Below are positions 1 to 32,000 of a stretch of DNA of 32,000 nt, piece by piece (the stretch's first letter is position 1; each line of letters opens with the position of its first letter). A model generated the notes under the pieces. That model was not told where the DNA came from. It made no database searches and saw only the letters and a list, made by a program, of their open reading frames with translations. This stretch comes from Dickeya solani IPO 2222 (GTDB lineage Bacteria; Pseudomonadota; Gammaproteobacteria; Enterobacterales; Enterobacteriaceae). The stretch covers positions 270,001 to 302,000 of the forward strand of contig NZ_CP015137.1 of assembly GCF_001644705.1 (NCBI RefSeq), in the 5' to 3' direction. The translations under genes were made by a program, and so were the position numbers.

Positions 1-1089
1 ATCCATGAGATGGAGCCGGAACTGGGTGAACTGGCGATCTATGGTGAATTTGAATCACAGTTGCAACTGATTGAACCCGAAGACATGGTGCACTGGTGTT
101 CCTACATCAATGCACTCTGTCTGGAAAACCAGTTGCCGCTGCTGGCCGCCGATGCCTGGCCGGAACTGTTTACGCTGGCGGTGCGCTATAGCGGCGATCA
201 GGGCAATGTTCCCTTATGCCCACAATGGCTGCTCCATCAACTCAAACACGCCGCGCTCTATGCCCGTCAGGAAGACATCAGCGGACAGGCTATTATTGAT
301 GCCGTTACCGCGCGCCGCTGGCGTGAAGGTTACTTGTCCGAACGTATGCAGGACGAAATCGAGCTCGGTCAGATCCTGATCGAAACCGAAGGCGACATGA
401 TCGGTCAGGTTAATGGTTTGTCGGTGCTGGAGTATCCCGGTTATCCGCTGATGTTTGGCGAACCGACCCGCATCAGCTGCGTGGTGCATCCCGGCGACGG
501 CGAACTGACCGACGTCGAGCGCAAGGCTGAGCTGGGCGGCAACCTGCACGCCAAAGGCATGATGATTATGCAGGCGTTCCTGATTTCCGAACTGGAACTG
601 GAACAACAGTTGCCGTTTTCCGCATCAATCGTGTTTGAACAATCCTACGGTGAAGTCGATGGCGACAGCGCCTCGCTGGCTGAGCTCAGCGCGCTGGTCA
701 GCGCCCTGTCTCTGCTCCCCATCAATCAACAGTTGGCCGTGACCGGCTCCGTCGACCAGTTTGGGCATGTGCAGCCGATCGGCGGCGTCAACGAAAAAAT
801 CGAAGGATTTTTCGAGGTATGCCAGCGCCGTGGTCTGACCGGCAAACAGGGTGTTATTATTCCAGCAACCAATCAGCGTCATTTGTGCCTGCAGCCGGAA
901 GTGGTCGACGCGGTGCGCGAAGGGCAATTCCATCTCTATATCGTGGATTCGGCGGCCGAAGCACTGATGCTGTTGACCCAGATGCCGTATGACGACGAGC
1001 GGCAGCCTAATCTGCTGGCGGCTATCCGCGAGCGCATCGCGCAGTTGGCGCCTCCGGAACGCCGCCGCTTCCCATGGTTTTTCCGTTGA
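1..1089 (+). CDS. ycbZ: Lon-like protease C-terminal (proteolytic) domain protein, 5'-truncated by the window edge (YcbZ/LonH-like)
   Basis: The frame is open from nt 1 (ORF track 10..1089). Lon proteolytic-domain contexts are present: GEVDGDSASLAEL (catalytic Ser) and GGVNEKIEGFF (catalytic Lys). It lies directly upstream of fabA, as ycbZ does in E. coli. Confidence 0.75.
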   Translation: MHEMEPELGELAIYGEFESQLQLIEPEDMVHWCSYINALCLENQLPLLAADAWPELFTLAVRYSGDQGNVPLCPQWLLHQLKHAALYARQEDISGQAIIDAVTARRWREGYLSERMQDEIELGQILIETEGDMIGQVNGLSVLEYPGYPLMFGEPTRISCVVHPGDGELTDVERKAELGGNLHAKGMMIMQAFLISELELEQQLPFSASIVFEQSYGEVDGDSASLAELSALVSALSLLPINQQLAVTGSVDQFGHVQPIGGVNEKIEGFFEVCQRRGLTGKQGVIIPATNQRHLCLQPEVVDAVREGQFHLYIVDSAAEALMLLTQMPYDDERQPNLLAAIRERIAQLAPPERRRFPWFFR

Positions 1090-1092
1090 GGA

Positions 1093-1110
1093 AACTGGTT
1101 GGGCCAGAAG
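1093..1110 (+). promoter_or_regulatory. Candidate FadR activator site upstream of the fabA -35
   Basis: AACTGGTTGGGCCAGAAG matches about 11/17 of the E. coli fabA FadR site as I recall it (GAACTGATCGGACTTGTT). It contains the CTGG..CCAG dyad and sits in the expected position just upstream of the -35. Confidence 0.35.
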
Positions 1111-1118
1111 TAACAGAC

Positions 1119-1147
1119 TTGCTCAGCGTACATCTGTACGCTAACCT
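1119..1147 (+). promoter_or_regulatory. fabA sigma70 promoter (TTGCTC-N17-TAACCT)
   Basis: ACTTGCTCAGCGTACATCTGTACGCTAACCTGCGTGCTCCA is nearly colinear with the E. coli fabA promoter as I remember it. The hexamers are 17 nt apart, about 35 nt upstream of the fabA ATG. Confidence 0.5.
1125..1142 (+). promoter_or_regulatory. FabR-type operator, perfect palindrome AGCGTACA-TC-TGTACGCT
   Basis: A perfect 8+8 inverted repeat lies between the -35 and -10 of fabA. It matches the AGCGTACA..TGTACGC palindrome family bound by FabR at enterobacterial fabA/fabB promoters. Confidence 0.65.
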
Positions 1148-1179
1148 GCGTGCTCCACAAAAACAGGGCTTATAGAAAC

Positions 1180-1698
1180 ATGGTAGACAAACGCGATTCC
1201 TATTCCAAAGAAGACCTTTTCGCCAGCGGACGCGGTGAACTGTTTGGTCCGCAGGGGCCACAACTGCCGACCGGCAACATGCTGATGATGGATCGTGTCA
1301 TCTCGATGACCGAAGAAGGCGGTCTGCATGGAAAAGGCTATGTGGAAGCAGAACTGGATATCCGTCCGGATCTGTGGTTCTTCGGTTGCCACTTTATCGG
1401 CGATCCGGTGATGCCAGGTTGCCTGGGTCTGGATGCCATGTGGCAGTTGGTGGGCTTCTATCTCGGCTGGCTGGGCGGCGAAGGAAAAGGCCGCGCACTG
1501 GGCGTAGGCGAAGTGAAATTTACCGGTCAGGTGCTGCCAGAGGCGAAAAAAGTGACTTATCGCATTCACTTTAAACGCGTTATCAACCGTAAGCTGATCA
1601 TGGGTATCGCTGATGGTGAAGTTCTGGTAGACGGTCGTCTCATCTACACCGCAACCGACCTGAAAGTGGGTCTGTTCAAAGACACCAGCACTTTCTGA
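1180..1698 (+). CDS. fabA: 3-hydroxydecanoyl-ACP dehydratase/isomerase FabA
   Basis: The 172-aa product [23 protein letters not shown]...[28 protein letters not shown]... is near-identical to E. coli FabA over its full length. The ORF-track GTG at 1150 adds 10 non-homologous residues, so the ATG at 1180 is preferred. Confidence 0.97.
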
Positions 1699-1706
1699 TA
1701 GCAGAT

Positions 1707-1733
1707 AAAACGCGGCGCTAACGCCGCGTTTTG
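1707..1733 (+). terminator. Rho-independent terminator of fabA
   Basis: AAAACGCGGCG-CTAA-CGCCGCGTTTT: a GC-rich 7-bp stem extended by A/T pairs, followed by a T-run, 9 nt after the fabA stop. Confidence 0.8.
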
Positions 1734-1867
1734 CTATTAAGGGCAATGCCTGCACTGGTTAATGCCCTGCCATTCAACACTCCCTGCCGCTTTTTTGCCG
1801 GCGATTTTCCGGCACGACCGCCCGCCGCATGACCCACGCCGCATAGCGGATTATTCCTGTTGATGGT

Positions 1868-3535
1868 TTATACCGGGTGAGCCGACGCGGGGTCCGCGAC
1901 ATAAAAATTCGCCTCGCTGGGTGGCAACGGCGTACGTCCGCGAATCCGATCGGCGATCTTCTCCGCCATCATGATCGTGGTCGCATTGAGGTTGCCGGTG
2001 ATAATCTGCGGCATGATCGACGCATCCACCACCCGCAATCCGGACAGTCCATGCACCCGTCCCTGACCGTCCACCACCGCCATCTCACCCTGCCCCATTT
2101 TGCAGGAACAGGAAGGATGATAGGCGGTTTCCGCCTGCCGGCGAATAAAGGCATCCAGTTCCCTGTCGCTCTGCGCCTGCGACCCCGGGCTGATTTCGCT
2201 TCCCCGATAACGATCCAATGCCGGTTGCGACATGATTTCCCGGGTAATGCGAACCGCCGTGCGAAATTCTTGCCAGTCCTGTTCGGTCGACATATAGTTG
2301 AACAGAATACTCGGGTGCTGGCGCGGATCGCGGGATCGCAAATGGATGCGGCCGCGGCTTGGTGAACGCATCGATCCGACATGCGCCTGAAACCCGTGTT
2401 CACGCACAGCCTGAGAACCGTTGTAATTGATCGCCACCGGTAAAAAATGGAATTGCAGGTTAGGCCAGTCAACGGCTTCGCCGCTGCGAATGAACCCGCC
2501 TGCCTCAAACTGGTTGCTGGCGCCGATGCCGGTACCGAAAAACAACCATTCGGCGCCGATCTTCGGCTGATTGATCCACTTTAACGCCGGATAAAGCGAC
2601 ACCGGCTGTTTACAGCGGTACTGCAGATACATTTCCAGATGGTCCTGCAGATTCTGCCCAACCCCCGGCAAATGCTGCACCAGCGGAATACCCAGACCGC
2701 GCAACAAATCCGCCGGTCCGACGCCGGAGCGCTGCAATATCTGCGGCGACGCAATCGCTCCCGCGCACAGCAAGACTTCACGCCGGGCGAAAACCTGTTG
2801 CGGCTGATTGCTGTCGCCACGCAGATAACTGACGCCGGTTACCCGCTTGCCGCCGAACAGGAGGCGATCGGTCAGCGCATGGGTCACAATCGTCAGATTC
2901 GGGCGCCCCCGCGCCATATCCAGATAACCGCGCGCGGTGCTGGCACGTCGTCCATCAGGGGTCACCGTGCGATCCATCGGGCCAAACCCTTCCTGCTGAT
3001 AGCCGTTCAGGTCATCCGTACGCGGATAACCAGCCTGTACGCCTGCGGCGACCATCGCATGAAAAAGCTCGTTGTTTCCCGCTTTGGGTGTCGTCACACT
3101 CACCGGACCCCGATCGCCATGATAGGCATCAGCGCCGCTGTCGCGTCGTTCCGACAGACGAAAATACGGCAGGCAGTCGCGGTAGCGCCAATCTGCCAGA
3201 CCGGGCATGCTCGCCCAGTGTTCAAAATCCATGGCGTTGCCACGGATGTAACACATGCCATTGATCAGCGACGATCCGCCCAATCCTTTACCGCGCCCAC
3301 ACTCCATACGCCGGTTATCCATATACGGTTCCGGATCGGTTTCATAGGCCCAGTTGTAACGCCTCCCCTGTAATGGCCAGGCCAGCGCGGCCGGCATCTG
3401 AGTCCGAAAATCCAGTCGATAGTCCGGCCCGCCCGCCTCCAGCAGCAGAACGCTGACATCCGGGTCTTCCGTCAGCCGGGCGGCCAGTACGTTACCGGCA
3501 GAGCCGGCGCCAATAATGATGTAGTCATAATCCAT
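1868..3535 (-). CDS. betA: Choline dehydrogenase BetA (GMC oxidoreductase, FAD-binding)
   Basis: [25 protein letters not shown]... aligns from residue 1 with E. coli BetA ([25 protein letters not shown]). The ATG at 3535 has a GGAGG 5 nt upstream. An alternative ATG at 3553 overlaps the betB stop (TAATG). Confidence 0.95.
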
Positions 3536-3552
3536 GTAATCCTCCGTCAGCA

Positions 3553-5025
3553 TTAAAAAATCGGATTGAAATCTCCCAGCTCGACCTGAATGGATTTGGT
3601 TTGGGTGTAGCTTTGCAACGTGGCGATGCCATTTTCACGCCCGACGCCCGAATGCTTGTAACCACCGACTGGCATTTGCGCCGGCGATTCGCCCCAGGTG
3701 TTGATCCAGCCGATCCCGGCCTGCAACTGCTGGATAACACGATGCGCCCGGCTGATGTCCCGCGTCACCACGCCAGCCGCCAGCCCATAATCGGTAGCAT
3801 TGGCGCGCCGAACCACCTCTTCCTCATCGCTATACGTGAGGATGCTCATCACTGGCCCGAAAATCTCTTCGCACACGATGGTCATGTCATCCCGACAATC
3901 GGTGAACACCGTCGGAGACACCCAGGCGCCGCGCGCGAATACCTCGCCTTCCGGTACGCCGCCCCCGGTCAACAATCTGGCGCCTTGTGCTTTGCCAAGT
4001 TCGATGTAGCGCAGCACCGACTCCCGGTGGGCGGTGCTCGCCAGCGGACCAAAATTCACCGTTGGATCGGCCGGATCGCCCATGCGGATACGAGCCACGC
4101 GCTCAAGAATTTTGCGTTCAAAAGCCAGCTTCAGCACCGTCGGGATAAAGACCCGAGTACCATTGGTACACACCTGGCCGCTACTGAAAAAGTTGGCTGC
4201 CATAGCGATATCGGCTGCCCGATCCAGATCGGCGTCATCAAAAATGATCAGCGGCGATTTGCCGCCCAGTTCCAGAGTCACCGCTTTAAGGCTGGACTCA
4301 GCGGCATTCGCCATCACCGTTTTGCCGCTGACCACACCGCCGGTAAAAGACACTTTGGCGATGCCGGGATGGCGCGTCAGCGCTTGACCGACACCCTTGC
4401 CGCTACCGGTTAGCACATTAAATACGCCAGCCGGCAGCCCCGCTTCATGGTAGATCTCCGCCAGTTGCAAGGTTGTCAGTGAGGTCACCTCGCTGGGTTT
4501 AAAGATCATGGCATTGCCCGCCGCCAGCGCAGGAGCGGATTTCCAGAGCGCGATCTGAATCGGGTAATTCCAGGCGCCAATCGCCGCCACTACGCCCAAC
4601 GGTTCTCGCCGGGTATAGACAAAGGACAAGTCGCGCAGCGGGATCTGCTGTCCTTCCAGCGACGGCGCCAGCCCGGCGTAATACTCCAGCACATCAGCCC
4701 CGGTGGCGATGTCCACCGTTCGGGTTTCCGCCAACGGTTTGCCGGTATCGTGGGTTTCCATCAGCGCCAGCTCATCATTGCGTTCGCGCAGTATCGCCAC
4801 GGCGCGCTGCAACACCCGTGCCCGTTGCATCGCGGTCATCGCCGCCCACTCGCGCTGCCCATGCTGCGCGGACGTAACCGCCCGCTCGATGTCGCCGGCG
4901 GTGGCTTCCTGTAACTGAGCGATAACCTCACCCGTCGCCGGATTCACGGCAGAAAATCTGTCGTTACCGTCGCTGTCGACCCGCACGCCGTGGATAAACA
5001 ACGGCTGTAAACCATAAAGTGACAT
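3553..5025 (-). CDS. betB: Betaine aldehyde dehydrogenase BetB
   Basis: The 490-aa product has long identical blocks to E. coli BetB ([77 protein letters not shown]). Confidence 0.97.
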
Positions 5026-5027
5026 GA

Positions 5028-5642
5028 TCAGTTCTCCTGTTCAGATGTGGCGCAAGGCGCTGTCTTCAGCAGACAGTCGATAAAGTGGCAAGCCACCGCC
5101 AGGGACTCCTGCTGGCTACACCCCTTGTCGTTCAGCGCACTGCGCAGCCATAATCCGTCAATCAATCCCGCCAGGCCTCTTGCCGCACGGCGCGCGTCTT
5201 CACGCGGCAAACAGCGACGAAATTCGGCGCACAGGTTGGAATAGAGCCTGCGGCTGCTGACGCGCTGCAGCCGGTAAAGGCTGGGGGAATGCATGCTGCT
5301 GGCCCAAAAGGCCAGCCAGGTTTTCATCGCTGCCGCGCTGGTCTGACTCGCATCGAAATTACCCGCCACCATCGCCCGCAAACGTAATCCGGGATCGTCT
5401 GACGCTAACGCGGCCAGACGCGTCCTGACGGCGGTACCCAGTAGGCGCAGCAGATGACGCATGGTGGCGTCAAGCAGGCCATTCTTGTCCTGAAAATAGT
5501 GGCTGATGATGCCGTTAGAAACGCCTGCCCGCCGGGCAATCTGCGCAATGGACGCCTCATGTAGCCCGACTTCGTCAATCGCCATCAACGTGGCGTCGAT
5601 CAATTGCTGTCGCCTGATCGGTTGCATCCCGACTTTGGGCAT
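5028..5642 (-). CDS. betI: TetR-family choline-responsive repressor BetI
   Basis: [50 protein letters not shown]... aligns with E. coli BetI. The ATG at 5642 has an AGGAGG 5 nt upstream (the ORF-track GTG at 5648 is rejected). The betI stop lies 2 nt before the betB ATG. Confidence 0.93.
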
Positions 5643-5724
5643 AAACACCTCCTGCCGCGGACGCAGTACGGCTACGTCCGCCGAATTGTTGTCTGGTTAT
5701 CAGGGTCCATTGAAACTTTTTTTA

Positions 5725-5738
5725 ATTGAACGATCAAT
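5725..5738. promoter_or_regulatory. Candidate BetI operator (ATTGA-ACGA-TCAAT dyad within TTAATTGAACGATCAATCAA)
   Basis: A perfect 5+5 dyad in an AT-rich tract 83-96 nt upstream of betI. It overlaps a plausible minus-strand promoter (TTGATC-N17-TTCAAT). It resembles the TTGAACG.TCAA-type BetI boxes I recall. Confidence 0.4.
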
Positions 5739-5873
5739 CAAAAATAAATCGACCGGCGAGTAATCGCAGAAGTGACGACGACCGCGAGAGATCGATCAGG
5801 TCACGTTTTTGCGATCAATTCCGGATTCTGGTGGTTTGCGGTTTCCGGCGAGCAAGGTATACTGGGCCATCGA

Positions 5874-5890
5874 AATGAAATAGTGTTTTA
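5874..5890 (+). promoter_or_regulatory. KdgR-type operator (AATGAAATAGTGTTTTA)
   Basis: Matches all 17 positions of the KdgR consensus AATRAAAYRNYRTTTYA as I recall it. It lies 11 nt downstream of a TTGCGG-N16-TATACT promoter-like pair (5836-5863) and 37 nt upstream of the 5927 ATG, a typical repressor position. Confidence 0.55.
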
Positions 5891-5926
5891 AAAAATGCAG
5901 TTGTCCGCACATATAAAGGAACGAAC

Positions 5927-6565
5927 ATGAAAATTGCACTGATTAACGAGAACAGCCAGGCCGCAAAGAACGCGATCATCGCCGCTGCCCTGTCCAAAGC
6001 CGTTGAACCGCAAGGTCACACCGTATACAACTACGGTCAATATGCTGTTGAAGACGCCGCGCAGCTGACCTACATCCAGAACGGTATTCTGACTGCCATC
6101 CTGCTGAACTCCGGTGCCGCTGATTTCGTGGTCACGGGTTGCGGTACCGGCCAGGGCGCCATGCTGGCCTGTAACTCTTTCCCGGGTGTGATCTGTGGTC
6201 TGGTTGTTGACCCGTCTGACGCTTACCTGTTCTCCCAGATCAACAACGGTAACGCGGTTTCCCTGCCTTACGCCAAAGGCTTTGGCTGGGGTGCCGAGCT
6301 GAACCTGGAAAACCTGTTCACTCAGCTGTTCAAAGAAGAAGGCGGCCGCGGCTACCCGAGCGATCGCGTTGCTCCGCAGCAGCGCAACAAGAAAATTCTT
6401 GATGCGGTAAAAGCCGTGACCTACAACGACCTGATCACTATTCTGAAAGGTCTGGATCAGGATCTGGTCAAAGGCGCTATTGCCGGTCCGAAATTCCAGG
6501 AATATTTCTTCGCTAACAGCACCAACGCTGAGCTGACCAGCTACATCAAATCCCTGCTGAATTAA
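5927..6565 (+). CDS. RpiB/LacA/LacB-family sugar-phosphate isomerase-like protein (212 aa, with a C-terminal extension)
   Basis: The core VVTGCGTGQGAMLACNSFPGV parallels the RpiB ICGTGVGISIAANK active-site loop. An AAGGA Shine-Dalgarno lies 6 nt upstream of the ATG and a terminator follows. It may correspond to the KdgR-regulon isomerase called spiX in comparative-genomics work (from memory). Confidence 0.8.
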   Translation: MKIALINENSQAAKNAIIAAALSKAVEPQGHTVYNYGQYAVEDAAQLTYIQNGILTAILLNSGAADFVVTGCGTGQGAMLACNSFPGVICGLVVDPSDAYLFSQINNGNAVSLPYAKGFGWGAELNLENLFTQLFKEEGGRGYPSDRVAPQQRNKKILDAVKAVTYNDLITILKGLDQDLVKGAIAGPKFQEYFFANSTNAELTSYIKSLLN

Positions 6566-6587
6566 TTCATCCGGGTACGTTTATTCC

Positions 6588-6617
6588 GACCACCGCTTCG
6601 GCGGTGGTCTTTTTTTG
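6588..6617 (+). terminator. Rho-independent terminator
   Basis: GACCACCGC-TTCG-GCGGTGGTC (9-bp stem, tetraloop) followed by T7. Confidence 0.85.
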
Positions 6618-6689
6618 CCGGTGATTCTGCCGACCTTCATCTGGGTCGAACAACTGTTAGCCAGACGTTTCAAAAGCCTGAAATACTGC

Positions 6690-6718
6690 TTGACCATAAC
6701 TGGTCGACTCCCTATAGT
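6690..6718 (+). promoter_or_regulatory. sigma70 promoter of tRNA-Ser (TTGACC-N17-TATAGT) with a GC-rich discriminator
   Basis: Near-consensus hexamers with a 17-nt spacer, followed by AGCGCCCC (a stringent-control-type discriminator), about 30 nt upstream of the mature tRNA 5' end. Confidence 0.6.
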
Positions 6719-6749
6719 AGCGCCCCGTTGCCCCTGACGGCGACGATCC

Positions 6750-6839
6750 GGTGAGGTGTCCGAGTGGCTGAAGGAGCACGCCTGGAAAGTGTGTATACGT
6801 GAAAACGTATCGAGGGTTCGAATCCCTCCCTCACCGCCA
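6750..6839 (+). tRNA. serW: tRNA-Ser (anticodon GGA), CCA-encoded, long variable arm
   Basis: GGTGAGGTGTCCGAGTGGCTGAAGGAGCACGCCTGGAAAGTGTG...GGTTCGAATCCCTCCCTCACCGCCA is almost identical to E. coli serW/serX. The acceptor stem GGTGAGG/CCTCACC pairs, and the anticodon loop is CT-GGA-AA at 6784-6786. Confidence 0.97.
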
Positions 6840-6851
6840 GATTAAAAACAA

Positions 6852-6884
6852 AAACCTCAGACGCAAGTCTGGGTTTTTTTTTTT
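6852..6884 (+). terminator. Terminator after tRNA-Ser
   Basis: Imperfect hairpin ACCTCAGAC-GCAA-GTCTGGGT followed by T11. Confidence 0.6.
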
Positions 6885-7285
6885 ACCAGCGATTGGCCCG
6901 GACGAGAGCCATAACAGGGTCAACAAGATAGCCCTTTGCCAGACAACATCATTACGCCAGATGCTCACGGAAAAAAACATCGGTTAAAAACAGGAAATAT
7001 TAACTTTCCCTTTATATGACAATCCGTTCCATGCGTTCCCTTTAACACTGCGTCCCTAAAGACACCACAGTTATATTAGCGCGCTATTAAACAACTTATT
7101 GATATAAAAACAAAATAACCAAACTTCACTATTAATCATCCAGCTTATATTTGCCTGAGAAACGTAAATAAAAATCGCTTTTTTATTGCCATTAATGTTT
7201 ACTTAATCTAAATAAAATAAATTCATCGCGGTAAGATAATTATACTTTTTTATCTCTACCCTCATTTTTGGCGGAGCATTCCAAC

Positions 7286-8890
7286 ATGACCATTGTGAAA
7301 AAATTAGCTATCGCAATCAGTATTTTTTCCCTGGCGCTGATTAGCGTAGGCGGTTTTGGTCTTCATTCACTTAGCCAGTCAAAAGATCGTCTGGAATATG
7401 TGATGACTAACACACTACCCAGCCTTGATAATCTGGTGAAATCGAATAGCGCATTAAACGATGCGCGTAGCGGTCTGGCGCTTATTTTTCTCACCCGGGA
7501 AGATCAACAACGCAATACCTTAAAACGCGCACTTGATGACTCGCTGAGCAGCGTTGAAAAACTGAATGCCACGTATAAAAAGGATCTGGTCTCTGATAAT
7601 AAAGATGCGCAGATGGCCAATGATAATCTGCAATATCTGAGTGACTTCCGTGCCGCCAAGGATAAACTGTTTCAACAGTCCCAAACCGATACTCAAGCCG
7701 CGGAGAAAGCCTTTGCCTCTCAGGGCTATGTCACGCTGGCTCAGGAGAAACTGGTAAAAGGCTTTCAGGATCAGTACAGCTATAACGTCGGTTTGGCTGG
7801 TGGACTGCAGGAACAAAATAACACCAGTTTCAAACTGGCTTTCTTCGGGCTGGTTGGATTGATTGTGGTCGCCTTGCTCGCCGCCGGCACCTTGTCCACG
7901 GTGATTATCGGCTATGTGCGCACCAGCCTGAACGCCCTGCGCCAGACGCTGATCTCCGTCAGTGAAAATCTGGATTTGACTCTGCAAGCCGATACCAGAA
8001 AGAATGACGAAATCGGCCAGACCGCCGGTGCCTTTAACAACCTGATTCAGCGATTCGCCACCGTTCTGGCTGACGTACGTTCCGCCAGTGAAAGCGTTTC
8101 GACGGCATCCGGCGAAATCGCCGCCGCCAACGAAGACCTCTCATCCAGAACGGAAGAGCAAGCCTCTTCTCTGGCACAGACCGCCGCCAGCATGCATGAA
8201 ATCTCATCCACCATCGAAAGTAACGTCGACAATACCGCACAAGCCAATCGGCTGGGTCAGCAAGCAAGCGTCGCGGTCCAGCATGGCGATGAAGCGGTGC
8301 AGCGTATGATGCACGCGATGGAAGAAATCGCTAACGGGTCCGCAAAAGTAGCCGATATCACCAACCTGATTGAGGGTATCGCCTTCCAGACCAACATTCT
8401 GGCGCTGAATGCCGCAGTGGAGGCCGCCCGGGCGGGTGAGCATGGCCGCGGTTTCGCGGTGGTGGCCGGCGAGGTCCGCACGCTGTCCCAGCGCTCTTCA
8501 TCCGCCGCCAAAGAGATCAAGACCCTGATCGACAGTGCAATTTCCGCCGTAAAACATGGCGCGGTGCAGGCCGATGAAGTCCGCGATGCCATCAGCAACG
8601 TGAAAGGCGTGATTCAGAACGTGTCCAGCCTGGTCAATGAAGTGTCGCTGGCATCAGAAGAACAAAGTCGCGGCATCTCCCAGATTAACACCGCCATCAA
8701 CCAGATGGAGGCGGTTACGCAGCAGAACGCCGCCATGGTGGAGCAAGCCTCATCAGCAGCGGACTCACTCAACGAGCAGGCCACCAAATTGCGCCAGTCG
8801 GTGGAGACCTTCAAACTGCAAGGGAACGCCCATTTTATCAACACGCATGTCATGAACGATATACACCCTTTACGCCTCGGCAATCACTGA
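7286..8890 (+). CDS. Methyl-accepting chemotaxis protein (4-helix-bundle periplasmic sensor, HAMP, cytoplasmic signalling domain)
   Basis: TM1 is [21 protein letters not shown] and TM2 is [20 protein letters not shown]. The invariant hairpin tip [42 protein letters not shown] and methylation-helix motifs ([28 protein letters not shown]) are present. There is no C-terminal NWETF-type pentapeptide. The ATG at 7286 is preferred over the ORF-track TTG at 7268. Confidence 0.93.
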
Positions 8891-8910
8891 TTGGCCTGAT
8901 ATTCCGGTGA

Positions 8911-8938
8911 AAAAAAGGGCTGCTCACGCAGCCCTTTT
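8911..8938. terminator. Bidirectional terminator shared by the convergent MCP gene and phoH
   Basis: AAAAAA-GGGCTGC-TCAC-GCAGCCC-TTTT: a stem flanked by an A-run and a T-run. Confidence 0.75.
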
Positions 8939-8959
8939 CGCTTTTACGCCAACCGTGAA

Positions 8960-9748
8960 TCAGGAATATGCTACCAGCGTACGCTGGCACAGCTCGGAGC
9001 GGACGCAATCCTCTTTGCCAAAGGTGACAATGCTCACCATGCCATCTTCCGTAAACCGCTCCAGTGCGTCGCGCAGGCCTGATTTAACGCCAGCAGGCAA
9101 GTCGCACTGCGTAATATCTCCATTGACAATCACCGTGACATTCTCGCCCAGACGCGTCAGGAACATCTTCATCTGATTGACGGTAACGTTCTGCGCTTCG
9201 TCCAGAATCACCACTGCGTTTTCGAACGTCCGCCCGCGCATATAGGCAAATGGCGAGATCTCGACCTTGGCGATTTCCGGCCGCAGGCAGTACTGCAGGA
9301 AGGAAGAGCCGAGCCGACGCTGCAACACGTCATACACCGGCCGAAAATAAGGTGCGAATTTCTCCGCGATGTCGCCCGGCAGGAAGCCGAGATCTTCCTC
9401 CGCCTGCAATACCGGCCGCGTAACAATAATACGTTCAACCTCTTTATGAAGCAGTGCTTCGGCCGCTTTGGCCGCACTGAGAAACGTTTTGCCACAGCCC
9501 GCCTCACCGGTGGCAAAGATTAACTGTTTATTTTCTATTGCAGACAAGTAGTGTTCCTGAGCTGAGGTTCGGGCCTCAATCGTTGAGTTATCACGGCTCT
9601 CACGCGCCATACCGATAGCTTCAATGCCGCCCAACTGAACCAGAGAAGTGACCGAATCTTCTTCACGCTGACGATAACTGCGCGATTCACGTCTGATAAC
9701 ACGTTTGGCTTCACGACGCGCTTTGATCACTGCTTTTTGTCTTCCCAT
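8960..9748 (-). CDS. phoH: PhoH (phosphate-starvation-inducible ATPase, PhoH family), short 262-aa form
   Basis: MGRQKAVIKARREAKRV...FATGEAGCGKT (Walker A)...VVILDEAQN (Walker B)...GDITQCDLP is colinear with the C-terminal 262 residues of E. coli PhoH. Confidence 0.95.
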   Translation of the reverse strand: MGRQKAVIKARREAKRVIRRESRSYRQREEDSVTSLVQLGGIEAIGMARESRDNSTIEARTSAQEHYLSAIENKQLIFATGEAGCGKTFLSAAKAAEALLHKEVERIIVTRPVLQAEEDLGFLPGDIAEKFAPYFRPVYDVLQRRLGSSFLQYCLRPEIAKVEISPFAYMRGRTFENAVVILDEAQNVTVNQMKMFLTRLGENVTVIVNGDITQCDLPAGVKSGLRDALERFTEDGMVSIVTFGKEDCVRSELCQRTLVAYS

Positions 9749-10250
9749 AGTGGCACCTTACAGTTTGTTTCACTGACCGTGCGACCCAAAGTCGACGGTG
9801 TTTTGTTCACAAATGAGGTTTGGCTTCCTTAGTAAGCCGTAACGCAGGTGGAATGAAAAAAGCCGATGCGAAGTTGGCGCGGTCGCCTTTACTGGCATCA
9901 CGGCGCGTTCGGCATCGGCGTTGAAGAATGGAGCGGGAATCACTCCGTGGACCATATCGCAACAAACAGAGGACAGTGAGAAAATGAAGCGGGAGGGAGA
10001 GCCTCCGCATCGATGAAGCGGTAAATACGGGCGAATTTGCTGACTATTCCGTCCAGGGAAGGACTCTACCATTCGCACTCCTCACTGTGACAATGACTAT
10101 TCGGGTGAATAATGATTGACCGTATCAGGCACCCGACATCTGAGGATGAAATTACCGCCCACAAATGTCATTAAGATGACAGTGCTATATTTTACCCCAA
10201 CCTGGCAAGTATTTTCACATTGTCATAACATAAAACTATGAGCTAGATTT

Positions 10251-10270
10251 CCTCCGCCGGTCAGCGGAGG
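10251..10270 (-). terminator. GC-rich hairpin 10 nt downstream of the fliZ stop (possible fliAZ terminator, poor U-tract)
   Basis: CCTCCGC-N6-GCGGAGG, a 7-bp stem. On the minus strand it is followed by AAATCTAGCTCATAGTTTTATG, which is only loosely U-rich. Confidence 0.4.
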
Positions 10271-10280
10271 AACGCGAAGG

Positions 10281-10793
10281 TTAGTAATGTTTCTGCCAGT
10301 GCAGATATTGATCGTACTTCCGCAGAGCACTGCGGTATGTATTCTGCTCGATATCAGGCAAATAATCGCAAATACGCTGCTGAATATTGCCATCCGAGGA
10401 GAAGCTTTCCTGCGGATAACTCTTCGCCAGTAGCAATTCATCCAGACGCCGCAGGCGGATGACATATTCCCGCATCGTGCTGTGGCGTACCTCAGTCTGT
10501 TCGATCAGATACTGCGTAAACGCTTTGATATCGAAATAATTGGCGTGTGTATTGCAGGATACTTCACTGCAAAAACGACATAGGGGGATGAGTTCTTCCT
10601 GCACAGATTCCCAGATAGTGTTGTCAATCAGTCGATCCATCATGGCTATCGACTTTTTATTGATGAGCTGATCGCGAAATACCAGCGAAACACGATCCAG
10701 TTCCTTGGCACAATTGGCGCAGTGTGTTTGCCTGTGTTTGAAGTCTTTCAAATAACGGCTCAGAAGCTGCTTCTTCCTGGTTGCTTGAGGCAT
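10281..10793 (-). CDS. fliZ: Flagellar regulatory protein FliZ
   Basis: LSRYLKDFKHRQTHCANCAKELDRVSLV...CRFCSEV.C...YVIRLRRL...YRSALRKYDQY aligns with E. coli FliZ (LSRYLKDFKHSQTHCAHCRKLLDRITLV...). It lies immediately downstream of fliA. Confidence 0.9.
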   Translation of the reverse strand: MPQATRKKQLLSRYLKDFKHRQTHCANCAKELDRVSLVFRDQLINKKSIAMMDRLIDNTIWESVQEELIPLCRFCSEVSCNTHANYFDIKAFTQYLIEQTEVRHSTMREYVIRLRRLDELLLAKSYPQESFSSDGNIQQRICDYLPDIEQNTYRSALRKYDQYLHWQKHY

Positions 10794-10847
10794 GAGTCCA
10801 TTCCTGACAGTAGTGTGGGTACAACTACATATCTGCGCGCTCCAAAA

Positions 10848-11570
10848 TTAAACGTCACTCATTAATTTCGCACGCAGACGCTTTATCGCCTGGCTATGCA
10901 ACTGACTAACGCGCGACTCCCCGACTTCCAGAACTGCCCCAATCTCCTTTAGGTTCAGTTCTTCCTGATAATAGAGGGTCAACACCATTTTCTCTCGCTC
11001 TGGTAGGCTTTCAATCGCGTCCATCACTCGCTGGCGTAAATTCACGTCCAGCAGTTGATTTAACGGATTCGCGTCCTCATTTCCTTCCAGTAACGCCTCA
11101 GCGCTATCTCCATGCTCTTCCCGCCATTCATCGTAAGAAAACAACTGGCTATTGTTGGTATCCAGAAGAATCTGGCGATACTCCTCCAGCGAGATATTCA
11201 GGGTTTGGGCCACTTCCTGTTCGGTAGGAGCCCGGCCGAGTGACTGTTCAGTCTGCTGCATTGCCTGCGCGACTTCCCGGGCGTTACGCCTGACACTGCG
11301 TGGCGCCCAGTCCCGGCTGCGCAGCTCATCCAGCATCGCGCCACGAATACGTTGCACGGCATAGGTGGTAAATGCCGTGCCTTGCAACGAATCATAACGT
11401 TCTACGGCACTGAGCAGCCCGATCCCCCCCGCTTGCAGGAGATCATCGAGCTCGACGCTTGCCGGAAGACGAACCTGTAAACGTAAGGCTTCATGGCGCA
11501 CCAGGGGAACATAGCGCTTCCATAATGAATTTTTATCCATTGTGCCTTCAGCGGTATACAGTTCGCTCAC
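10848..11570 (-). CDS. fliA: Flagellar sigma factor FliA (sigma28)
   Basis: SELYTAEGTMDKNSLWKRYVPLVRHEALRLQVRLPASVELDDLLQAGGIGLL... is more than 80% identical by eye to E. coli FliA. It uses a GTG start, as in E. coli. Confidence 0.97.
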   Translation of the reverse strand: MSELYTAEGTMDKNSLWKRYVPLVRHEALRLQVRLPASVELDDLLQAGGIGLLSAVERYDSLQGTAFTTYAVQRIRGAMLDELRSRDWAPRSVRRNAREVAQAMQQTEQSLGRAPTEQEVAQTLNISLEEYRQILLDTNNSQLFSYDEWREEHGDSAEALLEGNEDANPLNQLLDVNLRQRVMDAIESLPEREKMVLTLYYQEELNLKEIGAVLEVGESRVSQLHSQAIKRLRAKLMSDV

Positions 11571-11821
11571 AGTGATAAATACCTATAAAATTAAGGTGCT
11601 CAGTAACATTATGCGTTTAGCATACTATGGCAATCGGCAGAATAGGTGTAGAAAAAAGGCTTTTTTCAGATATGCAACCTGATTCCCATTTCTGAATATT
11701 GTAGCCGCTATAGCGTAAGGTGCGTACCTTCCCCCGGCCGGAGTAAGTCATTTTTTGTGATGTACACTTATTGACTGATAATGCAAGAAACTATTAATAC
11801 AATAATAGTCATGATGACAGA

Positions 11822-11855
11822 GGAATAAAGCACCATCCCACTGGCGCCTTATTCC
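11822..11855 (-). other. 13-bp-arm inverted repeat: a strand-specific RNA hairpin at the 3' end of the island operon, or alternatively an FlhD4C2-type box for fliA
   Basis: GGAATAAAGCACC-N8-GGCGCCTTATTCC lies 17 nt after the stop of the 11872 gene. The two mismatches become G.U pairs only in the minus-strand transcript. The minus-strand arm reads AACGGGAATAAGGCG, loosely like the FlhDC half-site AAYGSN2-3AAATARCG. Confidence 0.4.
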
Positions 11856-11871
11856 CGTTGCTCAACCGATT

Positions 11872-13299
11872 TTAGCTATTAAGCTTATTGCCATATTTTT
11901 CAATAAGATAATCTTTATATTTCGAATAGCGGTTTTGCGCATCCTTGATAGTAGTGACCACCCAGGCGAATGAGCTTTCTCTGTGATTGACATCACAGAC
12001 AAAAGACGCATCAATCCGCGCAATATGGGTTGATTTTCCCACCCCATCCAGAACGGAAGATAATGCAACCTGATCCAAAAACCAGACTGCATTATTCTTC
12101 ATCAAATTATTCCATATAAACAAAGCAACTTTTTTGATAAATCGTCTGGATTCCTCGCCACCGTTAAGGTAAACAAATCCGGCAATGGCTTTTTCCCAGA
12201 ACGGCGAACTTTCGCTTTTCGTCAAAGCAATATCCGCTGACGCAATAGTCTGCTCGACAAATAGCCAGCCATTCTTCATCAGGCAATCCGCATCAACAAT
12301 AATCAACGGCCCGTTGACGATAGGCAACAGATAATTGGCCGCAACAAACCGTCTGCAAGCATAGTGCACATTAATACCGAAAACATCAGCAATCGGTTCA
12401 GCCGTACAGGAAATATTCAGTTCAGGAAACTGTGTACGTTTCGCGTTGATATCATCAGCCGTCACCTCGTCAATATTATAGACGTGAAGGTGTACATTGA
12501 ATTTTTCACGGTTGGTTTCATAAAGTGAGTAAATCAGATGTACGGCATGCTGATGATAATATTTAACATCACACGCAATCAGTATGGTGGGTTTATCATT
12601 ATCATGATTTCTTTTATGTAACCATCGATAATGCTCATAACTGACGTTCTCTGTTTTCGATACCAGTGAACTGAAATCAATATATGAATCAGGATAACCA
12701 CCACTCTTGAATATGGTCGAGACGATCATCAGCAACGTCAGCGGGTCTTCACCAATAAGATAGGCGTTGGCGGTCATTCTTTTGACGAGCAACAGCGCAT
12801 ACTCGTAATCGTCTTCCAGAATACAGGTGAGCAGCAAAATCTTAAAAATAACAGGCACATCCTGTAGAGCGTCCAGGTTGTTCTCAATCAGAGCGACGGC
12901 ATGTTCTATCGCGCCAATCCGGAACAGCAACTGGATAGAGGCGACCAGATATTCAAGATTCGGCGCCAGCTCTAATACGTCGCTAAGATAACTGACAACA
13001 CTGTCGATATACTCGGCCGGCATATGCACCTGCTGACCGCTCCATTTTTCATCTAGCGCCAGATTAGACAAGGCAATCGCATTCAGCAGCAACTTCAGTG
13101 CGCGATCCTGCGCCTCCGGCAAATTGCTCTGGTTGGCAGCCAGATTTTTGTTCAGGGCATAAATATCGCAGCTTCTATTGACAATTACATCAACGACAAT
13201 CTCTTTCGGCAGGTTGCCAATATCGCCAATCATCAACTCCCGGCTGAACACATCCCGATAATATTGATGTGTCGATTTTACATGCGTGTAATCCGCCAT
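11872..13299 (-). CDS. Two-domain protein: N-terminal helical domain of unknown function plus a C-terminal GT-A fold (GT8-like) nucleotide-diphospho-sugar transferase
   Basis: The C-terminal half has GT8-like landmarks: ILIACDVKYYHQHAVHLIYSL (compare LgtC IVFAADDNYAAYL), a HLHVYN strand, YACRRFVAANYL, and a DxD motif in LIIVDADCL (nt 12286-12294). The ATG at 13299 has an AAGG upstream (the ORF-track TTG at 13305 is rejected). The coding call is firm; the function is inferred. Confidence 0.7.
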   Translation of the reverse strand: MADYTHVKSTHQYYRDVFSRELMIGDIGNLPKEIVVDVIVNRSCDIYALNKNLAANQSNLPEAQDRALKLLLNAIALSNLALDEKWSGQQVHMPAEYIDSVVSYLSDVLELAPNLEYLVASIQLLFRIGAIEHAVALIENNLDALQDVPVIFKILLLTCILEDDYEYALLLVKRMTANAYLIGEDPLTLLMIVSTIFKSGGYPDSYIDFSSLVSKTENVSYEHYRWLHKRNHDNDKPTILIACDVKYYHQHAVHLIYSLYETNREKFNVHLHVYNIDEVTADDINAKRTQFPELNISCTAEPIADVFGINVHYACRRFVAANYLLPIVNGPLIIVDADCLMKNGWLFVEQTIASADIALTKSESSPFWEKAIAGFVYLNGGEESRRFIKKVALFIWNNLMKNNAVWFLDQVALSSVLDGVGKSTHIARIDASFVCDVNHRESSFAWVVTTIKDAQNRYSKYKDYLIEKYGNKLNS

Positions 13300-13366
13300 A
13301 AACAACCTTCAATTCATTGTATTTACTGTTACGGCAACATGATCAGACATATTACAGAATGCCTTT

Positions 13367-13377
13367 CCGGGTGATCT
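13367..13377. repeat. Copy 1 of the intergenic 11-mer CCGGGTGATCT (followed by gCTcAACC), embedded in a hairpin
   Basis: An identical 11-mer recurs at 14608-14618 in the next intergenic spacer. Here it forms the left arm of TTTCCGGGTG-N11-CACCCGGGAAA (13364-13395), 8 nt after the FkbM gene stop. Confidence 0.5.
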
Positions 13378-13402
13378 GCTCAACCACCCGGGAAATGACT
13401 TA

Positions 13403-14488
13403 TCAGTTGTCCACCGGGATAAAGAACATGATGGTCTCAGCCCACCCTTCGGTATAGTGGCGCAGATGAATGCGATAATCATTCCGCAGGCTCAGGATAT
13501 ATTCGGGAATCTTCCAGAAGTCAGTCGGATAATGATAAACCGCCACCGCCAGTTTCGGGTGGTCATCCAGAATATGCTGTTTCATTCCGGTCAGCGCGGC
13601 AATTTCCGCCCCCTCCAGATCCAGCTTGATAAAAGTAACGGGCTCATTAACTACGCTATCCAGCGTCGCCACTTCAATTTTTACGTTCCCTTCTTCCGAA
13701 ATATGGCTGGCGGAGCCATCGCCCGAGGAAAAGCTCAGCGTCGTATTCCGATCGAACAATCCAAGCGGATGATAGGTAACGCCATGCAGATGCTGCATAT
13801 TCTTCTTAGCCAGAACCAGTGTATCGCTGCCCGGCTCGAAGAAATGGATGCCGCCATACCCTGGGCAACGTTTGGCGAATTCCAGGCTGGTAAAGCCATC
13901 AAACCCGCCGCCATCAACAAAAACTTCGCCATCGGAAAACGCAACGAACGGTTCGAAATACTGTCTGTCGACACAGAAATCGTATTTATCGATCGCGGCC
14001 AGATTGGCCTCCAGACGAAAACGCAAGATATCGTCAAATACCTGACGGGATTCATCATCGACCAGCAGCCCACGGATCCACTCGAATTTCGCAGTGTTGG
14101 TCGTATACTCTTTACGCATATCGGTAATGCATTCAAGCTGGGGAACCGCGCCGTGGCTCAGATCGGCAAACGCGAAATAGTCCATCACCTCATTGACGCC
14201 TGCCGCTTTCAGTTTTTCCACGCCGGTTCTGGGGCGGGAATTGGTCACAGCAGACACCACCATGCAGTCCTTCTCGATTTGATTCAGGCGCAGCACCGGC
14301 TTTCCCAGCCATGTCGTCAGGTCGGTATATTCGTCAATAAAACCGTCGACCGGCGCGACTCTGGCGACGGCCTCCGCATACTGGTTAACGCCCAGTACAT
14401 AGTGTTTAACACCATCGGCACGGGTAAACCGCTCAAAAAAGTCAGCTGGTGCGCTGTTCGCGGCCGCAGGCTTACTGGCTGTATTCAT
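13403..14488 (-). CDS. FkbM-family SAM-dependent methyltransferase
   Basis: The C-terminal half VFVDGGGFDGFTSLEFAK...FFEP....L..N...........LG..........(S)....FIKLDLEGAEIAAL is the FkbM (Methyltransf_21) pattern. The ATG at 14488 has a GGAGAG 8 nt upstream; the ORF-track GTG at 14545 is less likely. Confidence 0.85.
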   Translation of the reverse strand: MNTASKPAAANSAPADFFERFTRADGVKHYVLGVNQYAEAVARVAPVDGFIDEYTDLTTWLGKPVLRLNQIEKDCMVVSAVTNSRPRTGVEKLKAAGVNEVMDYFAFADLSHGAVPQLECITDMRKEYTTNTAKFEWIRGLLVDDESRQVFDDILRFRLEANLAAIDKYDFCVDRQYFEPFVAFSDGEVFVDGGGFDGFTSLEFAKRCPGYGGIHFFEPGSDTLVLAKKNMQHLHGVTYHPLGLFDRNTTLSFSSGDGSASHISEEGNVKIEVATLDSVVNEPVTFIKLDLEGAEIAALTGMKQHILDDHPKLAVAVYHYPTDFWKIPEYILSLRNDYRIHLRHYTEGWAETIMFFIPVDN

Positions 14489-14607
14489 TCGTCTTCTCTC
14501 CAATACTTTCTGATATCGTAATGAGTCATCACCCTCATCATGCACCGCTCCGCCATGGTGTTGTCAGCAAACGCGGCCTTACCAGTAAAAGTTTAGTGAC
14601 AGTAACA

Positions 14608-14618
14608 CCGGGTGATCT
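14608..14618. repeat. Copy 2 of the intergenic 11-mer CCGGGTGATCT (followed by CTaAACC)
   Basis: An exact repeat of 13367-13377, in the 191-nt spacer between the oxidoreductase and FkbM genes. Confidence 0.5.
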
Positions 14619-14679
14619 CTAAACCGATACAGTACAAAATCAGCAACACATTGATTTATATATTTATCAGATCACAGAT

Positions 14680-15813
14680 TTACTCCGTGATCCGAACCTT
14701 CTCTCCTTTATGCGCGCTGGCGGCGGCGGCCTGGAGATAACGAATACCGCGCATCGCAACATCGGCGCCAAACACATACTCGCACGCGCCTTCTTTCAGA
14801 TAAGAAGCAATGTCCTCGTAGTAATTGGCGAACGCTTCGATAAATCCGGCGGGGTGGCCGGCTTTAAAACGGTTGTAGCGTGGCTGCGATGCGATCAGGT
14901 TATCCGGGTGCGTTCTGTCGATCACGCAAGAGACGCCGTTGATATTGCTGAGCTTCAAATGCTCAGGGTCCATCTGCAACCATTCTGCCGATCCTTTGCT
15001 GCCATAAACCCGGATACGCAGCCCGTTGCGGTAACCCAGCGCCGCCTTGGTGTACCAGTAATTGCACACCACCTGATTGGTGTAACCGGAAATGCAGTGA
15101 ACCGTATCCACCACATCTGGGATTTCGCCGAACCGATGGTGCACCGCGTACACATCCTGCGCCTGCTCGCCAATAATGTAATCCACCATCTGATGGGCAT
15201 GCACCCCCAGATCCAGCGACACGGTAGGGATCACGCCGTCATGCTGGCGCCAGTCCTGCGGACGCGGCACCGCCCCGCTTTTCACATGACGCAGAAAGCC
15301 TTCCTGAGGCATTTCAACCATGACCTGCCGGATCTGCCCCAGCTCGCCATCGGCGATCCGCTGTTTCAGTTCCCTGACCATCGGGTAACCGGAATAATTG
15401 AAGGTAACCAGCAGCGTCCCGTTCATTTTTTCCAGCGCATGCTGAATCTCAGCCACTTCCTCCACGCTGGTTGCCAGCGACTTCTCACAGATCACCGGCA
15501 ATTGATGCTCAATACAGGCAATCACAATATCTTTATGCGTCGGCGTCGGTGTCAAAATAACGACCGCATCCAGTTTGCTGGCTTCCGCGTGCAAAAAGCT
15601 GGTCAGATCGCGGTACACGCGATCTTCATGAATTCCCCAACTGGCGGCGGTTTGCTGATTGATGTCATCATGGCGGCTGAAAAACCCCGATACCAGCTCG
15701 AACTGGCCATCCATCTGCGAAGCAATCTTGTGCGTTTCACCGATTGCCGAATTAATGCCCCCGCCGATGAAGCCGACTTTTAATGCCTCACCGTTGTTTG
15801 TCATGCTTTTCAT
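14680..15813 (-). CDS. Gfo/Idh/MocA-family NAD(P)-dependent oxidoreductase (sugar dehydrogenase-type)
   Basis: N-terminal Rossmann motif LKVGFIGGGINSAIGETH, then VVILTPTPTHKDIVIACIEHQLPVICEKSL (the family's EKP-like motif). Its ATG overlaps the upstream gene's TGA (ATGA, 15810-15813), indicating translational coupling. Confidence 0.88.
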   Translation of the reverse strand: MKSMTNNGEALKVGFIGGGINSAIGETHKIASQMDGQFELVSGFFSRHDDINQQTAASWGIHEDRVYRDLTSFLHAEASKLDAVVILTPTPTHKDIVIACIEHQLPVICEKSLATSVEEVAEIQHALEKMNGTLLVTFNYSGYPMVRELKQRIADGELGQIRQVMVEMPQEGFLRHVKSGAVPRPQDWRQHDGVIPTVSLDLGVHAHQMVDYIIGEQAQDVYAVHHRFGEIPDVVDTVHCISGYTNQVVCNYWYTKAALGYRNGLRIRVYGSKGSAEWLQMDPEHLKLSNINGVSCVIDRTHPDNLIASQPRYNRFKAGHPAGFIEAFANYYEDIASYLKEGACEYVFGADVAMRGIRYLQAAAASAHKGEKVRITE

Positions 15814-16997
15814 TTCTCTTTCCCCAGAAAAGAGTGGCTCACCACCAGATGGTGTTTCAGGTTTCCGGTATTTTTTAGCAGATGCGCTTTATCATTGAAG
15901 GTCATAAAGACGACGGCAGCCCGATCGCCTGGCGCCGGATTCAGCACTTCGCCGCTTTTTTTCAGCACGACACTCTCCAGTAATTCACCGGGCAACTGGT
16001 GATAACGCAGCGCGTTAAAGATCGTTTTTTCAGACACCGATACGGTATGTCTGGCTACATAATGGCGGGCCGCCGGCCGCTTATTGGCGAATGTCGACGG
16101 CAGCGATAAAAAAGGCGCCACAAAGTATTCCGCATAAGGGATATCGGTGGAGTAACGAATCAGCTGGCAATATAAATCGCCCGGGCAGCGCCGGGTCAGT
16201 TCGATCAGCCAAAAATCGTCGCCATTGGCGATAAATTGCGTATGCAGCAAGCCGTCACATAACTTCAGGTCGGCAACAATACTGTTGATGCAGTCACTGA
16301 CGGCATTTTTCAGCGTTTCACTCATTTGATGAGCCACACAGCTGCTGTTCACCTGATAAGGGTAGACGGTGCAATATTCATCAACAAAGAACTCACAGAC
16401 AATCTCGCCATTACGAATGAACGCCGAATGGCTGTGCAGCGATCCCTGCTTGAACTCTTCTATTACCACCTGGCCGCTTACCGATGCCGACGCGGCCGAC
16501 TGGTAAGCCGGCAGAATATCCTGCTCACGCTGAACCTGGGTAATACCGCGGCCACTGTAGGCATCGACAGGCTTGACCAGAATCGGATACGACAGTTGCC
16601 CCACCGACTCAATGTCACGCACCGCCTTAGGAATCGGCAGTCCCTTACGCTGCGCATAAGCACGAAACACATCCTTTTTCAGCAGGATCGCCGTTGTCTC
16701 AACCGAATCGAAACCGGGCATGCCCAGCGATTGCGCAACCCAGGCGCCGGTTTCGTAAGAGACATCCGTCACTCCGGGCAAAATAGCCTTAATATTTTTC
16801 TTTCTGACAATGCCGAGAATGGCCTCTTTGTCCGAATAATCTTCGACAATCGACCGGGTTGCCCGGATATGACCAGGATCGCCGGGTTTACCACTGCACA
16901 CACCAATCGCAACGCCCTGTTCCAGGCACGCCTCCAGCAGAGGCAGCGCCGAAAAACCCGCATCAAGCATTAAGGCATCTATAGTCGACATATCCAT
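15810..16997 (-). CDS. ATP-grasp domain ligase (carbamoyl-phosphate-synthase-like / carboxylate-amine ligase type)
   Basis: FRAYAQRKGLPIPK...YPILVKPVDAYSGRGITQV...VVIEEFKQG...WLIELTRRCPGD follows the ATP-grasp layout: the K of the B-loop region, an EE.. hinge, and E/N-type Mg ligand positions. Confidence 0.85.
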   Translation of the reverse strand: MDMSTIDALMLDAGFSALPLLEACLEQGVAIGVCSGKPGDPGHIRATRSIVEDYSDKEAILGIVRKKNIKAILPGVTDVSYETGAWVAQSLGMPGFDSVETTAILLKKDVFRAYAQRKGLPIPKAVRDIESVGQLSYPILVKPVDAYSGRGITQVQREQDILPAYQSAASASVSGQVVIEEFKQGSLHSHSAFIRNGEIVCEFFVDEYCTVYPYQVNSSCVAHQMSETLKNAVSDCINSIVADLKLCDGLLHTQFIANGDDFWLIELTRRCPGDLYCQLIRYSTDIPYAEYFVAPFLSLPSTFANKRPAARHYVARHTVSVSEKTIFNALRYHQLPGELLESVVLKKSGEVLNPAPGDRAAVVFMTFNDKAHLLKNTGNLKHHLVVSHSFLGKEK

Positions 16998-17077
16998 TCT
17001 CTGTTACCAATATTTTCTCAGGCTTCCCGCTGCGACAGGGAACACGCACGCCCCCTGGGGCGAGAGCAACCTGTCAC

Positions 17078-18205
17078 TTAACGCACGTTTTCACTCAATG
17101 TGCGCCCAATAATCTCAATGATGCGGTCCTGATCGCCGGTTTCCAGCCCCGGATAAATGGGCAGACACAGCACAGCGTTGGCGATGTCGGTCGCTACCGG
17201 CAAATTCTCGGCGCTCGCGCTGCCAAGGCCGCGGTACATCGGGAAACTGCTGATCAACGGGTAGAAATACCGGCGTGACATGATGCCGTGCTCTTTTAAG
17301 GCGCCATAAAGTTTCTCGCGCACATCGAACGAGTAATCATTAACAAAAAGCGGGAAATAGGCATAATTCCAGTCAATTGAATCCGGCACGCTCAGCGTCC
17401 TGATGCTATTAATCTGAGCCAGCCCGTCACGGTAATAGCGGTAAATGCGTTTCCTGTCTTCCAGCGCCTGATCGATATAATTCAGTTGCAATAAGCCAAA
17501 CGCCGCCTGCACTTCGTTCATTTTGCCGTTAATGCCGGGGGCAACCACGGTGGTTTCATCCGCAAAGCCGAAGTTTTTCAGATAATCGATCCGTTTCTTC
17601 ATTTTGGCGTCGGGACAAATAATGGCGCCGCCTTCAATGGTGTTGAACACCTTGGTCGCATGGAAACTCAGAATCGAGAGATCGCCATAATTCAGAATAC
17701 TGTCGCCATCCTTTTTCACACCGAAAGAGTGTGCGGCGTCATAAATCACCTTCAGGCCGTAGACATCCGCAATATTCTGGATTCGATCAACATCGCAAGG
17801 AATACCATAACAGTGGACGGGCAGAATGGCGGAGGTGAGCGGCGTAATCGCTTCTTCAATCTTTTTGGGATCCAGGTTGCAGGTAACCGGATCAATATCG
17901 ACAAAGACAGGCTTGAGGTTATTCCACAATAACGAGTGAGATGTCGCCACAAACGAGTAAGGCGTGGTGATGACTTCGCCGGTGATGCGCAACGCCTGCA
18001 GCGCCGTCAGCAGCGCCAGCGTGCCGTTCGTGAACAGACACAGATGTTTAACGCCCAGATATTCAGCCAGAGCGTGCTCAAGCTGCTGGTGAAAAGGTCC
18101 GCCGTTCGTCAGATATTTGTTATCCCATATCTTTTCCAGATAGGGCGTAAATTCATCAAGCGGTGGCAGTAAAGGGCTCGTTACATAGATGTTCTTGCTC
18201 ATCAT
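17078..18205 (-). CDS. DegT/DnrJ/EryC1/StrS-family PLP-dependent sugar aminotransferase (WecE-like)
   Basis: FTNGTLALLTALQAL, VITTPYSFVATSHS, VIYDAAHSFG, and the PLP-lysine motif LSILSFHATKVFNTIEGGAI (compare E. coli WecE FSFHETKNYTAGGEGG). Confidence 0.92.
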   Translation of the reverse strand: MMSKNIYVTSPLLPPLDEFTPYLEKIWDNKYLTNGGPFHQQLEHALAEYLGVKHLCLFTNGTLALLTALQALRITGEVITTPYSFVATSHSLLWNNLKPVFVDIDPVTCNLDPKKIEEAITPLTSAILPVHCYGIPCDVDRIQNIADVYGLKVIYDAAHSFGVKKDGDSILNYGDLSILSFHATKVFNTIEGGAIICPDAKMKKRIDYLKNFGFADETTVVAPGINGKMNEVQAAFGLLQLNYIDQALEDRKRIYRYYRDGLAQINSIRTLSVPDSIDWNYAYFPLFVNDYSFDVREKLYGALKEHGIMSRRYFYPLISSFPMYRGLGSASAENLPVATDIANAVLCLPIYPGLETGDQDRIIEIIGRTLSENVR

Positions 18206-18255
18206 TCACCTGTCCTTGCGCTTATGTCGCCATACATAAAGCCGCATTGTCTGTT

Positions 18256-18273
18256 TATTATCGCTATTATCGC
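18256..18273. repeat. Tandem 2 x 9 bp repeat TATTATCGC in the spacer upstream of the aminotransferase gene
   Basis: TATTATCGCTATTATCGC. On the coding (minus) strand it reads GCGATAATAGCGATAATA, that is, two GATAAT -10-like hexamers. Confidence 0.6.
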
Positions 18274-18293
18274 TGCCACCACCGCCTTGTCAT
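18266..18293 (-). promoter_or_regulatory. Candidate internal sigma70 promoter (ATGACA-N16-GATAAT) for the aminotransferase and downstream genes
   Basis: The minus strand reads ATGACAaggcggtggtggcagcGATAAT, with 5/6 matches in each hexamer. It would give a ~50-nt leader to the ATG at 18205. Confidence 0.3.
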
Positions 18294-18330
18294 CCAGGTG
18301 AAAAGCAGCCCCTTCGGGTTTTACGCGAGC

Positions 18331-21300
18331 TTATGATTCGTTTTCCCAGTCAATGCTGAATGTTCTGGGCTCGTTTCCTTCGCAATAAATCTGCCACGCG
18401 TTGCGTATTGCGCGTTCAAAATAAATGGACGGCGACAAAACGGAATTCATTCTGGCGGCGATACGCCCACGGATTCCGGCGCGCACGTCACTGAGTTTTT
18501 CCAGTGATTGACGCCAGTACAGCGCCTTTTGTACAAACTCGTCTTCTTCCGTCGCGATAAAGTCATCCAGCCCCAGAATACGCATGGTGACGCTGCCTTG
18601 ACGTGAGGCGATGGACTCGCCTTCACGGGTCAGCACCGGCACGCCCATCCAGGCGGCGTGACTCACCGTGGTTCCACCGGTATACGGATAGGTATCCAGC
18701 AACAGGTCCACTTCACGGTGCATTCCCAGATATTCTTTCAGCCCGGTCCGCATGCGGAAAGACAGTTGCTCTTCCTTCACCCCGAACTCGACTAACCGAT
18801 CGCGGAAGTAGTCGATGGTTTCCTGACCCGTCATGTACCCCATGATCAGCCGGGAATCCGGCATCGCCGTCAACACCTTGGCCCACAGGGCCAGCGTTTC
18901 GTCAGTAATTTTCTGCGGACGATTGAAACTGGCAAACGTCAGATAACCGTTTTTCAATGCCGGCAGTTCATTCACTTCCGGGCTATCTTTGACCGGTTCA
19001 AAATATTTCACCGAAGGCAGATAAATGATTTTTTCCGTCAGGTACGGATCGAGCGCGCCCCCCTGGATGTAATGCAAATCAAGCAGGATGTAATCAACGC
19101 TCTTCATACCTGTCGTGCCGGGATAACCAATCCAGGTCATCTGGATCGGTGCGGGTTTCAGCGCCAACACCGGCAACCGGTTATAAGCCGTATGCCCGGA
19201 CAGATCGATCAGGATGTCGATTTCGTCCTTATTGATGAGTGTCGCCAGTTCGAGGTCGCCCATTTTGTCGACATCATGCCAGCCAGCCACGGTCTGTTTT
19301 AGGCTCTCGGCCTTTTCATCGTTACGTTGAAAACTTGAGTAGGCGTAAAGCGAGAACACGCTTCGATCAAGCGAATTCCAGATAGGCTCCAGGAAATTCG
19401 TCACCGGATGGTCGCCAAAGTCGCCGGAAATAAAACCAATGCGTAGCGGGCGCTGTGTTGCTTTATCAAGGGAGTAGGCAAACTGGCAGTGATAGCGCTC
19501 GGCCGCTTCTTCCACCCGCTGACCGAATACAAGGTGCTCCTGAAACAGCTCCTGTGGCGTCACGTTGACATCGTGGGACAGCCCCAGCAGCAGGTTGCTG
19601 TACAGGTGAAACGCCTGAGGCATCAACTCAATGGTCTTACGGTGGTACTGGATGGCGTCCTTCCGCCCCAGATTATGGCACACCATCCCCATATGGCTGA
19701 TAAAGTTGGGGTTTTCTGGCTCAATCTGCAGCGCCTTCTCCATGCACTTAAACGCTGAATCCAGTCTATGGGTGATATTCAACAAAATCGCCAGCGTGTC
19801 CCACGCCAGCCCTTTTTGCTTATCACAACGCAATACTTTTCTGGTCAGCGCCATGCCCTGATGCAGTTCGTTCTTTTTCCAGAAGCACACCGCCAGATCA
19901 ATATAAAAATCCCAGTTGAAAGGCATCAGCGCGATTGCTCTGGTAATGATGCTCAGCGCGCCATCAAAATCGCCGGTACGGACATAGGTGTTCACGAAGG
20001 GATACCAAACCCACAGGTTGTCGGGATAGGTACTGATAATCTCTTCCGCTTTTGTTCTGACATCGGCAAACTGCCCCAGTGTAGTTAGCCGATCAATCTC
20101 TTCGTACACCTTCCGGTTGAGCGGGTTTCTATCCTGCGGCTTATTCTTTTTATGTGTCGACGATTTTTCCGGCTCAACAAAGCCGCCCGCAGTGGTTTCG
20201 CTGGTGTACATCACCAGCGACTGGATATAAACAGCAACCTGCCCGGCATCCGCCTGCACGATCGCTTCCTGCAAGCAGTCCCGCCACGCGCGTGGCGTTC
20301 CCCATATCAGGCCTTTATTACGCAGCGCCCAGAGCTGGCTATAAAACGCCTTATCCTTGTTCAGGGTCGGTGATGATAGCTGTTGCAGGAACTGCCGTTC
20401 GTCACTATCAAGCGACACCGGTTCATGCCAGAAATTGAATGACAGATCGGTCGTGGCAATGCCGGGCAACCCAGCCAGCGTCTTATGCCGGCTGTTTCGG
20501 TAAGTACAATTCCCCATCCGCGTGTAGATGCCATTGATCCCTTTCACAAAAAGGTTCTTTAACGCCTCCAGCACATTCTGCCGATGATTCTCCACTTCTT
20601 TTTCCGGCAACTGGGTATTAAAGACCAATTGATCCAGAGTCAAACTGGCAGGCCAGGCCTCCCCCAACGCATCCAGAATACTTAGTACCACTGGGTTTTC
20701 CGTGCTGATGGTTTCACCACTACTGGAGGTATGGACATTCAGCGTACTGCCATTGCTTGCTGTAACGCGTTGAAAATTTCCCGCCCAGTTGAAATCCGCC
20801 AGCCTGGAAAGATCGGGTTCCGGCAGCACCGCCTCCGCCCTCTCCTGTGGAACCAACATACTGAAGCGCTGGGAACGGTTAACGGCGAAATCAAGATATT
20901 GCTGGCGCAGATAGGTGGTATTTTCAGGGCAAATCGTCTCGTGCAAGCGCGAAACCTGATCGCCGTAATGCCCCGCCAGTTCAGTGTAGGCGCGAACATC
21001 GCCGACATAGGCAAAGCCGGTTTGGGTAATCTGTGAATAGAAATCAACGAAGTAGCAAGGCTGATTCAGCCCCTGCAGATAATGCAGCGCGAAATCCACA
21101 TCGGACTGTTTTTCGGCTTGTTCAATAAAGGTTTTCAGCGCTGCATTCTGGGGGTTATCCGGGGACGTTCCCAAAGACAGGTAAGTCAGCATCGCGCGGG
21201 CGCTGGCTTGTGCCGTATTTTCATCACTGGCGAGGCTGCTGTGAAGCTGAATAGCGTCCCGTAGGATTTCGCCGGTCTTCCAACCGGGATAAGTGTTGTA

Positions 21301-21783
21301 GCAATAGCAGACGATACCTTCCGCAGTCAGATGCTCGCTGCAGAATCGCAGCAGTGCTTCCCGCGTCTCACCACCGATAAGACTGAACAGACCGTGGACA
21401 ATGATGTAATCGAATTTTCCGGGATCGCAAGCCAGCAGAGATTCGAGATCCAGAGCAAATAACGCGATATTGCCCAGTTCGAGCTGTTTTATCAGCGTAC
21501 AGCCTTTTTCAATTTGCTCCGCATCAAGATCAACCCCGACAGACTGCGACTGTGGATTCGCCAGCGCAAAAGGCAGCAAATTGCCGCCATCCTTACACCC
21601 GATCTCAAGCACGCGCGCATTTTCCGGTACAGCCGATGTGATGCCATAAAGATGTGCAGTGGCTTGCAGATGGAAAGGTGCGGTGTAAGGAACAGGAGGG
21701 GCCATCGAACTCAACGGAGTTTTACCAGTATCTTCACCCAGGTCGTCATTATTCGCTAAAGGTTGTGTATCTGGCATGGTCAC
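18331..21783 (-). CDS. 1150-aa fusion protein: class I SAM methyltransferase, a ~390-aa middle region of unknown function (possibly a methyltransferase-regulatory-type domain), TPR repeats, and a GT41 (O-GlcNAc-transferase/SPINDLY-like) glycosyltransferase
   Basis: SAM motif I is VLEIGCKDGGN (aa 58-68). TPR-like helices span about aa 560-735. The GT41 landmarks are LRIGFISGDFGDHPV, IDLSGHTAYNRLPVLALKPAPIQMTWIGYPGTTG, TFASFNRPQKIT (compare OGT FNQLYKI with the catalytic Lys) and LDTYPYTGGTTVSHAAWMGVPVLT (compare OGT [24 protein letters not shown]). The GTG at 21783 has a GAGGGA 8 nt upstream; an alternative ATG lies at 21777. Confidence 0.88.
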   Translation of the reverse strand: MTMPDTQPLANNDDLGEDTGKTPLSSMAPPVPYTAPFHLQATAHLYGITSAVPENARVLEIGCKDGGNLLPFALANPQSQSVGVDLDAEQIEKGCTLIKQLELGNIALFALDLESLLACDPGKFDYIIVHGLFSLIGGETREALLRFCSEHLTAEGIVCYCYNTYPGWKTGEILRDAIQLHSSLASDENTAQASARAMLTYLSLGTSPDNPQNAALKTFIEQAEKQSDVDFALHYLQGLNQPCYFVDFYSQITQTGFAYVGDVRAYTELAGHYGDQVSRLHETICPENTTYLRQQYLDFAVNRSQRFSMLVPQERAEAVLPEPDLSRLADFNWAGNFQRVTASNGSTLNVHTSSSGETISTENPVVLSILDALGEAWPASLTLDQLVFNTQLPEKEVENHRQNVLEALKNLFVKGINGIYTRMGNCTYRNSRHKTLAGLPGIATTDLSFNFWHEPVSLDSDERQFLQQLSSPTLNKDKAFYSQLWALRNKGLIWGTPRAWRDCLQEAIVQADAGQVAVYIQSLVMYTSETTAGGFVEPEKSSTHKKNKPQDRNPLNRKVYEEIDRLTTLGQFADVRTKAEEIISTYPDNLWVWYPFVNTYVRTGDFDGALSIITRAIALMPFNWDFYIDLAVCFWKKNELHQGMALTRKVLRCDKQKGLAWDTLAILLNITHRLDSAFKCMEKALQIEPENPNFISHMGMVCHNLGRKDAIQYHRKTIELMPQAFHLYSNLLLGLSHDVNVTPQELFQEHLVFGQRVEEAAERYHCQFAYSLDKATQRPLRIGFISGDFGDHPVTNFLEPIWNSLDRSVFSLYAYSSFQRNDEKAESLKQTVAGWHDVDKMGDLELATLINKDEIDILIDLSGHTAYNRLPVLALKPAPIQMTWIGYPGTTGMKSVDYILLDLHYIQGGALDPYLTEKIIYLPSVKYFEPVKDSPEVNELPALKNGYLTFASFNRPQKITDETLALWAKVLTAMPDSRLIMGYMTGQETIDYFRDRLVEFGVKEEQLSFRMRTGLKEYLGMHREVDLLLDTYPYTGGTTVSHAAWMGVPVLTREGESIASRQGSVTMRILGLDDFIATEEDEFVQKALYWRQSLEKLSDVRAGIRGRIAARMNSVLSPSIYFERAIRNAWQIYCEGNEPRTFSIDWENES

Positions 21784-21946
21784 AAGGAATTTCCCTCAAT
21801 ACTTTATGCGGAGATAAAATTGTTCGTAGTATATAAGAAAGCCCTTTTCACCAATCCTCTGAGCATCAAATTATAACTTCCCTATTTCGCCGCTTAAGAA
21901 GCCGATTTTTATTCTGATAAATTTATTTATCCCGACTGTGTCACAA

Positions 21947-21980
21947 AATAAAAAACCAACCCCGAAGGGTTGGCTTTTTT
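21947..21980. terminator. fliC Rho-independent terminator (bidirectional architecture)
   Basis: AAATAAAAAA-CCAACCC-CGAA-GGGTTGG-CTTTTTT. Read on the minus strand, it lies ~30 nt after the fliC stop and is followed by TTTTTTATTT. Confidence 0.85.
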
Positions 21981-22010
21981 AATTCGCTACTGCAACTGCG
22001 TAAACAGGGA

Positions 22011-22853
22011 TTACTGCAGCAGTTTCAGAACGGTCTGCGGTACCTGGTTAGCCTGAGCCAGTACAGAAGTACCAGCCTGCTGCAGAATCTGCGCACGGCT
22101 CATGTTAGATACTTCGGTCGCGTAGTCAGCATCCTGGATACGGCTACGTGCGTTGCTCAGGTTGTTGATGGTGTTGCCCAGGTTCTGGATGGTAGACTCG
22201 AAGCGGTTCAGCGTCGCACCGATGTTCGCTTTAGCGGTGTTGATGGTCTGCAGAGCAGTATCAATCGCGGCAACGAGCGCAGTAGAACCTGCTGCTGTAG
22301 ACACGTCGGTATTGGTAGTGGTGATACCCAGGCCGCCGCTGGTGGCGTTGATCAGTGCAGAGCTACCAACAGAGATGGCATCGTTAGCGGTGGTGCCAGA
22401 ACCAACCTGGATGTTGAAACCAGTAGCGTTGACGGAACCGTCCAGCAGAGCTTTACCGTTGAAGTTCGCGCTAGCGGCAACACGGTTGATTTCGTCAACA
22501 CGACGGTTGATTTCAGTCTGGATAGCAGTACGGTCGTTAGTACCGTTGGTGTCGTTCGCTGCCTGTACGGCCAGCTCACGGATACGCTGCAAGTTGTCGT
22601 TGATGGTGTCCAGGTTACCTTCAGCGGTATTTACCAGAGATACGCCGTCGTTAGCATTTTTGGAAGCCTGAGTCAGACCCTTGATCTGAGCAGTCATACC
22701 GTTAACGATACCAGAACCGGCTGCGTTGTCTTTGGCGCTGTTGATAGCCAGGCCAGAGGACAGACGTTCGATAGCAGTCTGCAGGGAAGATTGAGATTTG
22801 TTCAGGTTGGTCTGGGCCAACAGCGACATACTGTTAGTATTAATGACTGCCAT
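22011..22853 (-). CDS. fliC: Flagellin FliC, short form (280 aa; D0/D1 core with a ~55-aa Ser/Thr-rich central segment)
   Basis: The N-terminus MAVINTNSMSLLAQTNLNKSQSSLQTAIERLSSGLAINSAKDNAAG and the C-terminus RSRIQDADYATEVSNMSRAQILQQAGTSVLAQANQVPQTVLKLLQ are canonical flagellin D0/D1. An AGGA Shine-Dalgarno lies 8 nt upstream. Confidence 0.96.
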   Translation of the reverse strand: MAVINTNSMSLLAQTNLNKSQSSLQTAIERLSSGLAINSAKDNAAGSGIVNGMTAQIKGLTQASKNANDGVSLVNTAEGNLDTINDNLQRIRELAVQAANDTNGTNDRTAIQTEINRRVDEINRVAASANFNGKALLDGSVNATGFNIQVGSGTTANDAISVGSSALINATSGGLGITTTNTDVSTAAGSTALVAAIDTALQTINTAKANIGATLNRFESTIQNLGNTINNLSNARSRIQDADYATEVSNMSRAQILQQAGTSVLAQANQVPQTVLKLLQ

Positions 22854-22922
22854 AATTATATTCCTTTCATCTCTATTAATGGGGATGGGCTGTTGCCCCC
22901 GGTGTCATCACCGTCACTAACT

Positions 22923-22949
22923 GTATCGGCCGGGGTAAAACAACCTTTA
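22923..22949 (-). promoter_or_regulatory. sigma28 (FliA) class 3 promoter of fliC
   Basis: The minus strand reads TAAAGGTT-N11-GCCGATAC against the consensus TAAAGTTT-N11-GCCGATAA. An A9 tract sits immediately upstream (UP-like), and the leader is ~60 nt. Confidence 0.8.
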
Positions 22950-23523
22950 GTTTTTTTTTGCAATTTTCGTATCCCCCGGGGAAAAACCATCAGGCCGGCC
23001 ATACGGCAAGGATAATAAAGGGAAGGCAGTAACTTGCAGGGAATGTGATAACCGGTCATTCTGTATTCAGCGGCCCGCTATAAAGTGTAATTAGCATGAA
23101 AGACGGCGTTCGACACCGCGATTAGCAGATATCATGCGTCGGTCATAGATATCGCTGAGACGAATTAAAAGCGCCGCTCCACTCTCTATACTTTATACAG
23201 GTATCTGGCGTATCGCCCTGGCGCGCTGACAGGACACAATGAAGGTTTCATCGCAGGCGAGTCAAAATATCAGCCGATAACGCAGTCATGTGGACTGGGC
23301 ATTCCCATCCAACGATGCGGATACGATGTTGCAAGCTTCTATATGCAATCAGCCAAGCGATACTGGCGACACACTCAACGCCGTCAGCAAGCCGAAAAGC
23401 GCTCGATTGCAGCGGTTGCTCCCGGCATCATGCGTATCGTGCTGAGATAAAATCCTGCAGACAGGTCATGCGTGATGGAAATCAGGGAGGATAACGATTA
23501 CGCTGAAATTTACATTACGTCTG

Positions 23524-23550
23524 TAAACTTTTCGTATACAGTGCCGATAA
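23524..23550 (+). promoter_or_regulatory. sigma28 (FliA) class 3 promoter of fliDST
   Basis: TAAACTTT-N11-GCCGATAA (perfect -10, 7/8 in the -35), 38 nt upstream of the fliD ATG. Confidence 0.85.
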
Positions 23551-23587
23551 GACTGTCAGTTCACAATTTAAACGGAAGGGTATCTCT

Positions 23588-25048
23588 ATGGCTACGACGG
23601 TTAGCAGTAACTCAGACATCATTTCATCGATAGGTTTGAACTTGGGTACGTCAGTCAGTGGTTCTTCACTTGACTTGAGTTCACTGATAAGCAAGCTGCA
23701 AACCGTTGAAGAGCAGCGGCTGACACCCTATAACAATAAGCAGACCTCGCTGAGCAAGCAGGCAACCGCCTATACCACGGTTGAATCGGCGATGAAGAAC
23801 TTGCAGAGCGCCACCACCACTCTGCAAAACATGAAGACCATCACGTCGACTGGCGTGACCAGCACCAATACCGCATTCAGCGCCACCACCGACAGTACTG
23901 CGGTAGCGGGTTCCTACAGTGTTTTCGTCAATAATATCGCGCAGGCGCAGTCGCAAATCTCCGGTAATTTTAGCAGCGCATCAACCGCGTTGGTATCAGG
24001 CGGGACTTCCAGCACCAGCAGCACGATCACGATTACGCAATCCAGCCAGTCTACGCCGTTAACGATTACGCTGACCGATGACAAAACGTCATTAAACGAT
24101 ATCCGTGATGCTATTAACAACGCCGGCGGTAGCGTCAGCGCCACTATCCTTAACGACGGCACCAACAACAAACTGATTCTGACGGCAAAAGATACTGGCA
24201 CGAAATCCGCGATGTCCATTTCAGTCGGCGGTTCGCTTTCCAGTTCGCTGAGCAGCAGCAGCTTTAGCGAGCAGGTTGCAGCCAAAGACGCCTCATTCAC
24301 GATCAACGGCGTGTCGGTAACCAGCCAGAGCAATACGGTGACTACCGCCATCAGCGGTGTGACGCTGAACCTTAAAGCGGCCTCCACTACCGGCTCAAAC
24401 GCCGAAAGCCTGACGATTGCATCGGATATCACCAATACTGAAAAAGCAGTTCAGAATTGGGTGACCGCCTATAACAATGTGCTGGACGTCATCAAGACCC
24501 AGACCAATTATACTGCGCCGACATCAACCGAGCAGTCTAGCGGCTCCCAGTCATCCAGCAATGGTGCGCTGGTCAGTGACAGTACCATTCGTGCAGTTAA
24601 GCGACAGTTACAGGGCCTGATGAGCAACTTTCAGAGTAACGGCTCACTGAACACGATGGCCGACCTGGGAATTACCCAAGATCCTACCAATGACGGTAAA
24701 CTGGCTGTCGACAACACCAAACTGGAAAGCACGTTGAAAAGCAGCGCCAGTAGCGTGACGCAATTCTTTGTTGGCAACGGCACCACCACTGGATTTGCCA
24801 CTCAGGCTGGAAATTACCTGACCCGGACAGTGGATTCGACAGATGGTCTGATCAAGTCGGCCCAGGCGAACATCAAAACCAGCCAGGCTAGCGTAACTAA
24901 ACAGCTCGCCAGCATCCAGGACAGCATTGATTCCACGATGGCGCGATACAAGACCCAGTTTACTAATCTCAATACCCTGCTGTCCAAACTGTCGTCAACC
25001 AGTTCTTACCTGACACAACAGTTTAATAAAACCAGCAGCTCCAGCTAA
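23588..25048 (+). CDS. fliD: Flagellar filament cap protein FliD (HAP2)
   Basis: The N-terminal GSSLDLSSLISKLQTVEEQRLTPYNNKQTSLSKQATAYTTVESAM parallels E. coli GSGLDLSSILDSLTAAQKATLTPISNQQSSFTAKLSAYGTLKSAL. The C-terminal heptad region is present and the position upstream of fliS fits. The product is very Ser/Thr-rich. Confidence 0.93.
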   Translation: MATTVSSNSDIISSIGLNLGTSVSGSSLDLSSLISKLQTVEEQRLTPYNNKQTSLSKQATAYTTVESAMKNLQSATTTLQNMKTITSTGVTSTNTAFSATTDSTAVAGSYSVFVNNIAQAQSQISGNFSSASTALVSGGTSSTSSTITITQSSQSTPLTITLTDDKTSLNDIRDAINNAGGSVSATILNDGTNNKLILTAKDTGTKSAMSISVGGSLSSSLSSSSFSEQVAAKDASFTINGVSVTSQSNTVTTAISGVTLNLKAASTTGSNAESLTIASDITNTEKAVQNWVTAYNNVLDVIKTQTNYTAPTSTEQSSGSQSSSNGALVSDSTIRAVKRQLQGLMSNFQSNGSLNTMADLGITQDPTNDGKLAVDNTKLESTLKSSASSVTQFFVGNGTTTGFATQAGNYLTRTVDSTDGLIKSAQANIKTSQASVTKQLASIQDSIDSTMARYKTQFTNLNTLLSKLSSTSSYLTQQFNKTSSSS

Positions 25049-25147
25049 TTAAACCCGGTTGTGTATGACGTGCTGTGTTTTACGGCACGTCATACAGTTA
25101 AAAGTATTGTTATCTTTTCATTTTATTGTTAATCGGTTATCCAACGC

Positions 25148-25564
25148 ATGGTCATGTATAGAAAGAATGTCAGTCAGGCTTATGCTCAGGTAGGTGTGGA
25201 AAGCGCGGTGATGAGCGCCAGTCCGCATCAACTGATTGTTATGCTGTTTGACGGTACCAAGAGCGCGCTTGTCCGGGCAAGAATTCTTCTTGAACAGAAT
25301 GACATCGTCGGAAGAGGGAATGCCCTGTCCAAAGCCATCGATATTATCAGTAATGGGTTGAAACTCGGACTGGATATGGAAAAAGGTGGCGAACTGGCAG
25401 AAAACCTTTCCGATCTTTACGACTACATGGTGCGTCGGTTATTGCATGCCAATATTAATAACGATTTGCAGGCAATCATAGAAGTGGAAAACCTCCTCGG
25501 TAATATTGCGGATGCCTGGAAACAAATTGGACCTGGTTATCAACCAACAACGGAAACGCGCTAA
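25148..25564 (+). CDS. fliS: Flagellin-specific export chaperone FliS
   Basis: AYAQVGVESAVMSASPHQLIVMLFDG..SALVRAR...LSKAI.II.NGL...L......L..NL..LY.YMVRRLL.AN..ND......VE.L..NIADAWK matches E. coli FliS. Homology suggests the true start may be the second ATG at 25154 (MYRKN...). Confidence 0.93.
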   Translation: MVMYRKNVSQAYAQVGVESAVMSASPHQLIVMLFDGTKSALVRARILLEQNDIVGRGNALSKAIDIISNGLKLGLDMEKGGELAENLSDLYDYMVRRLLHANINNDLQAIIEVENLLGNIADAWKQIGPGYQPTTETR

Positions 25565-25926
25565 TGGAAAACCTCTCTCCATTACTAATTGAGTATCAGG
25601 GGTTACTCAAACTCATCCGAAATATCAAGGCAATGGCGCTTAATGGATTATGGGATGATGTTGTTGAACAGGAGATAGTTTATATCCAGTCAATAGAGAG
25701 AATCAGCCAGATTACAGTTCCTGCCAATATTCCCAGCACTGTGCAATTACAGTTCCGGCAGCTTCTTCAGGACATACTGGATACGGAGTCACAGGTGAAA
25801 GAGCTGCTGCAGAGCAGAATGCAGGAGTTGGCGGTGCTCATCCAGCAGTCACAGAATCAAAAATCGATTAACAACACTTATGCCGAGTTTTCCAACGATA
25901 TCCTCCCGGGAAAACCGCAGCCCTGA
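25564..25926 (+). CDS. fliT: FliT (FliD chaperone / anti-FlhDC factor)
   Basis: 120 aa, with its start overlapping the fliS stop (TAATG). LLQDILDTESQVKELLQSRMQELAVLIQQSQNQKS parallels E. coli [34 protein letters not shown]. Confidence 0.85.
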   Translation: MENLSPLLIEYQGLLKLIRNIKAMALNGLWDDVVEQEIVYIQSIERISQITVPANIPSTVQLQFRQLLQDILDTESQVKELLQSRMQELAVLIQQSQNQKSINNTYAEFSNDILPGKPQP

Positions 25927-25946
25927 TTAACGCGGTTACTGCATAC

Positions 25947-25979
25947 GAGCCCCGACTTCCCAGAACGGGCTCTTTTTAT
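25947..25979 (+). terminator. Probable fliDST terminator
   Basis: GAGCCC-N14-GGGCTC followed by TTTTTATT, 21 nt after the fliT stop. The loop is rather large. Confidence 0.5.
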
Positions 25980-26084
25980 TCCAAAAAATCGGGGCGAATA
26001 ACCGTTGGTCATTCACCCTTTTGCTTGCTGAATACAACAACCAACAAAAAGCATATATAATCGAGCAGCGCTTTGCCTTGCCGA

Positions 26085-26399
26085 CTATATCGTCATATTC
26101 ATGACTTCCTGGTAAGCCGAAACCAGTTTATTACGCACCTGAACACCCATTTGCAAAGCAATAGAGGCCTTCTGGTTGTCAACCATGACGTCATTCAGAG
26201 CGACCCCCGGCTTGCCCAACGTGAATGCTTCGGCTTGCGTCTGGGCCTGCGTCCGCGTTTCGTTGATTTTTTCAAGCGCAGCTTTCAGCTCACTGGCAAA
26301 ACCAGCCTGAGACGCAACGTTGGAATCCGGCCCACCGGCCGCTTTGGTTGCGGTAATCTGCATCTGCTGCAATACCGCGTCGATACCCTGAATAGACAT
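26085..26399 (-). CDS. fliE: Flagellar hook-basal body complex protein FliE
   Basis: The 104-aa product MSIQGIDAVLQQMQ...QAEAFTLGKPGVALNDVMVDNQKASIALQMGVQVRNKLVSAYQEVMNMTI is colinear with E. coli FliE. The ORF-track extension to 26486 adds 29 hydrophobic non-homologous residues and is rejected. Confidence 0.93.
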   Translation of the reverse strand: MSIQGIDAVLQQMQITATKAAGGPDSNVASQAGFASELKAALEKINETRTQAQTQAEAFTLGKPGVALNDVMVDNQKASIALQMGVQVRNKLVSAYQEVMNMTI

Positions 26400-26606
26400 G
26401 CCGGCTTCCCCAACTAAAGATTGAGAATGATATAAAAACCAAATAAATGATAAACATATGCATATGTAGCAAACGAACTGCACCATCAGCGCCGTTTATT
26501 TCACATACATCTCTTTACAGGTTCAATACGCTACCATATCCATAAGGTAGTAAATCGTATAAATGACATTAAAAATGCCAGCTTATCGACCCATCAAATT
26601 TTGCGT

Positions 26607-26621
26607 AACGGAAAATAATGG
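26607..26621 (+). promoter_or_regulatory. Candidate FlhD4C2 half-site in the fliE/fliF divergent class 2 promoter region
   Basis: AACGGAAAATAATGG compared with the half-site AAYGSN2-3AAATARCG. It resembles the AACGGGAATAAGG arm found upstream of fliA (minus strand at 11843-11859). No convincing second arm was found. Confidence 0.3.
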
Positions 26622-26731
26622 CATGCCGGTAAATGTAGGCGATGAGTTTTTATGATTGCGCAATCAGGGAGTTCTGTTTTGTTACGTTACAACGTTACCC
26701 ATATCGTTCAGCAACCAGGCAGAGATAGAGT

Positions 26732-28453
26732 ATGAACGCCTTAACATCTGGAGCCGCAACCGGTGGGAAAAGCTTTGGCGAGATACTCAACCGTTTGCGT
26801 GCCAACCCTAAAATCCCTTTACTGATTGCTTCGGCTGCAACTATTGCGATTATTGTCGCCCTGTCATTGTGGGCTCGCGGCCCCGACTATCGGGTGCTGT
26901 ACACTAACCTCAATGAACGTGATGGCGGCAGTATTGTCTCCGAACTGGGCAAAATGAATATCCCTTACCGCTTCACCGAAAGCGGCGCGGCCATCATGAT
27001 CCCGTCGGACAAGGTTTATGAAACCCGCTTAAAGCTCGCCCAGCAGGGGTTACCGAAAGGCGGCGCTGTTGGCTTTGAACTGCTTGACCAGGAAAAATTC
27101 GGCATCAGCCAGTTCAGTGAGCAGATCAACTATCAACGCGCGCTGGAAGGCGAACTGGCGAGAACCATGGAAACCCTGGGGCCAATCCATAATGCGCGCG
27201 TACATTTGGCCATTCCCAAGCCGTCGCTGTTCGTGCGCGAACAGAAATCCCCTTCCGCTGCGGTTACCGTCACCCTGCAACCAGGCCGGGCGCTTGACGA
27301 CAGTCAGATTAGCGCCATTACCTATCTGGTTTCCAGCAGCGTAGCTGGCCTGCCGGCCGACAAGGTCACCGTCGTTGACCAGACAGGTAAGCTGCTGACG
27401 CAAAATGACAGTGCAGGACGCGACCTCAATGCCGCGCAATTGAAGTATGCCAACGAAGTCGAAAGCAATTATCAGCGCCGGATTGAAGCGATTCTGTCGC
27501 CAGTGGTCGGCGCGGGCAATGTCCATGCGCAAGTTACCGCCCAGATCGACTTCGCCAGCCGCGAACAGACTGATGAACAGTATCAACCTAACCAGCCACC
27601 GAATCAGGCTGCGGTACGCTCTCAGCAAATCAGTCAGAGTGATCAACGCGGTGGTCCTAACGTAGGTGGTGTGCCTGGCGCACTATCGAATACACCGACA
27701 CCGGCGCCGACCGCGCCCATTTCTACCCCGCCGGCAAACAACGCGAACAATGCCAATAATGCGAACAACGCCAATAACGCTAATGCCAACACGACGGGCA
27801 CCAATACTCAGACATCTACCAGCAACGCGGCCAATCAGACCTACAACAGCCGTCACGATCAGACGATCAACTATGAAGTTGATCGCACCATCCGGCACAC
27901 CAAGCAAAACACCGGCAATGTTCAGCGTTTGTCTGTCGCTGTCGTGGTTAACTATACCCAGGGTGAGGACGGCAAGCCGGCAGCGCTCAATGACGACCAA
28001 CTGAAGAAAATCGAAGCGCTGGTCCGTGAATCCATGGGATTCTCCAGTGATCGCGGTGATACCCTGAACGTGGTTAATACACCGTTCACCATCACAGATG
28101 CCACTGGCGGCGAACTGCCCTTCTGGCAGAAACAGGCGTTCTTCGATCTGCTGACAGAAGTGGGTCGCTGGCTGCTGGTGCTGATTGTTGGCTGGATTCT
28201 GTATCGTAAACTGGTGCGCCCGCAATTGCAGAGACGGGCACAGGTGCAGGAAGCAGCCGAAGCGGCCGCCTCGTTGCGCGGTCAAGATGCGGATGTCACC
28301 GTCACGCTCAGTACAATGGAAGAAGAACTTCAGCGGAAATCCGAGCAGCGGGCGCATGCAGAAATGCACAGCCAGCGTGTCCGTGAGCTGGCCGAGAATG
28401 ATCCTCGCGTCGTCGCGCTGGTAATCCGCCACTGGATGAGTAACGAACTATGA
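26732..28453 (+). CDS. fliF: Flagellar MS-ring protein FliF
   Basis: The 573-aa product has long identical blocks to E. coli FliF ([69 protein letters not shown]). Confidence 0.97.
27734..27790 (+). repeat. Imperfect 9-bp tandem repeat encoding (ANN)5-ANAN in the FliF periplasmic linker
   Basis: GCAAACAAC GCGAACAAT GCCAATAAT GCGAACAAC GCCAATAAC GCTAATGCCAAC. The units differ only at synonymous positions. Confidence 0.8.
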
Positions 28454-29442
28454 GTCTGACAGGTACAGAAAAGAGCGCCGTCTTATTGATGACTATCGGC
28501 GAAGACCGTGCGGCAGAAGTTTTTACGCACCTTTCAACCCGCGAAGTGCAGCACCTCAGTACTGCGATGGCCAACATGAAACAGGTCTCTCAGTCTGAAT
28601 TGCTGGAAGTTTTGCGCGAGTTTGATATTGAGGCCGAGCAGTATGCGGCGTTGGGTGTGAACGCCGGTGAATACCTTCGTTCTGTCCTGGTCAAAGCATT
28701 GGGTGAAGAGCGTGCCTCCAGCCTGCTGGAAGATATCCTTGAAAGCAAGGAAACCTCTACCGGTATGGAAACGCTCAACTTTATGGAGCCGCAAAGCGCC
28801 GCCGATCTTATCCGCGACGAACACCCGCAGATTATCGCCACCATCCTGGTGCACCTCAAACGCGCGCAGGCGGCGGATATTCTGGCCCACTTCGACGAGC
28901 GCATGCGTAATGACGTCATGTTGCGTATCGCCACCTTCGGCGGGGTGCAACCGTCGGCTCTGGCGGAACTGACCGAAGTGCTTAACGGGCTGCTGGACGG
29001 TCAAAACCTCAAACGCAGCAAGATGGGTGGTGTTCGTACTGCGGCAGAGATCATCAACCTGATGAAAACGCAGCACGAAGAAGCGGTTATCGATGCCGTA
29101 CGCGAATTCGATGGCGAGTTGGCACAGAAAATTATCGACGAAATGTTCCTGTTCGAAAACCTGGTGGAAGTGGACGACCGCAGTATCCAGCGTCTGCTGC
29201 AGGAAGTGGAATCCGAGTCTCTGCTGATCGCACTGAAAGGCGCCGAACAGCCGCTGCGCGAGAAGTTCCTGCGCAACATGTCGCAGCGTGCGGCGGAAAT
29301 CTTGCGCGACGACCTGGCTACCCGTGGTCCGGTACGTATGTCCCAGGTGGAAAACGAACAGAAAGCCATTTTGCTCATTGTACGTCGTCTGGCAGACAGC
29401 GGCGAAATGATTATCGGTGGTGGCGATGACGCGTTTGTCTAA
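28450..29442 (+). CDS. fliG: Flagellar motor switch protein FliG
   Basis: 330 aa, more than 85% identical by eye to E. coli FliG ([68 protein letters not shown]). Its ATG overlaps the fliF stop (ATGA). Confidence 0.98.
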
Positions 29443-30172
29443 TTCTTCCCGCGATCTTGACTGGCAGCCATGGAAGCTGGATGACCTTTCCTCCCCCACG
29501 CCCGCTGTCGCGAATGTGGTGACGCCGACGTCGCCTTCTACGGCGTCGTCATCGGCGCAACCGGGGGACGACGACGTCTTCGGCATGTCTGACTTTCAGC
29601 AGCCGGAGGATGATCTGGCGACCCTGCGCGAGCAGGTGCTGCAACAGGCGCGGGAAACCGGATTTGCCGAAGGTAAGCAACAGGGCTACGCCGCTGGTTA
29701 TCAGGACGGACTGCAGACCGGCACACAGCAGGGTTTGCAGAATGCGGCACAGCAGCAGCAGCCGGTGATTGCGCAGATGCAGCAAATGGTCAATGAGTTT
29801 CAGCAGACACTGGACGCGCTCGACAGCGTCATTGTTTCGCGGCTGATGCAGTTGGCCTTAACCGCCGCTAAGCAGGTAATTGGTCAGTCGCCGGTTTGTG
29901 ACGGCACGGCGTTAATGGGGCAAATACAGCAGTTGATCCAGCAAGAGCCCATGTTCAGCGGCAAGCCGCAGTTGCGTGTGCACCCGTCGGATCTGGAACG
30001 GGTGGAACAGCACCTTGGCCCTACCCTCAGCCTCCACGGCTGGCGTTTGTTGGCGGATAACCAGTTGCACCCGGGCGGATGTAAGGTCAGCGCCGAAGAA
30101 GGGGATCTGGACGCCAGCATTGCCACGCGCTGGCATGAACTCTGCCGCCTGGCAGCACCGGGAGAACTCTGA
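29426..30172 (+). CDS. fliH: Flagellar export apparatus protein FliH (FliI regulator)
   Basis: The C-terminal two-thirds are colinear with E. coli/Salmonella FliH ([27 protein letters not shown]......L...[23 protein letters not shown]...[42 protein letters not shown]). The start is ambiguous: ATG 29426 (chosen), TTG 29435 (which best matches MSN.. of the homologs), or ORF-track GTG 29417. Confidence 0.9.
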
Positions 30173-31542
30173 TGACCGTGCGTCTTTCCCGTTGGCTCTC
30201 TTCTATTGATGCGTTTGAAAAGCGTATCATCAATACGCCTGCGATACGCCGTTACGGACGGCTGACGCGTGCGACGGGATTGGTGCTTGAAGCAACCGGC
30301 CTGCATATGCCGCTGGGTTCGACCTGCCTGATTGAACGTCAGACCGGCAATCAGGTCGACGAAGTAGAAAGCGAAGTCGTCGGTTTTAACGGCCAGAAAC
30401 TGTTCCTGATGCCACTTGAAGAAGTCGAGGGGATCACCCCGGGAGCACGGGTCTATGAACGCGTCGGCCTTTCCGGCAGCAGCCAGGGTAAACAGCTACC
30501 GCTGGGTCCGGCATTGCTCGGCCGCGTACTGGATGGCAGCGCCAGACCGCTGGATGGCTTTCCGGCGCCTGATACCGGCTACACCGCGCCACTAATGACC
30601 GCGCCGTTCAACCCGCTCCAGCGTACGCCGATTGAACACGTTCTGGATGTCGGCGTGCGTGCCATCAACGCATTGCTGACGGTGGGCCGAGGTCAACGAA
30701 TGGGGCTTTTCGCCGGTTCCGGTGTAGGTAAAAGTGTGCTGCTCGGAATGATGGCGCGCTATACTCAAGCCGATGTAATCGTAGTCGGTCTGATCGGGGA
30801 GCGTGGGCGAGAAGTCAAAGACTTCATTGAAAACATTCTCGGCACAGAAGGGCTTGCCCGCTCTGTGGTGATCGCCGCCCCGGCGGATGTCTCTCCCCTG
30901 CTGCGTATGCAGGGCGCGGCTTATGCTACGCGCATCGCAGAAGATTTCCGCGACCGTGGTCATCATGTATTGTTGATTATGGATTCGCTGACGCGTTATG
31001 CGATGGCTCAACGTGAAATCGCGCTGGCGATTGGCGAACCGCCGGCAACCAAAGGCTATCCGCCTTCGGTTTTTGCCAAATTACCCGCTCTGGTAGAGCG
31101 TGCAGGCAACGGTATTTCCGGTGGCGGTTCAATCACGGCATTTTATACAGTGTTGACCGAAGGCGACGACCAGCAGGACCCGATTGCCGATTCGGCCCGC
31201 GCTATTCTGGACGGCCATATTGTACTGTCCCGCCAGTTGGCAGAGTCCGGGCACTATCCGGCCATTGATATTGAAGCGTCTATCAGCCGTGCGATGACGT
31301 CGTTAATAGATGAAAACCATTATTCTGCGGTAAGACAATTCAAGCAGTCACTATCCAGCTATCAGCGCAATCGCGATCTGATTAATGTCGGCGCTTATGC
31401 CGCCGGTAGCGATCCGTTGCTTGATCGGGCAATACAGCTTTATCCGCAGATGCAACATTTTTTGCAGCAGGGAATGTTTGAGCGAAGCTCATTTGAGGAA
31501 GCCAGTCAGGCACTAGATAACATTTTCCCGTATAATCGGTAG
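30172..31542 (+). CDS. fliI: Flagellum-specific ATPase FliI
   Basis: Walker A is [18 protein letters not shown] and Walker B is [12 protein letters not shown]. The product is colinear with E. coli FliI, and the ATG overlaps the fliH stop (TGATG). Confidence 0.98.
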
Positions 31543-31550
31543 GAGGGTGA

Positions 31551-31991
31551 ATGAGGACTCAGTCTACCTTCGTCATGCTGCGTGATTTGGCCCAAAAAGA
31601 GGTCGATACTGCGACAACGCATCTGGGTCAGGTACAAAAAGCCTATTTGCAGGCTGAACAGCAACTTAACGCTTTATTAGGTTACCATGATGATTATCGC
31701 CAGCGGCTCAATGATTCAATGTCCGAAGGCATGGCCAATACCTCCTGGCAAAATTATCAGCAATTTATTTTGACTCTGGAAAAAGCGATTGAACAGCACC
31801 AGCATCAGTTATTAAATTGGTCTTCTCGTTTGAATCAGGCGATGAAAGCCTGGCAGGAAAAGCAGCAGCGACTGAATGCATTTAGTACCTTGCAACAGCG
31901 TGAACAGACTAAAATGCTGGCGCATGAAAATCGCCTGGAACAAAAGCGGATGGATGAGTTCGCCCAACGCGCATCAATGAGGAAAACATAA
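31551..31991 (+). CDS. fliJ: Flagellar export chaperone/stalk protein FliJ
   Basis: LRDLAQKEVDTA...W.NYQQFI.TLEKAI.QH..QL..W.......W.EK.QRL.A...LQ.R......ENRL.QK.MDEFAQRASMRK matches E. coli FliJ. An AGGAGGG Shine-Dalgarno lies upstream. Confidence 0.93.
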   Translation: MRTQSTFVMLRDLAQKEVDTATTHLGQVQKAYLQAEQQLNALLGYHDDYRQRLNDSMSEGMANTSWQNYQQFILTLEKAIEQHQHQLLNWSSRLNQAMKAWQEKQQRLNAFSTLQQREQTKMLAHENRLEQKRMDEFAQRASMRKT

Positions 31992-31993
31992 TT

Positions 31994-32000
31994 ATGAACT
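31994..32000 (+). CDS. Presumed start of fliK (hook-length control), only 7 nt in the window
   Basis: An ATG 2 nt after the fliJ stop, with the conserved fliJ-fliK synteny. There is no sequence evidence beyond the start codon. Confidence 0.3.

Follow-up and report, generated by a model that had tools for sequence, protein, structure and literature searches.

Four adjacent genes between fliA and fliC tailor the sugar that is put on Dickeya flagellin, and they lie in the flagellin glycosylation island already described in this genus (Royet 2018; De Maayer & Cowan 2016). We assign a probability of roughly 60% to the reading in which these genes form the island's core set for sugar tailoring and follow a route that combines a dTDP-amino-sugar with acylation by an ATP-grasp enzyme. 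Two of the genes, encoding an ATP-grasp ligase and a Gfo/Idh/MocA oxidoreductase (Gfo), constitute a widespread, uncharacterised pair, and this pair is the new point of the analysis. Its most likely role is to attach an unusual acid to a dTDP-derived amino sugar, not to synthesize the amino sugar. The literature searched contained neither an assayed enzyme of the pair nor a structure of the Dickeya flagellin glycan. The features are as follows, all on the minus strand.

10848–11570, minus: fliA (sigma-28), one border of the island; Sigma70 r2, r3 and r4 domains
11872–13305, minus: ORF477, helical-repeat and GT8-like GT-A glycosyltransferase, Dda3937_03419-like; AF2/Foldseek
13403–14545, minus: FkbM-family SAM methyltransferase; PF05050 40.7 bits, TIGR01444 63 bits
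14680–15813, minus: Gfo/Idh/MocA NAD(P) oxidoreductase; three Pfam domains, each about 68 bits
15810–15813, minus: ATGA shared by the ATP-grasp stop and the Gfo start; seen in the sequence itself
15810–16997, minus: ATP-grasp carboxylate-amine ligase; weak Pfam/NCBIfam matches, AlphaFold fold
17078–18205, minus: DegT-family PLP aminotransferase, DesI/VioA-like; PF01041 340 bits
18331–21783, minus: methyltransferase-TPR-GT41 flagellin glycosyltransferase, Dda3937_03424-like; PF13844, TPR and methyltransferase domains
22011–22853, minus: fliC, the flagellin that is glycosylated (280 aa); Flagellin_N and Flagellin_C domains

The ORF coordinates confirm the order FkbM, Gfo/Idh/MocA, ATP-grasp and DegT from fliA to fliC, and the Pfam/NCBIfam matches, with the AlphaFold model of the ATP-grasp protein, bear out the four enzyme families named in the first-pass annotation. 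The remaining ORFs of the window (the whole 32 kb stretch of DNA analysed) are betIBA, rpiB, an MCP gene, phoH, fliZ, fliA, fliC, fliDST and fliE-J. The neighbour of fliA is fliZ, and a terminator-like hairpin is present at 21950–21979 on the fliC side of the island. Domain searches of all ORFs in the window found no nucleotidyltransferase, 4,6-dehydratase or acetyltransferase gene, as the annotation had stated, and no RmlA or RmlB gene; nor did they detect a hidden dehydratase or nucleotidyltransferase domain within the four cassette ORFs. The same six genes occupy the fliA-fliC interval of D. dadantii 3937 (Dda3937_03419-03424; Royet et al. 2018, PMC6637903), where mutant masses established FliC glycosylation and the roles of two transferases. 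The proposal of a flagellin-glycan amino-sugar tailoring module is supported. The ATP-grasp protein is 98% identical to a D. dadantii database cluster and Gfo 98% identical to a D. dianthicola cluster; two transposase genes reported in 3937 are missing from the window. Published names for the four middle genes are generic (‘carbamoyl phosphate synthase’, ‘oxidoreductase’) and come without a pathway, and the ATP-grasp and Gfo genes are not mentioned in the FGI catalogue of De Maayer & Cowan (2016, PMC4875605). We compared the cassette across 155 loci from many phyla, including a GTDB subset (n=74).

The DegT protein probably functions as a dTDP-4-keto-6-deoxyglucose 4-aminotransferase. Among NCBIfam models it matches TIGR04427 (DesI) best, at 288 bits; this falls under the cutoff of 650, so that the score does not fix the configuration of the sugar. 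The best PDB match is the DesI structure 2po3 (221 bits, compared with 141 for WbpE-like and 145 for NtdA-like enzymes), and the PLP-binding lysine of SFHATK is kept. As a fallback, the first-pass annotation had proposed a WecE-like aminotransferase that taps dTDP-4-keto-6-deoxyglucose; this substrate is favoured, but the enzyme lies on the DesI/VioA side (288 and 221 bits) and not with WecE (160–188 and 108 bits). The Dickeya aminotransferase belongs to DegT group 1, in which none of 45 loci carries FdtA; the latter accompanies group 3 in 18 of 21 loci. Group-1 genes lie directly 3' of rmlA-rmlB in L038 and L027, where rmlA-rmlB-DegT-ATP-grasp-Gfo forms one contiguous operon. Right next to the cassette, genuine RmlA and RmlB with scores above the cutoffs (TIGR01207, 466 bits; TIGR01181, 393–486 bits) are encoded in Prochlorococcus, Campylobacterota, Rhizobium and an alphaproteobacterial MAG (L040), and ORF clustering alone places the same arrangement in a locus from Cloacimonadota (L072). 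Altogether, 57 of the 155 loci carry rmlA, rmlB or the 3,4-ketoisomerase gene fdtA. In about 20 loci the sole DegT is the partner of the FdtA ketoisomerase, and the keto sugar there therefore comes from RmlB. In D. dadantii 3937 an rffG-rffH-rfbC-rfbD operon lies elsewhere in the genome. The earlier suggestion that nucleotide-sugar precursor steps are encoded outside the window is supported.

The ATP-grasp protein is likely the enzyme that N-acylates the sugar amine. Its best Pfam/NCBIfam match is weak (PurT, 44 bits), and its AlphaFold (AF2) model, with a pLDDT of 94.9, has a complete three-domain ATP-grasp fold. In Foldseek it lies closest to PurT and L-amino-acid ligases (TM 0.75–0.78, identity ≤18%), and the top match by TM-score is the L-amino-acid ligase 3vot (0.77–0.78). 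Among 31 metagenome loci selected by the Gfo gene and having adequate flanks, the ATP-grasp gene is adjacent in 24; in five it is replaced by a VioB-like LbH acyltransferase (153 bits to the VioB family), an AMP-ligase and an ACP. The same replacement occurs in L087, and the domains of the set were confirmed on L163 and L153. This exchange indicates carboxylate activation and amide formation and, together with the PurT/L-amino-acid-ligase-like fold and the lack of an N-acyltransferase in the window, favours the earlier proposal of ATP-grasp acylation followed by methylation. The Tn-seq log2FC of the ATP-grasp gene in chicory is -4.85.

Across the 155 loci Gfo keeps company with the ATP-grasp enzyme, and its gene lies beside the ATP-grasp gene, in the same direction, in 71 of the 74 GTDB loci, in line with the view that the two form a functional pair. 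The ATGA overlap noted in the first-pass annotation is real: the Gfo start ATG is at 15813–15811 and the ATP-grasp stop TGA at 15812–15810. A 4-bp overlap, often ATGA, is seen again in many orthologous loci and is suggestive of translational coupling; Royet et al. treat the two genes as a single operon. Where the ATP-grasp gene is missing, Gfo travels with the VioB-like acyltransferase, AMP-ligase and ACP, its gene lying between those of the last two, and we therefore assign it to the acylation step. The family alignment has invariant C109-E110-K111 (including the catalytic EK motif) and D201-x3-H205. The closest solved relatives (3v5n, 3dty and 7d5m) are all uncharacterised, and the family profile gives 253 bits for 3v5n, 47–68 bits for inositol dehydrogenases and 27–31 bits, over the NAD domain alone, for WlbA, which places Gfo nearer to inositol/scyllo-inositol dehydrogenase-type enzymes than to WlbA. 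Gfo is kept alike (median identity about 48%) with 3-amino, 4-amino and 2-deoxy sugar routes, and in L072 the sugar is served by a separate, unrelated Gfo 3-ketoreductase from a different protein cluster. From these comparisons we infer that Gfo carries out redox chemistry on the acyl group, or on the acid that gives rise to this group, and a non-sugar substrate is the likelier one. Conserved Arg/Lys residues of Gfo could bind either a carboxylate or a nucleotide diphosphate. If Gfo supplied the acid ahead of ligation, its mutant would be expected to behave like that of the ATP-grasp gene, but the phenotypes differ (log2FC -0.71 versus -4.85); gene order and this mild phenotype suggest that Gfo acts after ligation.

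In 14 of the 155 loci a class-II DAHP synthase gene (474–610 bits) lies no more than four genes from that of Gfo, and in four there is a bona fide AroB, or 3-dehydroquinate synthase (321–331 bits, cutoff 305). These genes are embedded by overlapping stop and start codons, and the DAHP synthase loci span at least five Gfo sublineages that match the Dickeya Gfo at the median identity of the family. The Dickeya island has no DAHP synthase gene. The position of DAHP synthase beside the pair suggests that the acyl group derives from an acid of the shikimate pathway. As the least certain part of the scheme, we tentatively name an early cyclitol carboxylate, 3-dehydroquinate or quinate-like. The acid could also differ between lineages or be any later shikimate product.

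The FkbM protein (TIGR01444 cutoff 37.7 bits; PDB match 2py6, 81 bits) is accessory, and may O-methylate either the acyl group or the sugar. Of the 155 loci, 75 have its gene 3' of that for Gfo, and the D. undicola islands L004 and L088 are otherwise identical but without it. The TPR-GT41 protein matches SPINDLY (254 bits) and, in its N-terminal domain, Rickettsia PKMT1 (139 bits); the 3937 mutant in its orthologue loses the entire FliC modification of about 3.3 kDa (PMC6637903). ORF477 has no sequence match in Pfam or PDB, but its AF2 model (pLDDT 92) matches retaining GT8, GT6 and GT24 enzymes in Foldseek, and D338-A-D340 is invariant. Mutation of its orthologue in 3937 makes FliC 1136 Da lighter (PMC6637903). 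If ORF477 adds a hexose, 1136/162 gives seven sites and a first residue of about 306 Da, presuming whole-number, equal site occupancy. With seven sites this exceeds acetyl- or hydroxybutyryl-viosamine and is about what viosamine carrying a C7 acid would give; the PKMT-like domain of the GT41 protein may methylate lysines, and such methylation would confound the arithmetic.

The first-pass annotation had cast Gfo and DegT as a pair of the GnnA/GnnB, WbpB/WbpE or NtdC/NtdA kind working on a housekeeping sugar, with Gfo oxidising C-3 of UDP-GlcNAc, UDP-Glc or Glc-6-P and DegT aminating the product, so that no 4,6-dehydratase is needed. The window is indeed free of rmlA and rmlB, DegT and Gfo are found together in 109 of 155 loci, and one automatic annotation names a Dickeya orthologue ‘glucose-6-phosphate 3-dehydrogenase’. 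The archaeal UDP-GlcNAc 3-dehydrogenase model NF040723 does match Gfo, at 67.7 bits, but this is far under its cutoff of 450 and below the iolG match. We consider the scheme highly improbable given the poor WlbA score, the DesI-like DegT, the linkage of the Gfo gene to ATP-grasp rather than DegT, the RmlB-fed FdtA-partner loci, the contiguous operons of L038 and L027, the rffG and rffH genes of D. dadantii and the mild phenotype of the Gfo mutant. Gfo is, moreover, unchanged between loci with a 4-aminotransferase and those with FdtA/FdtB-type 3-amination.

Gfo/Idh/MocA enzymes that act on dTDP-sugars are known, namely 3-ketoreductases of the KijD10 type, and the second Gfo of L072 is one of them. 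Gfo might thus oxidise or epimerise ring C-2 or C-3 of a dTDP-viosamine that is N-acylated with an amino or hydroxy acid, with FkbM methylating a sugar hydroxyl as VioM does in Pseudomonas syringae. The ATP-grasp match to 3vot accords with this, and the mild Gfo phenotype fits a late tailoring step. The modified viosamine of P. syringae is 2-O-methylated (PMC3927599), and the flagellin peptidyl-Fuc3N locus of Clostridioides difficile type B has D-Ala-ligase-like and Ala-dehydrogenase-like genes (PMC5207245). We nevertheless judge a ring-acting Gfo unlikely: Gfo is constant while the sugar varies, its gene stands between an acid-activating enzyme and a carrier protein in the ATP-grasp-less variant, the sugar-type Gfo of L072 is another protein, and the embedded DAHP and DHQ synthases are left unexplained. 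The ATP-grasp enzyme might also form something other than a simple amide, either a PurK-like carbamate methylated by FkbM or a MysC-like enaminone with a dehydroquinate-derived cyclohexenone, via Gfo and FkbM. Its nearest relatives in sequence and fold include PurT, PurK and biotin carboxylase. Mycosporine gene clusters contain a DHQ synthase, an O-methyltransferase, an ATP-grasp enzyme and an amine, a combination that the present one resembles. Both versions are improbable in view of the exchange for AMP-ligase, ACP and VioB-like N-acyltransferase; the carbamate gives Gfo no role, and the roughly 160 Da beyond viosamine (if seven sites) exceeds the 58 Da of a methyl carbamate.

In the preferred dTDP-amino-sugar and ATP-grasp acylation route, RffH and RffG, encoded elsewhere, would make dTDP-4-keto-6-deoxy-D-glucose, which the DesI/VioA-like DegT would aminate at C-4 to a dTDP-4-amino-4,6-dideoxyhexose, probably viosamine. 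The ATP-grasp enzyme, standing in for the usual acyl-CoA/acyl-ACP N-acyltransferase, would convert the acid to an acyl phosphate and ligate it to the sugar amine. The coupled Gfo/Idh/MocA dehydrogenase would carry out redox chemistry on the acid or acyl group and would not supply the keto sugar to DegT, and FkbM would contribute an O-methyl group. TPR-GT41 would then transfer the finished sugar to FliC Ser/Thr, and ORF477 would add a second residue, probably hexose. The steps are predicted; the roles of the two transferases rest on the published mutant masses.

The Burkholderia cenocepacia flagellin glycan is Qui4N(3-hydroxybutanoyl), and its logic of amination and N-acylation is that proposed here for Dickeya. 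The P. syringae viosamine island (PMC3927599) encodes the VioA aminotransferase, VioB N-acyltransferase, VioR/VioS acyl-ACP enzymes and VioM methyltransferase, and shares 4-amination of dTDP-4-keto-6-deoxyglucose, N-acylation, O-methylation and transfer to flagellin. Dickeya differs in that the acyl group would come via an ATP-grasp ligase, not VioB and acyl-ACP, and a Gfo/Idh/MocA dehydrogenase replaces the FabG/FabH-type enzymes; 3-hydroxybutyrate is probably not the acyl group. WbpB/WbpE, GnnA/GnnB and NtdC/NtdA (or RifL/RifK) combine the same Gfo/Idh/MocA and DegT-type superfamilies, but neither Dickeya enzyme is close to them, the Gfo and DegT genes are not a coupled pair here, and a route from the 4,6-dehydratase product is supported instead.

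The C. difficile type B locus (PMC5207245) encodes an FdtB-like aminotransferase, a D-Ala-ligase-like ATP-grasp and an Ala-dehydrogenase-like enzyme, and its Fuc3N is acylated by taurinyl-Ala-Gly. It resembles the Dickeya proposal in the flagellin amino-dideoxyhexose with a complex N-acyl group, in its use of an NAD-dependent dehydrogenase together with an ATP-grasp-type ligase and in rml genes located elsewhere, but its dehydrogenase family and 3-amino sugar type differ, and orthology to the Dickeya pair is not detectable. By sequence and fold, the ATP-grasp enzyme best matches PurT (formate-dependent GAR transformylase) and the bacterial L-amino-acid ligases BL00235 and RizA, which use ATP to convert a carboxylate to an acyl phosphate that is attacked by an amine. 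The Dickeya protein shares at most 18% identity with them and passes no equivalog model, and its proposed acceptor is a nucleotide sugar.

The Gfo/Idh/MocA oxidoreductase (Gfo) of the Dickeya island is the partner of the ATP-grasp ligase and not of the DegT aminotransferase. The four genes under study lie on the minus strand between two island glycosyltransferases, and open reading frames and domain matches agree with the first-pass annotation in placing all four there. The six genes of the island are as follows.

11872-13305, minus strand: ORF477, 477 aa, a protein without a Pfam match that flanks the four genes
13403-14545, minus strand: FkbM methyltransferase, assigned by family models
14680-15813, minus strand: Gfo/Idh/MocA oxidoreductase, assigned by Pfam domains
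15810-16997, minus strand: ATP-grasp ligase, assigned by its fold model
17078-18205, minus strand: DegT aminotransferase, assigned by its PLP lysine and similarity to DesI
18331-21783, minus strand: methyltransferase-TPR-GT41 protein, 1150 aa, flanking the four genes on the other side

Gene order across the window is betI-betB-betA, rpiB, an MCP gene, phoH, fliZ, fliA, the six island genes, fliC, fliDST and fliE-J. The island itself is transcribed in the order GT41, DegT, ATP-grasp, Gfo, FkbM and ORF477, and the sequence confirms that the stop of ATP-grasp and the start of Gfo overlap as ATGA. No nucleotidyltransferase or 4,6-dehydratase is encoded across the whole window, as had been noted for the module, and an acetyltransferase is likewise absent. 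The position between fliA and fliC and the GT41 flagellin glycosyltransferase identify a flagellin glycosylation island; in the literature, modified flagellin is shown for D. dadantii 3937 only. The ATP-grasp and Gfo products are each 98% identical to a protein cluster, of D. dadantii in the first case and named for D. dianthicola in the second. A terminator-like hairpin (13-bp stem and T-run, 21950-21979, minus strand) sits directly downstream of fliC and separates it from the GT41 gene. Transposase genes lie between these two genes in D. dadantii 3937, whereas the window has none there. A promoter scan returned sites no more commonly than in shuffled controls. Two ORFs before betA, at 10-1089 (with a Lon_C domain) and 1141-1755, are without family assignment, and Pfam and NCBIfam gave no match for a 102-aa ORF between phoH and fliZ (9770-10078, minus strand).

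Homologous loci, designated here by L numbers, were retrieved as 80 loci from GTDB genomes with an ATP-grasp alignment as query and 80 further loci from metagenomes with a Gfo alignment, and 155 were analysed. Adjacency in metagenomes was counted over the 31 Gfo-selected loci that are flanked by 2.6 kb or more in either direction. Both genes are present in 74 GTDB loci; they are adjacent and codirectional in 71 of these, with ATP-grasp first in 64 and a 4-bp overlap frequent. Selection by Gfo gives the same picture, with ATP-grasp adjacent in 24 of the 31 metagenome loci and nearby in one more, and the suggestion that the two form a pair is supported. Loci with the pair number at least 155 and come from many phyla; among them are non-flagellar O-antigen and capsule clusters. 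Only 27 of the 155 loci contain a flagellin gene, and the cassette is therefore not flagellin-specific. Its other settings are O-antigen-like clusters with Wzm/Wzt ABC transporters, Wzx-type clusters, rml-linked Rhizobium clusters, and the non-flagellate Fibrobacter and Prochlorococcus. Across 5.8 billion proteins, pair homologues bear generic database names, the one exception being an automatic "glucose-6-phosphate 3-dehydrogenase" that we discounted as evidence.

Gfo consists of an N-terminal Rossmann domain and a C-terminal domain (PF01408, PF02894 and PF22725). Residues G17-G18, E110-K111 (including the catalytic lysine), D201 and H205 (D201-x3-H205) are invariant in 20 diverse homologues. 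Median pairwise identity within the family is 48%, and identity to the Dickeya protein is typical of that value. Against the PDB, the family profile scores highest with 3v5n, which is uncharacterised (253 bits), followed by 3dty (187) and 7d5m (177); glucose-fructose oxidoreductase reaches 68 bits, and inositol and scyllo-inositol dehydrogenases 47-54 bits. Gfo resembles cyclitol dehydrogenases.

The DegT protein retains the PLP lysine motif SFHATK, which aligns with that of DesI (PDB 2po3), and it matches DesI at 221 bits over residues 23-364. In Streptomyces venezuelae, DesI serves as a dTDP-4-keto-6-deoxyglucose 4-aminotransferase. Other PDB relatives score lower: perosamine synthases 166, NtdA 145, WbpE 141, WecE 108 and AHBA synthase 97 bits. 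The best NCBIfam model is that for DesI (TIGR04427), and its 288 bits fall under the 650-bit equivalog cutoff, so that the exact stereochemistry of the product (gluco or galacto) is not fixed by it. By best similarity, DegT is a predicted aminotransferase of the dTDP-viosamine pathway (VioA/DesI-type). DegT proteins of the retrieved loci fall cleanly into two groups. Group 1 is DesI-like and comprises 45 loci including the window, none with an FdtA-type 3,4-ketoisomerase; in group 3, 18 of the 21 loci have FdtA. Genes for group 1 proteins occur directly 3' of rmlA-rmlB in contiguous operons (for example at L038 and L027), and the RmlA and RmlB neighbours pass curated equivalog models (TIGR01207, 466 bits; TIGR01181, 393-486 bits). 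Overall, rmlA, rmlB or fdtA lies within 10 kb in 57 of the 155 loci. D. dadantii 3937 carries an rffG-rffH-rfbC-rfbD operon elsewhere in its genome (PMC6637903). The DesI-like DegT, the rmlA-rmlB linkage at other loci and rffG-rffH in D. dadantii together point to dTDP-4-keto-6-deoxyglucose, supplied in trans, as the substrate. Tapping of this intermediate had been offered as a fallback with a WecE-like aminotransferase; the tapping is supported by rmlA-rmlB linkage and by rffG-rffH, and the likeness to WecE is not (108 against 221 bits for DesI).

The first-pass annotation had instead favoured Gfo and DegT as a pair of the GnnA/GnnB, WbpB/WbpE or NtdC/NtdA type, a reading that failed on every feature tested. 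A WbpB/WbpE-type oxidoreductase is not indicated, since the Gfo profile reaches only 30.6 and 27.3 bits with WlbA (3q2i and 3q2k), through the NAD domain alone, and the NF040723 model, whose cutoff is 450, gives 67.7 bits. The scores of 141 and 145 bits with WbpE and NtdA, against 221 with DesI, likewise speak against a 3-aminotransferase of their type. Nor do Gfo and DegT form a coupled unit that works without a 4,6-dehydratase route: Gfo is tied to ATP-grasp and persists alongside FdtA/FdtB, rmlA/rmlB adjoin the genes at other loci, and D. dadantii has rffG/rffH. Gfo accompanies 4-amination and FdtA-dependent 3-amination routes alike. About 20 FdtA loci have only one DegT; RmlB and FdtA are the clear source of the keto sugar at these, and Gfo is left with no keto-forming role there. 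At L072, Gfo occurs with a 2,3-dehydratase route, and the locus carries a separate, unrelated Gfo-type 3-ketoreductase. The co-occurrence of Gfo and DegT with DAHP synthase and DHQ synthase at some loci raised a further candidate, an AHBA-type pathway (RifL/RifK/RifH/RifG). We rejected it as the main reading because DegT scores 97 bits with AHBA synthase against 221 with DesI, and because the pair mostly occurs without DAHP synthase.

The AlphaFold model of the ATP-grasp protein (pLDDT 94.9, pTM 0.92) has the three-domain ATP-grasp fold. Foldseek matches it to PurT, biotin carboxylase and L-amino-acid ligases with E values of 1e-21 to 1e-26, and TM scores are 0.77-0.78 for 3vot and 0.75-0.77 for PurT. 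These PDB relatives are generic in sequence and fold, with identity at or below 18% throughout, so that the substrate is not readable from homology. Residues for binding of nucleotide and Mg are conserved, with K142, E180, E266 and R269-R270-x-P-G-D274 invariant. The model supports a chemistry in which an acyl phosphate would be formed and then attacked by an amine. Five of the 31 metagenome loci show a variant without ATP-grasp, consisting of DegT, a 226-aa protein, a protein of about 517 aa, Gfo and a protein of about 95 aa. The 226-aa protein is an LbH N-acyltransferase of the NeuD/PglB/VioB family (153 bits), the ~517-aa protein an AMP-forming ligase, and the ~95-aa protein a PP-binding carrier protein (ACP); the ligase-Gfo-carrier core is also found at L087. 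With ATP-grasp at 24 + 1 loci and the variant at five, a carboxylate-activating system accompanies Gfo in 30 of the 31. If ATP-grasp makes an amide on the sugar amine, one would expect it to be exchangeable for an adenylating enzyme together with a carrier and an N-acyltransferase of the viosamine type. The earlier proposal that ATP-grasp is the N-acylating enzyme therefore stands as the probable reading, from the fold and from this replacement. Loci of the variant (L087, L143, L153, L163, L166 and L167) often continue with a GT2-radical-SAM fusion or FkbM.

Taken together, we put the probability of the core mechanism at about 0.6: DegT would act on the dTDP route, ATP-grasp would acylate the new amine, Gfo would act on the acyl branch and FkbM would methylate. 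From the first-pass interpretation this reading keeps the dTDP fallback, the N-acylation, the methylation and the ATP-grasp/Gfo pairing, and it drops the headline route of oxidation and transamination. The proposed order of steps would be amination, ligation, redox tailoring and methylation. In the Tn-seq table for D. dadantii 3937, which assigns the two genes to a single operon, the ATP-grasp gene (03422) has a log2 fold change of -4.85 (q = 0.02) and the oxidoreductase gene (03421) one of -0.71 (PMC6637903). The ATP-grasp gene is the sole island gene with a significant Tn-seq defect, and the text of Royet et al. reports a growth defect on insertion for a single gene of the six (PMC6637903). 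The transcription order and the mild effect of Gfo against the strong effect of ATP-grasp fit the proposed order, and not one in which Gfo acts first.

FkbM passes its family models (TIGR01444, 63 bits, cutoff 37.7; PF05050, 40.7 bits, cutoff 22.7) and is an accessory gene. L004, from D. undicola 2B12, and L088 are islands that differ from that of the window only in lacking an FkbM gene, so methylation is dispensable for assembly; De Maayer and Cowan also noted its absence from some islands (PMC4875605). Methylation after acylation, as first suggested, is retained as a likely, accessory step. Some ORF477 homologues are fused to an FkbM domain that has no significant similarity to the island FkbM, and the fusion is therefore uninformative on the target of the latter.

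Pfam and PDB sequence searches gave no match for ORF477. Its model (pLDDT 92) combines a helical-repeat domain with a GT-A domain nearest to retaining enzymes of families GT8, GT6 and GT24, and contains an invariant D338-A-D340 motif. Retaining GT8, GT6 and GT24 enzymes use UDP-Glc or UDP-Gal. The ORF477 family is small (66 clusters, mostly from Enterobacterales), and five members carry the FkbM fusion. The catalytic half of the GT41 protein (residues 606-1140; 18364-19968, minus strand) matches plant SPINDLY best, at 254 bits, ahead of human and Xanthomonas OGT. SPINDLY is a protein O-fucosyltransferase, and the likeness would suit an enzyme that transfers a derivative of a 6-deoxyhexose and not GlcNAc. 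The N-terminal methyltransferase domain (residues 29-422; 20518-21699, minus strand) resembles Rickettsia protein-lysine methyltransferases (PKMT1, 139 bits; PKMT2, 133 bits), so the GT41 protein might also methylate FliC lysines and confound published mass differences. In D. dadantii 3937, FliC has a mass of 32170 Da in the wild type, 31034 Da in the 03419 mutant and 28890 Da in the 03424 mutant (PMC6637903). If ORF477 adds hexose, the first difference of 1136 Da equals 7 x 162.3 Da, which leaves about 306 Da for the first residue. Such a mass is above that of acetyl- or hydroxybutyryl-viosamine (187-245 Da) and lies within the range for viosamine with a C7 acid (~299-319 Da). Alternative fits exist, for example six sites of 357 + 189 Da, and with other site numbers and possible methyl groups the masses are compatible with the model without being diagnostic or identifying the acyl group.

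A clue to the acyl group comes from genes linked to the pair. A class-II DAHP synthase (Pfam, 574 bits; TIGR01358, 474-610 bits) lies within four genes of Gfo in 14 of the 155 loci (L069, L072, L074, L076, L078, L079, L126, L129, L131, L135, L140, L158, L159 and L160). It is embedded in polysaccharide or glycan clusters beside the Gfo/ATP-grasp pair, with overlapping stops and starts. The sources are Cloacimonadota, Ignavibacteria, Bacteroidota, Desulfatiglans, Smithella and several metagenomes, and the corresponding Gfo proteins fall into at least five sublineages, interleaved with those of loci without DAHP synthase. A true AroB (DHQ synthase) is also present in four loci; L072, for instance, reads DegT, DAHP synthase, Gfo, ATP-grasp, DHQ synthase. 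In a check for mycosporine-type chemistry, this linked cyclase passed the true AroB model (TIGR01357, 321-331 bits, cutoff 305) and not a DDGS/EEVS model, and the replacement of ATP-grasp by AMP-ligase and ACP speaks for the formation of an amide.

We tentatively suggest, at odds well short of even, a cyclitol carboxylate from early in the shikimate pathway as the acid, either 3-dehydroquinate or a quinate-like compound. The acid may instead be a later product of that pathway, or may vary from lineage to lineage. Dehydroquinase, shikimate dehydrogenase and chorismate-using genes were not found beside the DAHP-synthase loci, in a search that took in part of the singleton ORFs; the neighbours present there are methyltransferases, transporters, UDP-sugar dehydrogenases and a transposase. 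For an acid of the early pathway, a dedicated DAHP synthase would back supply in some organisms, and in Dickeya the acid would come from housekeeping aroB. On one contig labelled Candidatus Gracilibacteria (L035), the DegT, ATP-grasp, Gfo and FkbM ORFs are intact when read with the standard code, and nothing points to UGA recoding. The contig may be mis-binned; if genuine, its host would be expected to lack the shikimate pathway, which would count against a dehydroquinate-derived acid. Further enzymes accompany the cassette at some loci. FdtA-type flagellin islands (among L001, L021, L040, L094 and L095) add an Fe-alcohol dehydrogenase, a radical-SAM enzyme and an unannotated 332-aa protein, and Rhizobium loci and L060 add an O-methyltransferase together with a fatty-acid-desaturase-like protein. 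Such extra enzymes hint that the acyl group is modified further.

A more specific picture, which we regard as rather unlikely to hold in full, is that the cassette represents a new class of glycan decoration. Here 3-dehydroquinate would be reduced to a quinate-like acid, O-methylated and amide-linked to a 3- or 4-amino-dideoxyhexose, on flagellin in Dickeya and on O-antigens or capsules elsewhere. If so, its bearers would include Campylobacterota, Rhizobium, Prochlorococcus, Fibrobacter and Cloacimonadota, with an acid drawn straight from primary aromatic biosynthesis. Bacterial glycans would gain a new class of substituent, and surface-antigen diversity would be tied to the shikimate pathway. 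The analysis re-partners the oxidoreductase with a ligase instead of an aminotransferase, and what had been an isolated puzzle of annotation becomes a defined biochemical question, namely which acid ATP-grasp and Gfo put on dTDP-amino sugars. The recurrent linkage to DAHP synthase and DHQ synthase provides a concrete hypothesis for that acid and is, to our knowledge, unreported.

As a locus, the island is already known; the ATP-grasp/Gfo pair is an uncharacterised, widespread cassette. Literature searches found no solved flagellin glycan structure for Dickeya or Pectobacterium, and no characterised ATP-grasp and Gfo/Idh/MocA pair in glycan loci or enzymology of these genes. The overall logic of the Dickeya island is like that of Burkholderia flagellin carrying Qui4N-acyl. 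Royet et al. described the six-gene island of D. dadantii 3937 as Dda3937_03419 to 03424; glycosylation aids fitness and maceration in plants, and a glycosylation mutant macerates celery less (PMC6637903). The catalogue of such islands by De Maayer and Cowan leaves the ATP-grasp and oxidoreductase genes unmentioned (PMC4875605). A precedent comes from type B flagellin of Clostridioides difficile, where a ligase and a dehydrogenase help to build an N-acyl amino-dideoxyhexose, with enzymes unrelated to those of Dickeya (PMC5207245). The viosamine island of Pseudomonas syringae (VioA, VioB, acyl-ACP enzymes and VioM) is alike in overall logic (PMC3927599). Dickeya differs from both P. syringae and Burkholderia in having the ATP-grasp/Gfo pair in place of the acyl-ACP route.

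Follow-up and report, generated by a model that had tools for sequence, protein, structure and literature searches.

Organization of the fliC–fliA region

The window, a 32,000-nucleotide stretch of the Dickeya solani IPO 2222 chromosome, contains a flagellin glycosylation island between fliC and fliA (Table 1). The large ORF next to fliC starts with GTG, preceded by GAGGG 9 nt upstream; a second in-frame start, ATG, lies two codons on and gives the 1148-aa form annotated in many records. Among the records identical to the product is D. solani AUC41225.1. The D. dadantii ortholog of the gene is Dda3937_03424, and identity to the D. dadantii 3937-type gene in locus L085 is 95.4%. Six island genes are shared by D. 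solani and D. dadantii in identical order between fliC and fliA. Unlike the 3937-type genome, D. solani has no IS200-type transposase between fliC and the large gene. A first-pass annotation had placed this ORF first after the fliC terminator, which is indeed directly upstream (21979-21950). Calling it the island's lead gene reflects position only; no sigma-28 or sigma-70 consensus was found in the intergenic region before the ORF and Royet et al. 2018 (PMC6637903) state that the island genes are not a single operon.

The aminotransferase adjacent to the ORF matched PLP_DesI at 1e-85, below the equivalog cutoff, and probably makes dTDP-4-amino-4,6-dideoxyhexose. Homologs of it (58-75% identical) adjoin most of the TPR-GT41 genes retrieved, and in many Betaproteobacteria related TPR-GT41 genes adjoin fliC/fliD and a DegT gene. 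At the far end of the island, mutation of 03419 in D. dadantii gave a FliC of 31,034 Da against 32,170 Da in the wild type (Royet 2018).

Table 1. Features of the fliC–fliA region and of the large ORF (window coordinates).
Feature	Position	Strand	Remarks
fliC sigma-28 (FliA)-type promoter	22923..22949	(-)	TAAAGGTT-N11-GCCGATAC
fliC flagellin, presumed substrate	22011..22853	(-)	280 aa
fliC intrinsic terminator	21950..21979	(-)	13-bp stem then T-run
Whole ORF	18331..21783	(-)	1150 aa; 1148 aa from ATG at 21777
PKMT-type protein-lysine methyltransferase module	20167..21708	(-)	aa 26-539
SAM-binding motif I VLEIGCKDGG	21583..21612	(-)	aa 58-67
MethyTransf_Reg (PF10119)	20851..21084	(-)	aa 234-311; 5e-15, 56.5 bits vs cutoff 25.5
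Inter-module linker	20116..20166	(-)	aa 540-556; poorly conserved, partly disordered
TPR array	19564..20115	(-)	aa 557-740; ~11 helices (5.5 repeats); presumed flagellin-docking element
GT41 (SPINDLY/OGT-type, GT-B) catalytic domain	18334..19563	(-)	aa 741-1150
GT41 FNRPQK	18910-18927	(-)	aa 953-958; includes R955, K958
GT41 LDTYPYTGGTT	18667-18699	(-)	aa 1029-1039
DegT/DesI-type sugar aminotransferase	17078..18205	(-)	PF01041 1.9e-101; DesI 2po3 2.5e-64
Rest of glycosylation island, past aminotransferase	11872..16997	(-)	
ATP-grasp	15810-16997	(-)	island gene
Gfo/Idh/MocA oxidoreductase	14680-15813	(-)	island gene
FkbM methyltransferase	13403-14545	(-)	island gene
Unclassified 477-aa protein	11872-13305	(-)	ortholog of Dda3937_03419
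fliA (sigma-28)	10848..11570	(-)	island's far boundary

The C-terminal half is a SPINDLY/OGT-type glycosyltransferase

In the protein, a class I methyltransferase is followed by about 5.5 TPRs and these by a GT41 (SPINDLY/OGT-type) domain. This order agrees with the first-pass annotation, whose ORF limits and quoted landmarks were all recovered in place; the Pfam profile matches are far above chance, and PDB matches point to the same domains. In the Pfam profile search Glyco_transf_41 (PF13844) scored 141.7 bits (cutoff 25). SPINDLY was matched in the PDB (SPY 7y4i, E 2e-74), with K958 aligned to the lysine of SPY FNNLAK, and the family profile of the ORF protein gave 6e-172 against SPY. Foldseek comparison of this half yielded TMt 0.80 with SPY, and TMt 0.91 with an rmsd of 2.3 for TtOGT. 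The predicted landmarks FNRPQK and LDTYPYTGGTT are present and the catalytic set H792, H864, R955, K958 and T1039 is intact; H792, H864, R955 and T1039 are invariant in 86 homologs. The dN/dS of the glycosyltransferase arm is 0.05-0.06. The TPR array matched TPR_19 (37.4 bits, Pfam cutoff 25), TPR_17 and consensus TPR proteins, with helices at aa 557-737 in the structure model. Residues 557-1150, TPRs and GT41 domain together, constitute a protein O-glycosyltransferase of the SPINDLY/bacterial-OGT type.

The suggestion that the TPRs recognize a protein substrate is supported by analogy: the TPR domain of Caulobacter FlmG binds flagellins directly, and the array described here is presumed to be a flagellin-docking element. 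A role of the glycosyltransferase in flagellin modification is highly likely. The sugar-adding function is already documented via the ortholog; the Dda3937_03424 insertion mutant A4277 had a FliC of 28,890 Da compared with 32,170 Da in the wild type, so that disruption takes about 3.3 kDa off FliC, and plant maceration was reduced (Royet 2018, PMC6637903). Work on this 95%-identical ortholog, mostly by others, shows that the enzyme is needed for all detectable FliC mass addition. Judged from the neighbouring genes only, the donor is probably a dTDP-sugar of the viosamine type rather than UDP-GlcNAc. The label OGT-like, if taken as GlcNAc transfer, is at odds with the conserved partner, a DesI-type C4 aminotransferase.

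As in Arabidopsis SPINDLY and bacterial and human OGT (CAZy GT41), TPRs are followed by a GT-B domain, and the catalytic Lys and His align. In contrast to these enzymes, the ORF protein is limited to about 5.5 TPRs, carries an additional methyltransferase module of 540 aa at its N-terminus, and has flagellin as substrate and probably a dTDP-amino-deoxyhexose as donor. The donor of OGT is UDP-GlcNAc. SPY binds GDP-fucose (title of PDB 8dti). Burkholderia cenocepacia FlmQ and Caulobacter FlmG similarly combine TPRs with a glycosyltransferase acting on flagellin, but lack a methyltransferase module, and the FlmG sugar is pseudaminic acid. In Burkholderia and Paraburkholderia loci (e.g. L076), TPR-GT41 proteins 33-36% identical to the ORF product adjoin fliC, fliD and DegT; by genus and position, the L076 gene would be FlmQ itself.

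The N-terminal half is a complete PKMT-type module

About 390 aa behind the methyltransferase (aa 170-555) had been left unassigned in the first-pass annotation. The gap in the reading was real, and it can now be filled with the dimerization, middle and C-terminal domains of a PKMT, plus a short disordered linker. Together with the class I AdoMet-binding core (~aa 31-170) these domains make up one complete PKMT-type module, which is the new element here. In phmmer searches aa 29-422 matched PKMT1 (5dnk, E 4e-40), the PKMT1/2 pair giving 4e-40 and 2e-38; the PDB match for the N-terminal half was PKMT1 (E 1e-39), and the family profile aligned with Rickettsia PKMT1/2 at E 5e-78 over positions 15-460. 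Profile support for a methyltransferase fold, like that for GT41, was found (Methyltransf_12, 52.7 bits, cutoff 30). With the AF2 model of the module (pLDDT 89.4), the best 8 Foldseek matches were all PKMT1/2 (TM 0.65-0.77 over 481-536 columns) and the lysine methyltransferase Rv2067c came next, whereas generic class I methyltransferases reached only TM ~0.26. Pfam WHD_PKMT had no match in the ORF protein at E <= 1. The N-terminal half almost certainly has the PKMT fold.

The AdoMet site was compared residue by residue. Among 86 homologs, motif I retains G62 in all, C63 in 83 and G66 in 81, and the acidic residue D85 (VGVDL) is Asp in 81 and Glu in the other 5. Asp102 and His146 of RpPKMT1 contact AdoMet (PMC11784438); D102, L103, I130 and H146 of that enzyme map to D85, L86, L113 and H130 (IVHG) in the alignment, and every mapped PKMT1 functional residue is retained in the D. 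solani protein. QQYLDF (aa 294-299, in MethyTransf_Reg) is invariant, with EQYMDF as its counterpart in Rickettsia PKMT1/2, and the motif residues are kept alike in fusions, stand-alone enzymes and Rickettsia enzymes. Purifying selection acts on the module (dN/dS 0.08-0.14); the core has a value of 0.076 and the accessory domains one of 0.137. The linker has a dN/dS of 0.47, none of its 17 columns is conserved, and pLDDT falls below 50 at aa 540-549. These analyses show aa 26-539 to be a complete PKMT-type protein-lysine methyltransferase that selection maintains and whose AdoMet site is intact, and the ORF product to be a two-module protein, N-terminal PKMT-type and C-terminal TPR/GT41. Its earlier description as tri-functional was an overstatement, as the protein combines two catalytic modules with a single docking array.

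With the outer-membrane-protein lysine methyltransferases Rickettsia PKMT1/PKMT2 and Acinetobacter KmtA, the module has in common a four-domain fold, an Asp and a His that contact AdoMet, and two motifs, QY(L/M)DF and (T)xPGW, matching the Rickettsia pair with a TM of 0.70-0.77 over about 500 columns. It differs from these in being fused to TPR-GT41, in belonging to a separate flagellin-adjacent clade, and in having a divergent C-terminal domain lacking a WHD_PKMT match and an acceptor that is only predicted.

Distribution of the fusion and its stand-alone relatives

The first-pass annotation regarded the fusion as unusual and proposed a survey of its spread. The methyltransferase-TPR-GT41 arrangement is not unusual: it is conserved in about 100 protein clusters from Dickeya, Pectobacterium, Brenneria, Cronobacter and Alcaligenaceae. 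It had been in print since 2016, when almost every GT41 enzyme of enterobacterial flagellin islands was reported to carry a methyltransferase domain (De Maayer & Cowan 2016, PMC4875605); a mutant of the D. dadantii ortholog followed in 2018. Dda3937_03424 and the enterobacterial 'GT41 + AdoMet_MTase' enzymes have the same domain fusion; both studies name the gene 'O-GlcNAc transferase', and neither contains a PKMT-type identification of the N-terminal half or a methylation test.

Stand-alone homologs of the module are 36-44% identical to it and carry Pfam MethyTransf_Reg and WHD_PKMT. In a sample hand-picked for long contigs, and hence non-random, the closest of them adjoin flagellin genes in 10 of 10 loci, namely 7 genomes (P. 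parmentieri, P. brasiliense, Alcaligenes faecalis, Thauera aromatica, Bordetella bronchialis, Castellaniella and Eoetvoesiella) and 3 Achromobacter loci. No glycosyltransferase gene occurred within 8 kb in 6 of the 7 loci examined by gene context. The flagellins beside these genes have 10-15 central-domain lysines. The tree places the fusion modules in a single clade within the flagellin-adjacent stand-alone enzymes. 'SmtA' of the FMI2 flagellin methylation island in Pectobacterium wasabiae/parmentieri (De Maayer & Cowan 2016) would be a stand-alone homolog of the N-terminal module. P0243 (564 aa, 38% identity to the module, MethyTransf_Reg and WHD_PKMT), which from species and position is presumably the published SmtA, lies alone between fliC and fliA, the P. 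parmentieri gene order being fliC-X-fliA. Unlike the ORF locus, that of P0243 has no TPR, GT41 or glycosylation genes, and its flagellin is longer (432 aa, 10 central lysines).

The methyl acceptor

The first-pass annotation had offered the sugar or flagellin lysines as the methyl acceptor, and of these two the lysines gained ground. Flagellin, not the glycan, is the likeliest substrate because the fold is PKMT-type, the flagellin-adjacent stand-alone kin are mostly without a glycosyltransferase, and the module is under purifying selection. It is predicted that the module probably methylates flagellin too, while for Dickeya the narrower statement that flagellin lysines are the acceptor is evenly balanced. 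The 7 lysines of D. solani FliC (K19, 41, 58, 65, 134, 208 and 277) all lie in D0/D1-type sequence, and the short central segment is 32% Ser/Thr with zero lysine. In D. solani, then, methylation of lysines would be no more than a minor modification. Fusion-linked and other flagellins contain 3.5% and 2.0% lysine, respectively (p = 0.0009), a comparison confounded by phylogeny. The literature on these taxa holds no direct report of methylated flagellin.

The strongest alternative is that the module methylates the glycan or a nucleotide-sugar precursor and not protein, by N-methylation of the 4-amino group or an amino-acyl substituent or by O-methylation of the sugar; the GT41 domain would position glycosylated flagellin for the methyltransferase. 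An amino-sugar pathway (DegT, ATP-grasp) always accompanies the fusion, enterobacterial flagellins linked to it are short, Ser/Thr-rich and lysine-poor, and the amine of a tethered sugar would chemically resemble the lysine epsilon-amine. De Maayer & Cowan 2016 also took such domains as glycan-modifying. Conservation near the substrate site is lower in the fusion clade than among stand-alone enzymes (position 130 holds His in 56/86 fusion homologs and 12/20 in the tree set; L86 and L113 also vary), which is compatible with a changed acceptor. However, the structural relatives above noise are all protein-lysine methyltransferases, the nearest stand-alone kin adjoin flagellin genes with glycosylation genes absent nearby, a dedicated FkbM sugar-type methyltransferase is already in the island, and the TPR-GT41 enzymes of sampled Betaproteobacteria operate without a PKMT-type module. 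Methylation of the glycan is thus considered unlikely.

More doubtful is a non-catalytic module that would serve in dimerization, as an additional flagellin binder or chaperone, or as a SAM sensor gating glycosylation, with no methyl passed to flagellin or glycan. A dimerization domain is part of the PKMT fold, PF10119 is named a 'regulatory' domain by Pfam, the AdoMet-contacting H130 is R or T in about one third of the fusions, and lysine targets are scarce in Dickeya FliC. Against this stand the near-invariant SAM-binding glycines and acidic residue, the catalytic core as the most constrained part of the module, and the PKMT1 functional residues kept in D. solani. Least probable of all are lysines of another exported or surface protein (FliD, hook-associated proteins, adhesins), the fusion reflecting co-regulation: known PKMTs target abundant surface proteins such as OmpB or AtaA and can be promiscuous (OmpB, OmpA, Sca1), and FliD and further flagellar genes are adjacent, but the covalent link to a TPR-GT41 enzyme of flagellin and the position of all ten sampled stand-alone kin beside flagellin genes specifically point to flagellin.

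A model for flagellin modification

The reading that explains the data best, a flagellin glycosyltransferase with a tethered PKMT module acting on flagellin lysines, is somewhat more likely than not. The ORF product is the enzyme by which the Dickeya flagellin glycosylation island modifies flagellin, and its TPR array would dock unassembled flagellin in the cytoplasm ahead of export. The GT41 domain would then add the first sugar to Ser/Thr in the short surface-exposed central segment of FliC, most likely a dTDP-activated 4-amino-4,6-dideoxyhexose (viosamine-type) derivative and not GlcNAc, assembled by enzymes encoded next to the ORF, namely the DesI-like aminotransferase, ATP-grasp, oxidoreductase and FkbM proteins. 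On the same docked flagellin, the tethered PKMT module may N-methylate lysine side chains using SAM.

Salmonella FliB occupies the same slot between fliC and fliA and has the same proposed job, flagellin lysine methylation. The likeness drawn earlier is at most a functional analogy, since FliB is an unrelated [4Fe-4S] enzyme (PMC8598068) and a FliB-type domain was not found in the ORF protein by Pfam search. The fusion would have arisen once, from a flagellin-dedicated stand-alone PKMT-like enzyme, an analogue of FliB with an unrelated fold.

Gene and island context

The fusion gene encodes a protein of 1150 aa and is a genuine ORF, as the first-pass annotation had it. Translation begins at a GTG with GAGGG 9 nt 5′ of the start; initiation at the ATG two codons further on would yield the 1148-aa version that is common among GenBank entries. 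The motifs which that annotation had located were found in their places, VLEIGCKDGG at aa 58-67, FNRPQK at aa 953-958 and LDTYPYTGGTT at aa 1029-1039.

The genes are arranged in the order fliD (+), fliC (-), the fusion gene, a DegT-family aminotransferase, an ATP-grasp enzyme, a Gfo/Idh/MocA oxidoreductase, an FkbM methyltransferase, an unclassified 477-aa protein and fliA. The fliC-fliA gene set is a flagellin glycosylation island, and it takes the chromosomal slot that fliB fills in Salmonella. The fusion gene had been proposed as the lead gene of the island. It is indeed the first after the fliC terminator, but the proposal holds for position only: a promoter search of the upstream sequence gave no convincing sigma-28 or sigma-70 consensus before the ORF, in contrast to the clear sigma-28 sites at both fliC and fliD. 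In D. dadantii 3937 the cluster genes were stated not to be one operon (Royet 2018, PMC6637903).

Positions of the features in the D. solani window and in loci from other genomes
Sequence	Position (strand)	Feature
D. solani window	10281-10793 (-)	170-aa ORF just downstream of fliA
D. solani window	11872-13305 (-)	477-aa island protein next to fliA
D. solani window	18331-21783 (-)	Fusion gene (methyltransferase, TPR array, GT41)
D. solani window	21784-22010	Gap between fliC and the fusion gene, 227 bp of intergenic DNA only
D. solani window	21979-21950	Strong intrinsic terminator of fliC, directly 5′ of the fusion gene
L085 (D. dadantii 3937-type)	786-1244	IS200/Y1-type transposase between fliC and the fusion gene
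L001 (Candidatus Symbiopectobacterium)	7899-14976	Fusion gene twice in tandem after fliC
L007 (Achromobacter)	5024-6790	Two PKMT-type modules around one flagellin gene
L009 (Achromobacter)	4822-6789	Two PKMT-type modules around one flagellin gene
L014 (Achromobacter)	5410-7059	Two PKMT-type modules around one flagellin gene
L016	8090-13558	Tandem TPR-GT41 paralogs
L041	10001-16120	Tandem TPR-GT41 paralogs
L017, L019, L044, L056, L073		Tandem TPR-GT41 paralogs

The 170-aa ORF, which has a weak Phage_int_SAM_1 match, is probably fliZ, judged from position and size. In loci L080, L085 and L086, from Pectobacterium and D. dadantii, fliA is likewise trailed by an ORF of 170-171 aa without matches. 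The 477-aa protein, ortholog of Dda3937_03419, had no match in Pfam, NCBIfam or PDB sequences. A homolog with 36% identity lies between fliC and the fusion gene in a Silvania locus (L006). FliC from a Dda3937_03419 mutant had a mass of 31,034 Da, ~1.1 kDa less than wild type (Royet 2018, PMC6637903). The 477-aa protein may be a glycosyltransferase not yet classified, or an enzyme that modifies the glycan.

The fusion protein, FliC and the 477-aa protein each have an exact match among D. solani records. Proteins identical to the D. solani fusion carry several names in the databases, 'methyltransferase regulatory domain-containing protein', 'O-linked GlcNAc transferase, SPINDLY family' and, in some records, 'tRNA (guanine-N(7)-)-methyltransferase'. 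The last of these is a mis-annotation, whose source is probably a weak Methyltransf_4/TrmB match (23.9 bits, below cutoff).

The C-terminal half is a TPR-GT41 glycosyltransferase

Four Pfam scores, all well over the curated thresholds, supported the methyltransferase, TPR and GT41 assignments of the first-pass annotation. The domain annotation and AlphaFold modelling that it had proposed as a check were carried out, and a PKMT-type fold, a TPR array and a GT-B domain were obtained. For the C-terminal half, Glyco_transf_41 (PF13844) scored 141.7 bits (cutoff 25; E 3e-41) and TPR_19 scored 37.4 bits (cutoff 25). When PDB sequences were searched, residues 606-1140 matched Arabidopsis SPINDLY (SPY) with E 2e-74, and weaker matches were seen with Thermobaculum OGT, human OGT and Xanthomonas XcOGT; the family profile matched SPY at 6e-172. 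The full-length model, built with 86 homologs (pLDDT 89.4, pTM 0.88), has 11 TPR helices (aa 557-737) followed by the two-lobe GT-B domain expected of GT41. Foldseek placed it on SPY (8dti, TMt 0.80), TtOGT (5djs, TMt 0.91, rmsd 2.3 Å) and XcOGT (TMt 0.76).

The catalytic landmarks of the family, namely the FNxxxK lysine, the N-Cat histidine and the C-terminal GxTT, are all present. K958 lies opposite the lysine of SPY FNNLAK in the alignment, and H792 in GDFGDHP aligns with SPY PDFFTH as the N-Cat histidine. H792, H864, R955 and T1039 are invariant among the 86 homologs, of which 70 carry K at position 958 and 16 carry R there. Between D. solani and D. dadantii, the TPRs had a dN/dS of 0.046 and GT41 one of 0.058. 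The protein is thus a GT41 member by every sequence and fold criterion tested.

Among characterized systems, the protein is likened to the FlmQ/FlmG-type TPR flagellin glycosyltransferases, with an extra module. The TPR domain of Caulobacter FlmG bound flagellins in two-hybrid assays, and by analogy the TPRs of the Dickeya protein may dock flagellin. Pseudomonas FgtA (PA1091) was ruled out as the closest enzyme: it is a GT2 plus phosphotransferase protein with a separate methyltransferase, PA1088, and the Pfam profile search gave no GT2 match in the window protein.

The fusion is widespread and its glycosylation role has been described

The first-pass annotation was correct on architecture and overstated the rarity. 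Enterobacterial islands were surveyed by De Maayer & Cowan 2016 (PMC4875605), who described 194 strains with GT41 in 15 island types, methyltransferase domains in all island GT41 enzymes with one type excepted, and an island in 44 of 44 Dickeya strains examined. The same six-gene cluster as that of the window was studied in D. dadantii 3937 by Royet 2018 (PMC6637903). Insertion strain A4277, disrupted in Dda3937_03424, the ortholog of the fusion gene, produced FliC of 28,890 Da compared with 32,170 Da in the wild type, and showed less maceration of celery tissue with motility the same as that of the wild type. In L085 the six island genes are in the order of the window, with the IS200-type transposase in addition, and the fusion protein is 95.4% identical to that of the window. 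A role in protein glycosylation is therefore documented by the ~3.3 kDa FliC loss in the mutant of a 95%-identical ortholog, and probably extends to D. solani.

Database protein searches retrieved ~100 full-length fusion clusters, from Dickeya, Pectobacterium, Brenneria, Symbiopectobacterium, Cronobacter and the Alcaligenaceae (Achromobacter, Bordetella, Candidimonas, Pollutimonas). With this spread, and with both the fusion and its part in glycosylating flagellin in print since 2016 and 2018, the description of the protein as unusual does not hold. Gene and glycosylation role are already documented, and what is new here is the D. solani member of a described kind. A Pantoea MAG locus (L003) considered as a non-flagellar fusion was ruled out, as it lies within a fliI-fliR cluster. 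In the tandem arrangement of L001 the first copy is apparently split, its methyltransferase part falling into separate ORFs of 235 and 504 aa; such a broken copy would fit pseudogenisation in the genome of a symbiont.

The N-terminal half is a PKMT-type methyltransferase

The class I core was recognized by Methyltransf_12 (52.7 bits, cutoff 30), and MethyTransf_Reg (PF10119) scored 56.5 bits (cutoff 25.5). Residues 29-422 matched Rickettsia prowazekii PKMT1 (5dnk, E 4e-40) and R. typhi PKMT2 (5doo, E 2e-38), enzymes of lysine methylation of the outer-membrane protein OmpB; with the family profile the match reached E 5e-78 over PKMT1 residues 42-486. A separate model of aa 1-545 (pLDDT 89.4, pTM 0.89) was searched with Foldseek, and PKMT1/PKMT2 chains occupied ranks 1-8 with 481-536 columns aligned (TMq 0.65-0.72, TMt 0.68-0.77), covering the AdoMet-binding, dimerization, middle and C-terminal domains. 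The next rank was Rv2067c, which methylates histone lysines in M. tuberculosis infection biology's sense of a histone-lysine methyltransferase; class I methyltransferases of the ordinary kind gave TM of only ~0.26. The core and the ~390 residues left unassigned by the first-pass annotation belong together as one PKMT-type unit, joined to the TPRs by a short, little conserved and partly disordered linker (aa 540-556).

In RpPKMT1, Asp102 and His146 hydrogen-bond AdoMet, and Leu103 and Ile130 affect Km for OmpB (PMC11784438). These four residues align with D85, H130, L86 and L113 of the window protein. Across 86 fusions, D85 is kept in 81 and H130 in only 56. G62, Y126 and QYLD (aa 295-298) never vary among them, and C63, G66, D85, Q294 and F299 rarely do; the same motifs are present in the Rickettsia enzymes. 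The catalytic core had a dN/dS of 0.076, the accessory domains one of 0.137. WHD_PKMT (PF21782), found in most stand-alone homologs, had no match in the window protein at E <= 1 in the Pfam search. Since the fold still aligns across that region, this gap is likely due to sequence divergence and not to absence of the domain. From core, PF10119 match, modelled four-domain fold and AdoMet residues, the N-terminal half is assigned to the PKMT structural family of Rickettsia PKMT1/2 and Acinetobacter KmtA. The PKMT match, conserved motifs and low dN/dS suggest a module that is maintained and probably active. A search of the flagellin literature, in which subscription journals are poorly covered, yielded no earlier statement of this assignment.

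Sampled stand-alone relatives lie beside flagellin genes

A search with the N-terminal module retrieved >300 relatives, most of them stand-alone proteins of 530-566 aa with MethyTransf_Reg and WHD_PKMT. A rough neighbour-joining tree put the fusion modules in one clade nested among the stand-alone enzymes and apart from Rickettsia PKMT1/2. Gene context was looked up for seven stand-alone relatives, a non-random set chosen for long contigs. In Pectobacterium parmentieri the gene stands by itself between fliC and fliA, matching the 'SmtA / FMI2' island of P. wasabiae (De Maayer & Cowan 2016, PMC4875605), and in P. brasiliense it is flanked by two flagellin genes. It abuts a flagellin gene directly in Alcaligenes faecalis, Thauera aromatica and Bordetella bronchialis, is separated from one by a single small gene in Eoetvoesiella caeni, and follows one in a multi-flagellin region with GT2 genes in Castellaniella defragrans. 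Three Achromobacter loci have a stand-alone copy between fliA and fliC as well as a fusion downstream of fliC. Counting these, adjacency to flagellin was 10/10. No glycosyltransferase was found within 8 kb at six of the seven loci looked up, which argues for a protein and not a glycan as acceptor. In three of these flagellins that were examined, the central domain has 10-15 lysines.

In the Achromobacter loci with two PKMT-type modules (L007, L009, L014) the flagellin is lysine-rich, with 24-25 Lys, and the fusions have Arg in place of the GT41 lysine and R or T in place of H130.

The methyl acceptor

The first-pass annotation had offered the sugar or, as with Salmonella FliB, flagellin lysines as the methyl target. 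The flanking of stand-alone relatives by flagellin genes favours the lysine option, and homology to FliB is not part of it. FliB is a [4Fe-4S] enzyme (PMC8598068) unrelated to the window protein, locus position being the sole analogy, and Pfam and NCBIfam searches gave no FliB-type or Cys-rich Fe-S domain in the window protein. From the 10/10 adjacency of the relatives, the predicted activity is lysine N-methylation of an abundant surface protein, flagellin. More broadly, the PKMT-type enzymes may be a second flagellin lysine methyltransferase family, not related to FliB and found widely among Beta- and Gammaproteobacteria, of which one lineage became fused to TPR-GT41 and makes two modifications from one polypeptide; we rate this reading at slightly less than an even chance. 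Its stand-alone forms would be those beside fliC in P. parmentieri and P. brasiliense, Alcaligenes, Bordetella, Thauera and Achromobacter, and its fused lineage that of Dickeya, Pectobacterium, Cronobacter and the Alcaligenaceae. A single docked flagellin would then receive both Lys N-methylation and Ser/Thr O-glycosylation from one polypeptide.

A changed acceptor in the fusion clade, for example an amino sugar, could be envisaged, as L86, L113 and H130, which lie near the substrate site and change little or not at all among the stand-alone enzymes, vary among fusions; the D. solani fusion itself retains all three.

D. solani FliC has only seven lysines (K19, 41, 58, 65, 134, 208 and 277), all of them outside the central segment that is rich in Ser/Thr. 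Flagellins encoded beside fusions had 3.5% lysine and those beside TPR-GT41-only genes 2.0% (Mann-Whitney p = 0.0009), a phylogenetically confounded difference which was not counted as evidence because the groups are phylogenetically clustered, four loci being Achromobacter. A literature search found no report of methyl-lysine in flagellin of these taxa, and a cryo-EM paper on the Achromobacter flagellar filament is silent on modifications either way.

The mass of FliC in A4277 was considered as a readout of residual methylation and was dropped on account of MALDI accuracy, matrix adducts and the unplaced insertion. Joining the C-terminal 191 aa from L085 to Dickeya N-termini gave an approximate mass for unmodified D. 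dadantii FliC of 28,687-28,727 Da without Met and 28,818-28,859 Da with Met. The measured value exceeds this joined-sequence estimate by 31 to 203 Da, a difference whose meaning is limited by MALDI accuracy and adducts; the ~160-200 Da excess relates to the Met-less estimate. Residual methylation, an uncleaved Met, adduct formation in MALDI or an inaccurate estimate could each account for it. The insertion in A4277 may lie at any of six AgeI sites in the gene, of which five fall within the GT41 part, 3′ of the methyltransferase module, so that the module may or may not survive in this strain.

The hypothesis of two marks and of a FliB-independent family now appears well motivated, and the interest left in this gene lies there. 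Decoration of flagellin bears on recognition by the immune systems of plants and animals, and on adhesion and fitness. If flagellin lysine methylation is true, FliB has a widespread non-homologous counterpart, the 'FMI2/SmtA' islands are explained, and the fusion would be a rare natural case of an enzyme that uses a shared docking domain to place two different post-translational marks on the same substrate. The database names 'tRNA (guanine-N7)-methyltransferase' and 'O-GlcNAc transferase' would be corrected.

Donor sugar and TPR-GT41 relatives

The Dickeya DegT protein was closest to DesI (PDB 2po3, 2.5e-64), the dTDP-4-keto-6-deoxyglucose C4-aminotransferase, and matched NCBIfam PLP_DesI at 1e-85, below the equivalog cutoff. 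From this we infer a dTDP-activated 4-amino-4,6-dideoxyhexose derivative, rather than UDP-GlcNAc, as the probable donor. A 6-deoxy sugar donor is also seen in SPY, the best structural match, which binds GDP-fucose (PDB 8dti title).

TPR-GT41 genes without a methyltransferase are common in Betaproteobacteria (79 loci of other species). They usually adjoin a DegT gene 58-75% identical, often with fliC and fliD too, and one such locus, in Burkholderia, is of FlmQ type by genus and position. Two or three tandem TPR-GT41 paralogs occur in Rhodoferax, Gallionellaceae, Paraburkholderia and the gammaproteobacterium Methylobacter, and adjoin at least one flagellin gene in some loci. This arrangement suggests multiple flagellin glycosyltransferases differing in specificity.
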